This document shows, piece after piece, positions 1 through 64,000 of a DNA stretch of 64,000 nt. Made by a program: the position numbers and the translations under genes. How positions within the stretch are numbered: the first letter of the stretch is position 1; the number at the start of each line of letters is the position of its first letter. The DNA comes from Candidatus Dojkabacteria bacterium (GTDB taxonomy: Bacteria > Patescibacteriota > Dojkabacteria > SC72 > JAHDCA01). The DNA is taken from contig CP129478.1 in NCBI GenBank assembly GCA_030583845.1, forward strand, positions 715,686 to 779,685, in the 5' to 3' direction. The notes under the pieces were generated by a model, which saw nothing but the letters and a program-made list of their open reading frames with translations, was not told where the DNA came from and did no database searches.

Positions 1-1533
1 ATGGACAGTCTTGAATTTATACCGAAAACCAGGATCCGTTTCATAGATGAGGCGTATAGTGAAGGATTCCTTTCACAGTTCAACCATTATAAGAAACCGG
101 AAGAGAGGCAAGGGTACCTAGTAATATCAAAAGACTCAGAAGTTAGTGCAGAATACATTACAAACTTGATAGCACCTCTCCGGCGAGAGCCGATCTACTT
201 CACAGGCGGTATTAATGGCAGGTTACCTAAGTATGTTATTCGGGTAAAGAGCCTGGAAAACTTGTTGAGAGTAGTCAAAGATGTAAGAGCTGCAATATGG
301 ATTGGAGAAGATCAGGATACAGTTACTTTTGATAGGGATATTATTGCACTCTCGATGACACCGATAGTAAAAATAGGCCAAAGCGGCGATGACGCCTCGA
401 AAGCAGTCGATAGGTTGCAGACGGATGCAGGTCTTCTAAGAGATCTGCATGAGTCCAGGTATAAATGCTTCCACTCAAAAGGGGCAGTGTACAAAGGGAG
501 GCAAATTCGAGAAATAGTACTGGATAGCATCAAGCCATCTGTTGGGTTCAATATCCCAGGCAGTGTCATACGTGGTGGGGTGAATGTTGCTATGCACCAT
601 GCAAAGTTCCTCCTTGATGCTGGATTCGATGTCACGCTTATCTCAGACACGATTACAGACAATGAGCAGAATGTTCATGTTGATCACAGAGAAATACCTT
701 TGGTCGCTACAGATAAGTCTATGATTCAGTGTAGATTCGATATACTTGTTGCAACTTTATGGAATACGACTAGGTTTGTTTCTCCATACTCAAGGGCGTT
801 GAAGAAGTACTATCTAGTACAGGGCTATGAGACAGATTTCTTGCCTTATGGTGATATTTATAAAACGGAAGCTAACAAGACATATTTTGATGACAATATC
901 AATTACATCACCATCTCTAAATGGTGCCAAGATTGGTTGACCAAAGATTATGGAAGGAAAAAAGTGGGTTATGCGCCAAATGGGCTTGATATTGAATTGT
1001 TCGATGTCACCACAAGACCAGAGCTTGCCGGTCGAAAGTTGAAAATAATCATTGAAGGAAATTGTGAGGAACCATTCAGAGGGATCGATGAAGCCTTTGA
1101 GATTGTCCAGGGGCTGGATAGGAATCAGTTTGAGATTCACTATCTTTCCTATACGAAAAGCATGAAGGATTGGTATGACCCAGACTTCTCCTATTTCACA
1201 GTGCCTTATTATGAGGTCTCAAAGATATATTCTTCCTGCGATATTATGCTTAAGTGTAGTACATTGGAGAGCTTCTCATATCCACCACTGGAAATGATGG
1301 CGACAGGTGGACTATGCGTCATAGCTTCAAATGAAGGGAATAAGGTATATGCGGCACATGAGGAGAACAGCTTGGTTTATGAGTCTGGAGAGAAAGAGCT
1401 GGCAAGAGAATACATTCTCAAACTCCAAAGCGATGCAGGCTTGAGGGAAAAGCTAATCAAGGGTGGGGTGGAAACCGCTAAAAAATTCTCTTGGGAGAAT
1501 GTAAAACCACAGATTCTGGATCTATACAAATAG
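1..1533 (+). CDS. Glycosyltransferase (GT-B fold, GT4-like C-terminal domain); possibly 5'-partial because the ORF starts at window base 1
   Basis: 510-aa ORF ending TAG. The C-terminal half has a GT4-type nucleotide-sugar binding region (FSYPPLEMMATGGLCVIASNEG...). The N-terminal 250 aa look like no family I can place. Confidence 0.55.
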   Translation: MDSLEFIPKTRIRFIDEAYSEGFLSQFNHYKKPEERQGYLVISKDSEVSAEYITNLIAPLRREPIYFTGGINGRLPKYVIRVKSLENLLRVVKDVRAAIWIGEDQDTVTFDRDIIALSMTPIVKIGQSGDDASKAVDRLQTDAGLLRDLHESRYKCFHSKGAVYKGRQIREIVLDSIKPSVGFNIPGSVIRGGVNVAMHHAKFLLDAGFDVTLISDTITDNEQNVHVDHREIPLVATDKSMIQCRFDILVATLWNTTRFVSPYSRALKKYYLVQGYETDFLPYGDIYKTEANKTYFDDNINYITISKWCQDWLTKDYGRKKVGYAPNGLDIELFDVTTRPELAGRKLKIIIEGNCEEPFRGIDEAFEIVQGLDRNQFEIHYLSYTKSMKDWYDPDFSYFTVPYYEVSKIYSSCDIMLKCSTLESFSYPPLEMMATGGLCVIASNEGNKVYAAHEENSLVYESGEKELAREYILKLQSDAGLREKLIKGGVETAKKFSWENVKPQILDLYK

Positions 1534-1546
1534 TGCAAAGAAGCCT

Positions 1547-2503
1547 CTATATATCGCGGCCCATTGTGCGCATGACTTTTCTGTAGATCCTAACCAATTT
1601 GCGGGATGCAAGCTGATCTAGCTGTCGTTTAGCGCTTGTATAAAGCTCTTCAGAGTCATCACTCCGCTTCTGCAAAATCGCAATTTGCCTCTTTAGCACT
1701 GAGTTCTCTTCAGCATGATTCTTGATCTCATCTCTCAGGTGTAAGATTTCTGGAAGCCTCTTTTCAACTTCCATCATAGCTTTTTCTGTAGCATGAAGCT
1801 TTGCTTCTGAGTAATTTTGTAAGAATACCGAGTTATAGTACTCACGCACTAGGTCAGGACACTCAGTTGCAGATTTCAATATATCTGTAAATTTCTTGCC
1901 CTTGATGCCAACACCTAGTCCGTAAGAGTGCCTAAATTCAAATACGTAGTCGAAATCTTTATTAATAGCATTCCATAGCTTGTTAACTCCGAAGTCTGCG
2001 ACTCCTATGTCGTGGAATAGTACGACAGAATCTTTAGCGAGCTTTGGCGACCAAGTTTCATAATCTTCTTTCACGGCCTCGTATGTATGCAAACCGTCTA
2101 TGTGGAGCAGGTTGATGCTTCCCTTCTCGAAATCTTTCGCGGCCTCACTGAAGAACTTCCTGACTAGGTGAACATTTTGTTCTGCGTAATATTTCCGTAC
2201 CATGGAGGTTACAAACGAGTAAACCTCTTCAGGGTTATAACCGGACTCACTAGTCCCTGCATGTTCATCACCTTGCCAAGAATCCACTGCGTAGGCTGCG
2301 TTATTGGATTTAATGTCCCGAAGTGCCTCAAGCATCGAATAGAAAGAGGTTCCTTTGTGGGTACCGAGTTCGACAATAACCCCCGGGTTTAGATTTCTTA
2401 CTAGGTCGTATGCGAAGGAAGTGTGTCCAGCCCATGGAGTGTTTAGGTCATCGTACTCATCTCTGTATTTAAGTTTACTGTTGTAGAAGACCCAATTAGA
2501 CAT
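1547..2503 (-). CDS. Class I SAM-dependent sugar O-methyltransferase, TylF/MycF (Methyltransf_24) family, with C-terminal coiled-coil tail
   Basis: Motifs VIVELGTHKGTSF (SAM-binding) and LLHIDGLHTYEAV are typical of macrocin/rhamnosyl O-methyltransferases. The C-terminal 80 aa are charged and heptad-like. Confidence 0.65.
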   Translation of the reverse strand: MSNWVFYNSKLKYRDEYDDLNTPWAGHTSFAYDLVRNLNPGVIVELGTHKGTSFYSMLEALRDIKSNNAAYAVDSWQGDEHAGTSESGYNPEEVYSFVTSMVRKYYAEQNVHLVRKFFSEAAKDFEKGSINLLHIDGLHTYEAVKEDYETWSPKLAKDSVVLFHDIGVADFGVNKLWNAINKDFDYVFEFRHSYGLGVGIKGKKFTDILKSATECPDLVREYYNSVFLQNYSEAKLHATEKAMMEVEKRLPEILHLRDEIKNHAEENSVLKRQIAILQKRSDDSEELYTSAKRQLDQLASRKLVRIYRKVMRTMGRDI

Positions 2504-2595
2504 AACCAGAGGTGGTTTGCAAATTTACTTTGAAAAATATACCATACTTGCTGTGAAAGTATAGAGATTACTTAACATATTTTCAATAGAAGCAG

Positions 2596-3174
2596 GTGAG
2601 GATATACACGGCATCGTTTGGAGGATATGAAGGTGAATATAAAGGCGCAGATCTAAGATTCAGCGAAGATAACAATCCGTTCAGCGGATGCGAAGACCAT
2701 CTCTCAAATCGGATGAAGGCAAAACTTTATAAAGTATTGAACCCATATTCATATGATGTTTGGGTTGATGCCAATATGGAGATCCTAAACAGCAGTGGTT
2801 TCAAGAAATTGATGGGCGATTCTGACCTTGCCGTCTTTCGCCATCCATTTCATAAAAATGTTGGTGAAGAGATTGAGGCATGCCATGCTAAGGGATTACT
2901 AGATAATGTCTCTCGGCAAAGAGTAGAAGAGCTATATAAATCTGCTTCACTTAACATATCCAAAGTGCCTTTATATGCATGTGGTGTGCTATTTCGATCC
3001 GAAGGTTGTAGGAAGTTGAACGAGCTTTGGTGGAGTCTTATATGTCTATATGGCAGTCGTGATCAGATTACTTTCCCGTATGCATTGTCGATGTATAATT
3101 CACTTAAGGTACACATCATTGAGTATGACATTTTCGACAACCCCTATTTCCTAGTTCACCAACACAAGAAATAG
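2596..3174 (+). CDS. Hypothetical protein, DUF616/TOD1-like (putative glycosyltransferase-related)
   Basis: 192-aa ORF. The N-terminal IYTASFGGYEG resembles the YTAIFGxYD motif of DUF616 proteins. It sits inside a glycan-synthesis gene neighbourhood. Confidence 0.35.
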   Translation: MRIYTASFGGYEGEYKGADLRFSEDNNPFSGCEDHLSNRMKAKLYKVLNPYSYDVWVDANMEILNSSGFKKLMGDSDLAVFRHPFHKNVGEEIEACHAKGLLDNVSRQRVEELYKSASLNISKVPLYACGVLFRSEGCRKLNELWWSLICLYGSRDQITFPYALSMYNSLKVHIIEYDIFDNPYFLVHQHKK

Positions 3175-3180
3175 TCCTTA

Positions 3181-3800
3181 CTATTTTTGTCCGATTCCAA
3201 CGACTGATAGCCCAACCTTTCTCATCGAAAGATTGTCGATTGTTCTGAAGAGTGGGACAAGCTTATTGTATGTCCTCATCTGCCCGTTGGGAATCTGGTT
3301 ATTCTTCTGTACCTTGCCAGAAAAATACCACCCAACTGTCCCAACGGAGTAGAAGTAGAAGCTCTTGGTTACTTTAAGTCGGGACTTGTTGAGTAGCGCC
3401 CGTAAGCTTGACCTGTTATATCTGCGGAAATGCATCAGTTCACGGTCGAAACTGTTGTAAAGCCACATATATGCTGGCACCAGGATTACAACCTTTACGC
3501 CGATTGTAGCATCTTGCGCATATTCTCAACCGCTTTGCGGTCGTTCTTAATATACTCAATCACATTCAGTGCGAAGATAGTGTTAAATTTACCTCTCAGC
3601 TTTCTGTTATCTTCTGTAACGTCAAATGTCTCTCTGTCGACCACTTTAAATTTCTGAGCAAGGATGTCCCAATAGTGTGGCCTTATATCGCTCAGAGTGA
3701 TGTTATATCCATCTTTGATGAAGTGTTCAGAGAAGTTGCCAATGCCACTACCTATCTCAAGTATCTTGCCAGGACAGTGCGGCTTAATTGTCTCGTACAT
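3181..3800 (-). pseudogene. Class I SAM-dependent methyltransferase (Methyltransf_11/23-like) split by a 1-nt frameshift near 3481-3497
   Basis: ORF 3495..3800 encodes the N-terminal half with motif I LEIGSGIGNF and ends ...RKMLQSA*. ORF 3181..3480 encodes the C-terminal half (VVILVPAYMW...HFRRY) in a frame offset by one nucleotide. Together they form a normal ~200-aa methyltransferase. Confidence 0.6.
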
Positions 3801-3897
3801 TTATCGGTTAAGGTTCGGCGCCCCAGTCATGGTGTCAAGAGTCTCTAGTCCTACGTTGTCACATCTACGTAATCAAAATTCCTATGCACACAAAAAG

Positions 3898-4626
3898 TTA
3901 CCAGATATTAAATTTCACAATCTCGACTGCAGCCTTGAAGCCATCTTGAAAAGCCTTCATCTTCTTGCCCTCTTGTATCGTCCTCGCAGTGTAGCTGATA
4001 GGATAGATGCTGAATTTCAGATGCTTACCATCCTTCTTGTACCTTGCAAACCTTGCGGTAACCTCTGGCTCGAATCCAAAATTGCTCTTCGATACGATTT
4101 TCTCTGCGACTTCTCTGAATATATCGCCTTTTGCTAGCTTGTAACAAACTTCCATATCCGGGATATACACTTTAATCCTGGGGTAGGTGAAAAAGTTGGA
4201 GAATAGCGATACGAAGTGGTTGCCGATATAGTTCTGGATGTATATTACCTTGTTTTTCTTACCGAACCTGTTGCCGTAAACGACATCAAACTCATCTTCG
4301 GATATGACCTTGAACATTGCACACAGCTCTGAGACATCATATTCTAGGTCAGCGTCTTGGATTGTCACGAATTTGCCGGTTGATGCGAGAATTCCCCTCT
4401 TCACCGTTTGTGATTTCCCCATGTTCTTCTTATTTTCGAGTGTCCGAACACTTGTAGATTTCTTTGCCAGCGATTTCGCTATCTCTCTGCTTCGATCCTT
4501 AGATCCATCGTCAACAATTATTACCTCAATATTGCCCCTCCAGTCCTGCTTCAAAACAGTATTTACTACTCTCTCTAGAGTTTTTTCCTCGTTATATACC
4601 GGTATTACAATCGAAAGATCTGTCAT
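3898..4626 (-). CDS. GT2 family glycosyltransferase (DPM1/GtrB-like catalytic domain, soluble form)
   Basis: LSIVIPVYNEE...IIVDDGSKD has the GT-A DxD context. The 242-aa protein has no C-terminal transmembrane helices. Confidence 0.8.
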   Translation of the reverse strand: MTDLSIVIPVYNEEKTLERVVNTVLKQDWRGNIEVIIVDDGSKDRSREIAKSLAKKSTSVRTLENKKNMGKSQTVKRGILASTGKFVTIQDADLEYDVSELCAMFKVISEDEFDVVYGNRFGKKNKVIYIQNYIGNHFVSLFSNFFTYPRIKVYIPDMEVCYKLAKGDIFREVAEKIVSKSNFGFEPEVTARFARYKKDGKHLKFSIYPISYTARTIQEGKKMKAFQDGFKAAVEIVKFNIW

Positions 4627-5123
4627 TTAACAAGTTTACCAACTTATATCAAAATAATGATCGACCATAATATCACTTGAGTCAATCTAGTTTCAAACGA
4701 TGTATAGATTTATTTGATGTATAGGTAAACAGAGGCATCTTCATGCTGCTTCTGTCTGTAGATATCGTTCAAAGTCGTTTTCGGCTCGAGGCTAATTACA
4801 TATGCAAGCTTTTGGTCAATTATCACTTCTGACACAAAAGCTACTGAACCAACTGTTATAACCAGAATAATAAGATTGTAGTCGACATACTCTATCGCTG
4901 TTTTTATAAAGTTCTTCTTGGCTCGCTTAATCTTTCTTACATCAAGAGCGAATTACTGACAAACAGTACTGCCAGGCTTTGGAAAAACCTCTTGTAGGTA
5001 ACATCCTCAAACGAAGACAAGAAAAAGCAGATCCTCGGTACAGCAGGAATGCAATGACATTTGGCAGTCGGATAACCACCTCCAAGTCACTACCACCGCA
5101 GGCATAGCTTACTTTAATCTGCA

Positions 5124-6611
5124 TTAATACTGGCAGTTATATACAATCGTAAGGTCTCCGAGTGTATAGCCAGTCTTTATCTTTGTAATAGAGTTGAGCG
5201 AGTAGTAATCGAAGATATCACCTTCATTCACACAGAATTCTTTCTCAGCAGGGTCAAACCGCTTGTCTACAAGTCCAGCATGGTGTGCGTAGCTATTCGG
5301 TACGGTCTTATGCTCTTCGGTTTTCGTGTACTCGGAGATGTATGGAATACCTTGAACTAACTCTTTGTAGGTGAGCTGTCTTAGTTCGCCACTTCTCTTC
5401 AAGGCCATCCCCTTGCCATCCACAAACTCATTCTTAAATGTATATTTCAGGTTCGGAAAGATAACTAGCTCGTTTGAAGTAAAAAAATCGGCAGCTGGTG
5501 TCATACCCTGAGCCACAACAGCGAGTGTAATAAGTGTTAGAATACCTCCCCGGATATCCTTGTACTTCTCAAGCGATCTGATAAGGAAGTTCAAGCCATC
5601 TCCAGCCAAGATGTATATGAAAGGCAAGAGATATAGCATGAACCTTTTATCGTTCCAATCATAGATCACAACCCAGAAGATTGTTGCAACAAGCAGTCCC
5701 GATAGGATATATCGATACTGCATCAGCTGCCTGCGATAGATGTAGTAGAAGATTCCAAGCAATCCAAGCAGGAGTATTGGCAATGTGTAGATATCAACAA
5801 GGCTAACTGAGTAGTAGAAAACAGAATCTACATTTGGTTTTAATAGGTCGAACTGCCCTACAGAGGTATAGAGTGGGTTTCCAAACTTGATCGCCTTATA
5901 GATCATTACAGGCAGCAATGGGAACAGGAACATAAATGTCTTTGACAATATTTCTGTTACACCTTCTTTCGTAAATGCGGCCAATGTCCTATGCTTCTTT
6001 CTACTCAGCAGCAGATCCAGGCAACTGATTGCGATCCATGCTGGGAAAACAAAAAACGCGAAACTTTGGAAAAGTGCCGAGACTCCTAGGAATAGGAATG
6101 ACTTGTTGGGCCTAGAGGTAGATATAAAGTAGACCGATGCTGCTAGAAATAGCACGGCATATAGATCTGCCAGTATATATTTTGAAAACTCTTGGAGCTC
6201 GAAGTTCAGAAAAAGAATTATCGATAGAAAAATGGCAAGCTTATAGTTCTTGGTCCAGAAATTAACAGAACGGTTAACCGTAAAAATAAGGCCGATAAAC
6301 GTGACAGCATTGATAAACGGAAGAAGCCACAGCAGATTCAAGTCCCACAGCGGTTTGATAAGCAGTGGCAGTCCTGAGCTTCGATACGATATTTTATCGT
6401 CTCTAAATTGGTATATTCCGTTGACGATCCAGTCATAGCTGTCAGGGGTGAAGTACTTGTACCTATTTAAGAAGTCACTGCTATCGGTAATCAAGTATGT
6501 CTTATAAAGAACTAGGATGAGAAATGTAATAAATAGGCCGAGAAGCAGGGCTTTCTCTATGCGCGTATCTACAATCTTGCTGCCCATTGTGCTGGTTTTA
6601 TTGGCACCCAT
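5124..6611 (-). CDS. Polytopic membrane glycosyltransferase, GT-C fold (ArnT/PMT-like), putative
   Basis: 495 aa with about 11 predicted transmembrane helices. An acidic first-loop motif (PDSYDWIVNG) resembles the DExxY motif of GT-C enzymes. It is adjacent to GT2 and GtrA genes. Confidence 0.5.
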   Translation of the reverse strand: MGANKTSTMGSKIVDTRIEKALLLGLFITFLILVLYKTYLITDSSDFLNRYKYFTPDSYDWIVNGIYQFRDDKISYRSSGLPLLIKPLWDLNLLWLLPFINAVTFIGLIFTVNRSVNFWTKNYKLAIFLSIILFLNFELQEFSKYILADLYAVLFLAASVYFISTSRPNKSFLFLGVSALFQSFAFFVFPAWIAISCLDLLLSRKKHRTLAAFTKEGVTEILSKTFMFLFPLLPVMIYKAIKFGNPLYTSVGQFDLLKPNVDSVFYYSVSLVDIYTLPILLLGLLGIFYYIYRRQLMQYRYILSGLLVATIFWVVIYDWNDKRFMLYLLPFIYILAGDGLNFLIRSLEKYKDIRGGILTLITLAVVAQGMTPAADFFTSNELVIFPNLKYTFKNEFVDGKGMALKRSGELRQLTYKELVQGIPYISEYTKTEEHKTVPNSYAHHAGLVDKRFDPAEKEFCVNEGDIFDYYSLNSITKIKTGYTLGDLTIVYNCQY

Positions 6612-6784
6612 GTGTAAAGATGTAATTGTTACTGTTACGAATAAGATCCTCTGATATTCACTGTGCTATCGTGTAATAGAAAAGTCGGATATACCACAGA
6701 CATAATAATAGGTTTATGATTTTGTGAAAAGGGTATCTATGCTAACATCGAGTGTTTGCATAATTAGAGTGCGGGAAAGAAGAG

Positions 6785-7222
6785 ATGGAAAAAGTTTTCG
6801 CAATATACGATTCTATTAGAAGCTCAGAAAAACTGAATTACCTAGCGGTCGGTTTCACTACCTACTTAATAGATATTTTTTTCTATATCCTTCTGGTAAA
6901 TCTGGTAAATATAGACGCAGTTAATTCCTCGATTATTTCGTTCATTATATCTACGCTAATTAGCTATGTCTTGACTATCAGGTATGTTTTCACCAGCAGT
7001 GGTAGGAAGAAAAGATTTACACTGCCACTCTATATCGTTACCACAGCCCTCGGCGTGTTGATCACCAAGCTAATCCTTGAATACCTGACGGTAGGACTTG
7101 GCGTCCACTACCTAATATCGAAGAATATATCGATCGTGTTTATCGTGCTGTTCAACTATTTTGTGAGGAAATTTTTTATTTTCAGAAAGAACTCTGAGAT
7201 TCTTACAGATATGACAGAATAG
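6785..7222 (+). CDS. GtrA-family membrane protein (putative lipid-linked sugar translocase)
   Basis: 145 aa with four transmembrane helices. The KLNYLAVGFTTYLID start and the C-terminal RKFFIFRK are typical of the GtrA family (PF04138). Confidence 0.75.
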   Translation: MEKVFAIYDSIRSSEKLNYLAVGFTTYLIDIFFYILLVNLVNIDAVNSSIISFIISTLISYVLTIRYVFTSSGRKKRFTLPLYIVTTALGVLITKLILEYLTVGLGVHYLISKNISIVFIVLFNYFVRKFFIFRKNSEILTDMTE

Positions 7223-7231
7223 ATTCAATTA

Positions 7232-9310
7232 TTGAGAATGAAAAAGAGTCTGATCCATCTAAAAGGACAATTTCAGAAGCATCCAGCTGTTAGTGCCTTT
7301 CTACTGTTCATGCTAGTAATATCGGTGTTTTTTATGCAACCGATTCTCCGAGGTGAAGCAGTGAGTCCATCGGACATGATCTATATCTATGACAACTATT
7401 CATACTTGGTGGAGGATGATTATGTACCGTCTAATGAGCTACTATCTGATCAGACTCTGCAGTTCGAGCCATGGAAAATGTATGCGAGGGAACAGATACG
7501 ACAAGGCAAGCTGCCGTGGGAAAACCCATATCAGGCAGATGGTGCACCTCTGATTGGAAATGATCAGTCTGCAGTATTCTTCCCGACCAATATTATTTTC
7601 TACCTCTTAGAGGTAAATTTCGCTTCAACACTTGGAGTGCTTATCCGGCTCATCTTTGCTGCATTTGGTATGTATCTCCTGCTTACGGCTCTGAAGATCA
7701 AGAGAGAGTTTGCACTTCTTGGTGGTTTGATATTTGCGTTTGCCGGCTTTAACATTGTGTGGCTATCCCACCCGCACTCTAATGTATCTATCTTCCTCCC
7801 TTGGCTTCTTTGGGTAACTCATCAGCTGACAGAGCTAGAAATCAGTCGGAGAAATAGAATAAAGCACTCGCTGCTTCTCACGGTACTTATATTGCTGCAG
7901 TTTCTGGGTGGGCATGTAGAGACCTCGTTTAATATATGCTTTGTAACAGGCATCTATTTTATGTATAGAATCCTTGCAGCGACGAGTTTCAGGAAGATTC
8001 AGATAAAGTCTTTGGTTCGACAATCGGCGCTTTATGCCCTGCCCATATTCGCGGGCCTACTGCTGGCCTCGATACAATTGGTGCCATTCCTCTCATACCT
8101 GAAAGAGTCATATGTGCTGGAATCTCGTAGTGGAGTTGAGACCAACACATATGGTCAGCCACCTGCAGCTGCACTTACCTGGTTCGTCCCAAATATTTAT
8201 GGCAATCCGCGAGATGATATTTATACCCATGCTTTCCCCACATTATCTCTAGATAAGGGTTTCGAGCTAACTTTTGCACCACTAACGAACTATAACGAGT
8301 CTGTCCAAGGGTTTGCAGGGCTGATCTTTATCATCATTGCCCCTTTGGCGTTGCTTGCCAAGAAGTATCGGTCGCTGGTTATCCTACTCATAGCGCTTAA
8401 CATTTTTATCCTCCTTATGTCGCTAAGAATCTGGCCAATCTTCCAGCTTGTGACCGAGATCCCCCCATTTGATCTAGCGCCAAACCATCGACTGCTGCTG
8501 CTGTTTGGGATGAATAATATCATTCTTGGAGTAATTGCTTTGCAATATATTTTTCGAGGAGAAGGCGTCTTCCATCGTATTCCTTCCAACTATCGCTACG
8601 CAGGAATCGTCTTCTTTATGGGACTACTGATACTTTGTGCGTCGTTATTGGTCTATGTTACGGAGAGTCAATTGCTCTCAATAGCGCTAGTCGACCAGCT
8701 TATGATAATCGGAAGCGATCTGAGAGCAGATGCGATTGCGATGGTCAACTATTCGATGAAGCAGATACTGATATCCGCAATATTATTAATCTCTTTCCTG
8801 TTAGTTATACTCCTTTACAGTGGGGGTAAACTATCGAGGTGGCATGCCACAGCAATCATCTTCATAATATTCGCAATAGATATCGTGAGCTATGCCTACA
8901 ATTATAATCCTTCGTATGACCTTAATTCGAGGTTCCCTGTGACACCTGGAATACAGTTCTTGCAAGAAAATACTACTGAGGAACGCGTGCTGTTTATCGA
9001 TACAACATTGCCGCCAAATATAGCAACCCAATATAAAATACACGACCTCAGAAGCTACGATGCTATGGGCGAAAAGCAGTTTACGGAACGCTTTTATGAG
9101 GCATACTCACCTCAAGGCCCTTGGGAGTTAATTCAGTACTTGCCAGATATGGAAGTTGTTGCAAGTAATAATGAGAAGTACGATTTTAACGTGAAGTATA
9201 TTGCAATAGGTACAGGATCGGAGATGGCTGAGCAGTTTCAAGAAAAATACAACCATAGGATAGTTTTTAGAGGCTCAGATATGTTGGTAGCGTTGGTAGA
9301 GAATGATTAG
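7232..9310 (+). CDS. Large polytopic membrane protein, YfhO/GtrC-like putative glycosyltransferase
   Basis: 692 aa. It has more than 12 transmembrane helices followed by a soluble C-terminal domain of about 130 aa. It starts 10 nt after the GtrA stop, so the two are likely coupled. The architecture matches YfhO-type GtrC components of three-component glycosylation systems. Confidence 0.45.
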   Translation: MRMKKSLIHLKGQFQKHPAVSAFLLFMLVISVFFMQPILRGEAVSPSDMIYIYDNYSYLVEDDYVPSNELLSDQTLQFEPWKMYAREQIRQGKLPWENPYQADGAPLIGNDQSAVFFPTNIIFYLLEVNFASTLGVLIRLIFAAFGMYLLLTALKIKREFALLGGLIFAFAGFNIVWLSHPHSNVSIFLPWLLWVTHQLTELEISRRNRIKHSLLLTVLILLQFLGGHVETSFNICFVTGIYFMYRILAATSFRKIQIKSLVRQSALYALPIFAGLLLASIQLVPFLSYLKESYVLESRSGVETNTYGQPPAAALTWFVPNIYGNPRDDIYTHAFPTLSLDKGFELTFAPLTNYNESVQGFAGLIFIIIAPLALLAKKYRSLVILLIALNIFILLMSLRIWPIFQLVTEIPPFDLAPNHRLLLLFGMNNIILGVIALQYIFRGEGVFHRIPSNYRYAGIVFFMGLLILCASLLVYVTESQLLSIALVDQLMIIGSDLRADAIAMVNYSMKQILISAILLISFLLVILLYSGGKLSRWHATAIIFIIFAIDIVSYAYNYNPSYDLNSRFPVTPGIQFLQENTTEERVLFIDTTLPPNIATQYKIHDLRSYDAMGEKQFTERFYEAYSPQGPWELIQYLPDMEVVASNNEKYDFNVKYIAIGTGSEMAEQFQEKYNHRIVFRGSDMLVALVEND

Positions 9311-9377
9311 TGGTTGCTCTTAACCCAGCATCGTATATGATTGTATGCAAAATTAAAATAATTAATGGAAGGTAAAC

Positions 9378-11171
9378 GTGAGCTATATTGCTAGATTAAG
9401 CCGAAATGCAGTTCGATATTTGAGGGCGCATGGGTTGAAAGCAAGTGCGCGAAAATCTAAGTCGGTATTAGATAGGTGGCTGGGTGTAGGAACAGATATT
9501 GTTGATATAACTCAAAGTAAGTACAAAGATTGGGTAAATGAAGTAGAGTCGAAAAATACGCAGGTGGCTGCTGTTGCGCAAGATATAAAAATATCGATCC
9601 TTATGCCTGTGTATAATGTCTCACCCAATTACCTTGTTGAGGCTGTTGACTCGATAAAGACCCAGAGTTATACGAATTGGGAGCTATGTATTGTTGATGA
9701 TGCTTCGACGAATAGTGAGATCCCCCCACTCATCGAGAAACTAGAGGCAGAAGATGAAAGGGTAAAGGTGCAATTCTCTCCAGTGAATAGGCATATCTCC
9801 GAAACCACCAATACTGCGTTCGACCTGTCTACAGGTAGCTATCTGCTCCTGATGGACAATGATGACCTGATTGCTCCTGGAGCACTTGAAGAGCTTGTTG
9901 TGGGGATAGAGGCAAATCCGGGGGCGGATCTTATATATTTCGACGAAGATAAGTTAGATGTGTCCGGCGCCAGGGTAGAACCATTTTTCAAGCCTGGCCC
10001 ATCGCCAGAGTTCCTGCTATCGATGATGTATCCTACACACGCACTTTACAGCAGAGATATATTTGAGAAAGCAGGTAAGCTCAGGAAAGGATATGAAGGT
10101 AGTCAAGACTATGATCTCTGTCTTAGAGTCTTTGATCTTACAGACAAGATTTATCATATCCCCAAGATATTGTATCATTGGCGTAAAATCCCAGGGTCAA
10201 CTGCTGATAGTGTAGAGCATAAGCCTTATGTTATTGCTGCAGCAAAAAGGTCAATAACAGAGTCATTTGAAAGGAAAGGATATAAGGCAGAAGTTATTGG
10301 CGATAACTATCCCTTCAAAGCGAATATTGAGATAAAAGGCAATCCACAGGTTGACATTATAATCCCAACTAAAGATAAGAAGGGACTTCTGAGCAGATGT
10401 GTTGAGTCAATTATAGAAAAAAGCAGCTATGGGAATCTCAAAATCCATATTGTAGATAACAACTCAGAAGAAGAGGAGACGCTGGAATATTTGGAGGAGA
10501 TTCAAGAAAGGGATAACAGAGTAAAGGTAGCCGAATATAGCAAGCCGTTCAACTTCTCAGCGATAAATAACTGGGCTGTTAAGCAGTCAGTAGCTGACTA
10601 CATACTCTTCCTTAATAACGATACAGAAGTTATAGAGCCTCGTTGGATAGAAGAGATGTTAATGTGGGCTCAGATGGAAAAAATTGGCGCTGTTGGGGCA
10701 AAGCTGCTATTCCCGGATCATACAATCCAACATGCTGGGGTCATTCTAGGGCTCGGGCCGGATGTTAATGATGGTCATAGACCTGTTGCCGCACATGCTT
10801 TTTACAAAGAGAGAGAAGGAAGTCCTCGTGCATTTAATCAGATGAACCTAGTTCGAAACTATAGTGCAGTAACTGGTGCATGTATGATGATAAAACGCAC
10901 CAAATTCGATGAAGTAGGAGGATTTGATGAGGAGAACCTTAAGGTTAATTATAATGATGTTGACTTATGCCTTAAGCTTCTTCAGGCCGGCTACCGTAAT
11001 GTATATACAGCACATGCAAGGCTTTTCCACCATGAGTCTGCTTCTAGGATCAAGGAGCCTCCAAAAATGGAAACCGAATTCATGAGAGATAAGTGGAAAA
11101 AGTACATTGAAAACGACCCTTACTACAACCCTAATTTCGCTCGAAACACCGTGCATTCTTTCATAATATAG
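9378..11171 (+). CDS. Bifunctional glycosyltransferase with two tandem GT2 (GT-A) domains
   Basis: The first domain is ISILMPVYNVSP...CIVDDASTN. The second is VDIIIPTKDKKG...IHIVDNNSEE. Each has a DxD-type motif (LMDNDD, LNNDTE). Confidence 0.8.
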   Translation: MSYIARLSRNAVRYLRAHGLKASARKSKSVLDRWLGVGTDIVDITQSKYKDWVNEVESKNTQVAAVAQDIKISILMPVYNVSPNYLVEAVDSIKTQSYTNWELCIVDDASTNSEIPPLIEKLEAEDERVKVQFSPVNRHISETTNTAFDLSTGSYLLLMDNDDLIAPGALEELVVGIEANPGADLIYFDEDKLDVSGARVEPFFKPGPSPEFLLSMMYPTHALYSRDIFEKAGKLRKGYEGSQDYDLCLRVFDLTDKIYHIPKILYHWRKIPGSTADSVEHKPYVIAAAKRSITESFERKGYKAEVIGDNYPFKANIEIKGNPQVDIIIPTKDKKGLLSRCVESIIEKSSYGNLKIHIVDNNSEEEETLEYLEEIQERDNRVKVAEYSKPFNFSAINNWAVKQSVADYILFLNNDTEVIEPRWIEEMLMWAQMEKIGAVGAKLLFPDHTIQHAGVILGLGPDVNDGHRPVAAHAFYKEREGSPRAFNQMNLVRNYSAVTGACMMIKRTKFDEVGGFDEENLKVNYNDVDLCLKLLQAGYRNVYTAHARLFHHESASRIKEPPKMETEFMRDKWKKYIENDPYYNPNFARNTVHSFII

Positions 11172-11254
11172 TCGGACTGCTTCTTGACTTGAAATTAGAA
11201 GGTAAATTCATGTATTGTGGTAGGAGATAAAATATACCGCATTTAACAACAGAT

Positions 11255-13789
11255 ATGAAGAAGTTTTTTCTGCTTGGAGCCTTTGTTGCAACTTTATTCA
11301 CTATTGGAGCCTTAGATAATAAGTTCTCTCTTGATGTGTTAGCCTCGAGAGATGATATTGCTAGTAGGGCATCGGTAGAAGAAATGCTCTCGCGAGGAGA
11401 GTACTCCTCAAAAAGAGTAAGGGTTGTGTATAAAGATGATCTCGAGAAGCGTGGAGAGGACGGATTCTTCAAAGTAGTTTCAACAGTAACCGTACATGCA
11501 AACGGAAACGACTCTGACTACCTCGCAAACACCGCTCAACAGAAAGAAAATGTTGGCGATACGCTCCTTGAACTAATGGAAGACCCAGAAGTTGCCTATG
11601 CAGCTCCTGACTACTTAGGCAAAATTGCAGCATGGACAGATAACGGCACCCAAGCATATCCAGGTGACTATGACGTCACAGGCCCTACATTTAACCAGTG
11701 GTACTACAACTCCGGCAAAGTCAAAGAGATGTGGCATGATCAGGGATGTCCAGGTGGCGCATCGTGCGGTGGTGATTCATCGGTGGTAGTAGCTGTAATC
11801 GATACCGGCTTGGCATACGGTGCATTCGATGATGACACTGGTGACGGATTTACAGAGAATAACTTCCTAGCAGTTGCCGATGATGTTCCAAATCTATATG
11901 TGAATGCAGGCGAGACAGCAAGCAACGGGATGGATGATGATTGTAATGGTGTGATCGATGACGCACACGGCATGGACACCTTCGCTTTTGCAGAGCTTGA
12001 GATTACAGACATAGTAGCAACCGAAAGTCTCTCAGAACGAACATGCAACGGTATGACCCCTGTGGATTTTTCTGGTACATCGAATACTTTTAGGCGAAAG
12101 CCTGGTCATCCTGTCGATACATATGGTCACGGTACATTTGTGACCGGCTTGATCGCAGGAGGTGTAGATAATGGTGGGGATACAGTATCGCCTGCATTTA
12201 ATGTAAGTATAATGCCACTTGCTGCTTCAATAAATACTACCAACAACACCCATACCTCGCAGACATATGATGAGAGCGATTATCATCTTTTCTGGATGGC
12301 AGATGTACAAACGGCGATTGAGTACGCAGGTGTAAACGGTGCTGACGTTGTAAATATGAGTATCGGTGGATTTCCGTTTGACCAGGTGTTCCAGGATCAG
12401 ATTGATTATTGGTATGGAGAGGGTATGGTTTTTGTAGCTGCTTCTGGAAATGATTCGACATCAGGATCTATGCAGGCTGTGAGTTACCCAGCTGCATTCG
12501 ACAACGTTCTTGCCGTGGGTGCAGTTAATGCTGATAACACAAGGAGTGATTACTCAAATGGAGGTAGCAACCTCGACCTCGTCGCATATGTAGGTGAAGG
12601 AGGAGCCGCAGGTACGGCTGCATATCAGGAAACACTTACCTGTTACGGTTGTACTAGTGCCGGTGATGGAGGAGGTGTATTTACAGGCACAGCGACGGAT
12701 GTGTCTATAGGTACAAGCTTCGCTGCACCACAGGTGGCAGCGGCAGCGGCGATTATTAAGAGTAATAACCCAACTATGACAGCAAGTAATATTGAGTCTA
12801 TATTGTTGATGTCAGTCCAGGACATTACTAGCTATGGTGTCGGTAGAGATAATACCACGGGGTATGGGGTGTTAGATTTTCAGCTAGCTAACGACTACCA
12901 TTATTACATTGATTCTACTCTATACCAGAATGGTGGGAGGACTAGCAAACCAGTTGCATCAGCAGAGTTTAACTCAAGGTTTTATCAGGCTATAAAAGGA
13001 TTTTCCACTAACTTCGTGTATTTAAGGAGTACAGCTGACGGAGTATTTGATAATAGTGAGGCTGCAGAGGATTGGGTTCAAATTCCAGGGCAGACGCCTG
13101 AGCAGATAAATCTGGTTGCATATGATCCAGGGGATGGTTTAAAGCTATACATGACTGTAAAAGGTAATAGTGGAAGCATCTATGTTAGATATACTTCAAA
13201 TGGATCGACTTGGACAGATTGGACAGAAAATGGCGGCCTTACAAGCACAACGATTTCCTCGACAGTATTTAATTCAAGGTTGTTCCAAAGTATTCGCGGC
13301 ATTTCAACAAACAATATCTACGTAAGAAGTAGTGGTGATGGGTTATTTGACGGGTTGGCGGATGGATCTTCACCTGACACTTTGGAGAACTGGACTACCT
13401 TAACGGGACAGACACCATCTGTGCCAGAGATTGCTGCATTTGACGGCGAAATATATATGACTGTAAGAGGTAATAGTTCAAGTATATTTACGAGGAGTTC
13501 AAGCGATGGAGTCACTTGGGGCGATTGGACTCAGAACGGCGGATTTACTTCGGCAACCCCTTCTATGGTATCCTTTGATGGGAGGTTATTCCAGTCGGTT
13601 AAAGGCAATTCCACGAATTATCTGTTCATCCGTTACAGTAATGATGGCATAACTTGGTATCCTTGGGAGCGAAGGACTGGTACTTCTCCTCAACGTACCA
13701 ATATTTCCTATTTCTCTGTTACAGATGAATTGTTTGAAACAGTAATCGGCAATAGTGGGTACATATTCTTAAGGACTTACACCTACTAA
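11255..13789 (+). CDS. Secreted subtilisin-like serine protease (S8) with C-terminal six-bladed BNR/Asp-box beta-propeller
   Basis: Signal peptide MKKFFLLGAFVATLFTIGA. Catalytic triad contexts VVAVIDTGL (Asp), HGTFVTGLIAG (His) and GTSFAAPQVAAAAA (Ser). About six repeats of ~48 aa carry S-x-D-G-x-T-W Asp-boxes (SNGSTWTDW, SSDGVTWGDW, SNDGITWYPW). Confidence 0.85.
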   Translation: MKKFFLLGAFVATLFTIGALDNKFSLDVLASRDDIASRASVEEMLSRGEYSSKRVRVVYKDDLEKRGEDGFFKVVSTVTVHANGNDSDYLANTAQQKENVGDTLLELMEDPEVAYAAPDYLGKIAAWTDNGTQAYPGDYDVTGPTFNQWYYNSGKVKEMWHDQGCPGGASCGGDSSVVVAVIDTGLAYGAFDDDTGDGFTENNFLAVADDVPNLYVNAGETASNGMDDDCNGVIDDAHGMDTFAFAELEITDIVATESLSERTCNGMTPVDFSGTSNTFRRKPGHPVDTYGHGTFVTGLIAGGVDNGGDTVSPAFNVSIMPLAASINTTNNTHTSQTYDESDYHLFWMADVQTAIEYAGVNGADVVNMSIGGFPFDQVFQDQIDYWYGEGMVFVAASGNDSTSGSMQAVSYPAAFDNVLAVGAVNADNTRSDYSNGGSNLDLVAYVGEGGAAGTAAYQETLTCYGCTSAGDGGGVFTGTATDVSIGTSFAAPQVAAAAAIIKSNNPTMTASNIESILLMSVQDITSYGVGRDNTTGYGVLDFQLANDYHYYIDSTLYQNGGRTSKPVASAEFNSRFYQAIKGFSTNFVYLRSTADGVFDNSEAAEDWVQIPGQTPEQINLVAYDPGDGLKLYMTVKGNSGSIYVRYTSNGSTWTDWTENGGLTSTTISSTVFNSRLFQSIRGISTNNIYVRSSGDGLFDGLADGSSPDTLENWTTLTGQTPSVPEIAAFDGEIYMTVRGNSSSIFTRSSSDGVTWGDWTQNGGFTSATPSMVSFDGRLFQSVKGNSTNYLFIRYSNDGITWYPWERRTGTSPQRTNISYFSVTDELFETVIGNSGYIFLRTYTY

Positions 13790-13839
13790 TTGCTTCACTT
13801 AGCGATTGGATATTTATGCAACGTATTCTAACTCGTGAT

Positions 13840-14601
13840 CTAGCCGATCCAGTCGGCAATCTGAGAGAGTGTTTCGTATGGTGGCATTTTTAACTTCCAC
13901 TCATCTGGTTTTTTTGATGCGACGGAGATTATATAAGTTATCTCATATGGATCTCTTCTATAATTCTCATATATAATCTCCAAACCATTATCTCGTGCAA
14001 GGTACCTAAGCGCAGTTGGTGTGAACCTCCAGTAATCTCGGAAAGTCTCCTGCTCGTGCTGTTGCTGAATAAAAGGTACAACTGTGATGACAACATCTCT
14101 CGACATCATAGCCATATTCTTATAAGCCTTTTTGACTTGGTAGATATGCTCAAGAATTGTATGGTTGAATACAGTATCAAACCTGTTCTTAAGCGATGTG
14201 TTCAGATTTTGCTCGAGGTCGAGAGTAATCTCGTCATCCCGGTCAGGCATGTGTTGGCTGTAGTTTGTGATTGTATAAGAGCTTGCCTTGGGAAAGTAGT
14301 TTCTGTAGTAATCGCCATCCTTATCTTTATCCTCCCAGCCGGATATGTTAACTATATCTCCTCCGAACAGGTGAGAAAATCTCCTGAGCTCCTGGTTGGA
14401 CCAGGTTCTTACTGGGTCTGAAAATGGTTCGTATAACCTTATTGCCTCATCTTCAGTAAAATCTGGTATATGTGGAGTGACCTTGTATTTAAACCGGCGT
14501 ACACCATTTGAAAGTTTTATCGCTAAACGCACAGGCCTTCTGTTGAGGAGATCTATTGCTTCATTGTAGCTGATTCTTGGCTTCACGGTTGTTTTACACA
14601 A
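13840..14601 (-). CDS. Hypothetical protein, class I methyltransferase-like fold (degenerate motif I)
   Basis: 253 aa. Motif II-like FDTVFNHTILEHI and a weak motif I (GDIVNISG). It is convergent with the S8 protease gene. Confidence 0.35.
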   Translation of the reverse strand: MCKTTVKPRISYNEAIDLLNRRPVRLAIKLSNGVRRFKYKVTPHIPDFTEDEAIRLYEPFSDPVRTWSNQELRRFSHLFGGDIVNISGWEDKDKDGDYYRNYFPKASSYTITNYSQHMPDRDDEITLDLEQNLNTSLKNRFDTVFNHTILEHIYQVKKAYKNMAMMSRDVVITVVPFIQQQHEQETFRDYWRFTPTALRYLARDNGLEIIYENYRRDPYEITYIISVASKKPDEWKLKMPPYETLSQIADWIG

Positions 14602-14761
14602 TTACGAGTGTATAGGTTACAATGGTCACTATTGTAGCATAGATGCCTGTGAAATTGTTCGGGATGCTCACACTCAATTATCCCTTGGAGGCAGAGTTTA
14701 GTGAACATGATACTTTAAAGCCTTATCAACAGTTGCGTAGTAGCGTTAACGCCCTTGAGGA

Positions 14762-15964
14762 CTAGGAATTGAGATCGAGGAAAGATAAGTAGTTATTGGT
14801 GACGGAAGTGATATTAAATTGAGCCACGCTCTTCCGTGAATTCGACAATAATTTAGTATACAGCTCTTGGTCTTGCATAATGCGGCTCATATTTTCTGAC
14901 AGGCCTTCTATATCTCCAACTGGTGATAGGAGGCCATTATATCCTTCTGATACAATATCTTCTACACCGCCATTTGCTGTTGAAACTACAGGGAGAGAAC
15001 TGTTCAATGCCTCAATGTAAGCCAATCCAAAACCCTCATGGTAGGAGGAAAGTACAAAGCAGTGAGACTTGGCCATTATTTGATATTTCTCTTTATCGCT
15101 TACATATCCCAATAGATGTACCCTTGAACTAACGCCTAGTTCATCGATAAGTCGCAGCAGATGTCCTTTCTCCGGCCCGTCACTGATTATTAGTAGCTGA
15201 CATTCACTGGTTTGTGGGAGAATTGCAAACGCCTTTATCATTATGTCATAGCCCTTTCTTGTGTCGAGCCTACCAAGTGCAACAAACGTAAAGAGGTCGA
15301 ACTTATGATCTCTTAAGTTAGTCAGAGTCGTGAAAGGGATTCCTATATGACCGACTTCGACCTCTTTTTTGACTCCGTAAAATTTGTATATTTTCTCCCG
15401 CACATCTGTTGATATAGCATTGACCTTGTATGCGTTGTTTATAATCCGGCGCGCTGCAACTTTAAGGAGTAAGTGTTTGTGTGGAGAGTATCCTTCAGTT
15501 GGCTTATATATGTCTCCACCTATGACAGTCACATAGTGTCGCTTATTAAACAGGATTGATACTATTGCTCCAACAAAGCCAGAAGGGAACGTAAATACGC
15601 TGTAAACGCGTGAGTATTTGTTTCTCAATGAAAGCATTATCCCTTTCGGGATAGCAAAAAAAGGATATGCAAGAAGCAGTAGGATACCGCTTGTCGCCCT
15701 ATTCTTTCGTGGGAGGAACTTTCCAATTCGGTGAACTTTTACATTTCCGAATTGTTCTGAGATAAAAGGAGGAAATTTATAATTCCCGAAAGTAACCAGG
15801 TCAACCTCTACATCTTGATGGCTATGTGCTATCTCGTACAGCAAGTCTCTGGCAAAGCATCCCCCGCCGCCTCCAAGGGGAGGGTATTCGTAGCAAAACA
15901 TCAAGACCCTTCTGTTTTTGCTGCTCTCTGCGGAGGTTTCTTTTATTAATTGTCTTTCAGTCAA
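14762..15964 (-). CDS. GT4 family glycosyltransferase
   Basis: EGFGLAYIEALNSSLPVVSTANGGVEDIV is the classical GT4 EX7E region. The N-terminus has the GGGG phosphate-binding loop. Confidence 0.85.
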   Translation of the reverse strand: MTERQLIKETSAESSKNRRVLMFCYEYPPLGGGGGCFARDLLYEIAHSHQDVEVDLVTFGNYKFPPFISEQFGNVKVHRIGKFLPRKNRATSGILLLLAYPFFAIPKGIMLSLRNKYSRVYSVFTFPSGFVGAIVSILFNKRHYVTVIGGDIYKPTEGYSPHKHLLLKVAARRIINNAYKVNAISTDVREKIYKFYGVKKEVEVGHIGIPFTTLTNLRDHKFDLFTFVALGRLDTRKGYDIMIKAFAILPQTSECQLLIISDGPEKGHLLRLIDELGVSSRVHLLGYVSDKEKYQIMAKSHCFVLSSYHEGFGLAYIEALNSSLPVVSTANGGVEDIVSEGYNGLLSPVGDIEGLSENMSRIMQDQELYTKLLSNSRKSVAQFNITSVTNNYLSFLDLNS

Positions 15965-16088
15965 GGGGATATGATGATAATTTGTGAAGTAATCTTGCTA
16001 TAAACCTACTCATAAATAACCTACCTAACACTGAGTTTCGATGGTTTGACTTATTGATCTTATCATCCTCATAGTGTAAATTCAAAGC

Positions 16089-16979
16089 ATGAAAAAAGTC
16101 AAAGCTCATAATGTAGGAATAACGGTAGTTATCCCGGCGTACAATGAACAAGGCGCGATATTAGGGACAATCGAATCCATTGCAGAAATACTAAGAAATT
16201 ACGCCGATCCGTACGAGATCATAGTCATTAATGACGGCTCAACAGATGATACATTGACATTGCTATCTAAGGCCAAGCTAGAGCATTTCATATTGATTAA
16301 CCATAAGAGAAATATGGGCTACGGTTGCTCACTTAAAAGAGGGATCAGGGAGGCTATGTACGATAAGATTATTATTACAGATGCCGATGGTACTTACGAC
16401 AATACAAGGATACCTGAAATATCAGACTTACTGAGCGATTACCGAATGGTTGTTGGGGCAAGAACTCTCAATAGAGAGAATATTCCGCTAGTTAGGAAGC
16501 CTGCTAAATGGTTCCTGACCTGGTTTACATCTGCACTAATGCAAGCGAAGATAATTGATCTTAACTCGGGGCTTAGAGGGTTTTATCGCTCGGACATGGA
16601 GCACCTATATCCTTTACTCCCGGATCAGTTTTCGTTCACGACTACTATAACGATTGCATATTTGAGTGAACACAAATCGGTCTACTACTTGGATACTAAG
16701 TATTTCAAGCGTGATGGCAAATCGAAAATCAGGCCTATTAACGACTTCTTCGGGTTTATTTTTAAGATTGTTAACACGATTATGTACTTTGAACCGTTCA
16801 GAATATTCCTGCCTTTGGCTCTGTTGTCCTTTATTGGCACTGTTATCTCACTGTCTTACGATCTGTTTGTTTTGCGCAATCTGACTGATAAAACTGTCTT
16901 AGCATTCGTATTCACTTTGAACTTCCTTATGCTTGGCTTTATTGCGCAGATGATAGTCAAAAGGACTAATACTAATTAA
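16089..16979 (+). CDS. GtrB/ArnC-like polyprenyl-phosphate glycosyltransferase (GT2 with two C-terminal TM helices)
   Basis: VVIPAYNEQG...VINDGSTDDT GT-A domain. The 296-aa protein has two C-terminal transmembrane helices, which is the GtrB/DPM synthase architecture. Confidence 0.8.
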   Translation: MKKVKAHNVGITVVIPAYNEQGAILGTIESIAEILRNYADPYEIIVINDGSTDDTLTLLSKAKLEHFILINHKRNMGYGCSLKRGIREAMYDKIIITDADGTYDNTRIPEISDLLSDYRMVVGARTLNRENIPLVRKPAKWFLTWFTSALMQAKIIDLNSGLRGFYRSDMEHLYPLLPDQFSFTTTITIAYLSEHKSVYYLDTKYFKRDGKSKIRPINDFFGFIFKIVNTIMYFEPFRIFLPLALLSFIGTVISLSYDLFVLRNLTDKTVLAFVFTLNFLMLGFIAQMIVKRTNTN

Positions 16980-16987
16980 GGGTAAAT

Positions 16988-18994
16988 ATGTGGCTATTAC
17001 TTTTGTCGGTGATCCTGGTTAATACAGTTCTGCTGTCAGTCTGTGTAAACAATCGCCTAAAGCTCAAGAGCATCGTCGAGTTTTTTTTACTTTCTTACGC
17101 TTTATCTTTAGCGTTTTATTGTGTGATTGGGTTACTACTCTTACTGTTATCATTGTTCACAGTTATAAATCTTATATTAGTGTCTCTCACCTCTGTAGCG
17201 ATTTTGCTATTATACTTTTACTTTAAGCGGCTTCGTTTCCAAGAGCTTCGGGAGCTGAAAGGAACCACAAAGGATTTAATATATATTCTTTTGATCGGCT
17301 CGATACACTGTGTTTTACTTGGCTCCTTCTCGGAGTGGACAGTAAGGGGCGAGATGGACGCGGGTAGATATGTCAGCATAGCGTACAGTTATGCTGGAGA
17401 TGGGGCTTATAAAGAAGAGGTGATAGAAGGTTCTGTCTGTAATTCTGCACTTATATGCAGAGAGGATGGGTCTGCAGTCACTCAGTATCTCCCGATGTAT
17501 CCGATCATATTGTCATACGGAAACCTCATCAAAGGTTATTTTGGTATGAAAGTCATCCAGATCCTAGTTAGTTTTATGAGTGCGGTTACTTTCTATGTGA
17601 TCCTGAAAAGACTTTTTGGTAAGTATGAGACTATAATTGCCCTCGGCTTAATGCTGTTTTCTTTTAACGCAATCCAGTTGAACTACTCTAAAGAGTTTAT
17701 GACTGAGGTGTTTGCACAATCACTTATGCTTCTAATTGTATGGCTGTACTTGTTAAATAAGGAGAAAGAACAGTCGATAATTACTTCTATAGCAGTAGTG
17801 TTGCTCTCGGTGCTGTTTTTAACAAAGCTTGATGCGATAGTTATATCTCTGATTCTTCCTGTGTACTATTTAACGCGGTCTTTGCATAAAAAGTCCAAGT
17901 GGGACGACTATTTCTTGGTACTTAGCCTTCTGGCTACAGCGTTATTTATGTACTTTTTTTCGCAACCATATATTAATAAGACGATTGGTGGCACTGCTTC
18001 GAGACCGCTGCCAGTTTATATTTTAGTAGCAGTGTCTGTGGCTCTATCGTTTATATTTATATTGTCACACACTCATCTTATTTCGAGATTTAAGTCTGTG
18101 AGTGGTTGGTGGAGAAAACGCATTGCACTTCTTTTAGCTTTAATGTTTATGGTGGTATCTGCGGTCGTCTTTATATCTACGGCATATACTATAACCACTG
18201 CTCCTATTACTGAACAGAATATTGAGTTAATAAACCTCGTTCGGCTCAATTATTTTTATCCCGTTTATATTACTATCATTGGGTTATTAGGGCTTTCGCT
18301 ACTCATGTATAGACGACATAGTGAAAGCGTTGTGATATTTATAGTTGGAATCCTTGCGCTACTTCCAATACTCGAATCAAGTCATTCTAGTCCCTTGTAC
18401 TGGTGGTCAAGACGATATCTATTTATTACAATTCCAGTTACATTGCTGGCATACTGTTATGTAATATATGCTGGAAGGCTGAATAAAAGAGTATACATTG
18501 CGCTGATATCCTTGACCTGCTCAGCTGTCCTAATTACTGCCTATATGGCCTCCACATCTTTCGGTTTTATACAAAATCGTGGCTCGGATGAAACAACGAG
18601 GTCGGCTTTTATTCATATAGAACCTGATAGTGTAATTGTTTACTCTTCTGGTTATTCCGAAGTGTCATATCTGTCACAACTTACACATAGATACAACATC
18701 GATGGCTATATCCTTGACTCGAATACAATGGGAGATGTTGAACAAGTTCTACCATTAGCTAAATATAAGGTAATATACTTAGCTAATATCGCTAATGCTC
18801 AGGATACGTTGAAAATGCAAATATCCGGCCACGAATATGTTCAGTCAAACTGTACTGATATACATATAAGCTACGAGAGACCTGGAGCCAAGAGTCTTGT
18901 CTGTGCTGACCTAGGGTTGTTCTGCTCATGGGATACCTTCATATCTTGGGAGGATGTTAACAATTCGTATAAAATCTGCGAGTATAGTCGGTAG
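16988..18994 (+). CDS. Polytopic membrane glycosyltransferase, GT-C fold (ArnT/PMT-like)
   Basis: 668 aa with many transmembrane helices. GEMDAGRYVSIAYSYA matches the GT-C DExxY first-loop motif. It starts 9 nt after the GtrB-like stop, so the two are likely coupled. Confidence 0.55.
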   Translation: MWLLLLSVILVNTVLLSVCVNNRLKLKSIVEFFLLSYALSLAFYCVIGLLLLLLSLFTVINLILVSLTSVAILLLYFYFKRLRFQELRELKGTTKDLIYILLIGSIHCVLLGSFSEWTVRGEMDAGRYVSIAYSYAGDGAYKEEVIEGSVCNSALICREDGSAVTQYLPMYPIILSYGNLIKGYFGMKVIQILVSFMSAVTFYVILKRLFGKYETIIALGLMLFSFNAIQLNYSKEFMTEVFAQSLMLLIVWLYLLNKEKEQSIITSIAVVLLSVLFLTKLDAIVISLILPVYYLTRSLHKKSKWDDYFLVLSLLATALFMYFFSQPYINKTIGGTASRPLPVYILVAVSVALSFIFILSHTHLISRFKSVSGWWRKRIALLLALMFMVVSAVVFISTAYTITTAPITEQNIELINLVRLNYFYPVYITIIGLLGLSLLMYRRHSESVVIFIVGILALLPILESSHSSPLYWWSRRYLFITIPVTLLAYCYVIYAGRLNKRVYIALISLTCSAVLITAYMASTSFGFIQNRGSDETTRSAFIHIEPDSVIVYSSGYSEVSYLSQLTHRYNIDGYILDSNTMGDVEQVLPLAKYKVIYLANIANAQDTLKMQISGHEYVQSNCTDIHISYERPGAKSLVCADLGLFCSWDTFISWEDVNNSYKICEYSR

Positions 18995-19202
18995 GTCTTT
19001 ATCTTCGGATGTTCTGGTCATACCCGAAGAAATGAAATGAGGATGATTTTAATATTATGCCAGAACTGCCACGTCATTGATTTTTGTTCAACAGTACTAG
19101 TGTCAATCAGCATATTGATATAAACAGTATTGCTATGGTTCCACATCGAGTGAAATTTGATAATGATGTGACAGCGTAGTCAGCCTGGGGTATCATAAAA
19201 CT

Positions 19203-20324
19203 GTGAACATCATCATCGACACAACACCAACCCAGTCCAAACCATACTCCGGTATCGGCATTGCCACCAAGAAAATCACCGAACAACTAGTCCGCAACAA
19301 CCCCAAGGTCACCTACCACCTAATCCTACATACAGATGCAGAAAGCACCCTAGACCCCGCCGTGAAAAATGCAGACAACGTGATCCTGTATGACGCTGGA
19401 GTGCTTTTCCCAGGCTACCTCAACCCACTGACATACACTCTGCACTTGAAGCCAGTGATCGAGTATATATATCGCGAGATTCCCGAGTCAGTCTACTTCG
19501 CTACCTACTTCTGGCAGGGGCATCCCGCCGGCTATCATCCAACCGCTGTCATGATCTATGACTTCGCCATGCCTATGCTGGACATGTATGCGAATAAAGG
19601 TGTGATTGTGAATGCTTTGCGTAAGCGTGAATATTGGTTTTGGCAAAATCGTACAGCTCGTGCGGATGCAATAATCGCAATCTCCGAGTCGACCGCTCGC
19701 GACTTCCTGAAATGCTACAAAGATTATCCTGAAGAGCGTGTTTACAAGGCATTCATGGGTGTTGAGCTAGAGAAGATGTCGGCAGAGGCGCGTGCAGAAT
19801 CAGGCTCTCCCGAGAGTGAGGCTAAAATTTTAGCGAAATACCTGCCCAAAGATTGGAAAAAGAAAAAGTACCTGATCTACATGGGTGGCAACATACAGCG
19901 CACCAAGAATAACGAGGGTGTCGTGTACAGCTACCAAGAGATGTTGAAGAAGCTCTCAAGCGACGGAGTCTCAAAAGCTGAGGCTCCATATCTGGTGATC
20001 GCCGGTGCCGCTTACGAGATCGACAGTGCGCCAGTTAAAGATTTCAAGCAGATGATCAAGGATATCGGGCTGAAGGACAAGGTGGTGTTTTCTGGTTTCT
20101 ATGAGCCGGAGCATAAAGAGCTGTTGTTGAAAAATGCATTTGCCTTTACCCATCTGTCCCACTATGAGGGCTTTGGCCTGGCGGTGGCTGAGGCGATGCG
20201 AGCTGGGACTCCTGTGGTAGTGAGTGAGACATCCAGTCATCCTGAGGTCGTGGGCGATGCCGGTATGTTGGTGGATGGGAAGGATTACAAGAAGGTTGGC
20301 GAGGCGTATGTGACGCCTGTATAA
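19203..20324 (+). CDS. GT4 family glycosyltransferase, C-terminus displaced by a frameshift (full-length reading would end at about 20484)
   Basis: EGFGLAVAEAMRAGTPVVVSETSSHPEVVGDAG is a GT4 motif. The ORF stops at ...GEAYVTPV*. The +1 frame immediately downstream encodes RLYKDREYAGKLGRRGSKYSERFTWEKCAGEVEKVLEGVY, which is the typical GT4 C-terminal helix. Confidence 0.75.
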   Translation: MNIIIDTTPTQSKPYSGIGIATKKITEQLVRNNPKVTYHLILHTDAESTLDPAVKNADNVILYDAGVLFPGYLNPLTYTLHLKPVIEYIYREIPESVYFATYFWQGHPAGYHPTAVMIYDFAMPMLDMYANKGVIVNALRKREYWFWQNRTARADAIIAISESTARDFLKCYKDYPEERVYKAFMGVELEKMSAEARAESGSPESEAKILAKYLPKDWKKKKYLIYMGGNIQRTKNNEGVVYSYQEMLKKLSSDGVSKAEAPYLVIAGAAYEIDSAPVKDFKQMIKDIGLKDKVVFSGFYEPEHKELLLKNAFAFTHLSHYEGFGLAVAEAMRAGTPVVVSETSSHPEVVGDAGMLVDGKDYKKVGEAYVTPV

Positions 20325-20546
20325 GGATCGAGAGTATGCTGGGAAGCTGGGGCGGAGGGGGAGTAAGTACTCTGAAAGATTCACTTGGGAGAAGTGCGCG
20401 GGTGAGGTCGAGAAGGTCTTGGAGGGTGTCTACAGGGAGTATTTCCCTGATGCAAAGAGCCGCAAAAAGCGCAAAACAAGGTAGTGGCTTCTTATGCTGG
20501 TCGCACGTATAATTGACCTGATTTTGAGATTAACTCTTCTAATTCA

Positions 20547-21046
20547 ATGGTAATTGAAATCTTGGCTCTGCTCGGTTACGTGCTGGTCGCGCTGTTGGTA
20601 GTAGCGGGACTTGTACTTAGCGCTATCAATCTACCAGGCATCTGGCTGGTGTTTCTTGCATCTTTGCTTGCTGCATTCATCAATAGATTCGACGAGATTA
20701 GCTGGCCTTGGATTATTCTATTTTTGTTTATGGCGATCGCAGGGATCTTTGTTGGACAACCTGATCGTGCTCTTTCAGCGCCAAGAAGTTTGGCGCAGGA
20801 AAGTGGGGGATTGTTGGGGCGATACTGGGGATGATTGTCGGCTTCTTTGTCGGAGGATTCGTCGGTGTAATTGTGGGGCCGTTTGTTGGTGTGGTGATAT
20901 TTGAGCTGTTGATTGATAAGAAAGAGATCAAGGCAGCACTCAAGTCTGGGCTTGGCACCGTGGTTGGTTTCATTGCTTCGGTTTTCTTGAAGTTTGGGCT
21001 TTCAATGTCGATTGTTGGGATAATGTTGCTGCTATTGGTAGGATAG
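20547..21046 (+). pseudogene. DUF456-family small membrane protein interrupted by a 1-nt frameshift near 20778-20786
   Basis: The N-terminal ORF (20547..20834) and the C-terminal ORF (20831..21046) are in different frames. Joined, they give ...RALSAP|KKFGAGKWGIVGAILGMIVGFFVGGFVGVIVGPFVGVVIFELL..., a canonical DUF456 glycine-zipper membrane protein. Confidence 0.55.
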
Positions 21047-21868
21047 TAGGAGTCTGTGACTTATAGAGGGATATTTCGTTAAAACGGCTTGGCATTCCTT
21101 GGCCTGTGCGATAAGATCAGTGTCAGATGAGACAGGCATAACTAAGTAAGAGCTCTTTTCGAAAGCAGTCGAGACTATTTCTACGATCCAGAGATTCCTG
21201 GACATATCAATTAGGGCAATCTGTTTGGCATCTGCCGAAGGATAGCCGGCTTTGAAGTTATTCGGCATCTGCAGGCCAATGTTTTGATTACCGACCATTA
21301 GCTCTGTCTCCTCCTGGCCACTAATAATTACATCACTTCCAGGTGTTTTTGCTTCGGCTAGCTGTCGTGTACCGCCTTCGTACTGGTAATACTTCTCTGG
21401 GGCTCCGTGATAATTGTTTGTCAGCAAGATAGAGGTAGGTGAGCAGTTGAGTGGCCTGACAGTTTGGTGAAGCTCAATAGTGTCGATACTCTTCCGTTCC
21501 GAATCTAAAATCGTGATGCTAGTCGCAAACTGATCAGGAGAGAATATAACGGAGTTGCTATATTGGCAGAAGAAAACTTCACGACCGTTGTAGCCTGCAA
21601 CCTCACCCTCTGGATGTTCAGCTAGAATTTTACTCACTCTATTTTTCGGATCATGTCGAGCCAGGAGGGTGGGTGTGTGGATTATAAGCTCTTCATCTAT
21701 CCATTCAACAAGGCTTACGCTCGAAAATTCACCAATAGGGTAGAGCAGGATCTTTGGTTTCGACTCTGGCTCATTCCTACCTTTTCCGACAAACCACACA
21801 ATCGGTATAGCTGGAGCGAACAGAAGGAATAATGATAGCGAAATAATTAATAGCTTGAATCTTCTCAT
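21032..21868 (-). CDS. Hypothetical membrane-anchored or secreted protein, co-transcribed with the M23 peptidase
   Basis: 278 aa with an N-terminal TM or signal sequence (MRRFKLLIISLSLFLLFAPAIPIV). It starts 3 nt after the upstream peptidase stop. I could not place it in a known family. Confidence 0.45.
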   Translation of the reverse strand: MRRFKLLIISLSLFLLFAPAIPIVWFVGKGRNEPESKPKILLYPIGEFSSVSLVEWIDEELIIHTPTLLARHDPKNRVSKILAEHPEGEVAGYNGREVFFCQYSNSVIFSPDQFATSITILDSERKSIDTIELHQTVRPLNCSPTSILLTNNYHGAPEKYYQYEGGTRQLAEAKTPGSDVIISGQEETELMVGNQNIGLQMPNNFKAGYPSADAKQIALIDMSRNLWIVEIVSTAFEKSSYLVMPVSSDTDLIAQAKECQAVLTKYPSISHRLLLSYQ

Positions 21869-21870
21869 GA

Positions 21871-24402
21871 TTAGTAACTTGGATGTGGATTATTTCCTGT
21901 CAATCTTCCAGGATTTGCGTTGGCTCCAAGAGTCGGGATCTTGCTCCAGTCAACATCCAAATGTGGCACTGGGTCAGTGTTATCCTTTTGATCCTTGCTC
22001 TTGCGCAGCTCGAAGTGGAGGTGGTATGCGAGAGGTTGGCAATTATATGCACCGCTGTTGCCGCTTACTCCAACCTGGTCGCCCTTTTTGATATTCTCAC
22101 CAACTCTCCAATCAATTCCACCGGCCTTTTTATAATTTTCTAGATGAAAGTAGAGTGAGCTCATGCCGTTACCATGATCAATCCTTAATATATTGCCACC
22201 GGATAGACATGGGCCGTAGTAGCTATCCCAACCTACAAATCCGATCTTCCCATTAGCGGTGGCAAAGAGTTTCTCGCGCGTACTGCCAAAATCTATACCG
22301 GTGTGGTGGTCATTGAAGGCAGTTTTGCCCCACCATTGAGTTACTCCAATCATTTTGGCAAACGGGTATTTAAAATACTTCTCGATCAATGTCCTATCCT
22401 CAATCTGGTTGATAGTGCTGCTATTAGAAGTTTTAGAAGTGCCGTTGATTTGCAGCCAGAAGCCACCCTTTATTCGTGTCGCGAGATTAAGTTCGAATGC
22501 AATAGTAGCAGCTTTTCCTTTATATGTTTCGCCGTTTGAGAAAAGCGAGTGTATATTTTCATCGACATTGGATGATTGATACTCGCGAGTACTTTTATTG
22601 TTTAGGACTAATTTAGCAGCTCCGATGCTTGTGACTATGACTTTTTCAGAGCTATCCTTAAATGGTAGGCAGAATGTGGTGAAAGCGTGTGGGATCTTGC
22701 ACTTATAATAATCAATATCCAGAGTCACATTTCTTTTAAACTGTGAGACGGCATTAATCCAGTAGTTTTTCTGATCCACTTTTATCTGACTCACCTGCTT
22801 GAGATTTGGTGCGCCAAACTTACAGGAAACAACACGAAGAGTTTTCAGATCTAGGTTGGCCTCAACCTTGCACCGATTGGCTGTGCTACTACGACTAGCG
22901 AGAGGAGATCCAAGAACAGATCTCAGCTCCTCAGCTGTGGATTCAGTTCCGAGCACTGCCTCGGTTGGAGCTACAAATTTGATTGGAACTGATCGCTCAC
23001 TCTGATTACCCGCAGCATCCAAGCTAGAAGCACTGTACGAGTACTCTTTCCCGGGCTCCCACTGCTCGACCAGTAAAAGTGGTTGACTCAACTCACCACC
23101 AGAAATGTTTTTAATTATCACACCATTCTCGAGTACTCTCACCGCGTTATCAGCATCCACTGAGATCTTAGCGCTGATGCTTTTAGCCAGCACGTCTGGC
23201 AAGAGTTCAATTACTGGAGTAGACGGAGGCGTCCAGTCGGTTATAAAACTAACCGACGACTCAGAGCTGTTGCCCGCACTGTCGACACCAACTACCTTCA
23301 GCAAGTTCTCGCCCTCCTTATCTGTGTTCACACTGCTCACCGGGAGTGAAATCTCTGCCTCATTTATATACAGCTTATACTCGCTATCAGCCTCCATGCC
23401 GCTTAGCTCGACAGGGACTACATGCTTGTTTGTAAGCAGCCCGTTCGTTGGGTAAAGGATTCGAACAGCGCCTGGCGAGCTCCAATCGAGAGTGAGCCTA
23501 CTCGGTGCTGTTGCCGATACGAGGTCGGAATTTCTTCTCCTGCTCTTCACGATCCATTCATATTCACCTTCACGCTCGAACTGATAGGTCAACGACTTTG
23601 CTTCGACCCACTCGCTTTGATAAACAGCTGAGCTATTCCGGCTAATCATCAGCTGATATTCCACGCCATCTTGCTGCTCATGCTTCCACTCAAATAGGAT
23701 ATTCCGATCCGCGCTATGCAACCCATCCACAGGAGTAAGTTCTGTCGCAGCAGCGACAGGCAGCTCCTCACCATACACAACTTCGAGATAAGGGATCTGA
23801 TTTAGATTGCAACGCGGTGAATCCAGATGGTTCACACAATCTTTCGACCAGAAGAGTGCACCAGGGAGAGCCTCATCTAGCACCTTGATGCCATAGCCTC
23901 GCGGCCACCGGCTCTCATCGGCAAATTGCGAGCGAAAGATCTCGGTCACATCAAAGACCTCAACTCCTGCACCAATATTCTGATTCACCACCTGCTGATA
24001 TCGCACATCAGGCAGAGCTGGCTGGTTGCTCCAATTCAGATTGCGATCTTCCCACAAAGCCGCTGTCTCAAACAGCTCCACAGTGTACTCCTCGCCGGCC
24101 ATATCCCTGTATTCTGACAGATACAGCTTTGCCGAAACCAGATTCTCCTGTCTGACCTCTTCGTCCCTGATAACCGAGTAGTCAAACTTGAGATAGGTAC
24201 GTGTTTCTCGTCGCGGTATTACACCATCGTAGCCTACCGAGAGATCTCGTGTGAGATACGAAGAAGATGTCGGATACCAGCGCTTTGTGAGCGTGTCTTG
24301 TGTGGGGTAGAGGATGAAGCGTTGATCTTCTGCGCTCGCAACCCCCGCGCAGATTAGGTAAAGGATGGCAGAAATGGCAGTAATCAATATTGATCTGAGC
24401 AT
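21871..24402 (-). CDS. Large secreted multidomain M23 (LytM-type) metallopeptidase
   Basis: Signal peptide MLRSILITAISAILYLICAGVASA. A C-terminal M23 domain carries HTGIDFG...D and HLHFE zinc-binding motifs. Ig/Fn3-like beta domains lie in the middle. The N-terminal domain has an E-D-R-N-L-N-W-S-N-Q-P stretch reminiscent of DNRLRE/carbohydrate-binding modules. Confidence 0.8.
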   Translation of the reverse strand: MLRSILITAISAILYLICAGVASAEDQRFILYPTQDTLTKRWYPTSSSYLTRDLSVGYDGVIPRRETRTYLKFDYSVIRDEEVRQENLVSAKLYLSEYRDMAGEEYTVELFETAALWEDRNLNWSNQPALPDVRYQQVVNQNIGAGVEVFDVTEIFRSQFADESRWPRGYGIKVLDEALPGALFWSKDCVNHLDSPRCNLNQIPYLEVVYGEELPVAAATELTPVDGLHSADRNILFEWKHEQQDGVEYQLMISRNSSAVYQSEWVEAKSLTYQFEREGEYEWIVKSRRRNSDLVSATAPSRLTLDWSSPGAVRILYPTNGLLTNKHVVPVELSGMEADSEYKLYINEAEISLPVSSVNTDKEGENLLKVVGVDSAGNSSESSVSFITDWTPPSTPVIELLPDVLAKSISAKISVDADNAVRVLENGVIIKNISGGELSQPLLLVEQWEPGKEYSYSASSLDAAGNQSERSVPIKFVAPTEAVLGTESTAEELRSVLGSPLASRSSTANRCKVEANLDLKTLRVVSCKFGAPNLKQVSQIKVDQKNYWINAVSQFKRNVTLDIDYYKCKIPHAFTTFCLPFKDSSEKVIVTSIGAAKLVLNNKSTREYQSSNVDENIHSLFSNGETYKGKAATIAFELNLATRIKGGFWLQINGTSKTSNSSTINQIEDRTLIEKYFKYPFAKMIGVTQWWGKTAFNDHHTGIDFGSTREKLFATANGKIGFVGWDSYYGPCLSGGNILRIDHGNGMSSLYFHLENYKKAGGIDWRVGENIKKGDQVGVSGNSGAYNCQPLAYHLHFELRKSKDQKDNTDPVPHLDVDWSKIPTLGANANPGRLTGNNPHPSY

Positions 24403-24515
24403 ATTTTCCAGTTCAAATTTATACCTACTCAGATTCTCTCAGTAAATTATTAAAATAAATTAAAATCTGCAGAAAACCGCGCAGCTCTACAGTTAAAGAT
24501 TACTTAAGCCTCAGG

Positions 24516-24524
24516 TGATATAAT
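24516..24524 (+). promoter_or_regulatory. Candidate extended -10 promoter element (TGATATAAT) upstream of secA
   Basis: The TGnTATAAT match lies 32 nt upstream of the secA ATG, in the divergent intergenic region shared with the M23 peptidase gene. Confidence 0.3.
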
Positions 24525-24555
24525 CACAAAGTTCTACTTCAAATATTCCTAAAAA

Positions 24556-27552
24556 ATGTTCAACCTAATATCGAAGCTGTTCGATTCAAACGATAAGCAG
24601 ATTAAGAAAATCCAGCCCATAATTAATAAGATCAATGAGCTTGAGGATTGGAGCTCAAAGCTGTCCGATGATGAGCTTGCTGCAAAGACCACGGAATTCC
24701 GCAAAAAACTGGGAGTGGATATAAACAAGCTAGAGTGGGATTCGGAGTTTAACAAGCAAGAGGTCAAGGCAGAGCTGTTCGAGCTACTTCCGGAGGCATT
24801 CGCAATTGTCCGTGAGGCGGCCAAAAGATACACGGACCATAAGCACTTCGATGTGCAGATGGTGGCAGGCTATTTTCTCGCAGACAACAAGATCTCCGAG
24901 CTATTCACTGGAGAGGGAAAAACCAACGCAGCAAACCTACCTCTTTACCTCTATGCACTTACTGGTCGAAGCGCTCATCTGATTACAGTCAACGATTACC
25001 TCGCAAGACGTGACGGTGAGTGGAATGGGCATATCTTCAATCCACTTGGCATAAGTGTTGCGGTAGTAAATAATGGCGCCACATACAAATTCGTATCAGA
25101 TGAGGAGGCGATCGAGCGCAAAGGCGACGATGCCAAGAACGCAATCAAAGAACGAGATAAGAAGCGGAAAGAGGCTGGAAGGCTCAAGCTCGACATGATG
25201 GACGGCACCAATCTGATAGAGGTGAGCAAGCAGGAGGCGTATGCATGTGATGTGGTGTATGGGACTAATAATGAGTTTGGCTTCGACTACCTCCGTGACA
25301 ACATGGCTAGAAGATTGGGTGATAGGGTTCAGAGGAGATTGCATTTCGCGATTGTGGATGAGGCAGACTCAATCTTGGTTGACGAGGCGAGAACTCCGTT
25401 GATCATTTCGCAAAGCGCGCAAGCATCAAATGACCTTTATAAGCAGTTTGCTAATATAGTTAAGCAGATTAACAGGGACGAGCATTACACAATTGACGAG
25501 AAGACCAACTCCGTAGCTCTAAATGATGCTGGAATAGATCGATTAGAGAAGCTGCTGAAGACAGACAACATTTATGAAAATTCTCAATTCGCATACCATC
25601 TGGAAAATGCATTGAAGGCAAAAGAGCTCTATGTCCGCGACGACGAGTATATTATCCGCGATGGAGAGGTACTGATTGTGGATGAGTTTACAGGACGCGC
25701 AATGACAGGAAGGCGTTATTCAGAAGGTCTGCATCAGGCTATCGAGGCGAAAGAGGGAGTAGAGGTAAAGCGCGAGTCTCGAACACTTGCTACTATCACA
25801 CTTCAGAACTATTTTAGGCTTTACGACTTTATGTCCGGTATGACTGCTACAGCTTTGACTGAGGCCGAGGAATTCTCAAATATTTATAAGCTTGATGTTG
25901 TGGTTGTGCCAACTAACAGGCCTGTGGTGCGGGAAGATCTGAATGACCTGGTATATCGCAGCGAGATGGGGAAATTCAAGGCAATTGTGAATGATATCAA
26001 AGAGCACCATGAGAAAGGACAGCCGATGCTTGTGGGTACTGCGTCAGTTGAGCGGTCAGAGATCCTCTCGAATATGCTCGACCAGGAGGGAATTCCACAC
26101 GAGGTGCTGAACGCAAAGAATCACGAGCGAGAAGCAAAGATTGTCCAGAATGCTGGCCAGCTCGGTGCTGTCACTATCGCTACAAACATGGCCGGTCGTG
26201 GTACAGATATCGCACTTGGGAAAGGTGTTAAAGAGCTTGGCGGTCTATATGTGATCGGATCAGAGCGACATGAGTCTAGGCGAATCGACAACCAGCTACG
26301 AGGTCGATCAGGAAGACAGGGTGATCCAGGAACTTCGAGATTTTATGTCTCATTTGAAGATGAATTGATGCGGCTTTTCGCAGGTGAGAGAGTAAAGTCA
26401 ATCATGAGCTCAATCGGCATGGATGATGATATGCCGATCTCGGCAGGTATGCTGGGAAACATCATCGAGAGCGCACAGAAGAAGGTCGAAGCATACAACT
26501 TCGACATCAGAAAGCGACTGGTTGAGTATGATGACGTGCTTAATCAGCAGAGAGACATTGTGTATGGATTGAGGAAGAGAGTGCTCTCTGTGATTGAGGA
26601 TGGCGATAAGGCAGAGATAAAAGCAGTAAAGATCGATGAGAAGGTTTTGAAAAAGCTGGATATAAATGCAATCTTGGAGGATATTGATGGTTTCTCCTTA
26701 AAAGACAAGGAAAGTTGGGAGGTCGATCAGTTTAAGAAATATCCGCAGATTCACCGCCCTGCAAATTTCTGGATCTTGAAAAGGATTGTAGATCATGTGA
26801 GATATGTCGTCGCTGCACAGCTGCAAGATGATATGAAGATTGACAATGAGGAGGAGCGAAAGACGTTTGCTCAGGTGCAGTCACTGATGACTGACGAAAT
26901 TACTGAGAGCGCCGCTAAAGCATTAGGCTACAAGGATTTCGGAGATTTCTTCAAAGATGTAGATTCGAGGAAAGATGCCGCTGAGAAAGAAAATCTATTG
27001 CTGCAGCTAGTAATTGTAGGGTTTATACAGCATATCGATGCAATTAATCCGAAAGCTGTTGGGGAGCTCAGCAGATTGCTCATTTTGCAGTCGATCGACA
27101 ATTTCTGGATGGAGCATCTGGATGCTATGGGTGACCTACGAGAGGGTGTAGGCATGCGAAGCATGGCTCAACGAGATCCGCTTGTTGAGTATAAGAATGA
27201 AGGATTCCAGCTGTTCGAGAAGATGCTGAGCAGTGTTGACGATGCAGTTGTAAATAGGTTCTATAAAGTGCGCGTAGTGGAACGGGATGAAAGTGTAGCT
27301 CAGGCAAGAGCGATTCATGAGACTGTGGGAGCTATCGGTGGCGGATCGGTGAAAAGTGATGCAGGCAGCGCCTTGGATGCTAAAGTGCGTGCAGTAAGGC
27401 GAGATGCGGCGCAGTCACGCAAAGATGAGCGTCCTGGTGAGACCTCAAAGCAGAAAACTGTGGTACGTCAGGACCAGAAGGTGGGGAGAAATGATCCTTG
27501 TCCGTGTGGTAGCGGGAAGAAGTATAAGAAGTGTCACGGCAAGGGATTGTAG
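24556..27552 (+). CDS. secA: Preprotein translocase ATPase SecA
   Basis: 998 aa with DEAD-like motor motifs. The conserved N-terminus is MFNLISKLF...[16 protein letters not shown]. The C-terminal zinc-binding tail is [16 protein letters not shown]. Confidence 0.95.
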
Positions 27553-27554
27553 CC

Positions 27555-29156
27555 TTACACAGGAGATTCATGCGATACAAATTCGGAAATGAAAAGCTCC
27601 GACCGATCTTCACTTACTTTGACCAATGCATTTATCTTCGCGACAAGTCGCCCCAACCCGTCAAGGCTGTCGGAGAATCCTTTTGTCTGGCTGGCATAAT
27701 TCCCTTGCTGAATCTGTTGCTCGTAGGACTCCCAAACAGTCGGAGACTTAGCGGTTCTTGGGCTAACTTGGCTAATAGCCTTAAATAGTGACAGTAGAAA
27801 AATCAGTGGTATAAAGCTTCGATTCTCAAGAAAACTTGCGTGGGTCAGCGACTTCTCCGTAAATTCTAAGTAATCCTTCGCAATATTTCTTGCGTAATAG
27901 ACACTTCTTATGTTACTCAACGGGGCAATACTATCCTGATCATTTTCGTAAAGGTGGTCGTGCAAGATGCCATACTGCTCAGTAGCAGCCTCTGTATTGA
28001 AGTGTACACCCAGTAGTTTCTGTGCTTCATCGAGAAACACTTCTGTATATCGTTCTTTTGTAGGGGAGGGCAGAGGGATTATATCGTCAAAAAATTTTGT
28101 GCCACCGAGGAAAGCTTCTCCCTCCATAACCCACTTTTGTTCGTCTTTCGTGAGCATCTTTCCAATTACTTTGCTTAACATATGTTTGTCAAATGCAGTT
28201 ACAACAGTAAGATGGTTGAACTGTGAAAGGTCTTTAGCAATCTTGAGGATGGAAACGAGGTACTGAGCGCGCACATCTCTTTCGATGTCATCAAGGAATA
28301 CATACAGATCAATATGAAATGCCTCGATTACTTCGCTTATTCGCCGTTGTATGTCACTCGAAGACTTGCGCGGGAGCATAGTACTCATCACTTTATATAG
28401 GATCCCGTACTCTGGTTGTATCGTTGAGATTAGCTCTCCGTACTTTGCTAGGTCGGCATAGAGATTAAATCCTGTTTCTCGCTCTATTTCTAAGGCAATT
28501 TTCTCTAAGATCATGGAAAGTATGTCGTTGTAGGTGGTAGCTCCTAGGAAAGATGCGTATATAACTACATTTTTGCTTTGGGTCTGTTGTGGTTTCTTCA
28601 ATCCCTTGATCATCTCAGCAAGGACGAATGACTTCCCGGTACCCCATCCTCCAGTGATAGCGACTGAACTCTTACTAGTGTTCTGGATAGCTGCTAGTGC
28701 TTTGTCTCTAACCTCATCACGATCAAGTTTATCACCGCTCTGGTGAGACTTCAGAAAACTGGATAGATCTACGTCATCTTCATTGAGAGGTCTTTGCTTG
28801 TAACTACTCCCTACAAAGATAGCACCAATACCGAGAACGCCTAAAAGGAAATAATAGAAAATAATTACCGATTCCACATTACCCCCGCTATCGTCTGATT
28901 CCATTTTTGCCTCATAAAATTCAACTACTACCTCAGCGCGGGATTCAATATTTTCATCTAATGTTTGGAGCGCGTCGACAACCTTGTCAGCAGAAAGAAT
29001 TAGTATAATGGAAAGGATAAGACATCCGACAAGCATTCGCACATAAGTATCTACAACTCCTTTAGTTCGAGAATTGAACTTAATAAGGGCAAACAAATGT
29101 TTTGAGTGGTAGCCAAGAAGAGCAAGTATTATAAGCGTGATGAAGAGGTATATCAC
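27555..29156 (-). CDS. KAP-family P-loop NTPase with three N-terminal transmembrane helices
   Basis: Walker A VAITGGWGTGKSFV matches the KAP-signature GxWGxGKS. Walker B is LYVFLDDIERD. Three hydrophobic helices occupy the first 130 aa. The gene starts with GTG. Confidence 0.8.
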   Translation of the reverse strand: MIYLFITLIILALLGYHSKHLFALIKFNSRTKGVVDTYVRMLVGCLILSIILILSADKVVDALQTLDENIESRAEVVVEFYEAKMESDDSGGNVESVIIFYYFLLGVLGIGAIFVGSSYKQRPLNEDDVDLSSFLKSHQSGDKLDRDEVRDKALAAIQNTSKSSVAITGGWGTGKSFVLAEMIKGLKKPQQTQSKNVVIYASFLGATTYNDILSMILEKIALEIERETGFNLYADLAKYGELISTIQPEYGILYKVMSTMLPRKSSSDIQRRISEVIEAFHIDLYVFLDDIERDVRAQYLVSILKIAKDLSQFNHLTVVTAFDKHMLSKVIGKMLTKDEQKWVMEGEAFLGGTKFFDDIIPLPSPTKERYTEVFLDEAQKLLGVHFNTEAATEQYGILHDHLYENDQDSIAPLSNIRSVYYARNIAKDYLEFTEKSLTHASFLENRSFIPLIFLLSLFKAISQVSPRTAKSPTVWESYEQQIQQGNYASQTKGFSDSLDGLGRLVAKINALVKVSEDRSELFISEFVSHESPV

Positions 29157-29369
29157 TTCAGTTGTGGTTAATATTAAGTATTACCTTCCTAATATCACAT
29201 TTGCGGAAAATGGTCTAATGTAGAAAGCCTCGTACTACAGGGTTTATTGACAGGACTATTTGCCTATATTATTCTGAACTATAAATAAAAGCTTTGGAGC
29301 GAGGAATTTCTAATATTGAATAGCTCCGGTTTTCAAGGCTGGTAATTTTAATCTCGACTTTGTTTTTTA

Positions 29370-29978
29370 ATGACTGCCCCAAAAGCAAAGAAAATCTCGC
29401 CGAAGGAGAAGCAATCGGCCACAGTTGATGAGTCGATGAAGAAGCTCTCCGACGAGAAAGGGATTCAATTCGTTGTTTTCGCCCCAGTAAATGCCGATCC
29501 AGATGATGAGGATAGCCGTATCTATATGGTTTGTCCTGCGTCGCTTAAGGTTGTTGAGGTGGTAGAAAAGTCTGGCGAAGAGGCTGATGAGTATCTCACA
29601 CGACTTGGCAAGACGAAGAAGAAGACCGAGCAGTCCTCGTCCACATTTATTGATGATCTAGGAGATGCTGTTGATGTGGATGATAGCTTGGTTCAGGATG
29701 GTAGTGGGTATAGCGCTGCGAAGAAAAAGAATGATGAGGAGGAGGAAGTGGCAGGAGAGCTTGGCAGTTTTGAAGATATTGAAGAGGATGTGGTCGCATT
29801 TGCAAACGACTCGTTGCTTGATATTTTCCCAGATGATGGCACTTCAGGAGATGCTACTTCTGCGGTATCAGATGTGGATATGGCTGATGCACTTGCACTT
29901 CTTGATCAGGATGACGAAGTTGGTGATATTGAGCTGGATGACTTCTCAGACGACGACGGGGAATTACCTTCTCTTTAG
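29370..29978 (+). CDS. Hyper-acidic small protein (DUF1292-like N-terminal core plus an Asp/Glu-rich tail)
   Basis: 202 aa. The core IQFVVFAPVNADPDDEDSRIYMVCPASLKVVEVV resembles DUF1292/UPF0473. The C-terminal 120 aa are roughly 40% D/E. It is divergent from the KAP NTPase. Confidence 0.45.
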   Translation: MTAPKAKKISPKEKQSATVDESMKKLSDEKGIQFVVFAPVNADPDDEDSRIYMVCPASLKVVEVVEKSGEEADEYLTRLGKTKKKTEQSSSTFIDDLGDAVDVDDSLVQDGSGYSAAKKKNDEEEEVAGELGSFEDIEEDVVAFANDSLLDIFPDDGTSGDATSAVSDVDMADALALLDQDDEVGDIELDDFSDDDGELPSL

Positions 29979-30029
29979 TATTCGCAATTTTTCCATGTAT
30001 ATAGTGGTTTCTGTGGTAAACTTCATTAA

Positions 30030-31181
30030 ATGAAGTCAAAACCTATAGCCAAATTCTCAAAGATACGTGTAGCCGTTGTAACCGACTGGATGGCAACTCC
30101 AGGTGGAAGCGACAGGCTTATGGAGCAGCTCTTAAAGCTTTTCCCGCAAGCTGCGATTTTTACGTCGTACTATAATAGAAAAGCCTACCAAGGAACCTTC
30201 GCCGAAAATTATGAGGTCAAAACCTCATTTATCCAGAAGATGCCGTTTGTGAGATCATTGCATCGCCACTACAATGTTTTTACGCCGCTAGCATTTGAGA
30301 GTTTCGACTTTACAGGCTATGACCTGGTAATTTCATTAAGTGCTGGAGCAGCGAAGGGTGTTATTACAAAAGTAGATCAGCCGCATATTTCGATTATACT
30401 GACGCCGCAAAGGTCGCTGTGGGATCAGGAAAGCAATGTGCGAGGGTCACGTTTTCGATTTTTCTACAAGCTCGCTTCACCATTTATAGCGAACTATATG
30501 CGTAGCTGGGATATTGCAGCATTCCAGCGTGCCGACCTGCACCTTTCGATATCGAAATATATTGCAGACAAAGTGCGCAAAGTATATCGAGCCGATTCAG
30601 AGGTGCTATATCCTGGAATCGATGAGTGTTGGTTTGGCAATGAAATGCGAAGGCCTAATCAATATTTGCCAAAATCGTATTTTCTGGTCGTTTCAAGGCT
30701 GTACGATTATAAGCGAATCGACTGGGCGATTGAGGCATGCAAAAAAGCTCGTAAGAATTTGCTTATTGTCGGCGATGGTCCCGACAGAAGATATCTTGAG
30801 AAGAAAGCCGGCAATAGTAAATTCATTAACTTTCTAGGATGGGTAGATGATCTCGAATTGAAGTATCTTTATAAAAATGCCAAGGCCCTAATATTCCCTG
30901 GGGTAGAGGATTTCGGCTATACGCCTATTGAGGCGATGGCACTCGGTACACCCCAAGTCGCACTTCGCGAAGGCGGAGTTAAAGAAACCGTTGTAGAAGG
31001 CAAAACTGGTGAATTTTTCGAGTCTCAAGAAGAATTATGCGAAAAACTCGCCAAATTCAGCAAGCTAAAATATAATGAAAAAGAGATAGTTCGGAACGCA
31101 AAACGCTTTTCAGAAAGCCAGTTTCAGAAAAATTTCATTAAATACCTCAACCAGTTAAAGCTATATGCAGAAGAAAAGTAA
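30030..31181 (+). CDS. GT4 family glycosyltransferase
   Basis: VEDFGYTPIEAMALGTPQVALREGGVKETVVEGKTGEFF is a GT4 motif. Confidence 0.85.
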   Translation: MKSKPIAKFSKIRVAVVTDWMATPGGSDRLMEQLLKLFPQAAIFTSYYNRKAYQGTFAENYEVKTSFIQKMPFVRSLHRHYNVFTPLAFESFDFTGYDLVISLSAGAAKGVITKVDQPHISIILTPQRSLWDQESNVRGSRFRFFYKLASPFIANYMRSWDIAAFQRADLHLSISKYIADKVRKVYRADSEVLYPGIDECWFGNEMRRPNQYLPKSYFLVVSRLYDYKRIDWAIEACKKARKNLLIVGDGPDRRYLEKKAGNSKFINFLGWVDDLELKYLYKNAKALIFPGVEDFGYTPIEAMALGTPQVALREGGVKETVVEGKTGEFFESQEELCEKLAKFSKLKYNEKEIVRNAKRFSESQFQKNFIKYLNQLKLYAEEK

Positions 31182-32319
31182 AGTCGCATTCGTTATACAT
31201 CCGCTATATACATGGGGTGGGGCAGAGGCGATGCTTAGAGATATGATACGAGTTTATCCGAATAGCGATGTGTATACCGCTTGGTACGACAAGAAGATTA
31301 CCGACCAGCTCGGCATAAAAGGAAAAGTATATGCCAGCTACCTCCAAAAATTTCCACTCAAGAAGAAGTTGAGACAGGAGTTAATTCCGCTCCTTCCAAA
31401 GGCCTATAAGAAGATGGTAATCCAGAACTACGACCTCGTCTGGGTTATCTCGGATCAGTTCGAGAAGCAGATCACACTCAGAAATAACAACGTCGAGGTC
31501 TTAAATATCATGACGCCGCCAAGATTTCTCTGGATGGATACCCGCTCTACCGTCAACTTACCAAAGCCAACATATAAAGCGTACAAATCAATAGAAGATA
31601 AGCTGCACCCAAAATGGCAATCAATCGACAAGGCAGCAGTAAAGAGATTCAAATATATCTCCTCGATCTCAAACGATGTCCGCTCACGTGTCGCCAAGAT
31701 CTATGGTGAGTACTCAGAAGTTCTCTACCCCCCAGTCAAGCTCGACCATATCCGCTTCACCAAGAGCATGTCGTCGCGAGAAAAGTGGTTCCTATACCTC
31801 GGCCGGATTGAGAGCTACAAAGGGATCGAGATGCTGATCGAGGCGTGCGCATTCTTGAAGCACCAATTGAAAATTGCTGGAACAGGCAGTGATATCGAGC
31901 GTATGCGCCAACTTGTCGCAGAGCTTGAAGCAACAGACTTAATAGAGATAATGGGGTTTGTATCGGAAGAGCAGAAGCTTGAGCTACTTGAAAAGGCGAG
32001 AGCGCTTGTTTTCCCAGTCAAAGACGAGGACTTTGGCATTGTGCCTATCGAGGCAATGGCCGCAGGCTGTCCGGTGATTGCATTCAATGGTGGCGGTGCA
32101 GCCGAAACGGTTGTGCACGGCAGTACAGGAATACTTTTCGACGACTACACGGCACAAGGCCTAGTAGATGCAATTCATGAATTTGAAATTCATGGCTTTA
32201 AGCCAAATGTAATCCGCTCACACGCACAGGAATTCTCCTACGAACGCTTCGAAAATAAGTTCCGCACCTATGTTGATGCGATAGCGAAAGAGACGTTATC
32301 CAAGCGCGGCGGGCAATGA
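31165..32319 (+). CDS. GT4 family glycosyltransferase
   Basis: DEDFGIVPIEAMAAGCPVIAFNGGGAAETVVHGSTGILF is a GT4 motif. It overlaps the upstream GT4 by 17 nt and uses the only TGA stop in the window. Confidence 0.85.
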   Translation: MQKKSKVAFVIHPLYTWGGAEAMLRDMIRVYPNSDVYTAWYDKKITDQLGIKGKVYASYLQKFPLKKKLRQELIPLLPKAYKKMVIQNYDLVWVISDQFEKQITLRNNNVEVLNIMTPPRFLWMDTRSTVNLPKPTYKAYKSIEDKLHPKWQSIDKAAVKRFKYISSISNDVRSRVAKIYGEYSEVLYPPVKLDHIRFTKSMSSREKWFLYLGRIESYKGIEMLIEACAFLKHQLKIAGTGSDIERMRQLVAELEATDLIEIMGFVSEEQKLELLEKARALVFPVKDEDFGIVPIEAMAAGCPVIAFNGGGAAETVVHGSTGILFDDYTAQGLVDAIHEFEIHGFKPNVIRSHAQEFSYERFENKFRTYVDAIAKETLSKRGGQ

Positions 32320-32948
32320 ATCAGTTAAAAGATCAGGTCATAATCATTAAATCAGTAAACTATTCAGAGGCGGATAAGATCCTCACAGTTTTCGGCCGAA
32401 ATAGAGGGAAATTCAGCATCATCGCCAAAGGCATTCGCAAAATCACCAGCAAAAATCGCGGCAATATGCAGACCTTGTCGGTGACTGAGATCACATATTT
32501 TGAAGGGAAGAACCTGGGGATTTTGAAAGAATCTAATGCGGTCGTGCTGGTGCCGCCAGAGGATATTGATATGGATAGTGCGAAGCGGCTGCTTTTTGTC
32601 TTAAATAAGCTTCTTCCCGAAGCCGTGCCTGAAGAAGAGATATTCGAGATGGCGGTTGGAGTGATAAGTGAAGGTATTAAAGCGGAAGATTTAAACCGCT
32701 TCAGGATAAAGTTCCTACAAAACCTGGGATATATTAATGAGATGAGCCTGTGCAATGTTTGCGGCAAGAAAGTTGGTAAGCAGGACTATCTAGATCCACA
32801 TGCATTTAAGGTGATTTGCGAAAACTGCGCCAGAAATATTAATGAAGTCTCGCGAGCATCGCACATCAGAATTAATGAAATCCCTATCGGCTCAAGTAGA
32901 ATGGGCGAGCTGCTAGATCGAGTAATCGAGCAGGTGCTCCACGCTTAG
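32316..32948 (+). CDS. recO: DNA repair protein RecO
   Basis: The N-terminal OB-fold is VIIIKSVNYSEADKILTVFGRNRGKFSIIAKG. The C-terminus has a Cys4 zinc finger (CNVCGKK...ICENCAR). It overlaps the GT4 stop by ATGA. Confidence 0.8.
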   Translation: MNQLKDQVIIIKSVNYSEADKILTVFGRNRGKFSIIAKGIRKITSKNRGNMQTLSVTEITYFEGKNLGILKESNAVVLVPPEDIDMDSAKRLLFVLNKLLPEAVPEEEIFEMAVGVISEGIKAEDLNRFRIKFLQNLGYINEMSLCNVCGKKVGKQDYLDPHAFKVICENCARNINEVSRASHIRINEIPIGSSRMGELLDRVIEQVLHA

Positions 32949-32949
32949 T

Positions 32950-34143
32950 CTATTCAACAGCTGCGGCCACATCCTCAATTAGCTCTCCCCAAGCCAGATC
33001 CCCTTGCCCAGTACCAAACCGCACTATCACCATATTCTTCTCAGGGAAAACATAAATATATTGCCCAAGATGTCCCCATCCAGCGACGCTGTCCAGATCA
33101 TCCTCTGCATCAGTGAGCCACCATCCGCGATTGTAGTGTAAATCATCACCATACTCAGGCACCGCATTCACCTCATTCATTTCCATCGAGTCCTCGATCC
33201 ATTCAGATGAGATCAGCTGCTCACCATCCCATTCGCCTTTGTCTTGCACCAGTACTCCCAGCTTGGCGAAATCAATTGCACGAGCATTGATGCCACTCTC
33301 CATCTTTGTCATACCACCCTGCTCACTGTCGAGGCTCCACGAGCCCTCATACTCCATGCCTAGTCTGCTCCAAAGCTTCTGCTCGAAATACTCATACGCC
33401 TTCATCCCGGTAGCCTCCTCCAAGATCATGCCCAGAAGGATCGGGTTGTAGCTATTGTATTGAAACTCCTCGCCCGGCTCACCTGTGACCTGCAGGCTCA
33501 TGACATGAGTCCGGAGATCTGGGTGGTAGTATGCTTTCGGCTTATCTCCCCAAGGGAGATCGTGATCCGCAAATTCGATCCCAGATTTCATCGAGAGCAG
33601 GTCCTCGATTGTCACATCTTGATAATCTGGGTCGGTGTCTGAAAGCTCTGGTAGATATTTCGTAACAGGATCGTCTAGGCTTTCGATTGCACCCTCTTCG
33701 ATTGCGACTCCGATCATTAGGGCAGTAATTGACTTCGCAGTAGAGAAAGATGTGTTAATTGAGGTGCGCTCATATTCATTAAAATACTCCTCGTAGATAA
33801 TCTTGCCATCCTTGACCACAATGAAGGCTGTAGTATCGTTCTCCTCCAAGAGGCGGTCTAATTCGACTTCGCTCCCCTGCTGTTCAAATTTCTGCTCGCC
33901 AAGTGACTGATCATCTGCTACCTCAAGGTAGTAGGGTGAGTCGCTTGCTATAAAGGTAGCTGCAGGGAATTTCTTGTAATCCTCAACATCTGACGCCTTC
34001 CAGGCAAACCATCTGCCGATGTATGTGTCGGTGCGGGTGGTGAGGTATAGATATGTCGTAAATAGTCCAACAAGCAGAACTGTCAGAACGGAAAAGGCGA
34101 TTATGGTTTTCTTCGCTTTGATCATACTAGTATCAGTATACAA
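32950..34143 (-). CDS. Membrane-anchored serine hydrolase of the beta-lactamase/PBP4 (class C-like) family
   Basis: N-terminal transmembrane helix. S-x-x-K active-site motif FSTAKSITALMIG. 397 aa. Confidence 0.75.
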   Translation of the reverse strand: MYTDTSMIKAKKTIIAFSVLTVLLVGLFTTYLYLTTRTDTYIGRWFAWKASDVEDYKKFPAATFIASDSPYYLEVADDQSLGEQKFEQQGSEVELDRLLEENDTTAFIVVKDGKIIYEEYFNEYERTSINTSFSTAKSITALMIGVAIEEGAIESLDDPVTKYLPELSDTDPDYQDVTIEDLLSMKSGIEFADHDLPWGDKPKAYYHPDLRTHVMSLQVTGEPGEEFQYNSYNPILLGMILEEATGMKAYEYFEQKLWSRLGMEYEGSWSLDSEQGGMTKMESGINARAIDFAKLGVLVQDKGEWDGEQLISSEWIEDSMEMNEVNAVPEYGDDLHYNRGWWLTDAEDDLDSVAGWGHLGQYIYVFPEKNMVIVRFGTGQGDLAWGELIEDVAAAVE

Positions 34144-34295
34144 CTTCTGAAATAGCTGTTGAATAAAGCGGAAAATGCTTATATAATTGCTACGACCATC
34201 CCGCCACGCCAGCTTATAATATGCTTAGTACATCTGTAAAGATTTTCTAAGGCGATAAGTTAGCGTAGCGGGACAGGCAAACCCCATTTGTATGT

Positions 34296-34368
34296 GGGCC
34301 AGTAGCTCAATTGGTAGAGCAAGCGACTCTTAATCGCTAGGTTCTGGGTTCGATTCCCAGCTGGCTCA
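34296..34368 (+). tRNA. tRNA-Lys (anticodon CUU)
   Basis: Cloverleaf read by hand. Acceptor stem GGGCCAG/CTGGCTC (one G-U pair). D-arm GCTCAATTGGTAGAGC. Anticodon stem AGCGA/TCGCT with loop CTCTTAA (U33, anticodon CTT, A37). T-arm CTGGGTTCGATTCCCAG. Discriminator A. No encoded CCA. Confidence 0.85.
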
Positions 34369-34369
34369 T

Positions 34370-34400
34370 TTTGTAATACCACCATTGGTGATATTACAAA
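34370..34400 (+). terminator. Strong hairpin immediately 3' of tRNA-Lys (9-bp perfect stem TTTGTAATA/TATTACAAA plus an inner imperfect stem); no U-tract
   Basis: Inverted repeat tttgtaataccaccattggtgatattacaaa. The only T-run (TTTT) precedes rather than follows the stem. The element may be a processing or termination structure. Confidence 0.35.
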
Positions 34401-34410
34401 ATGAATGAGT

Positions 34411-34455
34411 GAAATTGAACCCAAGGTTCGTGAGGACGCATCCCACGCATGCAAG
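34411..34455 (+). repeat. Copy 1 of a ~45-nt conserved motif containing the hairpin core GTGAGGA-CGCA-TCCCAC
   Basis: gaaattgaacccaaggttcgtgaggacgcatcccacgcatgcaag lies 25 nt upstream of the DKNYY gene start. It is near-identical to the copy at 35726..35770. Confidence 0.6.
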
Positions 34456-34479
34456 AAATAATAATGAAGATTTAGATAT

Positions 34480-35685
34480 ATGAATATATTCTCAAATCTA
34501 TCCAAAAGAGTTTCTCGAACAAATGGGAAGATATCAAGTTTAGACAGAAGCCAGAAGCTACTAATCTTCGCCGCACTTTTCGTATTCATTGCATTGATAA
34601 TTACTCCTCTGGGAGATCTCTACTTTAATAAACCTGAGAAGCCACAAGAGAGTACTTCTATAAAGACGAAGAAAAGCTGCTCGGTCTACGAGACAGAATC
34701 GATCGTGCCGCAGGCAGATGGCCAAAGTGTAGAAAGTGAAACTATCGCTAAAGATTTTACACGCAAATATGCTCCATCCGACTGCCAATTTTCCCCGGAG
34801 ATTAGTATCGCATCGTTAGATACTGCTAGCTGTGAAAGGATTTCAACACACGTTATTGTAGATAAAAACAATGTATATAAATGGCAATATGATCCTGGTA
34901 GCTCGAATTACTCAACATATATTGTTGTAGAGGAAGCAGATGCGGAAAGCTTCACAAATCTGTATTGGAATTATTATAAGGATAATACAAATTTGTATTA
35001 CGATACTGGAGAGAACCTGAGCATAGTAGATCAAATCAACCTGGAGTCTGTAGAGGTTCTTTCTGCGAGTTATATTAAGGATAAAAACGGAGTCTATTAC
35101 GTCAGCTTCTCTGATGGTGAAGTAGATATTAGGCCAATACCTGGCTTTGATACTGCAACCTTTGCGGTTGTACAAAATCAGCACAATATACAGACATATT
35201 TTAAAGATAGGAATGGCGTATATTATTTCGGTTCGCAAGAAGCTGATCTTACACCTTCGGAAACAGTAATAAGTGAGGCGGATGTTGATACATTTATTGT
35301 TCTAAATACATATCTCTTGGCGAAAGATAAGAGCCATGTTTATTATGAGGGTATAGTAGTCCCAAGTGTAGATGCAGAGGCATTTGAAGAGCTTGGTGGC
35401 GGCTATTATAGGGATAGATCTAATGTTTATACAACAGGCATGAATAGGGCAGATTTTGAACCTCTCGACGATAGCGATCCGTGTACATTTGAATTGCTTG
35501 GTTATACTAGCGATTCAAATTGGTCGGGATATGCAAAAGACGAAAATCAAGTCTATTATCTCGGATCGGTAGTAGTCGGGGCTGACGCTGAAACTTTTCA
35601 AACAACACACTCCCAAGGGGTTTATGGAGGCTATGATAAAAACTACAGGTATCAGGGGAAGTATAGGCTGGAGGAACTTGAATAA
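34480..35685 (+). CDS. DKNYY-repeat family putative lipoprotein or secreted protein
   Basis: N-terminal transmembrane or signal helix. Seven D(K/R)N-x-VY(Y) repeats are spaced about 45 aa apart (DKNNVYKW, DKNGVYYV, DRNGVYYFG, DKSHVYYEG, DRSNVYTTG, DENQVYYLG, DKNYRYQG). Confidence 0.7.
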   Translation: MNIFSNLSKRVSRTNGKISSLDRSQKLLIFAALFVFIALIITPLGDLYFNKPEKPQESTSIKTKKSCSVYETESIVPQADGQSVESETIAKDFTRKYAPSDCQFSPEISIASLDTASCERISTHVIVDKNNVYKWQYDPGSSNYSTYIVVEEADAESFTNLYWNYYKDNTNLYYDTGENLSIVDQINLESVEVLSASYIKDKNGVYYVSFSDGEVDIRPIPGFDTATFAVVQNQHNIQTYFKDRNGVYYFGSQEADLTPSETVISEADVDTFIVLNTYLLAKDKSHVYYEGIVVPSVDAEAFEELGGGYYRDRSNVYTTGMNRADFEPLDDSDPCTFELLGYTSDSNWSGYAKDENQVYYLGSVVVGADAETFQTTHSQGVYGGYDKNYRYQGKYRLEELE

Positions 35686-35725
35686 GCCCTGTTGATTCCC
35701 AGATATTACTTCTGCAGAGTGATCT

Positions 35726-35770
35726 CATTCAAAACCATCGGTTCGTGAGGATGCATCCCACAAATGTAAT
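35726..35770 (+). repeat. Copy 2 of the ~45-nt conserved motif (hairpin core GTGAGGA-TGCA-TCCCAC)
   Basis: cattcaaaaccatcggttcgtgaggatgcatcccacaaatgtaat lies 41 nt after the DKNYY stop and about 170 nt upstream of the Ldh_2 gene. Confidence 0.6.
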
Positions 35771-35937
35771 GAGTGGCAGATGTGACGTCATACTGAGTCG
35801 ATTGAGGTCTGCGAGCGCAGTGAGCAGATACCGAAATGAGACGTAGTGATTCTCAGCTTTCTATCTAACACACTGTCTTTGCCAAGCCAATTGGTTTATA
35901 ATTGGCTGGGATCCACATAAACTATTATCTCTAATCA

Positions 35938-36918
35938 ATGAAGGTCAAACTTACGGATTTAGAATCACTCGTATCTAAGGCATTGCTCAAATATGGATAC
36001 TCGGAAGAAGAAGCGAAAGTCATCCAGAAGATCCTCCTATTTGCCCAGCTCCGAGGAAACAACCAGGGGGTAGTAAAGTTGATAGGAAACGGTATACCTC
36101 GCAATCCTGAAGGAGTAGCTCCAACAATTGAAAAAGAGACTCCCGTCTCAGCATTAGTAAATGGTAATAGTACCCATGCAATGGTTGTAATGGATATGCT
36201 TGTGGATATTGCGATTGGGAAGGCAGAGAAGTCAGGAATTGGAATCGCGGGTAATTACAATGGAGATGCTTCGACAGGGGCGATAGGTTACTACGTAAAC
36301 AGGATAGCCGAGAAGGGATTAATAGGTATAGCATTTGCCTCAGCTCCATTTCAGACCACCGCACCATACGGCGCAACTGAGGCTAAATTTTGCACAAACC
36401 CAATGGCTTACGGTATCCCGACAGAGGGTGACCCGATCATTTTGGATATGTCTACTTCAACTATGGCCTATTACGGTTTAATTGAAGCGGAAACGGCGGG
36501 GAAAGATGTACCAGAGGGTACTGGTTATGATAAGGACGGAAAGGAAACGACCGATCCTGCAGAAATAATGTCCGGTGCATTAAAAACTTTTGGTGGTCAT
36601 AAAGGATCGGGCCTCGCACTAATAGTGCAGATCTTCGCTGGGGCATTAGTAAATGCAGATTCGTTTAACAATGATAGTGAAAATGCTGGAAATTTGGTTA
36701 TTGCGATTGACCCGGCAATCTTCTTGACTCAAGATGATTTCAAAAAGAGGGTGTCAGAGATCGTAGCAAATGTGAAATCAGCGAGAAAGCTGGAAGGTGT
36801 CGATGAGATCCTGATTCCAGGCGAGCGGGGTAATAAGGTTATGGAATCAGCTATGAAGAGAGGGGAGATCGAGATAGAGGAAAATCTATATAAAGAGTTA
36901 ATGGCAGTTGCTAAGTAA
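35938..36918 (+). CDS. Ldh_2 family (malate/L-lactate/sulfolactate-type) NAD(P)-dependent dehydrogenase
   Basis: 326 aa. FGGHKGSGLALIVQIFAGAL is the family-typical GHKG motif, and overall length and composition fit PF02615. Confidence 0.7.
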   Translation: MKVKLTDLESLVSKALLKYGYSEEEAKVIQKILLFAQLRGNNQGVVKLIGNGIPRNPEGVAPTIEKETPVSALVNGNSTHAMVVMDMLVDIAIGKAEKSGIGIAGNYNGDASTGAIGYYVNRIAEKGLIGIAFASAPFQTTAPYGATEAKFCTNPMAYGIPTEGDPIILDMSTSTMAYYGLIEAETAGKDVPEGTGYDKDGKETTDPAEIMSGALKTFGGHKGSGLALIVQIFAGALVNADSFNNDSENAGNLVIAIDPAIFLTQDDFKKRVSEIVANVKSARKLEGVDEILIPGERGNKVMESAMKRGEIEIEENLYKELMAVAK

Positions 36919-36924
36919 TTTCAT

Positions 36925-37347
36925 TTGAGAAACATGAAAAGCCACCTTTATCACATCCAACTCAACATCGACTTCGCCAACCGAGACTTCTACAAAGAGC
37001 TAATGGAGTTCATGGGCTGGAGCGTGATCTTTGAGAAACCAGAATCCACAATCGGATTTCGAAGTGAGACCAACGGCGACCTCTGGTTTATACACGCTGA
37101 TCATCAAGAGGATACTGATTACGACGCAAGAGGGATGAACCACATCGCTATCCGTGTCGAGAATCAAGCCGATATCAACCAGATTCAAGCTCACCTAGAA
37201 AGTAACGGTGTGAAGATGCTTTTCGGTACGCCACTGCACAGACCAGAGTTTGCAAGCAAAGAGGGTGAGACCTATTACCAGATTATGTTTGAGTCACCGG
37301 ATAAGATCTTGTGGGAGATAGTGTATATCGGAGCAAAGTGTGGGTAG
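36925..37347 (+). CDS. VOC (glyoxalase/bleomycin-resistance/dioxygenase) superfamily protein
   Basis: 140 aa. It contains HIQLNI...HIAIRVEN beta-alpha-beta-beta-beta module signatures. Confidence 0.55.
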   Translation: MRNMKSHLYHIQLNIDFANRDFYKELMEFMGWSVIFEKPESTIGFRSETNGDLWFIHADHQEDTDYDARGMNHIAIRVENQADINQIQAHLESNGVKMLFGTPLHRPEFASKEGETYYQIMFESPDKILWEIVYIGAKCG

Positions 37348-37389
37348 ATTCTATTAATCGCAGCTGTAGAAAGTCAACTTGTAGAAATA

Positions 37390-38102
37390 TGGGAGAAAAG
37401 ATGAAATACGAAAAGTACAATCTAGTAGATGAGGTGGAGAAGATCTCAGATCACCTGAAGGTGTGGGGTAAATTTGGGTGGAAGGAGATGGACGGTGATT
37501 TCACCAAAAAAGAGTGGAAGCAGGACGACATGTACGAAGAATATTGCTGTGATTTGCAACGGGATATTACCCCTGCTACGAAAAAACTCAGTGAGATAGA
37601 AGGCCGATACATCAAACTCCAAAAAGAAATTAATAGGTCAATATGGACTGAGCTAGCAGGGAAGCCGAAATGGTCTAAGTCAGTCTCGAATCTACTTGGA
37701 TGCAGCGGTCTGATAGTTGCTTTCGTGCTGTCCTGGCTAATTAGTACCCTCTTAATCGGTCTGATCGCAAGCTCGACCTCATTTGAGCACGTTGGAGTCC
37801 CATACGCCTGTCTGCTGATACTAAATTTCATACTGATTATCTCGGCTTTCCTATTCATTGACATCAGAATTCGGAAGGGCAAAATCAGAAGACTTAGGCC
37901 GCGTGCTAAGGCGATGTACAATGAAGACAAAGAGATAGTTAGAAAAAGAGCTGAATTGAAGTATCTACTCGGAGAACTCAAGAAGCTTTCATATGAACAA
38001 AAGGAAATAGATCACTACTTTAAGTACCGTGTTGAGTTCAGTGAAGTTGGCTACGGTTTCCCACTCTACACATTCGAGTACTACGACACAGACTCGCTCT
38101 AA
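37390..38102 (+). CDS. Hypothetical membrane protein (two TM helices, charged coiled-coil flanks)
   Basis: The ORF-track entry 37311..38102 begins inside the VOC gene. The first plausible start is ATG 37390 (MGEKMKYEKY...). Transmembrane helices lie around LIVAFVLSWLISTLLIGLI and ILNFILIISAFLFI. Confidence 0.4.
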
Positions 38103-38157
38103 AGCCCCTCGCTAAGCCTCTCCCTACTAATCACCGCATCATCGCAAAGAACTCTTA

Positions 38158-38991
38158 CTACCGTGGTTTCTCTCCCGAAAACACTCCATACTCCAGCACA
38201 CCTTTCTCAATCAAAAACTTACTATTCCTCGCCGACACCGTATGTCCAAGCGATCCATAGGTCAGCCTAGCCTTCTCCAGCAAATAGATCACAGGCAACA
38301 TGATTGTCCCATATCGATAGTAGATATCTAAAGTCTTCTTTACCCCCTCATTCTTACTGTCAAACTTAACATCCTTAAACCCCACAGACTCCATATCCTC
38401 ATGGAATCTCTCCTTAAACGCCAGATTATCCAGCGCAAACCCATCCAGAAATTCTTTATAAACTTTCTCCTCTTTTACGGAGAGCTTCTCTTTGATCCTA
38501 TACGCATCCAGCACTGCTACCCTGCCTTTTGGTCGGAGTAGTCGGTACGCCTCCTTCAGGAAATCCCGCTTATCAATTGCATAGCAAACACTTTCTATGC
38601 CAAAAATCTTGTCGAACGAACCATCCTCAAATTTCGTGTCGGTGTAATCCCGTAACAGAAATTTAACTCTGTCTGCTGCTGGTGAACCAGCTGCATACTG
38701 TTCAGCAAGCGAAAGCTGTGAAGGTACTACAGTTATCCCAGTAACCTCTGTATCAAATCCCTCTGCGATCATCAATGAAGTCCCCCCGACACCGCACCCT
38801 GCATCAAGCACCTTGTCCCCATCCTTCACCTGCAAAGCCTTAATTACAACTCTACTCGTATTTAATGACGCATCTTTGTACTCGGTAATTCCTTCTTCCC
38901 AGATAGGATAGTGCAAATGGCGCACATTGCGATAGAATATATTCTTTGAGTAGTAATCGTTGATTGGATCTTCTGAGAGTCTTATCTCCAT
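38158..38991 (-). CDS. Class I SAM-dependent methyltransferase (CFA-synthase/CMAS-like family)
   Basis: Motif I VLDAGCGVGGTSLMIAE. The post-I motif is EVTGITV. The probable start is MEIRLSEDPINDYYSKN. The ORF-track start at 39063 lies further upstream. Confidence 0.7.
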   Translation of the reverse strand: MEIRLSEDPINDYYSKNIFYRNVRHLHYPIWEEGITEYKDASLNTSRVVIKALQVKDGDKVLDAGCGVGGTSLMIAEGFDTEVTGITVVPSQLSLAEQYAAGSPAADRVKFLLRDYTDTKFEDGSFDKIFGIESVCYAIDKRDFLKEAYRLLRPKGRVAVLDAYRIKEKLSVKEEKVYKEFLDGFALDNLAFKERFHEDMESVGFKDVKFDSKNEGVKKTLDIYYRYGTIMLPVIYLLEKARLTYGSLGHTVSARNSKFLIEKGVLEYGVFSGEKPR

Positions 38992-39167
38992 ATGAGATAT
39001 AGTACATTTTTTTAACAGAATTGTCGCCGTATCAGCTTCCTGACTGATGTCACCTATTATCACAGGTGGTGATTCTAGCCAGTCATATCAAATATTTATG
39101 CATAGTAAATCACTTAACGCACCCATACCTACCCCCTTCGCCCTTGATAGAGTAAAATAGTACTCAC

Positions 39168-40787
39168 ATGAACCAGAAACTCAAAATCTTCACAATCGTA
39201 ATGGCCCTTGGAACATTCGTGGTTGTCCTCGACAACACCATAATGAATGTCTCCATCCAGGCTCTCGTCCAAGACCTCAACACCACAGTAACTGGCGTCC
39301 AGACAGCGATCGCGTTAAACGCACTCATGATGGCGGCGTTTGTGCTTTTCGGCGGGAAGCTTGCCGACATTATCGGCATGAAGAAGACATTTATGACGGG
39401 TGTGCTGATCTATATCGCGGGAAGTCTCACTGCTTCATTTAGCAACAATCTGGGGGTATTCATACTTGGATGGTGTCTGATACAAGGGTTTGGGGCGGCG
39501 ATGATGCTGCCAAATGTGCAGACACTTATCCGTGCTGTACTGCATGGGGAGGCTAGGGCGAAGGCATATGGCGCAATGGCGGCAGTGAATGCAATCGCTG
39601 CAGCATTGGGGCCAGTGATCGGTGGCTTCTTGACGACATATTTCTCGTGGAGATGGGCATTCCGTATGGAGGTAGCTTTCCTGCTCTTCATCCTGGTGAT
39701 GAATCACTATATACCTAAAGATAAAGCGATTACGAAGAAGGTCGGTATCGATGGGTGGGGACTCGTACTTCAGGCTGGAGCCATGGTTTCGATTGTGCTT
39801 GGTATCTTGATGATCTCAGACTACGGTGCATTTATGGCAAAGCAGCCGGTGATTATTAACGGCATAAATATTACTGAAATGGGATTGGGGCTCTCGCCGG
39901 TCGTATGGCTGGTAGGTCTCGGCTTGGTGTTGCTAATGCTATTTATCCATGTAGAGAACAGCAAGCTTGAGAAAGGGAAGCCTTCGCTCGTGCATGTGGC
40001 GCTGTTCAAAATCCGTGATTTTGTGACAGGCTTGAAGGTAAGGAGCATGCAGGTATTTCTCGTAGCTGGAATACTCTTCTCGATGCCGCTTTTCTTGCAG
40101 GTGACTTTTGAGATATCGGCCTTTGAGACTGGCTTAGCTTTGTTACCGCTATCAATTAGCCTGGTGATCGGATCGTTTATCGGTGTGCGCATGGCCAAGA
40201 AATATCTGCCGAAAAATATTGTGCGGCTTGGAGCACTGATAGTGATGGCTGGATCGGTGATCTTAATGGCTCTGGTTACAAATAGTAGCGAGCCTGCAGA
40301 GATCGGGCTCGGCTTGATAGTATTTGGATTTGGCCTCGCGTTGATTGGCTCACAGATCGTGAACCTGATCCTCTCATCGGTCACGCCGAAGGAGACAGCC
40401 GAGGCATCTGGAATTACCAGCACTCTTGAGCAGCTTGGCAATTCTCTTGGTGTAGCAATCCTTGGATCGGTCTTAGTTGTAGCGCTTTCATTTTCACTAA
40501 CCCAGCAGCTAAATGCCGACACAAGCCTGCCTGCTGATATCCGTGAGAAAGCCCAGGCAGCTGTAAATGATGGGGTGGAGATCCTTTCAAATTCTCAAAT
40601 CGAAGAGCAGCTCTCTGATCTAGACCCAGAAGTTGAAGAGCAGGTACTGCAGATGTATGATAGCGCGCGCACAAATGCATTTAGGGTTACAATGTTGAGC
40701 GTGGGCTTTATTGGGCTATTGATGTTTATAACGGCAGCATCCTTGCCGGAGCGGAAGTTGGTTGAGGGGATGGAGAATTCGGCTTAG
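39168..40787 (+). CDS. MFS transporter, DHA2 (EmrB/QacA, 14-TMS) family
   Basis: 539 aa. The N-terminus MALGTFVVVLDNTIMNVSIQAL and motif A-like GKLADIIGMKK. It has 14 hydrophobic segments. Confidence 0.85.
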   Translation: MNQKLKIFTIVMALGTFVVVLDNTIMNVSIQALVQDLNTTVTGVQTAIALNALMMAAFVLFGGKLADIIGMKKTFMTGVLIYIAGSLTASFSNNLGVFILGWCLIQGFGAAMMLPNVQTLIRAVLHGEARAKAYGAMAAVNAIAAALGPVIGGFLTTYFSWRWAFRMEVAFLLFILVMNHYIPKDKAITKKVGIDGWGLVLQAGAMVSIVLGILMISDYGAFMAKQPVIINGINITEMGLGLSPVVWLVGLGLVLLMLFIHVENSKLEKGKPSLVHVALFKIRDFVTGLKVRSMQVFLVAGILFSMPLFLQVTFEISAFETGLALLPLSISLVIGSFIGVRMAKKYLPKNIVRLGALIVMAGSVILMALVTNSSEPAEIGLGLIVFGFGLALIGSQIVNLILSSVTPKETAEASGITSTLEQLGNSLGVAILGSVLVVALSFSLTQQLNADTSLPADIREKAQAAVNDGVEILSNSQIEEQLSDLDPEVEEQVLQMYDSARTNAFRVTMLSVGFIGLLMFITAASLPERKLVEGMENSA

Positions 40788-40801
40788 TTGCCTCGACTGC
40801 G

Positions 40802-41303
40802 ATGAATAGATTTACTGTAGTATTCCTACTAGACAAAAAGTATTCAAAGCTGGTGCTGCTCAAAAGAGCCTCCTGGATGAGCTTTGCCCCGAACCGATGC
40901 ACAGGGATTGGGGGGGAGCGTTGAGCCTGGTGAGGATTATCCTGAGGGTGCATTGAGAGAGCTTGAAGAGGAAACCGGAATAAAGAGTAGCGACATAGAA
41001 GAGTTCAGAATGATCGGCTTATTTACATTCAAGGGAGGAAAAGGCACTTACTGGGAGAATGGCTATGAGATCGGTTATTTCGATGCGACCTATTCACATG
41101 CCGATCTACCCCCTTGCAATGAAGGCGATATAAGCTGGGTTGGACTAGATCAACTCGATTCTCTTGATATTCTTGACGATACAAAGGCAGCGATTGAGCT
41201 TTTTAAAGAGGAAGTGTTTGGCAAGGTGATTGAGTCACCCTATGTTGGAGAGTTTCTTGAATCGGGAAGGGGTTGTACGGATACAATTCTGCTTGCTAAC
41301 TAG
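40802..41303 (+). pseudogene. Nudix hydrolase interrupted by a frameshift at a G7 homopolymer (40910..40916)
   Basis: Frame A from ATG 40802 encodes MNRFTVVFLLDKKYSKLVLLKRAS...GIGG and runs into TGA. The +1 frame after the G-run carries the Nudix box GSVEPGEDYPEGALRELEEETGI and the rest of the domain. Changing the run by one G joins the two frames. Confidence 0.6.
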
Positions 41304-42625
41304 TTAGTCGATGGGGCGAGTATAAGATTTGTGGTTGTTGGCACATCCGAAGTGTTGTACACAATCAAGTAGCTTCTCACTTGCGCTGGCAAATTGAAGG
41401 CTTCACCATAGCGTAATATTCTCACTCCTTCCGGTTGTACGATTACGACGATATTTTCCGGATCTGTTCCTGAATAATACAATCCCTGCAACCCGGCTAG
41501 ATCTACTATCCCGTTACGCTCTGCTGGCAAAGTGACTTGGTAAACTCCATCCGAACGCCATTCAGGAGAGAGCACAGGCATGATCACTGAAAACGGTTCC
41601 TCCAATGGTGGATACCACCACCTATCAGGCGATAGGTTTCTTTGCAGATGTAGTGCTATACGAATTGCATGCAACTCTTCTAAAGTGGTTGCGCTTTGAA
41701 ATATATGGTCTTCTGGTGCGAGCTCTTTCAGAGCTGCCAAAAGATAATTTACATAACCCATCTGATAGTAAGACTGAGCGAGGAATGGATATTGCAACAG
41801 CGTCTTAATATCAGGGATACCAGGTGTACCACGTGAGTAAGCAGCATCGACAAAGATTGTCCAGGATCCATAATCTGCATATGCGAAGCTGTCAGTACGC
41901 GGAACACATCCAGACTCGTTGCATACTGTGTTGTATAAGCCATCGTAGTATCTCAGGTAGTTCGGGCTTTTATTCAGGTAGTTCAATTCAACTTGCATCA
42001 TATATAGCATCGTCATAGCTGTGCTCCAAGACTCTTGGCCGTTTTCATTCCCTGCTGACATATCGTGGAATGGTGGTCCATATTGCATCAGGTATCTATG
42101 GCCTAGTTCGTGGACAAGGACATGCTGTATGATATCCCCCATGGCAAACTCGTTTAGCGACAAAGTGATGTCGGCTCCATATGCGCCAGGCTCGCCTTTG
42201 AAAGCTGCACTGCCGCTCACTGCTTGATCATGTAAGATGAAAATCTTGGTTGTGCCATCTTGGTCGGCAGTGAGAGCAAACCCCATACCTTTGAGCCAAC
42301 TATTAAAATGGTCTGCAGTCTCAGTTATTGTTGCAATCTGCTCGGCAGAAAGTATTGTCTGCTCAGTGCCTTCTGCGGATATTGGTATGTGAAGCTTGAA
42401 CTGCCCAGATGGGCTGAGAACCTCGGTGTAGTTAGGGTTGGCCTCAAACCAGTCAATAGCGGTTTGACTATAATGTGTTCGTTCAGTTGTTGACTGCTCG
42501 CCTAACTCTGTTGCCGGCTGATTCGGTGGCTTTTGTTGTGAGTCACTACAGCCAGCCAATGCAATACCCAGCGCTGCAGTAATTAGAAAACGGCCTTTAT
42601 TCATGTATTGAGGGAACTTAATCAA
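41300..42625 (-). CDS. Zinc metalloprotease lipoprotein (HExxH), family unassigned
   Basis: Lipobox signal ITAALGIALAGCSD. HExxH motif HVLVHELGHRY. 441 aa. It overlaps the 3' end of the Nudix gene by 4 nt on the opposite strand. Confidence 0.55.
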   Translation of the reverse strand: MIKFPQYMNKGRFLITAALGIALAGCSDSQQKPPNQPATELGEQSTTERTHYSQTAIDWFEANPNYTEVLSPSGQFKLHIPISAEGTEQTILSAEQIATITETADHFNSWLKGMGFALTADQDGTTKIFILHDQAVSGSAAFKGEPGAYGADITLSLNEFAMGDIIQHVLVHELGHRYLMQYGPPFHDMSAGNENGQESWSTAMTMLYMMQVELNYLNKSPNYLRYYDGLYNTVCNESGCVPRTDSFAYADYGSWTIFVDAAYSRGTPGIPDIKTLLQYPFLAQSYYQMGYVNYLLAALKELAPEDHIFQSATTLEELHAIRIALHLQRNLSPDRWWYPPLEEPFSVIMPVLSPEWRSDGVYQVTLPAERNGIVDLAGLQGLYYSGTDPENIVVIVQPEGVRILRYGEAFNLPAQVRSYLIVYNTSDVPTTTNLILAPSTN

Positions 42626-42683
42626 AGAAGAGTGAATTGTACACTATGGGACTATTGAGGGCAACTCTAATCAAGCACAAGCA

Positions 42684-42740
42684 GAAAATATTCTTTGAGT
42701 AGTAGTCGTAAATTGGATCTTTTTAAAGCCTTATCTTTAT
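42684..42740 (-). pseudogene. Relic fragment duplicating the first ~19 codons of the CFA-synthase-like methyltransferase gene (38932..38990)
   Basis: The minus-strand reading IRL*KDPIYDYYSKNIF compares with the intact gene's EIRLSEDPINDYYSKNIF. The 38-nt core is 35/38 identical and the whole ~57 nt about 80% identical. Confidence 0.5.
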
Positions 42741-42779
42741 AATATCTTACACAATCTGGAGATAGATATGTGATAACTG

Positions 42780-43547
42780 CTAATATTTGGCGAAATTTCG
42801 CATCGCTAAAGATGAGACACTCATCTCCGTCTCTTCGAGATACTTGTCTAGTCCGCTTCTGTTGATAAATTTACGAATCCTATCCTTAGCCTCCAACCCA
42901 GAGATTACAGAGGTTGTTTTAACTTCCAACCCACTTTCAAAATCCCTGATCATATCGATAGTAATCTCAAATTGTTCGTAGCTGTACAGTTTTCGGGTCT
43001 TCACTATTGTTACGAACTCCTTAAAGCTCATAAGGGTTAGAAGGCTATGAGTATTCTCATAATCGTCAACAGCAATCTCTTTTTCTAGAGTGGTTTCCTT
43101 TTTATATGGCTCTGCAAGTCGTTTCACACCGAGAGTCGTAATAATGCTGTCCTTATAACCAATCCGTTGCTCACGTATCCTTACTCCCTGTCCTTTGCCG
43201 GTCTCAAACCAGATACTCGTATGAGTACTATCGTTTATATCATTTGGCACATACCAGTGATCTGTTAACTCACCATTGTAGAGTAGTTTTGACCCTATCT
43301 TAATTAATATGTTTTCAATGGTTATGAGGTCAGTACATTTATAACGTAGCTCAATTGTAATCTCTTCGCTTACTGGTTCTTGATTTGCTACAAATCTATC
43401 AAGCTCTGACTGGTGGATTCTAACGTTATGTCCAAACTTTATAGCTGTTATGTCGCCATTCTTTATATAATTGCGTATAGTCTGCCAGTGAACCTTAAGG
43501 TACAGAGCGGCCTCCTTAATTGTGAGGAGCTTATCACTATTTATCAT
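42780..43547 (-). CDS. Fusion protein: N-terminal excisionase/MerR-type HTH DNA-binding domain plus C-terminal CYTH (CyaB/thiamine-triphosphatase-like) domain
   Basis: HTH: LTIKEAALYLKVHWQTIRNYIKNGDITAIKFGHNVRI. CYTH: EITIELRYK (ExExK-like start), basic RIRE, and the C-terminal acidic beta-strand motif FEITIDMIRDFESGLEVKT. Confidence 0.55.
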   Translation of the reverse strand: MINSDKLLTIKEAALYLKVHWQTIRNYIKNGDITAIKFGHNVRIHQSELDRFVANQEPVSEEITIELRYKCTDLITIENILIKIGSKLLYNGELTDHWYVPNDINDSTHTSIWFETGKGQGVRIREQRIGYKDSIITTLGVKRLAEPYKKETTLEKEIAVDDYENTHSLLTLMSFKEFVTIVKTRKLYSYEQFEITIDMIRDFESGLEVKTTSVISGLEAKDRIRKFINRSGLDKYLEETEMSVSSLAMRNFAKY

Positions 43548-43592
43548 ATATTTATTATATCCAATGATAAGTGATAATGCTATTTTGAGTGA

Positions 43593-44423
43593 ATGACGAA
43601 GAATCAGAAGCTACTAAAAGAGCTATATGGAATTACACCGAAAGACTTTAAGTCGTTAATCCCTAATGATCTGGTCCATTTAGTTTCGGAAATGCATATA
43701 GTCAAGAGATATGTGTCCCCAGGATATATCCCAGAGGGGCTTATTAAGGATAACCTGTATATGCATCTCGAGAGATTGATTATATTGGCCACAGAGATAT
43801 ATATTCCTCCTATGGATGGAGACACGCTAACGCGCACGCTCTGGGTTCATGATGTTGGTGAGATGGGGAAGGCTAACGATGTGATAAATGTCGAGAAGTC
43901 TGATAAACCCAATAGGAGGGTAAATGAAAAAATGTCGGAGGAAGTTGTCGCAAAGGGAATGTTGTCAGAAGAGGATTATAAGCTTCTTTTACAATTTAGA
44001 CAGGTATCCGATAGCTTTGAGAAGGAAGTCCCAGTCAATGTATCAAAGGAATTTGTCGTCGCTAAGGTTCTAGATTTTATAGAAAATCCAATTGACTTCT
44101 TCTATTGGTACACCAAATGGATAAGGAAAGGGAATGTCTATGATGGTATTACCCCTCCTAAAGTACTTTTTACATACACTCTATTGCAAACTAAGAAAGT
44201 ATGGAGTTCTATAAATGGATCAGATTCAATATCTGAAGAGATAAAAGTATACTGCCTGAGCCTTCTTTGCCTGCAGATCGATGGTATATTAAGGCTTTGG
44301 GATGAGGTACCTGAGAATCAAATACCTAGGCCTATGGCTGATGAGCTTAAGCAGATGAGTCACTTCCTAATGGAGCATGACAAGAGAATCCTGACGAGAG
44401 GATTTCTCTTCAGTACCCATTAA
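43593..44423 (+). CDS. HD-domain phosphohydrolase (YfbR-like 5'-deoxynucleotidase family), putative
   Basis: H...HD...D pattern: NLYMHLERLIILATEIY ... TLWVHDVGEMGKANDVINVEKSDK. 276 aa. It is divergent from the HTH-CYTH gene with a 45-nt spacer. Confidence 0.5.
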   Translation: MTKNQKLLKELYGITPKDFKSLIPNDLVHLVSEMHIVKRYVSPGYIPEGLIKDNLYMHLERLIILATEIYIPPMDGDTLTRTLWVHDVGEMGKANDVINVEKSDKPNRRVNEKMSEEVVAKGMLSEEDYKLLLQFRQVSDSFEKEVPVNVSKEFVVAKVLDFIENPIDFFYWYTKWIRKGNVYDGITPPKVLFTYTLLQTKKVWSSINGSDSISEEIKVYCLSLLCLQIDGILRLWDEVPENQIPRPMADELKQMSHFLMEHDKRILTRGFLFSTH

Positions 44424-44466
44424 ACTCACATTCGAGCTGCCGCCGCTTTTCAAATCACTCACAATA

Positions 44467-44475
44467 TGCTATACT
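44467..44475 (+). promoter_or_regulatory. Candidate extended -10 element (TGCTATACT) about 160 nt upstream of the DEAD-box helicase gene
   Basis: TGnTATACT match. The long leader is consistent with cold-shock-type helicase mRNAs. Confidence 0.25.
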
Positions 44476-44635
44476 CTGCTCCCTCTAAAAGGCTTAAAGA
44501 ATTTCCAAAAGATAAGTAATTAAGTGAGCCAGTTAGATTGGCTTGCGTCGTATAAAAGGTCTGCACTTCTATTCTGATTTGCCGCTATTACCATTTTGTC
44601 CGATGCAAATATATTAAATTTGTTCGGATAAAGTT

Positions 44636-45937
44636 ATGAACTACGAAAGTAGAGACTCTCAGCGCGGTAATTACCGTGGCAGACGAGATGGAGGCCAGCG
44701 CAGATCTGGTTCCAACCGTGGTGGGTATAGCCAAGGTGGCTATGGCCAAAACGGCTACAGCCAGGGTCGCAGAAGCGGCTACGGTGGAAGATCCCGATAT
44801 GGTGGTGGTCGACGTGGACGTGGCAGGTTTAAGGGAGCCCCAATAAGCCATGACCGATATGTGTCAAAAGCTGTAATCACAGAGACAAAGCCGTATGTAA
44901 GCGATATTACATTTGATACTTACAATTTCCATCCATCCCTTCACTCAAATATTAAGAGCAAGGGCTACAGTCGACCGACAGAAGTCCAGGAGAAGACCAT
45001 CAATGAGATTATGGCCGGTCGAAACGTGCTTGGAATCTCATCCACAGGCTCGGGCAAGACCGCTGCCTTCTTGATCCCATCTGTTAACAAGATGCTGGCA
45101 GACAGAAATCAGAAGCTGTTGGTAATTGCTCCTACGAGAGAGCTTGCAATGCAGATCGAGAGTGAGGCATTTTCACTGGTAAGAAATACACAGTTGAGAA
45201 CTTCACGCGTTATTGGTGGAGAGAGCATCGGCCGTCAGGCCAGCTACTTGAGGCGAAGACCGGAGATCGTGATCGGTACACCGGGACGATTGAAAGATAT
45301 GCATGACCGCAAGGCTCTTTACCTCAATGAATTTAACAACATCGTGTTAGATGAGGTAGATCGAATGCTCGATATGGGCTTCGTAGATGATATTCAGTTC
45401 TTGATCTCACAGATCTCGCAGGAGCGACAGGCACTGTTCTTCTCAGCGACAATCGACCAGCGAGTTGAGTCTATAGCCTCAGGACTTGCATCAGACTTTG
45501 TGAGCATCAAATTGAGCGAGAACCAGACAGCGCAAAATGTCGCGCAGGATATCGTAAAAGTGACCTCATATCAGGATAAGATTGAGAAGCTGCACGATAT
45601 GCTCAACCGCGAGGATGTGAATAAGACGCTTATATTTGTCGAAACAAAGCGCGAAGTTGATAAGGTGGAGCGACAGCTCCGTGATCGAGGCTTCGCAGTC
45701 GCCGGTATCCATGGTGATAAATCACAGAGTAAAAGAAAGCGAATTATTCAAGACTATCGCAACAACGCGGTCAAGATCTTGCTCGCTACCAATGTGGTCG
45801 CTCGAGGATTGGATGTGAAAGATATCACCCATGTGATCAATTTCGATGAGCCGGAGAGCTACGACGAGTATATTCATAGAATTGGGCGTACTGGCCGAAA
45901 CGGTAGGAGCGGTCAGGCGTATACCTTTGTATACTAG
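44636..45937 (+). CDS. DEAD-box ATP-dependent RNA helicase with an N-terminal Arg/Gly-rich (RGG-like) low-complexity extension
   Basis: Motifs: Q, GSGKTAAF (I), PTRELA, DEVD (II), SAT (III), HRIGRTGRNG (VI). The first ~70 aa are RGG/GYG repeats. The protein ends right after motif VI. Confidence 0.9.
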   Translation: MNYESRDSQRGNYRGRRDGGQRRSGSNRGGYSQGGYGQNGYSQGRRSGYGGRSRYGGGRRGRGRFKGAPISHDRYVSKAVITETKPYVSDITFDTYNFHPSLHSNIKSKGYSRPTEVQEKTINEIMAGRNVLGISSTGSGKTAAFLIPSVNKMLADRNQKLLVIAPTRELAMQIESEAFSLVRNTQLRTSRVIGGESIGRQASYLRRRPEIVIGTPGRLKDMHDRKALYLNEFNNIVLDEVDRMLDMGFVDDIQFLISQISQERQALFFSATIDQRVESIASGLASDFVSIKLSENQTAQNVAQDIVKVTSYQDKIEKLHDMLNREDVNKTLIFVETKREVDKVERQLRDRGFAVAGIHGDKSQSKRKRIIQDYRNNAVKILLATNVVARGLDVKDITHVINFDEPESYDEYIHRIGRTGRNGRSGQAYTFVY

Positions 45938-45938
45938 A

Positions 45939-47642
45939 TTACTGCTTAACCAAGACTCCGTCTTCAAAAGTGTAAATCGTGTCGACGATCTCAAGCTCAT
46001 CTTTGTTGTGAGTGATAAGAATGGCGGTTTTATCGGCTAAAAATTCATTTAGGGAGTGTCTGATCTCGGATTTATTCTTTTCGTCGATCCCGTTAAAAGA
46101 TTCATCTAAGAGGTATATCCTAGCGTTTCGGTATATACCTCTTGCTAGTCTAAGCCTTTGTTTCTGTCCAGTTGACAGTCCTACTCGTTGAGTTCCAATA
46201 ACTTCATCCAAGTCCTTGATAAAATCGTATGACTCTGAGATTTTGAGTGCCCTGTCGAGATCGAAAGGGTCTTCCTTCTCACCAAGAAGAATGTTCTCTC
46301 TAAAACTTGTATTGAAGATATGGTCGTCATTTGAAACTAGGCAGAGGTCACCTCTTGTTACCCTGTGTAGGTTTATGGGTGATCCATCAATACTTATCTC
46401 ACCGTCATAATCAAGCAGGCCGAGTAGTAGGTTGATGAGGGTACTTTTCCCTGATCCGCTTTTACCGACGACACCAACTTTCTCTCCTCGTTTTAGCTCA
46501 AAATTCGGGATACTTATGTTTAGCAAATTCCCATCCGACAGCTTAAACTTCGTGGTCACATTGCTGAACTGGATGCTATTCCACTCTTCAGGAAATGGAA
46601 GCTTCTTGTCTGCGTCAGGGAATGAAAGTATCTCAGCTAGCTCACGATTTACAATTTTTGCGTTCACCCGCTGTTCAACGATTGATGCATAATACTCAAT
46701 AATAAATACAACTATCCCCCAAAGCTGCGAATATGCCCAATTAATGAGTAGCACGAAACCTATCTCGAGCTCGCCAGAAATTACCTGGTAGATACCCGTG
46801 AAAAGTGTGGCTATAAACAGAAAATTAAAGAGGTTGAGCTGAATTAGCCACCTTTTGGCGTGGAAATCTCTTACATCTTTTAACCGGTCCCATTTTAGTG
46901 AGGTCTCAAGGCGACTCGCAGTTATCATGTAATCTGGTATAAGCATCCGTCTGATGCTTGTCAGCTGCAGAATCATTTCCGTTATGCGGGTGTCAGAAGC
47001 TATGCTTTGCTCCGAGTGCGCATTTGCAAGTGTGCTAAATTTTGCTGAAATGCGGAATGAATATGCAATAAAAAATGTAAAATACAGTAGATTCAATGCA
47101 AGTATCCATGGGCCTTGCTGTGCCAAGATAATTACAACGATTATGAAGTTTGTTAGCAGAAAAGGTATTCCCCACACCCACTGGTTGAGGAAATGGGACA
47201 CTCCTGACAGGTACTTATTTATCATCTGCATGAGCTTCTCGTTTGAGTAGCCCATCATCTTATGGAAATTCGAATCGAGTATGCTCCTGTAGATTCGGAT
47301 TCTCGCGTAATCTGAGAACATCTGTGGAAAAGCCTCTGAGTATTTCCGTATGAAATATCCAGCAACCTCGCTGAGAGATTTGGCAAAAAAATAGAATAGC
47401 AAATAGTGAGTGATTAAAACATGCACATCGATGTTCTCTATGTTTGAAAATAGGTCGCTCAACAAATATGTAGCGTAGAAACTAGACAGAGCAGTAATTA
47501 CCGCTACGAAACTTAGTACTAGGAATGAAGTCTTGAAAGGCCCTATATATCTAAAGAAAAAAGTGTGAGAGTACTTGGGTAGTGAGGTTATATCTTCTAT
47601 CCTCTCGACTTTATCTAGCTTATGTTTCCAAAATATGCTCAA
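45939..47642 (-). CDS. ABC transporter, fused permease-ATPase (type I exporter)
   Basis: Six N-terminal transmembrane helices. Walker A GVVGKSGSGKSTL. Signature LSTGQKQRLRLARGIY. Walker B IYLLDESFNGID. It is convergent with the helicase gene with a 1-nt gap. Confidence 0.85.
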   Translation of the reverse strand: MSIFWKHKLDKVERIEDITSLPKYSHTFFFRYIGPFKTSFLVLSFVAVITALSSFYATYLLSDLFSNIENIDVHVLITHYLLFYFFAKSLSEVAGYFIRKYSEAFPQMFSDYARIRIYRSILDSNFHKMMGYSNEKLMQMINKYLSGVSHFLNQWVWGIPFLLTNFIIVVIILAQQGPWILALNLLYFTFFIAYSFRISAKFSTLANAHSEQSIASDTRITEMILQLTSIRRMLIPDYMITASRLETSLKWDRLKDVRDFHAKRWLIQLNLFNFLFIATLFTGIYQVISGELEIGFVLLINWAYSQLWGIVVFIIEYYASIVEQRVNAKIVNRELAEILSFPDADKKLPFPEEWNSIQFSNVTTKFKLSDGNLLNISIPNFELKRGEKVGVVGKSGSGKSTLINLLLGLLDYDGEISIDGSPINLHRVTRGDLCLVSNDDHIFNTSFRENILLGEKEDPFDLDRALKISESYDFIKDLDEVIGTQRVGLSTGQKQRLRLARGIYRNARIYLLDESFNGIDEKNKSEIRHSLNEFLADKTAILITHNKDELEIVDTIYTFEDGVLVKQ

Positions 47643-47748
47643 GATAGGTAGGTGTTAAAAGTAATGCATCTGTGCTCATTAGTTTAGTGAATTATACATC
47701 AACTAGGGGATGCAGGCTGCAAATTGAGTAGACGAAAGCTCGCTAAAG

Positions 47749-48501
47749 TTGATTTCAGTTGATTCTTCTAGCCGGGTCGAATATGATCCGACTATGGAGA
47801 ACATCAATATAAAACTTCACGATTTCCAGAAGCAAATTCTTGGCAAGCTAAGCCATGTAGTCGACGCGCGCTTTAACGACCTTCTGATCGAGGGTCTAGA
47901 AAGTGAGCATATGAACTACCACCTGAAGAAGCTGATTGACCTCGGAATGGTTGAGAAATCGCAAAATAAATATCGGCTTACTGATAAGGGTAAAGATTGC
48001 TCCAACATGATGGACGACAATGTCGAGTTTATCGAACGTCAGCCGAAGACCTCTGTGCTGCTAAGAATCCTGCGCAAAAATGATGAAGGGGTTGTTGAGC
48101 AATTGGTGTGTCGTAGATTGAGGCAGCCATACTATGGCAAAGTCGGTCGACTAACCGGCAAAGTACGGTTTGGTGAGGAGTTAGAAGAGGCTGCGCGTCG
48201 AGAGCTGTACGAAGAAACCGGCCTGCTTGCAAAGGCAGTGATCTTAGAAAATGTTTATCACAAGCTACGCCACAATGTGGAGGGTGAGTATCTGCAGGAT
48301 AATCTTTTCTACAGATTTCTGATTAAGGATACTTATGGTAATTTGATTACAAAGACCCCACATCAAGAGAATTTCTGGATAAATGTCGAGTCATTCGACC
48401 CAAAAGAATACGACATGTTTGATGATTTTGAGTTAATGAACAACTACGAGCCTGACATCCTCTCATTCTCGGAAATAAATACTCTGGCTCAAGATTATTA
48501 A
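47749..48501 (+). CDS. Nudix hydrolase with N-terminal winged-helix domain
   Basis: wHTH-like region: LSHVVDARFNDLLIEGLESEHMNYHLKKLIDLGMVEKSQNKYRLTDKG. Nudix box: GKVRFGEELEEAARRELYEETGLLA. The start may be ATG 47794 (MENINIKL). Confidence 0.6.
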   Translation: MISVDSSSRVEYDPTMENINIKLHDFQKQILGKLSHVVDARFNDLLIEGLESEHMNYHLKKLIDLGMVEKSQNKYRLTDKGKDCSNMMDDNVEFIERQPKTSVLLRILRKNDEGVVEQLVCRRLRQPYYGKVGRLTGKVRFGEELEEAARRELYEETGLLAKAVILENVYHKLRHNVEGEYLQDNLFYRFLIKDTYGNLITKTPHQENFWINVESFDPKEYDMFDDFELMNNYEPDILSFSEINTLAQDY

Positions 48502-49223
48502 TGAAGAGATCAGCGATCCTGTCTAAAATTGCTAAGCTTGTTGAACTGTACGAAAGTGGTGAGATTCCTCGCCCTGAAGTGCACGAAGTATATCCAGATC
48601 TAGATAAATCATCCCGCGACAACTATCTCTATTTCACTCTGACCGTCCCGCTAAACTATCAAAGAAGCTCACCTGCAATGTGGCAATCAGCATTGGCGAC
48701 TTTTAATGATCCGGAAACCAACTACCTTTTCTATCCTGAAAAAGTCGTTGAAGCAGAATATGTCCAATTTCAGAACGACCTTGCAAAGCACAAGTTGTCG
48801 CTCCAAATAAACAATCACTCCAAGATCTGGTGGGGAATCTCACAAACTTTGTTCAATGAATATGAATCTGACCCACGCAAACTGTTGGCATCAGGTGGTC
48901 ATGCGGTGAAACAGATTAAAGATAAATTGATCTCCGAAAAGAAGTCATTTCCATACTTGAATGGTCCAAAGATGTCTAACTACTGGTTGTTCATATTGAG
49001 CGAATTCACTGATGTTGAGCTATCTGGCAAAGAAGATATTTCGATAATTCCCGACACCCATGTGATAAAAGCGAGTGCAGTGCTCGGAGTGATTGACTCA
49101 GCAGATCCGATGGAGATCGAACGGGCATGGAAAGAGCTGTTGAGTGGCAGCGATTTTATTCCGATGCAGATTCATCCAGTGTTGTGGCATTGGAGCAGGA
49201 ATGGTTTTAAGCCAGTGGTTTAA
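48501..49223 (+). CDS. HhH-GPD superfamily DNA glycosylase-like protein (AGOG/EndoIII-like, no Fe-S cluster motif)
   Basis: 240 aa. GPKMSNYWLFIL (HhH-GPD-like) and IIPDTHVIKASAVLGV (compare VDTHVxRV of Nth/MutY/AlkA). Its start overlaps the upstream stop by 1 nt (TAATG). Confidence 0.45.
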   Translation: MKRSAILSKIAKLVELYESGEIPRPEVHEVYPDLDKSSRDNYLYFTLTVPLNYQRSSPAMWQSALATFNDPETNYLFYPEKVVEAEYVQFQNDLAKHKLSLQINNHSKIWWGISQTLFNEYESDPRKLLASGGHAVKQIKDKLISEKKSFPYLNGPKMSNYWLFILSEFTDVELSGKEDISIIPDTHVIKASAVLGVIDSADPMEIERAWKELLSGSDFIPMQIHPVLWHWSRNGFKPVV

Positions 49224-49233
49224 CTGGGACTAT

Positions 49234-49965
49234 CTATATGCCTCCATTGTCTGCAGGAATTGTTGAGTCTTCATTTTCTTCAAGTGCCTCATCTTTTGTC
49301 AATGCTTCGTCCTCTATCTCAGTCTCATCTGTTGACTCTTCAGTCGTCTCCTCGGTTGCGTCATCAAGAGTTGGATCAGTTACAAGAAACTGACTCCAGA
49401 TAATATACCCACCCAGTCCAAGCAATATCAGCACTACCAGGGCAAGAAGCAGGCTCATTAATTTGCTCCTCTTAGGAGCTGCATCAGTTGACTCAGGTGT
49501 CGCAGGACCAGCAGGCGCCGAGACATGGAGTGGCTTATCCTTCACTGGCTCTGCAGCAGGTGGTGGAGTTGGTGTAGATGGTGCCGGCGTAGGAGTGGCA
49601 GCTGGTGTTGGGGCTGCGGCTGTGGTAGGTGCGGTTGTAGCCGTTGTAGTGTGGCGGCGTGGGTGTGGTCGACTGGCTCAGGCTGGTTCTGTTGTGGCCA
49701 CTGTGGTTTTTGCAGGCTCGGCGACTGGAGCTGGTGTAGGTGGTGCTGCCGGAGCAGCTGTGGCTGAAGTTGAAGTAACTGGTGCTTGCACAGCGGTTGG
49801 TGTTGGTGTAGCAGCAGAAGTAGCGGTGGTAGCAGAAGCTGATGAAGTATCTGCTGATAATGTTACCGCTGACGTAGCTACAGGTGTAGGAGTAACAGGA
49901 GTTGCAGTTGAAGCTCCATCCGGTGCGTTTTGTGAATTTGTACTTGTGTTCTTTGTATCGTCCAT
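49234..49965 (-). CDS. Thr/Ala/Pro-rich low-complexity membrane protein with acidic C-terminal tail, interrupted by an in-frame TGA at 49678..49680
   Basis: Two minus-strand ORFs (49678..49965 and 49234..49545) are in the same frame. They are separated only by one TGA and 44 stop-free codons (ASRPHPRRHTTTATTAPTTAAAPTPAATPTPAPSTPTPPPAAEP). Downstream come a TM helix LMSLLLALVVLILLGLGGYIIW and a D/E-rich tail. Confidence 0.45.
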
Positions 49966-50127
49966 AAATATTACTTGATTGATTTACATTAGCTACTCCA
50001 TAGTACGGAATCCTTAAATAAATGTCACGTATTTATTATCTGTGTGACCAGGAAGCGGATTCACACTTGTTGTATACGATCATCCCTAGTGCTAATATCA
50101 ATCAGTAATCTGTCCAAACCACCTGAC

Positions 50128-52380
50128 ATGGGGCAATTCAAACAGGGTAGGTGGACGAGCCACATAGATGTACGCGACTTCGTCCAGAAAAATTACACAC
50201 CTTATGAAGGGGATTCGTCATTCTTAGCGCGACAAACAGTCCGAACAGAAGCGATCTGGTCAAAAGTGCTGGAGCTTATCAACCTCGAGAGGCAGAAGGG
50301 AATATTAGACCTCGATGTAAACACCCCATCAACTATTACAAGCCACCAGGCAGGCTATATCGACCGCGATCAAGAGCTTATCGTAGGATTGCAAACAGAT
50401 GCTCCACTTAAGAGATCTATTAAGCCGAATGGCGGTATTCGGCTGGTTGAGCAGGCAGCAGAAGCATATGGGTACAAAATCCCTGAAGAAGTTTCAAAGA
50501 TTTATTATAAGTATCGGAAAACACATAATGATGGGGTCTTTGATGCTTATTCTCCCGAGATTAAGCTATTGCGGAGCAAGCATATAATCACTGGATTGCC
50601 CGATAATTATGGACGGGGAAGGATCATCGGTGATTACAGGCGAGTTCCGCTGTACGGTACGGCCAGGCTGATCGAAGAGCGAGAAAGTGAGTTGAATAGG
50701 GATGTCGAGAGGATGGATGAAGACACGATCAGGAGACGAGAAGAGCTTTCAGATCAGGTCACCGCACTTCATGAAATGGAAGAGATGGCGAAAATGTACG
50801 GCTTCGACATTAGCAGAGCTGCAGAAGATAGCAAAGAGGCAATACAGTGGCTCTATTTTGCATACCTTGCTGCTGTAAAACAGCAGGATGGTGCTGCGAT
50901 GTCGCTGGGCAGGATAGATGCCTTTTTGGATATATATATTGATAGAGATCTCGCTGAAGGCAAATATAATGAGTCGCAAATTCAGGAGATGATCGACGAT
51001 TTCGTAATTAAGCTGAGGATTGTAAAGCATCTCCGCCCACCAGAATACAATGCCCTATTTGCTGGTGATCCGACATGGGTAACAATGGTGCTTGGCGGCA
51101 CAGGCATTGATGGAAGAAATATGGTGACCAAGAGCTCTTTTAGATTCCTCCATACCTTGACCAACCTCGGTCCCGCCCCTGAGCCAAACCTCACTGTACT
51201 ATGGGGCGATAAGCTTCCAAGAAATTGGAAAAACTACTGCGCAGCGCAATCAATAGCTTGCAGCTCAATCCAGTATGAGAATGATGATTTAATGAAGCCA
51301 TACTATGGAGATGATTATGGGATTGCTTGTTGTGTGTCAGGCATGACGATTGGTAAAGATATGCAATTTTTTGGTGCTAGAGCCAACCTGGCCAAGCTTC
51401 TTCTGCTGACAATTAATGGTGGTAAAGAGGAACCAAAGACTCACAATAAGGAAAAGATTGAGCCGGGCGGCGATATAGTGATCTCGGGTATGAAGCCGTT
51501 AAATCAGCAGGAGTATCTACAGTTTGATGAAGTGTATCCACGATTTATGGAGCTGCTTGATTGGCTCGCGCAAAGATATGTCGCTGCAATGAATGTAATA
51601 CATTACATGCACGACAAATATCATTATGAATCGGCTGAAATGGCCCTGCACGACATGGATATAAGGCGGTTTATGGCTTTCGGTGTGGCAGGTCTCTCAG
51701 TCGTAGTTGATTCATTAAGCGCAATAAAATATGCGAAAGTTCGTCCAGTATGGAATGATAGAGGAGTAGCCGAGATGTACCTAATCGAGGGGGAATTTCC
51801 TGCATTTGGAAATGATGATGATCGGGTCGATACTTTAGCAGTAGAAATAGTAGAAGAATTTATCAAATGTCTCCGGAAATATGAGGTTTACCGTGATTCG
51901 GTTCATACATTGTCCGTGTTAACAATTACATCAAATGTTGTATATGGTGAGGCGACAGGCGCTACACCAGATGGTAGGCAGTCGGGGGTCCCATTCGCTC
52001 CAGGAGCAAACCCAATGCATGGCCGGGATAAGAACGGTGCGATAGCATCATTGAACTCTGTAGCGAAAATCCCATATGCTGCCTGCCAGGACGGGGTCTC
52101 AAATACTTTTTCAATCGTGCCTTCATCCCTAGGCAAAGATAGCGATGAACGAATCTCAAATCTGGTACAGATGATGGACGGATACTTCGTGGGAAATAAT
52201 GGCCACCATCTAAATGTAAATGTCTTTGACAGAGAGACACTGTTGGACGCCCAGCAGCATCCTGAAAAGTATCCACAGTTGACGATTCGGGTGAGTGGCT
52301 ACGCTGTAAATTTCAACAACCTCAGCAAGATACAGCAGGATGAGGTAATTGCGAGGACATTCCACAGCAGCATGGATTAG
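50128..52380 (+). CDS. pflB: Formate C-acetyltransferase (pyruvate formate-lyase, glycyl radical enzyme)
   Basis: It aligns residue-by-residue with E. coli PflB from [28 protein letters not shown] onward. The active-site CC is IACCVSGM and the glycyl-radical motif is RVSGYAVNF. The ORF-track start 50044 is upstream of the conserved N-terminus, and the probable start is ATG 50128. Confidence 0.95.
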
Positions 52381-52411
52381 TTCGGTGAAATAGTCGTAAA
52401 TAAGATTTAAG

Positions 52412-53182
52412 ATGAATTTAATGAAAGGTGTACTTCACTCAATACAGAGTATGGGAACATTGGATGGCCCAGGGTTGAGGACAGTGGTTTTTCTGCAAGG
52501 CTGTTCGCTACGGTGCAAGTTTTGCCACAGTATTGATACGACACTAACCGACAGGGGCGAAGATGTTACGGTCGAAGAGCTGTATGAGCAAGTTATGAAG
52601 TATAAAGATTACTGGGGTGGATCGAAATCAGATGGTATTCGAGGAGGTGTAACAATAAGTGGAGGTGATCCATTAGGTCAGCCCTTATTTTTACAGGAGT
52701 TAGTGAAGAAATTCCATGAAGCTAACGTTCACGTTACGGTTGAGACATCCTTGTATGCTGGGGAACGAGCTGTTGAGGCTTTAGTCCCATATATTGATCT
52801 ATGGATGGTAAGCCTGAAACATATGGATGACGAGCAACATATGCAATTAACAGGGAAAAGTAGCCGCGTAATTCATGAAAATTTAAGAACCCTTGATGAT
52901 GCAATTACAAACCAGAATCTAGGCTCTGGGATTCGTATACGATTTGTAGTAATCCCAGGTATGACTGATGATGAGTCACATATCAAAACATTGGGAGGCT
53001 TTGTTAGTAGAATCAAAAATCTTGAATTACTCGAACTGTTGCCTTATGTATCGATAGGGAAGTATAAGTGGGTTGAGCTATTTGGCAAATATGATCTGGA
53101 AAATACCGCTGAAGCCACGACTTCTGACCTAGAGAAAGTTAAAGCCGCTCTGCAATCGTATCAGTTAAATATTAAAATTTAA
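52412..53182 (+). CDS. pflA: Pyruvate formate-lyase activating enzyme (radical SAM)
   Basis: GTLDGPGLRTVVFLQGCSLRCKFCHS carries the CxxxCxxC cluster motif and aligns with E. coli PflA. The alternative start MKGVLHS at 52421 is also possible. Confidence 0.9.
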   Translation: MNLMKGVLHSIQSMGTLDGPGLRTVVFLQGCSLRCKFCHSIDTTLTDRGEDVTVEELYEQVMKYKDYWGGSKSDGIRGGVTISGGDPLGQPLFLQELVKKFHEANVHVTVETSLYAGERAVEALVPYIDLWMVSLKHMDDEQHMQLTGKSSRVIHENLRTLDDAITNQNLGSGIRIRFVVIPGMTDDESHIKTLGGFVSRIKNLELLELLPYVSIGKYKWVELFGKYDLENTAEATTSDLEKVKAALQSYQLNIKI

Positions 53183-53222
53183 CGTAATTCCTGTTATTAT
53201 CGAGTAACACAATATCTCATAG

Positions 53223-53681
53223 TTGGTCAGCATGATAAAAATTATCTACGCTTCATCGACAGGAAATACTGAAATAGTGTGCGAAAAAGTCAGCGAGTTG
53301 TTGGATGATGCTGACTTGGACAGTGGGCTTTTCAAGGCAGAAGAGGTTCACAATGATATATTTCTACAAGGACGGGATTTCATACTGGCCACATCTACTT
53401 GGAATAATGGTCAGCTAAATGATATGTATCTTGAGTTATACGAAGGGCTGCTTCAAGTTGATTTAACCGGGAAACGCTTTGGCTTCATCGGGCTTGGTGA
53501 CATGAGCTATGGGGAAGAGTTATTCTGTAAGGGCATTGATCTGTTAAAGAAAAGGGCTTTGCAAAGCGGTGGTACGGCGATAGGTGAGACCTTCAAGATT
53601 GATGGTGAGTTTACCCAGGAGGTCTCGGCAAAGTTAGAAATTTGGGTTAAAGGCCTGGTGAATAATCTAAAGAGTGAGTAA
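53223..53681 (+). CDS. Flavodoxin (short-chain)
   Basis: KIIYASSTGNTE FMN-phosphate loop. About 150 aa. It lies directly downstream of pflA and is the likely electron donor for PFL activation. Confidence 0.8.
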   Translation: MVSMIKIIYASSTGNTEIVCEKVSELLDDADLDSGLFKAEEVHNDIFLQGRDFILATSTWNNGQLNDMYLELYEGLLQVDLTGKRFGFIGLGDMSYGEELFCKGIDLLKKRALQSGGTAIGETFKIDGEFTQEVSAKLEIWVKGLVNNLKSE

Positions 53682-53832
53682 CACTCTCCTTATCTACCTA
53701 TTAGCAAGTATAGATATTTGCGTATCATATTCGTTTAACTGCGGCGTTACAATGTGTCACCATATTGCAGCTACTGGCTATACTCGCTAATTTTCCCCAG
53801 TCTTATAATATATTAACCCGCAAGGTGGTGAA

Positions 53833-54870
53833 GTGTACACCGATATTATTAATGGATACGGATATAGCAGTATCCGTAATTCAAATAAGATAATTGCACG
53901 CGAAATGCGCCAAAGCTATACAATCTATGCGAACAATAAGAAAAATGTCTCCGAGTATGAGCTAATTTTCCTCCGTGGCAATATTGGTGACGGTAAAAGC
54001 ACGGTAGGACAGATGATCTCTGTCATAAAAGAGCTGGACGGGGAGAGAACCAGAGTTATCCGTTCCGATTTTCTTAAGAAGCTGATTGCTGTCCACCTCG
54101 GCTACTTCTCAAACATCGACACTCTTACAAAGGGTGGGGATGAGCTTGAAGAGATTAAAAGCAAGGTTCAACATATCCCAAGCAAGATTGTATACAAAAT
54201 GATGGCACACCAAGCTGTGTTTTCCCTGCTGTCTGGATATGCGACAGTAGTAGATAGCACCCTGCTTCTACCTTCCGAGTTAGACACATATCTTGAAGAG
54301 ATGCGCTCAATGATACACTTCCTACAAAGAGATTTTGAGAGTATATCGGTCTATGAAATGGTGTCATCTCTCTACCCAGAGCTGAGGGAAGCTATCGCAG
54401 ACGATGGCACAGATTACAATACAGCAATTGGAGGTTACCTCGTCGAGAGTCTGATATATCAGCCATTCACAAAGGAAGATCTTATAGTCAAATCTTTGCT
54501 AAGTGATGCAGACCTAGACCGTGCAGCCAGGCAATTAGAAAATTTTGTCGTAGTCCAGCCAAGTCGCCCAGACTCTGCAGCTCTCAAAGACATAGAGCGA
54601 AGAGCTAATGCAGTAAGCAATTTAGAATTCCTCGCAACAGCCACGCCTGAAATCCGCAAGACATATGTCAAGAAAAAGAATGCTGACCTATCTCAGCGAT
54701 TCGACCGAGTGCCTGCATGGGTTACCGTAACGAACTCCTCATCGTTAGAGGATCTATACAACACCCTTTCAGAAATCTTCTCAAAGACCCGAAGTGGTAT
54801 GTCCGACGGTGTGTATGTGTGGCGTGAGAGATGGAATGCCCCACATAAGAATCGCGCAATGGCAATGTAA
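53833..54870 (+). CDS. P-loop NTPase/kinase-like protein with uncharacterised C-terminal domain
   Basis: Walker A LRGNIGDGKST. Walker B-like ATVVDSTLLLP. About 180 aa of unassigned C-terminal sequence follow. Confidence 0.45.
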   Translation: MYTDIINGYGYSSIRNSNKIIAREMRQSYTIYANNKKNVSEYELIFLRGNIGDGKSTVGQMISVIKELDGERTRVIRSDFLKKLIAVHLGYFSNIDTLTKGGDELEEIKSKVQHIPSKIVYKMMAHQAVFSLLSGYATVVDSTLLLPSELDTYLEEMRSMIHFLQRDFESISVYEMVSSLYPELREAIADDGTDYNTAIGGYLVESLIYQPFTKEDLIVKSLLSDADLDRAARQLENFVVVQPSRPDSAALKDIERRANAVSNLEFLATATPEIRKTYVKKKNADLSQRFDRVPAWVTVTNSSSLEDLYNTLSEIFSKTRSGMSDGVYVWRERWNAPHKNRAMAM

Positions 54871-54873
54871 GAC

Positions 54874-55272
54874 TTACTCGCTGATTTTCAGCTTCACCAA
54901 GAGTCGTTCTGCCTGCTCAGGGTCAATCTTCTCAGCTGGGGTATCTATTATCTCCATGAAGTCTTTCCCGATATTGGGAATCACATGAATGTGAGCGTGA
55001 GCAATCTGGTTGCCTGCAATCATAGAATAGCTAAACTGTGATCCTGTTTTCTCTTTGTGTGAGATGGCTGTTTTGCGCACGATATCCATATATTCCTGGT
55101 AAAGCTCTGCCGGCACATCCCATACCTGTGGGTAATGTTCCTTCGGGATGATCAGTGTGTGTCCCTCAGCCTTCGGGAATGCATCTAGCATGACGATAAA
55201 GTTGTCGGTCTCATATAGGCGGTAGGATGGGATTTCGTTTTTTGCGATTTTGCAGAATATGCAGTCTGGCAT
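54874..55272 (-). CDS. HIT-family (histidine triad) nucleotide hydrolase
   Basis: HTLIIPKEHY and the histidine triad AHAHIHVIP. 132 aa. Confidence 0.85.
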   Translation of the reverse strand: MPDCIFCKIAKNEIPSYRLYETDNFIVMLDAFPKAEGHTLIIPKEHYPQVWDVPAELYQEYMDIVRKTAISHKEKTGSQFSYSMIAGNQIAHAHIHVIPNIGKDFMEIIDTPAEKIDPEQAERLLVKLKISE

Positions 55273-55321
55273 GTTGAATTATAACAGATGTGGAGCGCTC
55301 CCAGCTCTGCTATAATCCCAT

Positions 55322-56074
55322 ATGTTTCAAACCATCCTTCTCGCTACAACCATAGTTAGCCTGCCCGCACTATTTGCCGGGCTGATTGTCTCAAGCAAAC
55401 CGCTTGCAAATAAGAGCAGCATCAACTACCTCATCTCTTTCTCGGCTGGCACGCTACTTGGAGGTGCACTCTTCCATCTACTACCAGAAGGGGTCGAGAT
55501 GCTTGATCCAACTACATTCTCGCTAATATTCGCAATTACGATAATTGCCATACTGGTGCTTGAGAAATTCATACATTGGCACCACTGTGGGCTTGCGCAT
55601 GACGAAGAGCATATGCATGAGCATCGGGAGGTTTCGGTCACATATCTCTCGCTTATTGGGGATATCTTCCACAATTTCTTAGACGGCTTGATTATTGCGG
55701 GTGCTTTTATTGCAAATCCGGCGCTAGGGGTGTCGACCACTATCGCAGTGGCTGTGCACGAAATTCCGCAAGAGATCTCTGACATATCGATAATGATTCG
55801 CGGTGGATTTTCAAGGAAGAAAGCGATTGTGGCAAATATCATTGTGGCACTCTCTGCGATCGCAGGAGGAATGATCGGATGGCTATATATCAATAGCATT
55901 GATGGCTTGAGAGGATATCTATTCCCAGTCGCTGCCGGGATGTTTCTCTATATCGCATTGACCGATCTACTCCCCGAGATTCGCAATGAGAATAGGCCAG
56001 TCAGGTTCGGCACTTATGCTTTACTGGCAGCTTTAGGGCTACTGCTAATGTGGTGGTTGGCAACATTAGAGTAA
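55322..56074 (+). CDS. ZIP-family (ZupT-like) divalent metal transporter
   Basis: A His-rich loop (HWHHCGLAHDEEHMHEH). The conserved HEIPQEISD segment lies in a transmembrane helix. About 8 TM helices. Confidence 0.75.
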   Translation: MFQTILLATTIVSLPALFAGLIVSSKPLANKSSINYLISFSAGTLLGGALFHLLPEGVEMLDPTTFSLIFAITIIAILVLEKFIHWHHCGLAHDEEHMHEHREVSVTYLSLIGDIFHNFLDGLIIAGAFIANPALGVSTTIAVAVHEIPQEISDISIMIRGGFSRKKAIVANIIVALSAIAGGMIGWLYINSIDGLRGYLFPVAAGMFLYIALTDLLPEIRNENRPVRFGTYALLAALGLLLMWWLATLE

Positions 56075-56113
56075 CCAGTGTAACTACAGATTAAGATCTC
56101 ACTATAAGTCATT

Positions 56114-56123
56114 TACACCTGTA
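56114..56123 (+). promoter_or_regulatory. cop box / BlaI-CopY-type operator half-site pair TACAccTGTA
   Basis: It matches TACAnnTGTA and lies about 100 nt upstream of the first gene of the copper operon (56222). Confidence 0.5.
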
Positions 56124-56138
56124 TGGCTCGGTGGTAAC

Positions 56139-56156
56139 CTACTACAAGTGTAGTAG
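56139..56156 (+). promoter_or_regulatory. Second cop box inside a perfect 8+8 palindrome CTACTACAagTGTAGTAG
   Basis: It contains TACAagTGTA (TACAnnTGTA) and lies 66 nt upstream of 56222. Confidence 0.55.
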
Positions 56157-56221
56157 TGGACTTCGCTTGAATGATACGATACTGTTTCTGTGTGAAGTCC
56201 TAAATTTTCAAAAAACCGTTC

Positions 56222-57634
56222 ATGGCAAGCAAAGGCAAGAAGAATGTAGCTAAGACAAAAAAGCAGAGCTCACGCAGCAAAGAACAGAAATACGAGACAT
56301 GTGAGTACTATGTTGATGGGATGCACTGTGCTGCTTGCGAGCTGTTGATTGAAAAGAAGATATTAAAAAAATATGAAAATGTGGGCTCGGTCGATGCGTC
56401 GTTGGCTGATGGAGTGGTAAGAGTTAGCTATCAAGGCACGGCTCCAGATCCTGAGAAAATGAGCCAGCTCTTTAAAGAAGATAAATATTACTTCAGTACT
56501 ACTCCTGAGGATATTATCCATGAGAAGAAGACATTCCAGTTTGATAAGTCTGGAAACCTTCAGATTGATTCAAATGCATTGAAAAGAAGCGTGGCGATTA
56601 TCGCTATGGCCGGTGGCTTTTTACTTCTCTTTTTCGGCATTGAGGAGATGCTGCAAAGCAGCGGACTCCTTAGTACAGGGATAGAGTCATTGATGGAGCC
56701 TGGAGTCGATTGGACTCTTTCGGCATACTTCGTAGTTTTGATTACTGGACTGATTGCTGGTTTCTCAAGCTGTGCATCATTAGTGGGAGGCCTCCTGCTT
56801 TCGATGAGCAAACAGTGGAACGCCCTTAACAACAAGAGCAATGATACAAAGTTGAGGGCTATTCCATATGTTATGTTCAACGTCGGTAGGCTGATTGCCT
56901 TCCCACTTTTCGGTGCTTTGCTTGGATTGCTCGGTAGCAGATTTGGACTTTCGCTTGAGATGAGCTCGCTGCTTGTACTTGCAGTCGGAGTGTTGATGTT
57001 TGCACTTGGTGGTCAGATGCTTGGATGGAAGAGGTTCCGTGGTGTCTCGATACGAGCACCGAAGTTTGTGACAGATAGGTTTGTTGATGAATCGAAGTTC
57101 AACGGAAAGGTGTTTCCATTCCTGGTTGGTATGATGACGATTTTCCTGCCTTGTGGATTTACAGCCTTGGCGATGACAGCGGCAGTGCTTTCGGGTGATC
57201 CGTTGACTGGTGCACTTGTGATGTTGCTGTTTGCACTTGGTACACTTCCAGCTTTGATCGGAATCTCAGTATTAAGCATATACTCGGATAAGAGCGTCAG
57301 ATTTGGAAGCTATTTTACAAAAGTTGCTGGCTATGTAGTGGTCTACTTTGGACTGGCAAGCATAAATGCGCAATTCAAAGTGCTTGGTGTGCCAAGCCTA
57401 TCATCGGTTACCGATATCTACAGCTTGATTGAATTCGGCGTGTTTCTAACGATGTTTGCGACTCTGATTACATTGATAATCCGCAATCTTGGGTATGTGA
57501 AGCGAGTTGATGGGGCTATGGCGAAGATTTACAGATTGATGCTGGCATTTATATACCTGCTTCTATTTGTAAGTTTTATGGTGAGTTACAATTTAATAAT
57601 GCCGTGGGAATACGATTTTACTAAGCTAAGTTAA
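56222..57634 (+). CDS. Heavy-metal-associated (HMA) domain fused to a DsbD_2/CcdA-like transmembrane domain
   Basis: The N-terminal HMA is YYVDGMHCAACELLIEK (GMxCxxC). The membrane domain has conserved intramembrane Cys residues (FSSCASLVGG, IFLPCGFTAL). Confidence 0.6.
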   Translation: MASKGKKNVAKTKKQSSRSKEQKYETCEYYVDGMHCAACELLIEKKILKKYENVGSVDASLADGVVRVSYQGTAPDPEKMSQLFKEDKYYFSTTPEDIIHEKKTFQFDKSGNLQIDSNALKRSVAIIAMAGGFLLLFFGIEEMLQSSGLLSTGIESLMEPGVDWTLSAYFVVLITGLIAGFSSCASLVGGLLLSMSKQWNALNNKSNDTKLRAIPYVMFNVGRLIAFPLFGALLGLLGSRFGLSLEMSSLLVLAVGVLMFALGGQMLGWKRFRGVSIRAPKFVTDRFVDESKFNGKVFPFLVGMMTIFLPCGFTALAMTAAVLSGDPLTGALVMLLFALGTLPALIGISVLSIYSDKSVRFGSYFTKVAGYVVVYFGLASINAQFKVLGVPSLSSVTDIYSLIEFGVFLTMFATLITLIIRNLGYVKRVDGAMAKIYRLMLAFIYLLLFVSFMVSYNLIMPWEYDFTKLS

Positions 57635-57642
57635 TAAATAAT

Positions 57643-58050
57643 ATGAATATAAAAATTGAAAGAGGAACATTGGTGGTATTGGGTATTTTCGTCGCGGTGC
57701 CTATGTTGTTCATACTGCTTCTGGCATTTGCCAAAGGACCAGCTGATAGCGGGTCAAATCCTACAGGAGATGCGCAGGCAGATTCCGAGGTGTCAATTTC
57801 GGTAAGCGGTGGTGATATTAGCCCTTCGAAGATCCAGATCCCTGCCGGCGAAAATGTACTATTGAAGGTAAAGAATGATGGGGCATCAGGATGTACAAGC
57901 TCGCTTATCAGCCGTAGCCTGTTCAAGGGACCACTCAGTTTGGGACAAGAGGGTGACGAGGTAGAGCAGATAATTAGGGCGGAGGAACCAGGGAATTACA
58001 CTATCACTTGTTGGATGGGAATGGTAGGTATGGATGTAGAAGCAATTTAA
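57643..58050 (+). CDS. Cupredoxin-like domain protein (membrane-anchored), probable metal-binding accessory protein
   Basis: N-terminal transmembrane helix. The beta-sandwich SPSKIQIPAGENVLLKVKNDGASGCTSS...ITCWMGM matches PF13473-type proteins found beside P1B ATPases. Confidence 0.55.
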   Translation: MNIKIERGTLVVLGIFVAVPMLFILLLAFAKGPADSGSNPTGDAQADSEVSISVSGGDISPSKIQIPAGENVLLKVKNDGASGCTSSLISRSLFKGPLSLGQEGDEVEQIIRAEEPGNYTITCWMGMVGMDVEAI

Positions 58051-58069
58051 GCTAACGGTCGTAAAGAAA

Positions 58070-58279
58070 ATGGCCACCTATCTTATCGAAGGCATGCACT
58101 GTGAGTCATGTGCAAAGCTAATAGGCATGGAGCTTGAAGATAGAGAGCTACTTGGCTGTACTGTTGACCTTGGGAATAGCACAATTACAGTTCCCGAATC
58201 ACTCGCAAATCTGATGGACGATATCGCCGAGGCAATTAGCGCTGCAGGTGAGTACTCACTGGGCGACAAAATTAACTAA
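58070..58279 (+). CDS. copZ: Copper chaperone CopZ-like HMA protein
   Basis: 69 aa. [18 protein letters not shown] (GMHCxSC). Confidence 0.75.
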
Positions 58280-58296
58280 AATTACATTTTGATCAG

Positions 58297-60717
58297 ATGC
58301 TAATCAAAGAATCATACCCAATTGTCGGGATGCACTGTGCCTCTTGCAAGAGTCTAATTGAAAGACTTGTCTCAAAAGTTGAAGGTGTGAAGGAGGTAGC
58401 TGTAAATTATGCTGCTGAAAAGATGACAGTGAGTTATGACAATGATGTAGCAAGCTTAGATGATATTAAAAAGGCAGTTGCGAGCGGCGGGAGCTATCAG
58501 TTAATTCAAAATGTGAGCGGCGAAGTTATTCTTGCTTCTCCCCCTGAAGTCGAGAAAGCTCATATGTCAGGGCACCATCATCGGCATGAGCACAGCCAAC
58601 ATACGACCAAGATGTCAGCAGGTGAGCACGCAGCCCATCTCGAGGAGTTAAAACTTAGCGAGTATAACCATCTGAAGAGGACAGTAGCATGGGTCGGAAT
58701 CGCTTCGATACCATTCTTCCTGTACATGGTAGCAATGTTTTTGGTGAGCTTTTCGATAATTGAGTTTCCTATGGATATGCTTGGGATGGTAGAGACTGGG
58801 ATGACTGAGATTTCCATTTTGTGGTTAATCCAATTTGCACTTGCCACCCCGATCGTGTTTATAGGTGGTAAGCAGTTTTTCCAGAGCGCATGGAGCGCGT
58901 TAAAAGTCCGCAGTGCAAATATGGATACCTTAATTGCTTTGGGCACTCTTACTGCGTGGGTTTACTCAACGATCGTACTATTTGCGCCGCAACTTTTTGA
59001 AGGAGTCACGGGTGAGCTAGAGCTGTTCTATGAAGCGGCGGTGTTTATTACATTTTTCATACTGCTAGGTAGATTGCTTGAAATGCGCGCACGAAATCGC
59101 ACGCGCGAAGCGGTTAAGAACCTCATTAAATTGCAGGCAAAGGAAGCTATCGTGCTTCGCAATGGTGAAGAGGTCACAGTGCCGATTGAGCAGGTGGCTT
59201 TGGGAGATACAGTAATAGTAAAGCCGGGAGGCAAGGTCCCTGTAGACGGCAGGATAACTAATGGCGCAACTACGATCGACGAGTCAATGGTTACTGGTGA
59301 ATCGCTACCAGTCGAGAGGGCTGTAGGAGATGTCGTAATTGGCGCGACAATAAATAAAACAGGGAGCATCCAATTTGAAGCCACCAAAGTAGGTGGCGAT
59401 ACAGTGCTTGCTCAGATCATTAGGCTTGTAGAAGATGCACAAGCTACACAAGCACCGGTTCAGAAGCTTGCGGACAAAATCTCTTCAATATTCGTCCCAA
59501 TTGTCATTGTGATTGCACTCGCTGCATTTCTATTCTGGATCTTTGTCGCTCCGCAGCTAGGCATTATCGGTGTTGGTGCAGATGCTACACAGCTTGCGGT
59601 TTATGTTCTCATCTCTGTGTTAATAATAGCCTGCCCTTGTGCACTTGGCTTGGCAACTCCAACTGCAGTGATGGTTGGTACAGGGAAGGCTGCTACTAGC
59701 GGCATACTGGTGAAGGATGCTCAAGCTCTTGAGACTGCATGTAATATCAGTACGATAGTTTTCGACAAGACCGGAACGATTACGAAAGGAGAGCCAGAAG
59801 TTGTATCGCACTATCTAGCCGACAGTGTAGATAAAGAGAATATCTACAAGGTCTTCTACTCAGTCGAGAGCAAATCAGAGCATCCGCTTGCAGAGGCAGT
59901 TGTTGAATTTATAAAAGATGACCGTGCTTCAGTCAGCAAGGTTGATGTTGAGCAATTTAAGATTGTGGAGGGTCGCGGGGTCGAAGCGATGGTAAATGGA
60001 AAATCTGTGCTGATAGGGAATCCAAAGATGATGTCGGAAAATTCGGTATCCACTGAAGGGGTTCAGGAGAGGCTTGGACAGATGCTAGAAGAGGGCAATA
60101 CTGTCATCGTAGCAGCTATAGATGCGGAGGCGGTGGCTATCTTTGCTATTGCAGATAAAGTTAAGGATAGCTCGGCTAGTGCTGTTGAAAGGCTGCACAG
60201 CATGGGGATTAAGACGGTGATGCTAACTGGAGACAATGAGAAAACAGCAAAGAAAATCGCAGACGAAGTGGGTATCGACGAAGTTATAGCAGAAGTCCTA
60301 CCGGAGGAGAAGCTGGATATCATAATTAAACTGCAGAGCGATCTGAATAGGCGAAAAGGCGAGGTGCTAGCAATGGTTGGAGATGGGATAAATGATGCTC
60401 CTGCACTGGCACAGGCCGATATCGGCATCGCGATGGGTACTGGCACAGATGTGGCAATTGAATCAGGTGACATCGTGCTTGTACACGGTACGTTGGACAA
60501 AGTAGTCGACTCAATCAAGATATCAAAGGCTACTATGAAGGCGATAAAGCAAAATCTCTTTTGGGCATTTGGATACAATGTCGTGGCGATCCCAGTAGCT
60601 GCAGGACTACTGTTTCCAATACTTCTTTCGCCAATTATCGCAAGTGCTGCGATGGCCTTGAGCTCAGTATCCGTGGTGGCTAATAGCTTGCGGTTGAGAT
60701 ATATCCGCACATCATAA
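58297..60717 (+). CDS. copA: P1B-type copper-translocating ATPase
   Basis: N-terminal [15 protein letters not shown]. His-rich [14 protein letters not shown]. The TM6 CPC is [19 protein letters not shown] phosphorylation site. [10 protein letters not shown] hinge. 806 aa. Confidence 0.95.
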
Positions 60718-60734
60718 ATTAAACTATAAAAATT

Positions 60735-61097
60735 ATGGCTAGAGTGATTCTAGGAGAACTAGAGCAGAAAATAATGCATGTAATGTGGGAATCGAAGGGG
60801 TCGTTGAAACCATCCGAGGTTCTTGAAAGAATAGGTGAGGGGTATGCATATACGACAATCATGACCTCCTTGGTACGACTCTCGGGTAAGGGACTACTAA
60901 AGCGTGAGAAGGTTGGGAAAGCGTATAAGTACAGCTGCGCTAAGAGCAAAGAAAGTTTCTTGAAAAAGAACCTTTCAAAAGTATTTTCGACGCTGTTCGA
61001 TGATTACGGGGATCTAGTAATTTCGCAGTTTGTAGATACTCTGGCAGACGACCCGGAAAGCATCCGTAAACTAAAGAAAGCAATAGATGAAAAGTAG
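60735..61097 (+). CDS. copY: BlaI/MecI/CopY-family winged-helix transcriptional repressor
   Basis: 120 aa. EQKIMHVMWESKGSLKPSEVLERIGEGYAYTTIMTSLVRLSGKGLL fits the Penicillinase_R family. Confidence 0.8.
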   Translation: MARVILGELEQKIMHVMWESKGSLKPSEVLERIGEGYAYTTIMTSLVRLSGKGLLKREKVGKAYKYSCAKSKESFLKKNLSKVFSTLFDDYGDLVISQFVDTLADDPESIRKLKKAIDEK

Positions 61098-62067
61098 CTA
61101 CAAAGAGCTAGTAAAAATCGAAAGACACTCATTTATCGGATTGGTGGTGATAATAGTGGCATATGCTACGCTGCTGCTGGCGTTATTTCAGGCTGTGAAG
61201 GTGCATTATTCGATCGAGCTGTACAATTCGCTGTACCTTCTGGGCATACAATGCATGGATTTTGCTCGCAATCTTCTGCTTGCAAGACTCGGAAGCTCAT
61301 CAATACATGTAATCGTCCTTGCAGCCGCACTTATATTCCTCTTCAGAGGGATTACGATTGCAATAATTAACCAAGTACGCACATACAGCTTTGTGAAGTC
61401 GCTCGAGACGGCAGGATTTAATGGCAGATATTTCAGGATTAGATCGGATGATCCATTGGCTTTCACCTATGGACTTTTCAATCCAAAAATCTATATCTCC
61501 GACTGGTATCTCGAGAAATTAACAAAGGATGAGATCGAGGCTGTCATACTGCATGAGGAATCGCATATTAACAGTAAAGACAACCTGAAAAAGAGCCTGT
61601 TAAGATTGTTCCAATTTTCACTCCCGGGGTTATCAACCAGGATAATTCGAGAGCTGAACTGGGAGAAGATTTCTGAAGCGAAGGCAGATGCACATGTGGT
61701 TGAGAGGCTCGGCTCAAATCAGCCGCTTCTTTCGGCGATGCTGAAAGTCTCAAATAGCACATTTAAGTTCAACAGTAAATTCTCGCTTAACTATTTTTTT
61801 GAGGACTCAAATGTCGGGAGGGTCGATTTTCTTACTGATATAATCTCTCTCAAGGTAAACTACAGGAAATTGCTTCTGTTTGCCTTCCTACCACTGCTGA
61901 TGGTCTGGTTTATATATGCTGAACGCTCTCTAGTATTCTCAGCATCAGATAATAGTGAAGGTCATGTGGTTAATATGGTGCCTGGTACCTGTACAGATAC
62001 TGTACTACCGGGATATAAGTCAGATGACAAGCCGTTTTCCCCAATTATTAATCAGTCCTTTAGATAA
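61087..62067 (+). CDS. M56-family (BlaR1-like) membrane zinc peptidase lacking a C-terminal sensor domain
   Basis: HExxH VILHEESHINSKD after N-terminal transmembrane helices. 326 aa. It overlaps the copY-like stop by 11 nt. Confidence 0.75.
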   Translation: MKSSYKELVKIERHSFIGLVVIIVAYATLLLALFQAVKVHYSIELYNSLYLLGIQCMDFARNLLLARLGSSSIHVIVLAAALIFLFRGITIAIINQVRTYSFVKSLETAGFNGRYFRIRSDDPLAFTYGLFNPKIYISDWYLEKLTKDEIEAVILHEESHINSKDNLKKSLLRLFQFSLPGLSTRIIRELNWEKISEAKADAHVVERLGSNQPLLSAMLKVSNSTFKFNSKFSLNYFFEDSNVGRVDFLTDIISLKVNYRKLLLFAFLPLLMVWFIYAERSLVFSASDNSEGHVVNMVPGTCTDTVLPGYKSDDKPFSPIINQSFR

Positions 62068-62111
62068 AAAAAGGTATACTGTCTCCAGAATTTATTTACT
62101 GCTTTTTTAAT

Positions 62112-62465
62112 ATGTCGAAAGGGATGCTTGCCGGATTTTCTATGTTTGCCGTGATTGTCGGTGCGCTGGGCGTGTACCTGATTGTCTCTGCACCGCAGAA
62201 TGATGATGTGCTTGGTTCTGAGGAAAGGGGCATTAGCATGGCAGAGGTGGCGCTGCACAATAGTAAGGAAGATTGTTGGACAGTAATTGATGGCAAGGTG
62301 TATGAGCTAAATAGCTTCATACTCTCACACCCGGGTGGGGATAAGATTTTGGAAGCGTGCGGTGTTGATGCGACCGAGAAATTCAACACTCAAGGTGGTG
62401 AGGGTTTTCACTCTGCTGCAGCCAAGGCAATACTCGCCGGTTTGCAGATAGGTACGCTGGAATAA
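62112..62465 (+). CDS. Membrane-anchored cytochrome b5-like heme-binding domain protein
   Basis: N-terminal transmembrane helix. HNSKEDCWTVIDGKVYELNSFILSHPGG matches the cyt-b5 HPGG motif. Confidence 0.7.
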   Translation: MSKGMLAGFSMFAVIVGALGVYLIVSAPQNDDVLGSEERGISMAEVALHNSKEDCWTVIDGKVYELNSFILSHPGGDKILEACGVDATEKFNTQGGEGFHSAAAKAILAGLQIGTLE

Positions 62466-62534
62466 TAGCGATGCAAAGTTTGTAATTTCAAGCTGTACGG
62501 GTTACTATGGATGCAATTGAATCTTGATTTTTTG

Positions 62535-64000
62535 CGCCTAAATCATGCCCAGAAAGCTGTCTCGTACGAGCAGAAATAGGAAAAATATTAGAATTGCTGC
62601 TACATTTATCTTCACTGCAGCTTTTTTTGCACTTGCATTTTGGCTGTTTAATAAGCTCTCGACTCAGTCGGAAGCGGTTGTTCTTGATACAGTTGTATAT
62701 GAGACTGACACAGATTTTTTGACCGGAACGACAAGCTCAACTGAAGTTATTGATACAGGTGCGAATTCTTATATTGAGCTTACGAATAGTGGCGGACCAG
62801 ATGGTACAGGGTACCATCGTGAGATTACTGTTGATAACAGCGGTAATGCGACATCGCTAAGTGAGTACCAGGTTGTGATAGACGATCTTGATACTGCCTC
62901 GCTGATATCGACAGGGAAATTGCAGGATGATTGTGACGATTTGAGGTTTACTGACTCATCAGATGTAGAGGTGTCTTATTGGATAGGTCCAGGAACATGT
63001 AATACTGCTAATACGATCGTCTATGTTAAGACTCCGTCAATTCCTGGATCTGGGAGTACCACATTAAATATGTACTACGGAAATCCAGAAGCAGCAGAAG
63101 GAAAAGACGAGGCAGCGACCTTCACATATTCAACCGAGAAGACAGTAGGATATCTACTGGATACAACTCTGACAGGGCTTGCTAATACACAGCTTATGTC
63201 GCTTGTCGATGATAATAGCATTACACATAATGGTACTACCTATACTGATGTGGACAAAGGTGAAAGAGTCTTAAATATCCTAAATGTGAATGCTTTTCAG
63301 CCATTTACATCCAAGGGGTTGTTTCAGGTGACTCGTGGGGGCAGTTTTTCTGAGTCCGTTGTACCAATCTCGTGGGCGGGTACAGAATTCCATCTAGTCC
63401 AACCCGCTGGTGGGGCAGGATCCATAGGCATATTCGCGATAGCTCCTTGGGGTAACGCAACCGTTGATATATATTTCAATGGAGTGTTGACATGTTCAGG
63501 TATTTCTGTGACTTCATCAGGGACTTCATATGATTGCGTGACTAGTGGTCTTGGTAGATATCGAGTAGTGAGTAGTGCGCCAATATTACTATTGAGCAAG
63601 GTGTCTTATTCCGGTGGTTATAGAACAGCATTGGTTACTCCACCAATTCAGAGCGGCACTTATGTAGGTACTGGTGGTACATCGAACATAATTAATGCAG
63701 GCCTGTCAGGTGTTGACCATACGATATATTTCTCGAACTCAGCATCACCAACAATGCAAACTGTCGCAGCAAACTCTCAATATATACTTACTACTTCCGT
63801 AGCAAGCCCAATTGGGAATCCACCTGCCTACAAGGTGACTTCAAGCAATCCAACTACTGCAGCGATACCTTCCGGCGGTGGCGGCAGCTCTAACGACGGT
63901 GTCTATCTGGGTAAAATTGAAAATATGGGAACGACCTTTGGACATGCTGCAACGCAAACAATCGCTATAGCTATAGCCTCAATATATCCAGCCACATGTA
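62535..64000 (+). CDS. DUF2341-domain surface protein, 3'-partial (continues beyond the window)
   Basis: The frame is open from ATG 62535 to the window end, which is presumably why it is absent from the ORF track. N-terminal transmembrane helix. DLRFTDSSDVEVSYWIGPGTCNTANTIVYVKTPSIPGSGSTTLNMYYGNPEA matches the DUF2341 core (DxRFxD...YYGN). Confidence 0.55.

Follow-up and report, generated by a model that had tools for sequence, protein, structure and literature searches.

KAP NTPases were originally proposed to regulate membrane-associated complexes, in work cited in PMC13552941 and PMC13001434. EF_KAP and three metagenomic KAP proteins, each encoded by a single gene, anchored in the membrane and carrying an uncharacterized C-terminal region, have been shown to protect against phage in a manner that needs the Walker B motif (PMC13552941, PLoS Biol 2026). 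EF_KAP is modeled with one N-terminal membrane helix, a further helix inside the KAP domain and a C-terminal region of 322 aa, and the validated KAP antiphage genes were found beside small serine recombinases (PMC13552941). PifA of the F plasmid (T7 exclusion; PADLOC PDLC02361) belongs to the same family. It acts by abortive infection at the level of the membrane, according to work cited in PMC13001434, and is reported to be without transmembrane helices (PMC13001434).

Two further systems resemble the protein described here in part. RdrA of the RADAR system (PDB 8hr8, 8fnw) is a soluble protein of ~830 aa that assembles into heptameric rings and has a deaminase, RdrB, as its partner. Tmn is a single-protein, membrane-anchored P-loop NTPase of another family with its helices inserted in the P-loop domain itself; it senses a phage protein and exerts its effect through the membrane.

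The DNA analyzed here is a stretch of 64,000 nucleotides from a Candidatus Dojkabacteria bacterium, hereafter the window. A first-pass annotation had put forward two of its genes, one for a 533-aa KAP NTPase and one for a 202-aa acidic protein, as a candidate two-gene conflict or defense module. Both open reading frames (ORFs) are real (Table 1). They are divergent and spaced by 213 nt. The convergent stop codons of secA and the KAP gene are separated by 2 nt, as that annotation had stated. We nonetheless favor, with a probability of about 0.6, a reading in which the two genes are unrelated neighbors. The acidic gene is a core gene of the lineage, and the KAP gene is an accessory one, swapped by homologous recombination, whose membrane-anchored NTPase product is probably devoted to defense.

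Table 1. Features of the secA-recO region, in window coordinates
Feature	Position	Strand	Basis or remark
Diverged tract relative to sister strain, enclosing the KAP indel	24283..33947	.	SNP comparison
secA, conserved left flank of slot	24556..27552	+	
KAP ORF, 533 aa, GTG start	27555..29156	-	stop TAA 27555-27557 at left junction
Insertion in window strain, 1,659 bp	27558..29216	.	blastn and junction alignment against L003, L004, L005
P-loop NTPase core, residues ~140-365	28062..28739	-	AlphaFold2, Foldseek, Pfam
Walker B, LYVFLDDIERD, residues 284-294	28275..28307	-	
Walker A, GGWGTGKS, residues 169-176	28629..28652	-	
N-terminal membrane region, residues 1-119	28800..29156	-	Kyte-Doolittle scan, charge counts, AlphaFold2
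KAP gene leader, 60 nt, within insert	29157..29216	-	
Promoter-like TTGACA-N17-TATATT of acidic-GT4-GT4-recO operon	29247..29275	+	promoter scan, spacer alignment
Acidic ORF, 202 aa	29370..29978	+	
GT4	30030-31181	+	
GT4	31165-32319	+	
recO	32316-32948	+	

Architecture of the KAP protein and its relatives

Assignment of the 533-aa protein to the KAP family, first made from its Walker motifs, is borne out by the Pfam model KAP_NTPase (PF07693), which matches residues 159-343 at 60 bits (E 2.9e-16), above its cutoff of 20. The motifs fit the G-x-W-G-x-G-K-[ST] and h-h-h-h-D-D-[IL]-[DE]-R types. Across 69 relatives, G172, G174, and K175 never vary and D289, D290, and R293 hardly do, and every relative that was re-scanned (69/69) is itself a Pfam KAP_NTPase. 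The AlphaFold2 model (pLDDT 82.7, with the core above 90) predicts an ASCE/AAA+-like alpha/beta core with strands at residues 162-168, 195-202, 282-289, 316-322, and 358-361, followed by a helical lid that reaches approximately residue 464. When this model was submitted to Foldseek, RdrA of RADAR was returned first and ORC/Cdc6 next, with probability 1.00. Beyond the lid lies only a short helical C-terminus of ~70 residues (466-533), and a recognizable effector or sensor domain was not found in the protein. The PADLOC and Pfam matches are confined to its P-loop part (profile positions 17-208 of 293).

Three hydrophobic helices were located at residues ~2-16, 40-56, and 96-116 by a Kyte-Doolittle scan, and AlphaFold2 places the N-terminal helices at 2-27, 32-54, and 94-119. 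The first connecting loop is basic (4 K/R, 1 D/E) and the second acidic (12 D/E, 3 K/R), a charge distribution that predicts an N-terminus outside the cell and a cytoplasmic NTPase domain. No hydrophobic segment was found between Walker A (169) and Walker B (289), where the insert at 209-279 consists of soluble helices. The first-pass description of three N-terminal transmembrane helices, with none in the NTPase domain, is therefore accurate. Its view that this placement departs from the KAP norm is not. In the canonical KAP form, reportedly named in the very title of Aravind et al. 2004, transmembrane helices are inserted within the NTPase domain, and the present protein does not share this feature. 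Yet at least two hydrophobic helices precede Walker A in 76 of the 130 nearest relatives with a recognizable Walker A. The N-terminal layout is thus a common variant among KAP proteins, neither an anomaly nor a ground for exclusion from the family.

The same comparison bears on the start codon. An in-frame TAA lies 8 codons 5' of the GTG, within the leader. The protein and its relatives have in common an M-x-x-L-F/Y N-terminus that leads into the first membrane helix, and this favors the GTG as the start. A downstream start, suggested by an internal promoter-like site at 29156-29128, was rejected on the same grounds. A promoter scan that took in the 60-nt leader found no consensus promoter for the KAP gene.

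The sub-family to which this protein belongs is rare and sporadic. Among 1.84 billion cluster representatives, 174 matches were obtained at E<=1e-3, and only two of these have at least 30% identity. No close relative was present in 185,579 species genomes, viral contigs, or JGI metagenomes, where the species-genome and JGI scans yielded KAP proteins at 20-31% identity at best. The named genomes that host such proteins are from Prevotellaceae, an uncultured Bacteroidia MAG, Candidatus Limiplasma, and a Pikeienuella MAG. A word-indexed search returned only the protein itself, and a profile search added three distant proteins. Most relatives are 700-900 aa long and thus exceed the protein described here. 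The two closest, P0026 and P0027, have other neighbors and no acidic one, with P0027 encoded between rpsG and the L25 gene, and the membrane region of P0026 is seemingly split into another reading frame. A phage origin of the KAP gene was considered and rejected; the viral contigs hold no relative, and the PHROG matches are weak and limited to the P-loop.

Use of the KAP family in phage defense, which the first-pass annotation had noted, is supported both by the antiphage KAP proteins already reported (PMC13552941) and by PADLOC, which matched our protein to PifA (2.5e-10), PDC-S20, and PDC-S49 and its relatives to PifA (3.5e-19, for P0027) and QatA. A similar architecture is seen in EF_KAP and its metagenomic counterparts. 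Like these, our candidate is the product of one accessory gene, with an N-terminal membrane anchor, a P-loop domain bearing Walker A and B motifs, and a C-terminal part devoid of known domains. It differs from EF_KAP in that it has three helices, all of them N-terminal and none within the KAP domain, and in that only ~70 residues, rather than 322 aa, make up its C-terminal part. Neither a recombinase, such as those beside the validated genes, nor a defense gene was found among the scanned neighbors of the KAP gene.

PifA is the best PADLOC match, but the similarity does not extend over the full length: the alignment covers profile positions 31-286 of 720 at low identity, and the protein described here has only 533 aa and does possess membrane helices. 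In structure, the NTPase and lid module comes closest to RdrA (Foldseek E 8e-7), although the sequence identity is 13% and the TM-score 0.41, and a partner gene comparable to that of RdrA is absent from this locus. By analogy with the RdrA rings, the KAP protein may also oligomerize. The resemblance to Tmn lies in a single-protein, membrane-anchored P-loop design, with a difference both of family and of helix position. The Pfam model for YobI scored 14.7 bits, below its threshold of 27.

The insertion and its recombination tract

Alignment of the window with a sister strain runs as far as 27557 and resumes at 29217 (blastn and junction alignment against L003). The sister strain is represented by three samples (L003-L005) with mutually identical sequences, from which the KAP gene is absent. 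The intervening 1,659 bp stand in place of 16 bp (TTGGCTTCCATTGGGA) of the empty site, and a CTTA shared at the left junction means that the junctions are placed to within a few bases. The KAP ORF is the only plausible gene of the insert, which otherwise contributes the 60-nt leader. The earlier proposal of an inserted unit therefore holds for the KAP gene, which is a strain-variable insertion, and fails for the acidic gene and the promoter-like site, both of which lie outside.

The insert is flanked by neither direct nor inverted terminal repeats and contains no transposase or integrase, and so lacks the signs of an insertion sequence, transposon, integron cassette, or integrative island. Foreign composition, for which the first-pass annotation had advised a comparison of GC content and codon usage with the flanks, was likewise rejected. 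GC content is 0.421 in the KAP gene and 0.437 in the window, and the gene ranks 28 of 40 in codon distance; such ordinary usage suggests a donor of similar composition. Genes within ~10 kb serve housekeeping or envelope functions; among them are secA, recO, and genes for glycosyltransferases, an M23 peptidase, and a beta-lactamase-fold protein. PADLOC gave 0 matches on the neighbors tested. No defense island is present. The sole tRNA gene (34295-34369) is 5 kb off.

The pattern of divergence around the insertion points to how it moves. Within the tract listed in Table 1, the two strains differ at 266 of 8,005 shared bp (3.3%), whereas there are zero differences in 20907-24282 (3.4 kb) and in 33948-35857 (1.9 kb). 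We interpret this as a homologous-recombination tract of ~9.7 kb. Such mosaic divergence indicates that the presence or absence of the KAP gene moves between strains through homologous recombination of its flanks, and not by way of a mobile element. This within-species comparison sets one filled strain against one empty strain.

Further evidence comes from a 1,723-bp contig (L007) in the Logan assembly of run SRR24881069, which covers 27524-29246 at 100% identity and includes both junctions. These boundaries delimit exactly the run of 31-mers that is not shared with the empty allele, and the contig is the exact k=31 bubble expected for a mixture of alleles. Filled and empty alleles thus appear to coexist in that sample.

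The acidic neighbor and its operon

The order secA, acidic gene, GT4, GT4, recO was found in every Dojkabacteria relative examined, with identities of 41-99% for the acidic protein. In none of them (L001, L002, a 115-kb JGI contig, L003-L005, L006, L015/L016, and L017) is a KAP gene present between secA and the acidic gene. The two GT4 genes and recO, whose ORFs overlap, begin 51 nt 3' of the acidic gene and constitute the right-hand portion of this conserved block (30030..32948), as judged by Pfam and by synteny in relatives. The acidic protein is therefore the product of a lineage core gene, the first of an acidic-GT4-GT4-recO unit, and does not belong to the KAP unit. The promoter-like site noted in the first-pass annotation exists, with a spacing of 17, but belongs to this native operon. 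It lies in the conserved flank beyond the end of the insert at 29216 and is conserved in distant relatives (spacer alignment of L001, L002, L003, L005, L015, and L017).

The acidic protein comprises a small folded core (residues ~30-82) and a disordered acidic tail. The tail is somewhat less acidic than first estimated, with Asp and Glu making up 32.5% of the C-terminal 120 residues rather than ~40%, a proportion attained only in the best 40-aa stretch. It carries the conserved motifs DIVAFA..L.DIFP and DVDMADAL.LLD and closes with LPEL/LPSL, a conserved hydrophobic tip that may be compared with the one at the end of the SSB C-terminal tail. The protein had been called DUF1292-like, and it shares with DUF1292 (PF06949) small size, acidity, and unknown function. 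However, none of the 24 family members examined matches that model, even at E<=10. Searches of the protein against Pfam (E<=0.1), NCBIfam, and PADLOC gave no match, and PHROG none that was meaningful; a structural or fold match was also not found. The suggestion that it might be a DNA mimic or anti-restriction protein of the Ocr or ArdA type was rejected because of this lack of a family or fold match and because the gene is a core syntenic one. The family appears to be unannotated and specific to Dojkabacteria, and the combination of a folded domain and a disordered tail with three motifs suggests a protein-binding adaptor.

Proposed function and significance

Several alternatives to the reading preferred here have to be weighed, and the acidic gene decides the most obvious of them. 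A two-gene module, in which the acidic protein would be a DNA mimic, an anti-restriction factor, or a partner of the NTPase, is suggested by the adjacent, divergent arrangement, by the acidity of the tail, and by the use of KAP proteins in defense. Yet in every relative examined, even the sister strain that is otherwise identical, the acidic gene is found between secA and GT4-GT4-recO without a KAP gene, which is the very observation that the first-pass annotation had named as its refutation. Its promoter is ancient and lies beyond the insert, the closest KAP relatives have no acidic neighbor, and the acidic protein resembles no DNA-mimic, anti-restriction, phage, or DUF1292 protein. A joint module is thus refuted. 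It is scarcely credible, moreover, that the insertion is a chimeric join created during assembly, even though the genome is a MAG and both alleles share the sequence that borders the insert; an independent assembly from another run reproduces the insert with both junctions, the KAP ORF terminates cleanly at the junction, and the composition matches that of the genome. The direction of the exchange is a more delicate matter. The KAP gene may have been resident in the species and then lost from the sister strain through import of an empty secA-recO tract. The diverged tract is symmetric, so that either strain could be the recombinant, and L001, which gives no blastn match, does not furnish a nucleotide-level outgroup. 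All more distant relatives are nevertheless without a KAP gene at this site, which argues that the gene was gained somewhere in the species cluster, and we give the loss scenario somewhat less than even odds. Under both scenarios, the KAP gene remains accessory and is exchanged through recombination.

A different kind of objection concerns function. The protein could be an accessory membrane NTPase that operates outside defense, in the regulation of membrane complexes or in signaling, or it could be a functionless passenger nearing loss. Regulation of membrane complexes was the first role proposed for KAP NTPases. Defense neighbors, an effector domain, and a promoter were not found at or near this very rare gene, and the split membrane region of P0026 hints at decay in the sub-family. 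Against this stand an intact ORF in which both Walker motifs are canonical, a confidently predicted fold, and a pattern of strain-level presence or absence and sporadic spread that is typical of conflict genes. In addition, all experimentally tested prokaryotic KAP proteins cited act against phage. We therefore consider a role outside defense unlikely, though by no means negligible, and the KAP NTPase probably functions as a stand-alone, membrane-anchored anti-phage defense.

How such a protein might operate can be outlined from the KAP class to which PifA and the EF_KAP-like proteins belong. It would be a stand-alone, membrane-anchored, NTP-dependent switch, whose cytoplasmic P-loop and lid module would form a ring oligomer as in RdrA and sense a phage cue. 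NTP binding or hydrolysis would then act on the three-helix membrane bundle, the C-terminus (466-533), or both, such that the membrane is perturbed or infection is blocked. The gene, located in the secA/acidic spacer of the window strain only, brings along no machinery for its own mobility. Instead, its presence or absence is traded among close strains, as a tract of ~9.7 kb, through homologous recombination of the core genes on either side.

In other Dojkabacteria, the spacer between secA and the acidic gene holds an Exo_endo_phos protein or a Ser_hydrolase or is empty. A more speculative proposal, which we regard as doubtful, would treat the junction of secA and the acidic operon as a "cassette slot" that swaps single accessory genes via core flanks. 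The KAP protein would then be a minimal sensor-effector with the three-helix bundle as the killing or blocking device itself, and the acidic protein an adaptor for the basic zinc-finger tail of SecA or for RecO. Slots of this kind may be a matter for ultra-small CPR bacteria such as Dojkabacteria, which are poor in mobile elements.

A membrane-anchored KAP NTPase is a known kind of protein, and what is new is this member of a rare sub-family. Recognition of the acidic neighbor as a lineage core gene, neither a partner nor a DNA mimic, removes a false lead. Candidate phage-defense genes have been little charted in CPR bacteria (Patescibacteria), a group with tiny genomes and, for the most part, unknown phages. 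The strain that carries the KAP gene and its otherwise identical KAP-less sister constitute a clean natural experiment on phage protection, and the locus shows that accessory genes can move in CPR bacteria without mobile elements.

The acidic gene and its neighborhood

The first-pass annotation proposed that the gene for a KAP-family NTPase and the gene for an acidic protein form a two-gene conflict or defense module. The open reading frames (ORFs) lie as it described, with secA and the KAP gene convergent, their stop codons separated by 2 nt, and the acidic ORF divergent from the latter. The pairing itself did not survive comparison with related contigs. In all nine contexts fetched (L001, L002, a 115-kb JGI contig, L003, L004, L005, L006, L015/L016, and L017), the order secA (+), acidic gene (+), GT4, GT4, recO is conserved and the KAP gene is absent from the site between secA and the acidic gene. 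The secA gene of L006 was confirmed at 83% identity. Where a contig reaches far enough upstream, it also carries an M23 peptidase gene on the opposite strand; L015 and L016 are the exceptions.

Features of the secA-recO region and of related contigs (window positions unless a contig is named; differences are relative to the sister-strain contig L003)
Feature	Position	Strand	Remark
GT4 gene	19203-20324		GC3 0.599, highest of 40 window ORFs; codon-usage distance 1.206, second-highest
Diverged block	19457-20906		46 differences; covers the GT4 gene at 19203-20324
Identical segment	20907-24282		no differences
Diverged tract	24283-33947		266 differences over 8,005 shared bases (3.3%)
secA	24556-27552	+	left neighbor of KAP gene
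KAP ORF	27555-29156	-	533 aa, GTG start
Promoter-like site	29247-29275
Hairpin and T-rich run	29326-29342		leader of acidic gene
Acidic ORF	29370-29978	+	202 aa
First GT4 gene	30030-31181		downstream of acidic ORF; GT4-conflict 26.7 bits
Second GT4 gene	31165-32319		downstream of acidic ORF; GT4-conflict 38.1 bits
recO			downstream of acidic ORF
Identical segment	33948-35857		no differences
109-aa ORF	34260-34589		overlaps tRNA-Lys on the opposite strand; rejected as an artifact
tRNA-Lys (CTT)	34295-34369		sole RNA gene in the 64-kb window (ARAGORN, Rfam)
Diverged block	35858-38117		22 differences
Exo_endo_phos gene	L006 2396-3178		260 aa; overlaps secA stop
ParE/PhdYeFM pair	L001 2814-3304		toxin-antitoxin
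P0026 locus	L013 59-1893
P0027 locus	L014 436-2082

For the acidic protein, 24 relatives (42-99% identity) were found; the three whose source names an organism are all from Candidatus Dojkabacteria. No match was found among Pfam, NCBIfam, PADLOC, and PHROG families, and sequence and fold searches returned no match anywhere. Its earlier description as DUF1292-like found no backing, as none of the 24 family members matches that model even at E<=10, and the Asp/Glu content given as about 40% came to 32.5% over the last 120 residues. Members of the family have in common a ~50-aa invariant core (V36, F37, P39, Y52, V54, P56, V61, V62, E63, E66, and K67) and an acidic tail with three conserved motifs, DIVAFA..L.DIFP, DVDMADAL.LLD, and a terminal LPEL/LPSL (family alignment A3). 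AlphaFold2 predicts a confident small core at residues ~30-82 (pLDDT 78-90) and a disordered tail with two short helices at the conserved motifs. The modeled architecture resembles that of an adaptor whose short motifs would mediate binding. The suggestion that it is a DNA mimic on an inserted unit was rejected, given that it is a core syntenic gene; the protein belongs to an unannotated and apparently Dojkabacteria-specific family.

The promoter-like site read earlier as a sign of an inserted unit is present, but it is conserved across species. In aligned secA/acidic spacers, the pattern TACTACAGGG-TTTATTGACA-N17-TATATTATTCT is kept, and because of this conservation we regard the site as a putative ancient promoter of the acidic-GT4-GT4-recO unit. 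Between it and the start codon, a short hairpin precedes a T-rich run. Of the relatives, only the closest have this part of the leader (L003, L005, and, in diverged form, L001); it is missing from L002, L015, and L017.

Both GT4 genes received the Pfam label "GT4-conflict" (cutoff 26 bits). General GT1 models score far higher for both, PADLOC returned no match for either, and both are syntenic in all relatives. The label is probably not meaningful here.

Filled and empty alleles at the secA site

Three Logan contigs, L003, L004, and L005 (runs DRR779146, DRR779145, and DRR859400), are mutually identical and derive from the same species as the window. They match it up to 27557 and resume from 29217; between these junctions they carry 16 bp (TTGGCTTCCATTGGGA) in place of 1,659 bp. 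The insert contains only the KAP ORF and a 60-nt leader, and the left junction falls at the KAP stop codon. Neither a target-site duplication nor a terminal inverted repeat accompanies the insert, and it carries no recombinase. The gene is not foreign-looking: its GC content (0.421 versus 0.437 for the window) is ordinary, and so is its codon usage, which ranks 28th of 40. Judged from these alleles, the indel comprises the KAP gene alone and is specific to the strain.

Compared with L003, the window shows a strongly mosaic distribution of differences. The main diverged tract begins just upstream of secA, extends into a beta-lactamase-fold gene, and encloses the indel. Such a pattern is expected if homologous recombination had exchanged a ~9.7-kb segment for the counterpart of a relative diverged by ~3%, and the KAP gene, or its absence, would have been carried along. 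Two smaller diverged blocks against a background without differences are probably further imports, and such imports probably recur.

The window strain may have gained the KAP gene, or the sister strain may have imported the empty allele. All more distant relatives lack the KAP gene at this site, so it counts as accessory and derived under either polarity. A further Logan contig, L007 (run SRR24881069; 1,723 bp), is 100% identical to 27524-29246, which is exactly the run of 31-mers that the filled allele does not have in common with the empty one. We infer that both alleles coexist in that sample, as this is the span that a k=31 assembly graph would give for such a mixture.

Because relatives hold different cargo or none, the secA/acidic spacer behaves as a variable slot. 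It carries a gene for a 179-aa Ser_hydrolase protein in one relative (a JGI 3300072015 contig) and for an Exo_endo_phos protein in L006, and is empty in the rest. In L001, an additional 176-aa ORF separates the acidic gene from GT4. In the same contig a ParE/PhdYeFM pair, absent from the equivalent place in L003, lies between a DUF456 gene and a gene for a 232-aa protein located upstream of the M23 peptidase gene, and is another small accessory insertion in this neighborhood.

Of the inserted unit proposed earlier, the KAP gene alone is accessory. We put the probability at roughly 0.9 that this gene is an accessory indel lying within a recombination tract and that it does not form a pair with the acidic gene.

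The KAP protein and its relatives

The annotation was right to place the protein in the KAP family; profile, motifs, and fold all agree. It scores 60 bits against Pfam KAP_NTPase (cutoff 20), and its Walker motifs, GGWGTGKS and LYVFLDDIERD, are intact. The AlphaFold2 model is good (pLDDT 82.7, pTM 0.76, core above 90), and its top PDB match is RdrA (E 8e-7), the ring-forming ATPase of the RADAR defense system, followed by ORC/Cdc6.

Three hydrophobic helices lie at the N terminus (residues ~2-16, 40-56, and 96-116), and neither sequence scan nor model places a hydrophobic segment between the Walker motifs, confirming the described anchor. Loop 1 is basic and loop 2 contains 12 D/E, charges that fit a predicted topology with the N terminus outside and the NTPase domain cytoplasmic. 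The canonical in-domain membrane insert is absent, a variant widespread in the family. Walker A was recognizable in 130 KAP hits, and because 76 of these carry at least two hydrophobic helices ahead of it, the anchor is a common layout rather than the anomaly it had seemed. All 69 relatives re-scanned are Pfam KAP_NTPase proteins. An M-x-x-L-F/Y start and the first helix are common to the protein and its relatives, and this shared N terminus supports the assigned GTG start.

Close relatives are scarce. Searched exhaustively with HMMER, 1.84 billion representatives gave 174 matches at E<=1e-3, with only two reasonably close, P0026 (37% identity, 1.8e-53) and P0027 (30% identity, 4e-19). A word-indexed search of 5.8 billion clusters returned nothing beyond the protein itself, which NCBI annotates on a 1,036,382-bp contig of a Candidatus Dojkabacteria MAG; scans of 185,579 species genomes and JGI metagenomes gave only KAPs at 20-31% identity, and viral contigs gave none. 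The protein belongs to a rare subfamily, found here in a CPR lineage. P0026 and P0027, too, stand alone, in settings other than the secA site. The gene for P0027 is flanked by rpsG (S7) and the L25 gene, with hrcA and grpE nearby; a Dojkabacteria relative was recovered from the sample it comes from. P0026 is preceded by a hydrophobic ORF in a different frame, which resembles a membrane region split off from P0026 itself and could reflect a frameshift, a sequencing error, or a split gene.

Function of the KAP gene

By analogy with family members, we lean slightly toward a defense role, in which the protein would act against phage as a stand-alone membrane-anchored NTP switch. This reading is drawn from family precedent, namely PifA and single-gene KAPs. 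PifA acts at the membrane to exclude T7 (as cited in PMC13001434), and Walker-B-dependent protection of Enterococcus faecalis has been reported for four single-gene KAPs that combine membrane helices with uncharacterized C-terminal regions (PMC13552941). The KAP protein resembles the latter, but it is shorter and has no recombinase linkage. Strain-level polymorphism and sporadic rarity also fit defense. Against it, the neighbors, scanned with PADLOC among other tools, reveal no defense island, no effector domain was recognized in the protein, and a promoter scan found none for the gene.

In PADLOC, PifA ranks best (2.5e-10), ahead of the candidate single-gene systems PDC-S20 and PDC-S49, and relatives match PifA (3.5e-19) and QatA. 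The matches to the KAP protein are restricted to the P-loop part. This partial match, and the absence of membrane helices from PifA as reported in PMC13001434, rule out a PifA orthologue.

The best part of the result is that filled and empty alleles are mapped to within a few bases, with the recombination tract visible around them. Alleles and tract together show the KAP gene to be accessory and exchanged by homologous recombination.

Follow-up and report, generated by a model that had tools for sequence, protein, structure and literature searches.

The two copies of a hairpin motif on either side of a DKNYY-family gene in Candidatus Dojkabacteria bacterium are the best-kept block of a longer direct duplication, in which the 3' part of a tRNA-Lys gene is repeated together with its trailer. 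The duplicate covers about 85–110 nt from the T arm of the tRNA onward, and its right copy lacks about 30 nt. The DKNYY gene, which encodes a surface protein, was probably inserted between the duplicate tRNA ends.

The tRNA-Lys locus and its genes

We analyzed a window of 64,000 nt (assembly GCA_030583845.1, contig CP129478.1, positions 715,686–779,685, forward strand). The window is about 6% of the 1.04-Mb genome, and all counts of repeats refer to the window. Protein domains were searched with Pfam in the window's main open reading frames (all those of at least 120 amino acids apart from overlapping ones). SecA and a glycosyltransferase are annotated among the window's genes. The features under discussion are listed here, with the evidence for each in parentheses.

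34296–34368, + strand: intact tRNA-Lys(CTT), CCA not encoded (ARAGORN; Rfam tRNA model, 73.2 bits)
34344–34454, + strand: left copy of the long direct repeat (block alignment, collinear chain)
34366–34404, + strand: trailer hairpin with 19-nt arms (95% complementary; fold z = -4.5)
34396–34411, + strand: ACAAAATGAATGAGTG, upstream of motif copy 1, partner of 35760–35775 (repeat search)
34413–34423, + strand: AATTGAACCCA, inverted copy of the T arm TGGGTTCGATT at 34345–34355 (DNA folds, z = -5.2 and -6.5)
34418–34446, + strand: motif copy 1 (double hairpin AACC-CAA-GGTT, C, GTG(A)GGA-CGCA-TCCCAC)
34480–35685, + strand: DKNYY-family gene, 401 amino acids, N-terminal membrane anchor (Pfam PF13644, E = 1.7e-38)
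35688–35769, + strand: right copy of the long direct repeat, decayed (block alignment, collinear chain)
35733–35761, + strand: motif copy 2 (double hairpin AACC-ATC-GGTT, C, GTG(A)GGA-TGCA-TCCCAC)
35760–35775, + strand: ACAAATGTAATGAGTG, downstream of motif copy 2, partner of 34396–34411 (repeat search)
35897–35902, + strand: perfect TATAAT between motif copy 2 and the Ldh_2 gene (read from sequence)
35938–36918, + strand: Ldh_2 family oxidoreductase, the resident right-hand gene (Pfam PF02615, E = 2.4e-82)

The original prediction had placed a tRNA-Lys gene with a strong hairpin after it at the left end, followed by genes of the DKNYY and Ldh_2 families, and all four of these assignments held up with the scores given above. 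It had also described the DKNYY protein as a lipoprotein, which is not supported: the hydrophobic anchor covers residues 27–44, and the first cysteine (C67) lies in K-K-S-C, which is not a lipobox.

A direct duplication of the tRNA-Lys 3' end and trailer

The trailer is about 85 nt long, and its long hairpin is an inverted copy of the tRNA's end. The first three letters of this hairpin are the final TCA of the tRNA, and its last three are TGA. Outside it, AATTGAACCCA pairs with the T arm in an 11-bp stem that encloses this hairpin; AATTGAACCCA also overlaps hairpin 1 of the first motif copy. The left copy of the repeat runs from the T arm through the acceptor 3' strand and the trailer hairpin to GATATTAC, then GAGTGA, and finally the double-hairpin motif.

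The right copy starts 3 nt past the stop codon of the DKNYY gene. It contains CCT-GTT-GATTCCCAG (a T-arm fragment, 35688–35702), GATATTAC (35702–35709), GAGTGA (35717–35722), and then the motif; here the acceptor 3' strand is missing together with the trailer hairpin's top, roughly 30 nt in all. In other words, the 47 nt from the DKNYY stop codon to motif copy 2 hold GATTCCCAG, GATATTAC, and GAGTGA in the order in which they occur between the T arm and copy 1. The sequence GTT-GATTCCCAG at 35691–35702 matches the T arm (GTTCGATTCCCAG) at 12 of 13 positions, on the same strand and downstream of it. The window has just two occurrences of GATTCCCAG: one is the T arm's own, and the other lies 9 nt past the stop codon of DKNYY.

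These blocks were spotted by eye and their significance was tested afterwards. The collinear chain GATTCCCAG-GATATTAC-GAGTGA was reached by 2 of 5,000 dinucleotide shuffles and by 1 of 1,703 control windows. Taken alone, the T-arm 9-mer was reached in 153 of 20,000 shuffles of the 47-nt spacer, and the trailer chain in 47 of 20,000. Over the whole window, the T-arm 9-mer is one of many (BLASTN E = 20), so its weight comes from its position alone. In the block alignment, the left and right copies are 70% identical across 86 aligned columns, with one 30-nt gap directly after GATTCCCA. When the flanks were aligned locally under ordinary gap costs, the result was not significant, and MAFFT by itself did not recover the block alignment and misplaced the gap; the homology of the flanks is seen only by a chaining test that tolerates a 30-nt deletion. 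One further block, AATGAGTG, has just two occurrences on the window's + strand, and its order is permuted: it lies 5' of motif copy 1 but 3' of motif copy 2.

The motif repeat within this duplication is confirmed as real. The 22-nt core GGTTCGTGAGGAYGCATCCCAC occurs exactly twice in the window (34425–34446 and 35740–35761, both on the + strand), and the two copies differ at one position. If up to three mismatches are allowed, the same two sites are still the only ones in the 64 kb, and none of 100 shuffles had any match, which rules out a chance origin of the core repeat. The repeat search aligned 37 nt at 81% identity (34418–34454 versus 35733–35769), with a spacing of 1,315 nt from repeat to repeat. 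When we scored the window with a two-hairpin covariance model, the copies reached 52 and 51 bits and the next-best match reached 11 bits (E > 1). We also rejected an assembly artefact because the arrangement of the motifs is identical in four independent Logan assemblies from the same species.

The original prediction described this pair as two 45-nt copies (34411–34455 and 35726–35770) that share about 36 of 45 positions. Its claim that the motif recurs was right, but the extent was not, as the repeat is longer and reaches back to the tRNA's T arm. A recount of the 45-nt copies gave 31 shared positions out of 45, and distances of 24 and 40 nt from the gene rather than 25 and 41 nt.

Possible constraint on the double hairpin

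All four differences between the two 29-nt double hairpins are in the loops (P = 0.0015), while the stems and the bulged A are identical in both copies. Furthermore, the 22-nt core has changed less than the remainder of the repeat (as much or more so in 2,873 of 100,000 permutations; P about 0.03). Because every difference is in a loop, the comparison of the copies hints at some constraint on the double hairpin in both places, where it may be a protein-binding DNA site or structured tRNA-trailer RNA. The folding check of the previously claimed hairpin core predicted the same bulged hairpin for both copies, but no extra stability (z = -0.77 and +0.24).

These observations bear on the original prediction's proposal of a shared operator or RNA hairpin in front of two successive genes. 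The double hairpin may be a working cis element that selection keeps at both places, whatever its origin, and this would be compatible with duplication. We consider a cis element of this kind doubtful, if well within reach. Such an element could be the operator of a dimeric protein (AACC-N3-GGTT plus GTGAGGA-N4-TCCCAC), or it could be a structured RNA located in the tRNA trailer or DKNYY leader at copy 1 and in the DKNYY 3' region or Ldh_2 leader at copy 2. Besides the loop-only differences and the well-kept core, the orientation of the motifs agrees with a cis element, as each copy lies on the coding strand shared by all the flanking genes. There are just two copies, however, with no compensatory changes between them, and the predicted hairpins are no more stable than those of shuffled sequences. 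The distances to the start codons are also unequal (33 nt from copy 1 to DKNYY versus 176 nt from copy 2 to Ldh_2), and the perfect TATAAT separates copy 2 from the Ldh_2 gene. Another argument against a cis element is that the motif is missing upstream of the Ldh_2 or DKNYY genes of all the relatives that we examined. Six loci with Ldh_2 genes (L009–L012, L024, and L025) lack the motif, and their upstream regions are not homologous to the window's spacer, so we rejected a tie to Ldh_2 genes. Similarly, the three closest DKNYY loci (45–49% identity) lack it, and we rejected a tie to DKNYY genes in general.

We considered several other identities for the motif. In a search of Rfam 15, only the tRNA passed, and neither copy was matched even with E values of up to 10. 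This speaks against a structured cis element and led us to reject a known RNA family, a tRNA pseudogene, or a riboswitch. An intrinsic terminator was rejected as well: the terminator scan gave no site at either copy and neither is followed by a U-tract, which again does not favor a cis element. A scan for sigma-70 promoters at the motif was negative. As for a small protein, an 18-codon open reading frame (34405–34461) spans copy 1, but the corresponding frame at copy 2 has no start codon. A LexA (Cheo) box was rejected because copy 1 (GAAC-N5-GTTC) and copy 2 (AAAC-N5-GTTC) have the wrong spacing and the flanking genes are not SOS genes. Finally, we rejected the idea that the spacer before the Ldh_2 gene is a decayed tRNA-Glu, as in the relative L009, since the sequence gave no support for it.

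After CCCAC, copy 1 continues with GCATGCAAG and copy 2 with AAATGTAAT. By eye, TGTAAT lies 5 nt past copy 2, and TGCAAG is at the equivalent place in copy 1.

Searches for the motif elsewhere

If the motif belonged to a family of small repeats, dispersed or mobile, that is specific to the lineage, then the two copies would happen to lie, or would have been brought, beside the DKNYY gene. Examples of such families would be REP- or MITE-like elements, hairpin ends of the IS200/IS605 type, or cassette ends that are recognized as single-stranded hairpins. In favor of this picture, a unit of one gene carries, at either end and on one strand, direct copies of an imperfect palindrome whose bulged base is conserved, whose stems are fixed, and whose loops vary, and our search for copies within the genome covered 6% of it. 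Yet within the 64 kb there are two copies, with everything else at 11 bits or below, and the motif was not found in 113 kb from 12 loci of relatives. Among 185,579 species genomes, there was no true match (one chance match lies inside a GC-rich coding region). The motif was also not found in IMG/VR or, using a strict form, in the JGI metagenomes, and there was no true match in phages or plasmids. No transposase was among the Pfam matches of the window's open reading frames that we scanned. Moreover, the sequences that flank the motifs are themselves homologous and tRNA-derived, which is expected of a segmental duplicate and not of independent insertions. The earlier suggestion of a dispersed repeat thus found no support in the window, in the relatives, or in the public collections, and we judge it to be improbable.

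Other parts of the locus gave similar results. Similar DNA was not found in phages or plasmids, and neither a DKNYY relative nor the tRNA-Lys 3' end was found in IMG/VR, so we rejected a phage or plasmid origin. The tRNA-Lys 5' half was not found in metagenomes. Positions 33–37 kb of the window are nearly identical among strains, and so this comparison is uninformative about the motif.

A proposed insertion at the tRNA-Lys gene

The original prediction proposed that att-like repeats were left by a tiny insertion at the tRNA. Among its proposals, this one is best supported, with the modification that the repeat starts inside the tRNA. We infer an insertion, its direction, and a mechanism of recombination, and we put the chance that insertion by recombination at tRNA-Lys explains the duplicate at about even. 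Circular or other incoming DNA would have brought the DKNYY gene along with a second tRNA-Lys 3' end and trailer. It would have entered the resident tRNA-Lys locus either by site-specific recombination in the tRNA gene or by a single homologous (Campbell-type) crossover. In either case, a working tRNA would stay on the left, as the regenerated or intact target, and a useless copy of the tRNA end would be displaced to the right and would then decay.

An intact tRNA, one gene with low GC3, and a displaced fragment of the tRNA's end are the classic footprint of such an event. DKNYY is the sole gene between the repeats. Its GC content is 0.391 and its GC3 is 0.341, as compared to window means of 0.439 and 0.460, and its GC3 is the second-lowest among the window's 49 open reading frames (0.341 versus 0.460 ± 0.060). 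The flanking RecO and Ldh_2 proteins have relatives at 68–79% identity; in contrast, the best homologues of DKNYY elsewhere are 45–49% identical and lie in unrelated contexts.

The surroundings of the gene differ between relatives. In one relative (L023), RecO is followed directly by tRNA-Lys, without the gene for a beta-lactamase fold. The neighbors of Ldh_2 differ in all six of the relatives' loci examined, and the contigs of both closest relatives end at or just before tRNA-Lys; these two contigs come from SRR31691759 and SRR23332755, and their RecO is 68–71% identical. On these comparisons, the tRNA-Lys locus is apparently variable in this lineage. The proposed check for related strains without the inserted segment gave no empty site, and all four of the same-species contigs carry the arrangement.

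Against an insertion, the Pfam matches of the scanned open reading frames include no integrase or transposase, and the insert measures only 1.3 kb. What the right side retains of the tRNA is a short piece from its interior (12 of 13 nt), the similarity extends 85 nt beyond the tRNA's end, which is unusual for attP/attB identity, and the order of the AATGAGTG block is permuted. Similarity that runs so far into the trailer is easier to reconcile with a segmental duplication than with an att core. Without any foreign DNA, the tRNA-Lys and its trailer might have been duplicated in tandem in place, with DKNYY between the copies, and the second tRNA might then have decayed to the T-arm fragment. The evidence for duplication is the same as for insertion. 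However, the 5' two-thirds of the second tRNA must then have vanished exactly to 3 nt past the DKNYY stop codon. Also, the DKNYY gene is compositionally atypical, and no close orthologue was found in the database. We think it very improbable that the duplication arose in place in this way.

Comparison with known systems

Insertions at tRNA genes leave a signature of a tDNA, an island, and a displaced tDNA fragment, which is used by Islander (PMC4383910). Islander accepts islands of 2–200 kb and rejects those below 2 kb (PMC4383910). Like these islands, the putative insert has an intact tRNA gene (the 73.2-bit tRNA-Lys) at one end; a fragment of the 3' half of the same tRNA lies in direct orientation at the far downstream end, which is weak evidence when taken alone; and the DNA between them is compositionally atypical and lineage-specific. 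Unlike them, the repeat runs about 85 nt beyond the tRNA's end. The fragment is internal, as the acceptor strand is missing, and does not reach the tRNA's 3' end. The unit of 1,315 nt, from repeat to repeat, has DKNYY as its sole gene and no tyrosine integrase, and no integrase, recombinase, or transposase domain was among the Pfam matches of the open reading frames that we scanned. With no integrase, an insert of 1.3 kb, and an internal fragment, the locus is not a canonical island.

In a Campbell-type insertion, the homology between the circle and the chromosome is left as direct repeats that flank the cargo, and a dedicated recombinase gene is not needed. About 100 nt of putative homology are found here as direct repeats around the cargo. 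However, the permuted AATGAGTG block is not predicted by a Campbell-type insertion, and we saw neither a circular form nor a donor nor an empty site.

The attC sites of integron cassettes are 57–141 nt long and form one long imperfect hairpin with the core sites RYYYAAC and GTTRRRY. As in a cassette, a single open reading frame that seems to lack a promoter is tightly bracketed (24 nt on one side, 3–47 nt on the other) by imperfect palindromes with an unpaired base, variable loops, and fixed stems. Clusters of attC sites that lack an integrase do exist. Unlike attC, the motif is 29–37 nt long with two short hairpins within 29 nt, its GTTCGTG (read from sequence) does not fit GTTRRRY, and its flanks are tRNA-derived. 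Also, the 64 kb have no integron integrase, and there are two copies rather than an array.

The ends of IS200/IS605 elements, their derivatives, and REP elements also resemble the motif pair, in that either end has a subterminal, imperfect palindrome and both palindromes lie on one strand, and, as at IS200/IS605 ends, there are no inverted terminal repeats. The differences are that the window has no tnpA, tnpB, or RAYT gene, that there are two copies, and that the stems are much shorter.

The double hairpin, with its fixed stems, fixed bulged A, and free loops, might be a recombination site that is recognized as folded DNA. It would then mark where single-gene cassettes end, and an integron-like or HUH-like system would move these cassettes in trans in Dojkabacteria or other CPR bacteria, with the tRNA-Lys trailer as the docking site. 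We consider this a long shot. Such a cassette system would be one that has not been described for this group.

Implications

As it stands, the feature is real and is mostly explained as an ordinary scar of insertion or duplication. The loop-only substitutions, in a comparison of two copies, are the sole part that possibly points further, to a conserved cis element of the tRNA trailer or to a recombination site. If the insertion is true, then the locus would be a small, neat example of the way in which streamlined CPR genomes gain single genes for surface proteins at a tRNA locus without a resident integrase, and the surroundings of tRNA-Lys would be a variable spot in this lineage.

The repeat around the DKNYY gene

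We searched the window for the 22-nt core of the repeat, GGTTCGTGAGGAYGCATCCCAC, and found it at 34425-34446 and 35740-35761, both on the + strand, with no third match at up to three mismatches and none in 100 shuffles. The claim of a repeat therefore holds, as do its surroundings: tRNA-Lys(CTT) lies at 34296-34368 and is followed by a strong hairpin with 19-nt arms, and Pfam assigns the gene between the copies (34480-35685, +) to the DKNYY family and the next gene (35938-36918, +) to Ldh_2. Some details of the original prediction need correction. The 45-nt copies share 31 of 45 positions rather than about 36 (without gaps, the repeat extends over 37 nt and is 81% identical), and the gaps to the gene are 24 and 40 nt, not 25 and 41. 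The DKNYY product was called a lipoprotein, a label that finds no support: its translation has an N-terminal hydrophobic anchor and no lipobox.

The sequence ACAAA(A)TG(A/T)AATGAGTG precedes copy 1 but follows copy 2, and these are the window's only two + strand occurrences of AATGAGTG. An 18-codon ORF (MSEIEPKVREDASHACKK) at 34405-34461 spans copy 1. The single difference in the core is synonymous in its frame (GAC/GAT) and copy 2 has no start codon there; this ORF is probably meaningless.

A longer duplicate that begins inside tRNA-Lys

Our main new result, from sequence comparison, is that the repeat extends beyond the motif and begins inside the tRNA-Lys gene. Three blocks fall in the 47 nt that separate the DKNYY stop codon from copy 2, and their order is identical on the left, from the T arm of tRNA-Lys to copy 1.

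Blocks of the duplicate to the right of the DKNYY gene
35694-35702, + strand: block 1, GATTCCCAG; left counterpart at 34352, in the T arm
35702-35709, + strand: block 2, GATATTAC; left counterpart at 34390
35717-35722, + strand: block 3, GAGTGA; left counterpart at 34407

A collinear chain as long as the observed one, 23 matched bases, arose in 2 of 5000 dinucleotide shuffles and in 1 of 1703 other window segments, with the caveat that the blocks were first noticed by eye. Taken alone, the T-arm block was matched in 153 of 20000 shuffles, and the corresponding count for the trailer chain was 47 of 20000. GATTCCCAG is present just twice in the window, the first occurrence being the T arm itself, and as a 9-mer by itself it is one of many across the whole window (BLASTN E = 20). 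Aligned through the blocks, the two sides agree at 70% of 86 columns. The right side has a single 30-nt gap, where the upper part of the trailer hairpin and the acceptor 3' strand have been lost, and neither MAFFT nor ordinary local alignment bridges this deletion. The motif copies are largely explained as the best-kept stretch of a partial duplication that covers the tRNA-Lys 3' end and its trailer.

The trailer itself, as read from its sequence, is made entirely of tRNA-end-like pieces. On its left, copy 1 is flanked by AATTGAACCCA (34413-34423), the reverse complement of TGGGTTCGATT in the T arm (34345-34355), and pairing of the two would enclose the 19-bp hairpin in an outer stem of 11 bp (folds, z = -5.2 and -6.5). 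The first hairpin of the motif is thus the junction of an inverted T-arm copy with a direct GGTTCG. The tRNA-Lys gene has no encoded CCA. Its 3' half can pair with the trailer across 34338-34432, and this predicted two-tier hairpin (11-bp outer and 19-bp inner stems) would compete with the cloverleaf. In the relative L009, the sequence of a tRNA-Glu is likewise followed by a hairpin running from the tRNA's final TCA to TGA, which suggests a trailer style common to the lineage.

The two hairpins of the motif

Each copy could fold into two small hairpins, AACC-N3-GGTT and GTG(A)GGA-YGCA-TCCCAC, which are not more stable than shuffles (z = -0.77 and +0.24). Within the 29 nt of the double hairpin, the copies differ at four positions, all of them in the two loops (P = 0.0015), and the 22-nt core is better preserved than the remainder of the duplicate (2873 of 100000 permutations). 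Together these give a hint of constraint on the double hairpin, to be read against there being two copies only, no compensatory change, and weak hairpins. A shared operator or RNA hairpin is possible as a layer added to the duplication, but a scan for promoter-like or terminator-like sites found none at either copy, no U-tract follows the hairpins of either, and the next gene begins 33 nt from copy 1 and 176 nt from copy 2. Tyrosine recombinases require identical overlap regions, so the differing loops argue against the two copies working as an active pair with crossover inside the palindromes.

The spacer before Ldh_2 (35686-35937, 252 nt) has 44% G+C, as compared to roughly 30-40% in most window spacers. 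It contains a perfect TATAAT (35897-35902) and a 9-bp hairpin (35885-35907), and it does not fold clearly better than shuffles (z = -1.75).

Search for further copies

The original prediction proposed a covariance model. Built on the two hairpins, it returned the two copies alone from the window (52 and 51 bits; next best, 11 bits) and nothing in 113 kb from twelve relatives' loci, which leaves the idea that the motif belongs to a dispersed repeat family without support in the window (about 6% of the genome) and in these loci. A pattern of 19 specified bases had a single match in 185,579 species genomes, which we attribute to chance (a GC-rich coding region of a deltaproteobacterium, with the flanking AACC missing). 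The strict pattern was not found in JGI metagenomes, a relaxed pattern gave five matches in IMG/VR, all unrelated, phage and plasmid collections contained nothing similar, and Rfam had no match at either copy up to E = 10.

Strains and relatives

The same locus is present, with both motif copies, in four Logan assemblies, at 100% identity in one and 98.2-98.7% in the other three. Divergence between same-species strains is mosaic over 29200-41700: the share of differing positions is about 3.7% for 29.5-33 kb and about 3% for 37.0-37.5 kb, with just five differences in 33-37 kb (including 33947, 35858, and 35880). The pattern is suggestive of recent recombination, or a sweep, of the stretch that includes the tRNA, DKNYY, and Ldh_2. 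A KAP-family P-loop NTPase gene (27555-29156, - strand) is missing from the 98.7%-identical strain contig L002 (window 27558-29216), where the next gene comes almost directly after SecA; this is a strain-level presence/absence difference.

RecO relatives (71% and 68% identical) retain the upstream order SecA, hypothetical gene, two glycosyltransferases, RecO. In one, L023, tRNA-Lys directly follows RecO across a 342-nt spacer (L023 7178-7519); the window has a beta-lactamase-fold gene there (32950-34143, - strand) and L023 has none, so the surroundings of tRNA-Lys vary within the lineage. The two share a conserved tRNA promoter region, GCTTATATAATTGC(T/A)ACGACCAT. The contigs of both closest relatives break at or just before tRNA-Lys (L022 just after RecO, L023 inside the tRNA).

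Ldh_2 relatives are 72-79% identical, and their neighbours differ in every case. The closest (79%) has a tRNA-Glu(TTC) with its own trailer upstream (L009 5640-5713, L010 549-622). No homology was detected between the window's spacer before Ldh_2 and the regions upstream of these relatives, the tRNA-Glu spacer included. In another relative, L011, a large serine recombinase (Resolvase, Recombinase, and zinc-ribbon domains; L011 8051-9055) lies about 1 kb downstream of Ldh_2 and an IstB-like gene about 2.4 kb downstream; mobile DNA near Ldh_2 thus occurs in the group. The closest DKNYY homologues are just 45-49% identical, in unrelated contexts, and the motif is missing from their loci.

Elsewhere in the window, a protein at 42780-43547 (- strand) combines a CYTH domain with an excisionase-type HTH_17 domain; it is 7 kb from the repeats, with no evident link to them. 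The ORF at 49463-49978 is unusual in composition (GC 0.547, GC3 0.273) and has no Pfam match, and its reading frame may not be that of a real gene.

A proposed insertion at tRNA-Lys

An intact tRNA gene with a displaced tRNA fragment is a published signature of insertion at a tRNA gene, in which the incoming DNA restores the gene (PMC4383910). The DKNYY locus has this layout: an intact tRNA-Lys, one gene, and then, displaced but in direct orientation, a piece of that tRNA's 3' half. The DKNYY gene has low GC3 (0.341, versus 0.460 +/- 0.060 for the window), lacks close orthologues, and nearly fills the interval (24 nt precede its start, and the T-arm fragment begins 3 nt after its stop), all of which fit insertion at tRNA-Lys. 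Unlike a canonical tRNA-integrated island, however, the locus has no integrase or transposase in the scanned ORFs of the window, its insert measures 1.3 kb, its tRNA fragment is an internal one, and the similarity runs 85 nt past the tRNA. We therefore set that classification aside. Given the 85-nt extension, a homologous crossover or a local segmental duplication suits the locus at least as well as an integrase reaction; in the former, a circle carrying the tRNA end, the trailer, and DKNYY would have been inserted by a single homologous crossover. Among the explanations originally offered, att-like repeats come closest, in modified form, with the repeats recast as parts of an incomplete copy of the tRNA-Lys 3' end plus trailer. 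In our reading, the locus is a single-gene insertion flanked by a duplication, or what remains of such an insertion, and DKNYY, bracketed by the duplicate, is probably an acquired gene.

Follow-up and report, generated by a model that had tools for sequence, protein, structure and literature searches.

We found that the window analysed here, a 64-kb stretch of DNA from a Candidatus Dojkabacteria MAG, carries a dead stump of the 5' end of a methyltransferase (MT) gene in addition to an intact MT gene, and we could confirm the stump as an ordinary recombination scar in a highly variable region. The fragment flanks an insert in direct orientation, an empty site exists in relatives, and the flanks differ in their history. 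With a probability of roughly 55%, the window arose from two haplotypes joined by recombination, with one illegitimate junction at MT position +58.

The repeated 5' end of the methyltransferase gene

The initial annotation described a relic of the MT 5' end repeated 3.7 kb away from the gene. A repeat search of the window supported this, recovering a pair of direct repeats of 59 nt that are 83% identical (49/59 matching positions) and 3749 nt apart. The features of the locus are given below, with the comparison contigs labelled L001-L020.

38158-38991, minus strand: MT, intact gene of a class I SAM-dependent methyltransferase of 277 aa (CMAS/Methyltransf_11/25/31)
38934-38992, minus strand: R2, the live repeat copy, MT CDS positions -1 to +58, encoding MEIRLSEDPINDYYSKNIF
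38993-39167, no strand: ig_d, the divergent MFS/MT intergenic region, not homologous to the canonical MT upstream of L004, L016 and L018
39168-40787, plus strand: gene of an MFS_1 transporter, a 539-aa ORF called as 528 aa from 39201 (MFS_1 match 1e-43; GC 47-50%)
40802-41303, plus strand: Nudix hydrolase gene, frameshifted and split into two ORFs at a G7 run (40908-40916)
41300-42604, minus strand: gene of a 434-aa predicted lipoprotein, with HExxH and an LAGC lipobox recognised by eye
42605-42682, minus strand: spacer of 78 nt between R1 and the 434-aa gene, without MT homology
42683-42741, minus strand: R1, the dead stump of the MT 5' end, reading IKIRL*KDPIYDYYSKNIF
42742-42779, minus strand: ig_r, the canonical MT upstream region, homologous to the sequence directly 5' of intact MT in L004, L016 and L018
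42780-43547, minus strand: gene of an HTH_17 and CYTH protein (HTH-CYTH) of 255 aa (94% aa identity with L004), which forms a two-gene accessory module with the next gene
43593-44423, plus strand: gene of a 276-aa protein without any family match, partner of HTH-CYTH in the module

In the whole-window self-blastn, the repeat pair was the top non-self match (54 nt, 85%, E 5.9e-10), while the next non-palindromic direct repeat had an E-value of 5e-4. The degenerate 34-mer shared by the two copies, which had been reported to occur twice, was found exactly two times in the 64-kb window and not at all in 100 dinucleotide-preserving shuffles. The shuffles and the self-blastn E-value thus rule out a chance similarity, and the whole-window self-alignment proposed as a check places the match far above chance. 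As the earlier description had it, one copy lies at the start of the MT CDS and the other is intergenic with an in-frame stop, both on the same strand. The stump has lost its start codon (ATG to ATA) and gained a stop at codon 6 (TCA to TAA); 38 nt separate it from the HTH-CYTH stop (42780) and 78 nt from the start codon of the 434-aa gene (42604). The junction between R1 and the block of three genes enclosed by the repeats falls at 42682/42683, where the GC content changes in a step, with 37-39% on the module side and 45-50% on the block side.

The similarity to the MT does not extend further. A tblastn search of the window with the MT protein gave just two matches, its own gene and the relic (aa 1-19, 42740-42684, E 0.001), no other MT fragment was detected anywhere in the 64 kb by tblastn and blastn, and the 78 nt after R1 aligned to the MT and its downstream DNA with scores no better than those of shuffles. 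More degraded MT homology downstream of 42684, which the initial annotation had suggested looking for, is therefore absent from the spacer and from the rest of the window. We also consider an assembly artefact unlikely, as L001 and L002 have the window arrangement too (and L003 its R2 side), both L004 and L007 show the empty site, and R1 and R2 share no exact match longer than 17 nt.

The empty site and the accessory module in relatives

The contigs L004 and L007, which were assembled independently from two sequencing runs and share ~86% nt identity with the window, contain HTH-CYTH and, 59 nt further on, an intact 277-aa MT, with a single repeat copy and without the MFS/Nudix/protease block at this place. 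Positions 8-1951 of L004 align to 44609-42683 of the window and positions 1893-2717 to 38992-38168, so that the two alignments share exactly the 59 nt of L004 1893-1951, which match R1 as well as R2. Hence, without the block HTH-CYTH and the MT are direct neighbours, and the locus is polymorphic for the indel, as had been anticipated. The proposal that the block was inserted between an ancestral HTH-CYTH/MT pair holds for the adjacency of the two genes, but not for a deep ancestry of the pair, because the accessory module (about 42763-44445), present in L004-L007, is absent from L016, L018 and L019 and is much less diverged between clades than the MT. In these three contigs, the canonical MT upstream region directly abuts the DEAD-helicase side, showing that the module is itself an indel. 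A search of GTDB genomes with the HTH-CYTH protein found nothing, and the gene neighbourhoods in L008, L009-L014 and L020 added no information. A phage origin of the module was rejected, since no viral contigs were found and the PHROG matches of the window proteins were only generic ones to the HTH domain (excisionase/regulator families).

The content of the block agrees with the initial annotation in that the transporter belongs to the MFS family (putatively DHA2) and in the frameshifted Nudix gene, which has an intact 166-aa homologue spanning both ORFs in L017 and a 176-aa homologue in L004. The reading of the 434-aa protein as a metalloprotease is plausible from its motifs, and the protein has no Pfam match. 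An exhaustive search of 1.84 billion proteins gave 3 representatives of its orphan family, and a word-index search returned only the protein itself. In L015 a homologue of its gene adjoins the MT, in L017 another adjoins an MT relic, and thus a lipoprotein/MT haplotype exists independently of HTH-CYTH.

Divergence tiers and the allelic state of the stump

Compared with the other clade, the window shows three tiers of divergence at fourfold sites, with 0.66 in the backbone (533/813), 0.40-0.46 in the MT (48/104 and 41/103; 0.46 against L004) and 0.27 in the module (43/162). The MT differs from the module (Fisher test, p = 0.0014) and from the backbone (p = 2e-4 to 8e-7), and therefore the live R2/MT and the HTH-CYTH/R1 segment were not co-inherited. 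Alternatively, the tiers could result from a module swap by ordinary homologous recombination after a simple insertion, or the synonymous rate of the MT may simply be higher than that of the module. The window MT shares 93% aa identity with the MTs of both L004 and L016, and its homology to other haplotypes begins at the start codon and stops ~10 nt before the stop codon. Besides, the canonical upstream region ig_r, carrying an 18-nt deletion, precedes only the stump R1 in the window and not R2.

The stump has 5-6 private substitutions in 58 nt, a divergence similar to the neutral divergence of the adjacent intergenic DNA, and all its other states are found among clade-B MT alleles. Neither of the two private states of R2 is present in R1, and position 45 is the one site that groups R1 with R2. 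Judged from these states, R1 resembles the remnant of another MT allele more than a copy of R2, although 58 nt are too few to prove a different allele over a decayed R2 copy. Polarising R1, R2 and L004 with L015 (69% aa), L016 and L018 as outgroups gave few informative sites, which conflict, the outgroup being saturated. R1 is identical in L001, a strain ~99% identical to the window. The scar is already present in L001-L003, which are all the genomes available for the clade of the window, and they thus give no polarity for the event.

Proposed history and alternative scenarios

We hypothesize that the first haplotype had the order 276aa - HTH-CYTH - canonical upstream - MT, and that the allele from which R1 derives would thus have stood directly after the 276aa/HTH-CYTH module, as the MT still does in L004 and L007. 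The second haplotype would have had the order 434-aa lipoprotein - Nudix - MFS - different upstream - MT. The two would have been joined in the lineage of the window, in the variable region beside tRNA-Lys, by homology-facilitated illegitimate recombination (HFIR). The illegitimate junction of this event would connect MT position +58, within an AT-rich near-palindrome (AGAATATATTCT), with the site that lies 78 nt 5' of the 434-aa gene. For the second crossover, homologous recombination is the probable mode, either inside the MT, past it or at the far flank. The first MT would have been cut to 59 nt and afterwards have lost its ATG and gained the stop, while the second would have been kept intact and is now presumably read from the upstream region of the block. 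We infer the type of recombination, and which of the two haplotypes was resident and which incoming, from the product. A donor haplotype with lipoprotein, Nudix, MFS and MT but without HTH-CYTH was not found among the contigs and in the searches, and scans of JGI metagenomes and GTDB genomes with the degenerate R pattern gave no matches.

HFIR is known from the natural transformation of Acinetobacter, S. pneumoniae and P. stutzeri, and has been invoked where displaced T6SS effector/immunity and Rhs modules leave orphaned fragments of genes behind (PMC5361080, PMC3240628). Both HFIR and single-crossover integration have been documented to trap foreign DNA beside a homologous anchor (PMC3240628; PMC5361080). 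The window resembles HFIR scars in having a conserved gene as shared anchor, non-homologous cargo joined in or next to the anchor gene, a truncated orphan fragment beside an intact copy, and alternative cargo at the same place in related strains. It is unlike them in that the event was not observed and is known from its product alone, and in that its host is an uncultured Dojkabacteria (CPR) bacterium of unproven competence. Strings of 3' ends are typical of Rhs/CDI loci, whereas the window has a 59-nt 5' stump.

Less probable, but still credible, is an insertion in situ, in which a circular DNA with the three-gene block and a short MT 5' segment entered the resident MT by a Campbell-type single crossover, duplicating 59 nt of which the upstream copy decayed. 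The direct repeats flank the block exactly, L004 and L007 show the empty site, and the number of private changes in R1 fits a neutral decay over part of the history of the lineage. Single-crossover integration is known to duplicate part of a homologous locus, with duplications of 109-950 bp reported from experiments (PMC3240628). Campbell-type integrants likewise have direct repeats of a piece of a chromosomal gene bracketing inserted DNA, with a duplication of similar order in size, but the copies in the window are 17% diverged and the tier of the gene body differs from that of the upstream flank. An insertion in situ predicts that the MT body was co-inherited with HTH-CYTH, in conflict with the fourfold divergence from L004 of 0.46 for the MT against 0.27 for the module. 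The lack of both R2 private states in R1 also speaks against it, and a crossover within only ~59 nt of homology would be very inefficient.

It is distinctly unlikely that the locus once held two full MTs (HTH-CYTH - MT_a - lipoprotein ... MFS - MT_b) and that a deletion from +59 to the end of MT_a left R1, in line with the second option of the initial annotation, a deleted MT copy. The order of MT followed by lipoprotein has existed, as the 3' relic directly upstream of the 434-aa homologue in L017 shows, and internal deletions of the MT are seen in L018 and L019. On the other hand, no MT homology remains after R1, this scenario needs two events where one suffices, and no contig with two full MT copies was found among the relatives.

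We regard as very unlikely that the window arrangement is ancestral and that the L004 type lost the block by recombination between R1 and R2. Such a recombination between direct repeats would yield exactly the L004 structure, but it still requires an earlier creation of R1, and R1-like and R2-like states alternate along the L004 repeat, unlike the pattern of a single crossover. R1 and R2 share at most 17 identical nt in a row. Moreover, contigs of four different arrangements (L004, L016, L018/L019) have an intact MT behind the canonical upstream region and no trace of the block.

Barely credible is a functional cis element in two copies, either an operator for HTH-CYTH or an RNA leader co-regulating the MT and the 434-aa gene: R1 does lie 78 nt upstream of that gene and directly downstream of the gene of a DNA-binding protein, and is identical in L001, but the MT copy is normal coding sequence whose protein is conserved across all homologues, R1 has evolved at roughly the neutral rate, losing its ATG and gaining an in-frame stop, the element has no Rfam match and only two copies in 64 kb, and the relatives with one copy have no 434-aa gene at the site.

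The variable region beside tRNA-Lys

Two further features delimit the region on its other side.

34295-34369, plus strand: tRNA-Lys (CTT), its 3' end copied in boundary elements
35740-35861, no strand: boundary element of the variable region, ending in a degenerate copy of the tRNA-Lys 3' end

At the boundary element, the window becomes homologous to L004 again, and within it lie the contig breaks of L004, L017, L018 and L019. In several relatives, segments of the variable region are bounded by copies of the tRNA 3' end (GATTCCCAGCTGGCTCA), and the tRNA-Lys is the only Rfam match between 34000 and 45000. In this respect, the region is like tRNA-linked islands, with variable DNA beside a tRNA gene, but R1 and R2 are pieces of a CDS and not tRNA-derived att sites. 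No recombinase or integrase domain was found in the called genes of the region, and we reject an integrase island with R1 and R2 as attL/attR. A target-site duplication of a transposon or IS was likewise rejected, since the block contains only the MFS, Nudix and 434-aa genes, has no inverted-repeat pair at its ends, and is flanked by repeats of 59 nt at 83% identity.

The MT is broken in other lineages also, as a 3' relic in L017 and by an internal deletion in L018/L019. An unlikely, broader idea is that the interval from tRNA-Lys to the DEAD-box helicase would be an integrase-less cassette-exchange hotspot in Dojkabacteria. Short tRNA-Lys-derived repeats and the conserved MT CDS would act in it as recurrent recombination anchors, DNA would move between lineages with synonymously saturated backbones, and the MT stumps in at least three lineages (R1 and the two cases above) would be its footprints.

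R1 alone is a small pseudogene stump for which a function is unlikely; it presumably has no present one, none being evident. The spacer next to it holds a promoter-like TTGCCC-17-TACAAT (42664 to 42636). As unlikely as the hotspot is that R1 would have been co-opted into the upstream region of the 434-aa lipoprotein gene. R1 is of value as a well-resolved and dated mark of gene flow in an uncultured member of the CPR. Overall, plasticity in this ~1-Mb Dojkabacteria genome is seen beside a tRNA gene, where gene blocks move between lineages with differences at about two thirds of their fourfold sites. For the annotation of this genome, it should be considered that the HTH-CYTH/MT operon of the relatives is broken here, that the MT stands under a different upstream region, and that the Nudix gene is frameshifted.

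A single direct-repeat pair at the methyltransferase locus

The genes and repeats considered here lie as follows, in window positions.

Features of the locus
34295-34369: tRNA-Lys(CTT), bounding the variable region
38158-38991, minus strand: methyltransferase (MT) gene, 277 aa, class I SAM methyltransferase (CMAS, Methyltransf_11/25/31)
38934-38992, minus strand: R2, the live repeat copy, MT positions -1 to +58
Between R2 and R1: MFS_1 transporter gene
40802-41303: Nudix gene, frameshifted and split at a G7 run (40908-40916)
41300-42604: 434-aa gene with HExxH motif and lipobox
42683-42741, same strand as R2: R1, the dead repeat copy, 38 nt past the HTH-CYTH stop and 78 nt before the ATG of the 434-aa gene
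42780-43547: HTH-CYTH gene, named for its HTH_17 and CYTH domains
43593-44423: 276-aa gene, adjoining the HTH-CYTH gene

A repeat search of the window recovered R1 and R2 as a single direct-repeat pair of 59 nt, with 83% identity and a spacing of 3749 nt. The initial annotation had claimed that the 5' end of the MT gene is duplicated on either side of the MFS, Nudix and 434-aa genes (hereafter the block), and the duplication is real: the repeat search, shuffling and self-blastn bore out every detail that could be checked. Chance similarity is contradicted by the 34-mer pattern of that annotation, found exactly twice in the window and in none of 100 dinucleotide-preserving shuffles, and by the rank of the pair as top non-self match in the whole-window self-blastn (54 nt, 85%, E 5.9e-10).

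The similarity between R1 and R2 starts at -1 and stops after +58, and R1 has ATA in place of the start codon and TAA at codon 6. Compared with the MT and its downstream DNA, the 78 nt past R1 score no higher than shuffles do, and no other MT fragment was found in the 64-kb window, so that R1 is a clean stump and does not terminate a longer, decayed copy. R1 carries 5-6 private changes in 58 nt, its remaining states all being present among the alleles of clade B (the other clade, which includes contigs L004, L016, L018 and L019), and neither of the two private states of R2 is present in R1. R1 is probably not a copy of R2 but the remaining stump of another MT allele. Nothing suggests a function for R1, since its decay is close to the neutral rate and it has no Rfam match; within the block, past R1, there is a promoter-like site for the 434-aa gene.

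The 434-aa protein, a predicted lipoprotein, has no Pfam match, and a search of 1.84 billion clustered proteins gave just 3 representatives of its family: one beside an intact MT (L015) and two beside an MT relic (R1 in the window, and L017). The HTH-CYTH protein has just 7 homologues in 5.8 billion clusters. The Nudix stretch is 100% identical in L002, and the same truncated 139-aa call occurs in L001; an intact 166-aa homologue in L017 covers both window ORFs, and in the 176-aa homologue from L004 the N-terminal half is aberrant.

Arrangement of the locus in relatives

The window arrangement and an identical R1 are also present in three contigs that Logan holds for other samples (L001-L003, 98-100% identical, forming clade A with the window), so the structure is not an accident of assembly. 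L004 and L007, which come from two sequencing runs, carry the closest HTH-CYTH homologue (94% aa), and in both contigs an intact 277-aa MT begins 59 nt past the HTH-CYTH gene. In DNA alignments, L004 8-1951 pairs with window 44609-42683 (through R1) and L004 1893-2717 with window 38992-38168, the two alignments overlapping by exactly the 59-nt repeat. The window arrangement is thus not found everywhere, and this adjacency without the block, in both L004 and L007, supports the earlier interpretation of a past duplication, insertion or illegitimate recombination, in which the block may have been inserted into an ancestral HTH-CYTH/MT pair. As a refinement, this "ancestral pair" would itself be a recently exchanged module beside the MT.

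Contigs L016, L018 and L019 group with L004 in one clade (91-99% identity mutually and to L004 in overlaps) and have only 65-73% identity to the window backbone genes. The 276-aa/HTH-CYTH pair occurs in L004-L007 but not in L016, L018 or L019, where the DEAD-helicase intergenic region directly adjoins the sequence upstream of the MT. The pair thus constitutes an accessory module of two genes (window ~42763-44445). Contigs L005 and L006 end right at its HTH-CYTH edge. Between the DEAD-helicase and 276-aa genes, the window, L004 and L016 share an identical 35-nt stretch (44467-44501, TGCTATACTCTGCTCCCTCTAAAAGGCTTAAAGAA), from which L018 differs at 1 position, against only ~75% identity in the flanks. 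A conserved promoter or leader is one possible role for this stretch, and an anchor for recombination at the module edge is another.

L004, L016 and L018 share a conserved stretch of 40-60 nt (...TTGTGTAAGATATATTATG) 5' of the intact MT. This canonical upstream sequence sits before R1 in the window and not before R2, which instead follows an unrelated intergenic region between the divergent MFS and MT genes. Ahead of R1, the intergenic DNA is ~28% different from L004, close to the module value. The genes downstream of the MT differ in every contig type, and window-L004 homology picks up again only at 35759-35858.

Genes downstream of the MT
Window: 233aa / glyoxalase / Ldh_2
L004: 173aa / Nudix / 431aa
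L016: Exo_endo_phos / NUDIX / 147aa
L018: 54aa / 103aa / methylase

The MT has been inactivated independently in relatives: in L018 and L019 the gene (9814-10246 in each) has an internal deletion of ~390 nt that leaves 74-aa and 81-aa ORFs, and L017 retains a degraded 3' relic only (1492-1637), directly upstream of a 40%-identical 434-aa homologue. L015 is more distant (MT 69% aa); its MT is intact, and immediately upstream of it lies a 434-aa homologue of 32% identity.

Divergence and base composition

Divergence between the window and the other clade was taken as raw difference counts at fourfold-degenerate sites.

Fourfold-site differences, window versus other clade
Eight backbone genes: 533/813 (0.66, near saturation)
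MT versus L004: 48/104 (0.46)
MT versus L016: 41/103 (0.40)
Module (276-aa and HTH-CYTH genes): 43/162 (0.27)

On these counts, the MT differs from the module (p = 0.0014 with L004, 0.03 with L016) and from the backbone (p = 2e-4 to 8e-7), and the module differs from the backbone (p = 6e-20). The low module divergence (27% against 66% at backbone fourfold sites) points to a recent inter-lineage transfer. The module has a GC content of 37-39% and the block one of 45-50%, with the step exactly at the R1 junction. Together with the private states of R1 and R2, the divergence tiers, which are raw counts on small numbers, and the GC step suggest separate histories for the live MT and the HTH-CYTH+R1 segment.

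Proposed origin of the repeat pair

The best reading is that two haplotypes of the variable region were joined. One would have carried the module, the canonical upstream sequence and an MT; the other, the lipoprotein, Nudix and MFS genes, the other upstream sequence and an MT. An illegitimate join would have occurred at MT +58, within the near-palindrome AGAATATATTCT, and the second crossover would have been homologous. The window locus has the same geometry as homology-facilitated illegitimate recombination (HFIR), which has been proposed for the displacement of T6SS/Rhs modules leaving orphaned gene pieces (PMC5361080). Either haplotype could have been the resident one, because all the available clade A genomes (L001-L003) carry the scar.

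A serious rival is a Campbell-type single crossover, shown experimentally to duplicate part of a homologous locus around an insert (PMC3240628). It would yield the same product as the HFIR-type join, but it predicts an MT body co-inherited with the module, against which the divergence tiers argue. An intermediate with two MT copies, one later deleted, is possible and would fit the MT-then-lipoprotein order in L017, but finds no support in the window itself. A secondary deletion of the block in the L004 lineage is less parsimonious. Under the preferred joining of two haplotypes, the repeat pair is a recombination scar in a plastic region, an ordinary kind of feature whose value is mostly as evidence for inter-lineage DNA exchange in a CPR bacterium.

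The tRNA-Lys boundary and other repeats

Copies of the tRNA-Lys 3' end (GATTCCCAGCTGGCTCA) terminate an element of ~120 nt that, in L004, L017, L018 and L019, is found repeatedly bordering single-gene segments. A degenerate form lies at window 35740-35861, and several contigs break within the element.

tRNA-Lys-related sites in relatives
L004: ~5513-5583
L017: 1-32, 5003-5024, 5085-5106, 5430-5464
L018: 12182-12213
L019: 11018-11039, 11365-11386

These copies look like att-type residues left by DNA integrating serially at the tRNA gene, but the variable region of the window contains no integrase. A 39-nt near-perfect palindrome immediately after the tRNA-Lys (34366-34404) is probably its terminator. 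The DKNYY-domain gene (34480-35685) is flanked by a 30-nt direct repeat of 87% identity (34425-34454 and 35740-35769), the second copy of which belongs to the boundary element. Whole-window self-comparison also recovered a 100-nt direct repeat of 70% identity at 13146-13242 and 13452-13548 (E 5e-4).

Follow-up and report, generated by a model that had tools for sequence, protein, structure and literature searches.

Two divergent genes 45 nt apart on the chromosome of Candidatus Dojkabacteria (Patescibacteria) raise the question of whether they work together and what each of their products does. The first, at 42780..43547 on the minus strand (stop codon 42780-42782) of the 64,000-nt stretch of DNA analysed here (the window), encodes a 255-aa protein in which an HTH_17 domain is fused to a CYTH domain. 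The second, at 43593..44423 on the plus strand, encodes a 276-aa HD_3/YfbR-like phosphohydrolase. The original prediction described this divergent pair, and both ORFs are present with the 45-nt spacing; it also proposed that they form a nucleotide-signal-controlled pair or a conflict module. The CYTH domains known so far are enzymes that stand alone or are joined to CHAD, HD, kinase or exopolyphosphatase domains, and a limited literature search found no description of one fused to a sequence-specific DNA-binding domain.

Domains and fold of the HTH-CYTH protein

The predicted fusion was confirmed by Pfam and NCBIfam profiles, by a PDB profile search and by an AF2 model that matches triphosphate tunnel metalloenzyme (TTM) structures. 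Residues 7-56 (43380..43529, minus strand) match HTH_17 (PF12728) with 49.6 bits (cut-off 27; E 4.9e-13), the N-terminus matches the excisionase model TIGR01764 with 51.6 bits (cut-off 28.8; E 8.8e-14), and the PDB profile search places the Xis-like protein Gp37 (4j2n) over this part at 4.4e-7. In the model it is a winged HTH of the excisionase/MerR type, with helices at 10-17, 21-29 and 46-54 and a beta hairpin at 36-45; small winged HTH proteins such as Gp37 match the N-terminal 56 residues with the same predicted topology. H20, W21, Q22 and R25 are invariant, and T23 nearly so, in 42 members of the HTH-CYTH family. Excisionase-type proteins are stand-alone and architectural or regulatory, whereas the HTH-CYTH protein adds an enzyme-like ligand-binding tunnel.

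This tunnel, the CYTH domain, occupies residues ~60-255 (42783..43370, minus strand). The window protein passes the Pfam CYTH model marginally (PF01928, 25.0 bits against a gathering threshold of 23.2, residues 118-234), and the family profile matches CYTH structures at 1e-9 to 1e-5 in the PDB profile search. Both domains are over threshold, and the AF2 model (pLDDT 86), with eight long strands beyond residue 60, has the eight-stranded tunnel fold. The best fold and profile matches are SaTTM (Saci_0718; 7ns9, Foldseek E 7.5e-11, TMt 0.75), Pfu-838710 (1yem, TMt 0.81), PH1819 (2een) and PH1012 (2dc4); Foldseek also matches the Yersinia pestis enzyme YpAC-IV, and over these structures its values range from E 7.5e-11 to 2e-8 and from TMt 0.75 to 0.82. 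The archaeal CYTH proteins of the SaTTM cluster are inorganic triphosphatase-type triphosphate tunnel metalloenzymes. They share with the HTH-CYTH family the eight-stranded tunnel and the layout ExEx[K/R], RxR, K, KxR and ExE, and neither group carries the determinants of a cyclase; the SaTTM-cluster proteins, however, are single-domain, at ~180 aa, and have no DNA-binding domain, whereas HTH-CYTH has one.

HTH-CYTH is a small, rare and previously undescribed family of ~44 clusters at 90% identity, with proteins of ~250 aa, and all of its taxon-labelled members are Patescibacteria. Several carry the automatic JGI name "predicted adenylyl cyclase CyaB". CyaB itself (YpAC-IV, 2fjt/3n0y), the source of such annotations, has the same CYTH fold (TMt 0.74-0.78), and whether the family shares its chemistry was judged from the residues that line the tunnel.

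Tunnel residues and catalysis

Tunnel residues were mapped onto SaTTM according to Vogt 2021, with family columns taken from 42 sequences. The basic set that binds the triphosphate is complete in the window copy (R68, R123, R125, K142, K183 and R185); R123, K142, K183 and R185 are invariant in the family and R125 is present in 41 of the 42 sequences (in SaTTM the basic tunnel residues are R56, R58, K69, K110 and R112). The criteria that separate cyclases from TTMs were taken from PMC8233210, and by these published determinants the family is predicted to be triphosphatase-type and not an adenylate cyclase. The three features that mark CyaB are missing: (i) the H-F of the HFxxxxExExK motif is absent at positions 58-59 in 42/42 sequences, the window copy having P and V; (ii) R123, the central Arg of xRxR, has given way to a small residue in none of the 42 sequences; and (iii) there is no ExA motif, position 210 never being Ala in the 42 sequences, with ExE in the family and ExK in the window. 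That the protein is nonetheless a CyaB-type (class IV) adenylate cyclase joined to a DNA-binding domain would fit the presence of YpAC-IV among the nearest structures, the JGI name and the finding that the best NCBIfam enzyme model is TIGR00318 (cyaB), but that model scores 32.3 bits, under its equivalog cut-off of 57.95, and the best-matching structure, SaTTM, does not form cyclic nucleotides (PMC8233210). Set against the missing motifs, a cyclase appears highly improbable, and the name "predicted adenylyl cyclase CyaB" probably misannotates the family.

The acidic side of the tunnel is where the window copy departs from its family. In SaTTM, E7 and E135 are the ligands of metal M1 and E5, E7 and E137 those of M2, and the M2-only ligands have been described as necessary for TTM and ThTPase catalysis (PMC8233210). 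The window copy keeps the metal-1 ligands E66 and E208. Its equivalent of ExExK, residues 64-66-68, reads T64-x-E66-x-R68 (EITIELR), so that the second Glu and the basic residue are retained, the latter as Arg in place of the SaTTM Lys, and the first Glu is lost. The hallmark ExExK is thus absent from this copy; the family form E-x-E-x-R is found in 39/42 sequences. Position 64 (codon 43356..43358, minus strand), which corresponds to SaTTM E5, a metal-2 ligand and the first Glu of ExExK, is E in 39/42 sequences, T only in the window and in P0001, and K in one other. Position 210 (codon 42918..42920, minus strand), which corresponds to E137, also a metal-2 ligand and the second Glu of the beta-8 ExE, is E in 40/42 and K only in the window and P0001. 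The beta-8 ExE that a catalytically competent two-metal TTM or ThTPase should have (PMC8233210) is accordingly E208-V-K210 in the window, against ExE in 40/42 family sequences. The original prediction had pointed to an ExExK-like EITIELRYK and to a terminal acidic strand. The first does contain positions 64, 66 and 68, but E62 is not the conserved glutamate and the equivalent of E64 is T, and the motif is therefore degenerate in the window; the second does hold D198 and E208, but at 210, where the family has its other Glu, it reads Lys (GLEVK). Judged from the alignment, both metal-2-specific glutamates are replaced (E64T and E210K) in the window's lineage alone.

A decaying pseudogene behind T64 and K210 was ruled out because dN/dS is 0.06: in comparison with the close relative L001, the whole HTH-CYTH gene gives 0.059, its HTH part 0.032 and its CYTH part 0.065. 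Loss of the metal-2 glutamates under such strong purifying selection suggests a sensor that would bind its ligand and not hydrolyse it. Loss of these ligands is no proof of inactivity, as the E137 position is Ala in class IV cyclases, and the lost Glu might be made up for in part by E62, which lies on the same face of the strand. The protein could instead be an active triphosphatase tethered to nucleic acid and working by a one-metal or lysine-assisted mechanism, in which the HTH would have no part in regulation and would only place the enzyme on DNA or on 5'-triphosphate ends of nucleic acids. The sequence-specific DNA binding of HTH_17 domains and the operator-like repeat at the gene's own promoter, described below, argue against mere tethering; the strong selection on the CYTH part is what such an enzyme would be expected to show, and elsewhere genes for nucleotide enzymes often lie downstream of HTH-CYTH (thymidylate-kinase-like in L006-L009, metallophosphoesterase in L012). 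At the level of the family every TTM catalytic residue is kept, and the RNA triphosphatase Cet1 is a TTM, but the window copy is without both of the M2-only ligands needed for TTM and ThTPase catalysis (PMC8233210). We regard a tethered enzyme as possible, yet unlikely. The natural variants E64/E210 of most members and T64/K210 of the window provide a ready-made test of the two-metal TTM mechanism.

The HD protein and the pairing of the two genes

The window HD protein has no Pfam or NCBIfam match at E <= 1, no PADLOC match and no meaningful PHROG match. Its description in the original prediction as a YfbR-like HD phosphohydrolase is nonetheless upheld, by members of its family and by the family profile and not by a Pfam score of its own. 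Of the 65 relatives, which match the window protein at E 1e-38 to 1e-4, 43 match HD_3 and 26 match YfbR-like models (PF13023 and PF12917); the family, of ~111 clusters, carries the YfbR/HDDC2 signature R..H..HD..E..D..D. The family profile matches human HDDC2 at 3.8e-8, 3kh1 at 2.2e-5 and E. coli YfbR, a 5'-deoxynucleotidase, at 5.5e-5, as well as yeast YGK1. The AF2 model (pLDDT 92) is all-helical, with a C-terminal helical extension of ~90 residues. In comparison with YfbR and HDDC2, the window protein is too divergent for the Pfam and NCBIfam thresholds and, through its extra C-terminal helices, ~75-90 residues longer; these two proteins are the best Foldseek matches of the model, and the superposition is weak, at E 0.09 and TMt ~0.5. 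A name for the 276-aa product, until now a "hypothetical protein", would be YfbR-like HD phosphohydrolase.

R39, H58, H86 and E90, the last of which we take to be the equivalent of YfbR E72, are invariant in the family, D87, D96 and D161 are each present in at least 95% of its sequences, and position 40 is aromatic in nearly all. The dyad H86-D87 (43848..43853, plus strand) aligns to H77/D78 of HDDC2. R39, [Y/F]40, H58, H86, D87, D96 and D161 parallel YfbR R18, W19, H33, H68, D69, D77 and D137, all residues with described roles (PMC8177086). The family thus has the mononuclear H...HD...D site together with the YfbR substrate residues (equivalents of R18, W19 and D77); D161 would be the fourth metal ligand, an assignment drawn from conservation and not from a residue-level alignment. 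The family conserves no further His of the kind that marks dinuclear phosphodiesterases. By its residue set, then, the protein is assigned to the YfbR/HDDC2 monophosphatase group and not to the nucleases or the dinuclear phosphodiesterases. Of the earlier "HD nuclease or nucleotidase", the nucleotidase half agrees with this monophosphatase-type set, but the nuclease half has no nuclease-type set to stand on. The gene has a dN/dS of 0.168 (against L001), and its product is most likely a mononuclear 5'-(deoxy)nucleotidase that would serve nucleotide salvage or sanitation of the nucleotide pool. A methyltransferase-HD fusion, P0012, was considered as a link to the window's methyltransferase and rejected, the similarity (E 0.62) being that of a generic Rossmann fold only.

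The co-occurrence of the two genes in other genomes bears directly on whether they are a functional unit, either a nucleotide-signal regulator with its effector or a conflict or defence module, in which a nucleotide signal would be made or sensed by the CYTH domain, with the HD protein breaking down nucleotides or nucleic acid. The divergent arrangement, the 45-nt spacing with a palindrome across the common promoter region, the retention of the pair in a close relative and the position of the locus at a recombination junction all speak for such a unit, as do reports of CYTH-HD fusions in other parts of the superfamily (Iyer and Aravind 2002, cited in PMC8233210). A search with the HD profile (hmmsearch) covered 49 HTH-CYTH loci, 28 of them distinct. 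The divergent pairing was found only in the window and in one close relative (L001-L004, 86% nt identity), and no HD-family ORF lies beside HTH-CYTH in the ~27 other distinct loci, with flanks of up to 10 kb; conversely, HTH-CYTH is absent from the five HD-family contexts examined. The synteny of the relative is weakly informative because its DNA is only 14% diverged. Clustering of neighbours revealed no recurrent neighbour of HTH-CYTH in more than 3 of the 28 loci, the sporadic ones being thymidylate-kinase-like, metallophosphoesterase, GreA-like, integrase and methyltransferase genes.

Descent from a phage or a defence system was likewise rejected: PHROG matches concern the HTH part only, and PADLOC returned nothing for the HD protein and, for the HTH part, only the HTH-only protein mad1 at 25.7 bits. 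With a monophosphatase-type HD signature, a CYTH domain without cyclase determinants and no defence match beyond a generic HTH, the functional unit is improbable and, as a conserved system, largely refuted. The proposed signal-controlled pair or conflict module fails on the very co-occurrence by which it was to be judged, and the suggested conflict module should not be carried forward. HTH-CYTH and the HD gene do not make up a conserved two-gene module: they are divergent neighbours found together in a single lineage; within that lineage, the shared 45-nt promoter region may still provide co-regulation.

The shared promoter region and the downstream junction

Between and partly within the two genes lies a nested palindrome, TTATCAC-tat-TTATCAT-N16-ATGATAA-GTGATAA (43531-43577), which takes in the start codon of HTH-CYTH, a TATAAT box and, in the 45-nt intergenic stretch, the divergent promoter region. 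It is the sole inverted pair of its kind in the 64 kb (0.08 expected), its DNA fold has a z of -4.46 with 0/200 shuffles as stable, and it is conserved in L001 with one change. Across HTH-CYTH family loci, TATCAY occurs 13 times against 2.2 expected, and complementarity of at least 8 nt between the upstream region and the start codon is present in 6/23 loci (Fisher p = 0.0014); a related inverted repeat is found in only ~1/4 to 1/3 of the family loci. One of its arms in the window also codes for the conserved residues S-D-K. TATCAY at -37 falls where TATAAT stands in other family loci, and part of the motif signal is therefore probably a -10 box. Some loci have repeated TATCAY sites with 10-nt spacing, which recall the cooperative binding of Xis and BldC to direct repeats. 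Taken together, the palindrome is a candidate autoregulatory operator for HTH-CYTH.

The inverted repeat could also act as RNA, a hairpin of the 5' leader that hides the start codon and serves as a translational or stability element with no protein operator. In this it would be helped by arms that in several loci reach past the TATCAY core and are locus-specific yet complementary, as in GCCTATCAC/GTGATAGGC of L018 and TAATCTATCA/TGATAGATTA of L035, a pattern that resembles base-pair covariation. In the window, L018 and L035, however, the best candidate for a -10 box sits between the arms or on top of them, so that the 5' arm is probably not transcribed, and an Rfam scan of 42500-44700 gave no match, only sub-threshold noise (2dG-I, 21.9 bits against 51). 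We think there is only a slim chance that the element works as a hairpin.

These data have led us to a reading that we consider somewhat probable, in which the two genes are lineage-specific neighbours, HTH-CYTH is a triphosphate sensor-regulator that hydrolyses its ligand poorly or not at all, and the HD protein is a nucleotidase. The window HTH-CYTH protein would bind a Mg-triphosphate ligand (PPPi, an NTP or a polyphosphate end) with poor or no hydrolysis and work as a one-component sensor-regulator. TTMs close when a ligand binds, and whether the tunnel is occupied would change how the HTH binds the TTATCAY/RTGATAA palindrome over the gene's own promoter and start codon. The HD promoter may also be affected, because the intergenic region is only 45 nt, and the nucleotidase would serve an auxotrophic organism with a tiny genome. 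The more specific proposal that the CYTH domain has turned into a non-catalytic triphosphate sensor through E64T and E210K, reads the PPPi, NTP or polyphosphate status of the cell, and controls both its own gene and the HD gene via the palindrome, is tentative and, as a whole, rather doubtful. If true, it would describe a one-component regulator of energy or nucleotide status in an organism with very few regulators and provide the first CYTH domain shown as the ligand domain of a transcription factor. Should ligand-gated regulation prove to hold for the family as a whole, bacterial one-component systems would gain a new type of sensor domain, and the family would give a handle on the sensing of phosphate or nucleotide status in ultra-small Patescibacteria.

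Downstream of HTH-CYTH, the relic gene fragment and recombination junction claimed earlier are both real. The relic (42683..42741, minus strand; tblastn, and blastn against L001) repeats, over 59 nt, the 5' end of the methyltransferase gene, which is present in full at 38167-38991; within the relic, 42684-42740 encodes that gene's first 19 codons. The other copy is at 38934-38992, and the two are identical at 49/59 positions. The duplicate bounds an insertion of 3.7 kb (38993..42682) between HTH-CYTH and the methyltransferase gene, and the inserted segment is absent from L001. On it lie an MFS transporter gene, a NUDIX gene with a frameshift and a lipoprotein-like HExxH ORF of 441 aa.

A rare family of HTH-fused, triphosphatase-type CYTH proteins

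Two divergent ORFs, located by the original prediction exactly where the ORF listing places them, lie 45 nt apart: 42780..43547(-) encodes a 255-aa protein (HTH-CYTH) and 43593..44423(+) a 276-aa protein (HD protein) identical to the deposited hypothetical protein QY318_03475, encoded on a 1.04-Mb contig of a Candidatus Dojkabacteria MAG, which places the window on the chromosome of a member of the Patescibacteria (CPR). The kilobase at the pair (43001-44000) has a GC content of 0.384, compared with ~0.44 for the whole window, and is the most AT-rich locally.

Pfam assigns residues 7-56 of HTH-CYTH to HTH_17 (49.6 bits, cut-off 27) and residues 118-234 to CYTH (25.0 bits, cut-off 23.2). In NCBIfam, an excisionase-family domain is also matched, while the class IV cyclase model scores 32, under its cut-off of 58. 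A family profile matched the solved CYTH proteins 1yem (1e-9), 2een (3e-9), the Yersinia pestis class IV adenylate cyclase CyaB (YpAC-IV, 3e-8) and the inorganic triphosphatase-type tunnel enzyme Saci_0718 (SaTTM, 1.7e-6), as well as, through the HTH part, the Xis-like protein Gp37. The AlphaFold2 model (pLDDT 86, pTM 0.72) consists of a winged HTH followed by a long-strand barrel and yields Foldseek matches to SaTTM, YpAC-IV, Pfu-838710, PH1012 and PH1819 (E 7.5e-11 to 2e-8, target-normalised TM 0.75-0.82). The tunnel fold on which the original prediction had staked its CYTH assignment is therefore upheld by profile, model and structural comparison, all of which match the C-terminal domain to CYTH structures.

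The family is rare: ~44 clusters were found, every taxon label among them is Patescibacteria, and a limited literature search returned no published description. Two metagenomic loci carry, within a few kilobases of HTH-CYTH, a second CYTH paralogue of ~195 aa that lacks the HTH (L034 5840-6439 and L047 17905-18489; E ~1e-20 to the family profile).

The determinants of class IV cyclases are an HFxxxxExExK motif, a small residue in place of the central Arg of xRxR, and ExA on beta-8, whereas triphosphatases retain RxR and ExE (Vogt et al. 2021, PMC8233210). Residues were checked in a 42-sequence family alignment and a 13-sequence alignment that included genome loci. In the former, no variation occurs at E66, R68, R123, K142, K183, R185, D198 or E208, R125 is conserved in all but one of the 42 sequences, and the HF motif of the cyclases is absent. 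Since the RxR and ExE residues are kept and the HF motif is missing, the family is, judged by its active-site residues, of the triphosphatase type. JGI's automatic label for members, "predicted adenylyl cyclase CyaB", is probably wrong. The original prediction had read an ExExK-like motif in EITIELRYK; by the alignment this register is off, the family's conserved glutamates being at positions 64 and 66 and not at 62.

In SaTTM, metal 1 is bound by E7 and E135, and metal 2, which activates water, by E5, E7 and E137; the basic ligands are R56, R58, K69, K110 and R112 (PMC8233210). The exact equivalents of the two ligands specific to metal 2, E5 and E137, are family positions 64 and 210, which are Glu in 39/42 and 40/42 sequences, respectively. 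Only the window protein and its close relative P0001 (94% identical) carry T64 and K210, and all metal-1 and phosphate-binding residues are retained in the window protein. Comparison of the window gene with that of the close relative (contig L001) gives a dN/dS of 0.059 (HTH part 0.032, CYTH part 0.065). By these measures the gene is not decaying, and its second metal site has been lost under purifying selection in the window lineage. The protein of this lineage would still bind a Mg-triphosphate ligand, with hydrolysis lost or much reduced.

The divergent HD phosphohydrolase

The HD protein goes unmatched in Pfam, NCBIfam and PADLOC, its PHROGs matches are noise, and a word-indexed search recovered just itself and one 83% relative. 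An exhaustive HMMER search of 1.84 billion representatives found 111 family clusters at E <= 1e-3, 50 of them at E <= 1e-10, mostly 230-280 aa long. Within a 65-sequence family alignment, PF13023 HD_3 is matched by 43 members and PF12917 YfbR-like by 26, and one relative is named "YfbR-like HD superfamily hydrolase" by JGI. The family profile matches HDDC2 (3.8e-8), 3kh1, YfbR (5.5e-5), an oxetanocin-like protein, YGL101W, DatZ and OxsA, and the HD dyad aligns with H77/D78 of HDDC2. R39, H58, H86 and E90 are invariant, D87, D96, E116 and D161 nearly so, and position 40 is almost always aromatic. This set parallels the metal ligands (H33, H68, D69, D137) and substrate residues (R18, W19, D77) of YfbR (PMC8177086); the alignment shows no additional conserved His such as dinuclear phosphodiesterases have. 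The AF2 model (pLDDT 92) is all-helical with ~90 additional C-terminal residues, and its leading Foldseek matches, HDDC2 and YfbR, are weak (E 0.09-1.2, TMt ~0.5). Transitive homology and residue conservation thus support a YfbR-like HD phosphohydrolase. Family profile, domain matches and conserved residues bear out the original prediction here, so that both its domain calls were right; its alternative of an HD nuclease is not supported, the residue set being that of a YfbR parallel.

Conservation of the pair and the downstream junction

The same divergent pair with its 45-nt spacer is found in a single close relative, on four contigs (L001-L004), where HTH-CYTH is 94%, the HD protein 83% and the DNA 86% identical to the window; at such small divergence this synteny carries little information. 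HTH-CYTH loci were collected through encoding-contig look-ups, from species-representative genomes (7 loci, all labelled Dojkabacteria, Saccharibacteria or "Patescibacteria group") and from metagenomes (25 loci), giving 28 distinct loci after deduplication, many with 5-10 kb flanks. When all six-frame ORFs of these were searched with the HD-family profile (hmmsearch), an HD relative lay beside HTH-CYTH only in L001-L004, so the co-occurrence elsewhere that would have spoken for the pair was confined to this relative. All-against-all clustering within 5 kb found no neighbour family in more than three loci; immediate neighbours vary (among them S1 protein, thymidylate-kinase-like, metallophosphoesterase, GreA-like, integrase). 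Conversely, five HD-family contexts contained no HTH-CYTH, the neighbours being AbiEii, integrase, GroES/GroEL-HSP20 and NUDIX/HicAB. CYTH-HD fusions are known from other parts of the superfamily (cited in PMC8233210), and a general metabolic affinity of the two chemistries, which would favour a functional pair, is plausible because of them. On gene order, the pairing is nevertheless a lineage-specific adjacency, and the functional coupling or conflict module originally proposed is not supported.

Nucleotide or phosphate enzyme genes abut HTH-CYTH in other loci: a thymidylate-kinase-like gene directly follows its stop codon with a 2-nt gap in L006-L009, and a metallophosphoesterase gene with a 7-nt gap in L012. 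These could be variable operon partners. One HD-family member (P0012, L022 5545-7050) has an N-terminal SAM-dependent methyltransferase fusion, and its contig also encodes a canonical YfbR-like HD_3 gene, two HTH-NUDIX genes and a HicAB pair; an HTH-NUDIX gene is present in the window as well (47749-48501). Nucleotide-sanitation genes seem to be clustered in these genomes.

The original prediction was also correct in recognizing a relic fragment that marks a recombination junction. In L001 a CMAS/UbiE-type methyltransferase gene directly follows HTH-CYTH. The window has this gene intact at 38167-38991 and, just downstream of HTH-CYTH, a 59-nt direct duplicate of the gene's 5' end (first 19 codons; 42683-42741, 49/59 identical to 38934-38992). 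The copies bound a 3.7-kb segment (38993-42682) that is absent from L001; this difference is due either to an insertion with a long duplication or to a repeat-mediated deletion in the relative. The junction therefore lies on the downstream side of HTH-CYTH; the HTH-CYTH/HD boundary itself is not involved. The segment holds an MFS transporter, a NUDIX hydrolase gene split over two frames and a 441-aa ORF. The NUDIX gene (40802-41303, (+)) has its N-terminal 40 codons at 40802-40924 and the remainder, with the NUDIX box, at 40884-41303; the L001 homologue aligns with it over residues 58-177 only (65% identity), and either a frameshift has made it a pseudogene or the assembly is in error. The 441-aa ORF (41300-42625, (-)) has a lipoprotein-like N-terminus, and a VHELGH (HExxH) motif; it matches Peptidase_M57 only below threshold and lacks a homologue on the L001 contig.

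A candidate operator between the genes

The lasting interest is in the HTH-CYTH family, which is rare, of triphosphatase type, marked by metal-2 loss in the window lineage, and plausibly provided with an operator at its own promoter. A nested palindrome, TTATCAC-tat-TTATCAT-N16-ATGATAA-GTGATAA, occupies 43531-43577 and overlaps promoter-like sites for both genes, with a TATAAT box inside it that precedes the HTH-CYTH start codon by 7 nt. Its DNA folds at -10.1 kcal/mol, compared with -3.1 +/- 1.6 for shuffled sequences (z = -4.46; 0/200 equally stable), the inverted heptamer pair has no second occurrence in the 64 kb (0.08 expected), and L001 keeps the palindrome with one arm change. The 70-nt upstream stretches of 23 distinct family loci together contain 13 copies of TATCAY (2000 shuffles: mean 2.2, maximum 9). 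The motif lies at -37 in five of these loci and at -36 in a sixth, and a second copy frequently follows 10 nt downstream. Part of this signal is probably a -10 box, because TATAAT sits at -37 in other loci.

The downstream arm is also coding sequence for the conserved M-S/N-D-K start, and in 6/23 loci a stretch at ~-42..-28 shows 8-10 nt of perfect complementarity to codons 1-5 (Fisher-combined p 0.0014). The palindrome could instead form an RNA hairpin, in favour of which its arms are extended in a locus-specific manner. The inverted repeat as a candidate autoregulatory operator has moderate support. As the genes are only 45 nt apart, occupancy of this site would probably influence the HD promoter too, and through this shared palindrome alone the proposed coupling could survive, as a lineage-specific arrangement.

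Upstream of HTH-CYTH in L029, L030 and L035 (~-37 and -27 from the ATG), tandem TATCAT(T)cATTATCAT direct repeats with 10-nt spacing are found, probably in the -10 region. They are reminiscent of the cooperative direct-repeat binding by Xis and BldC-type HTH_17 proteins.
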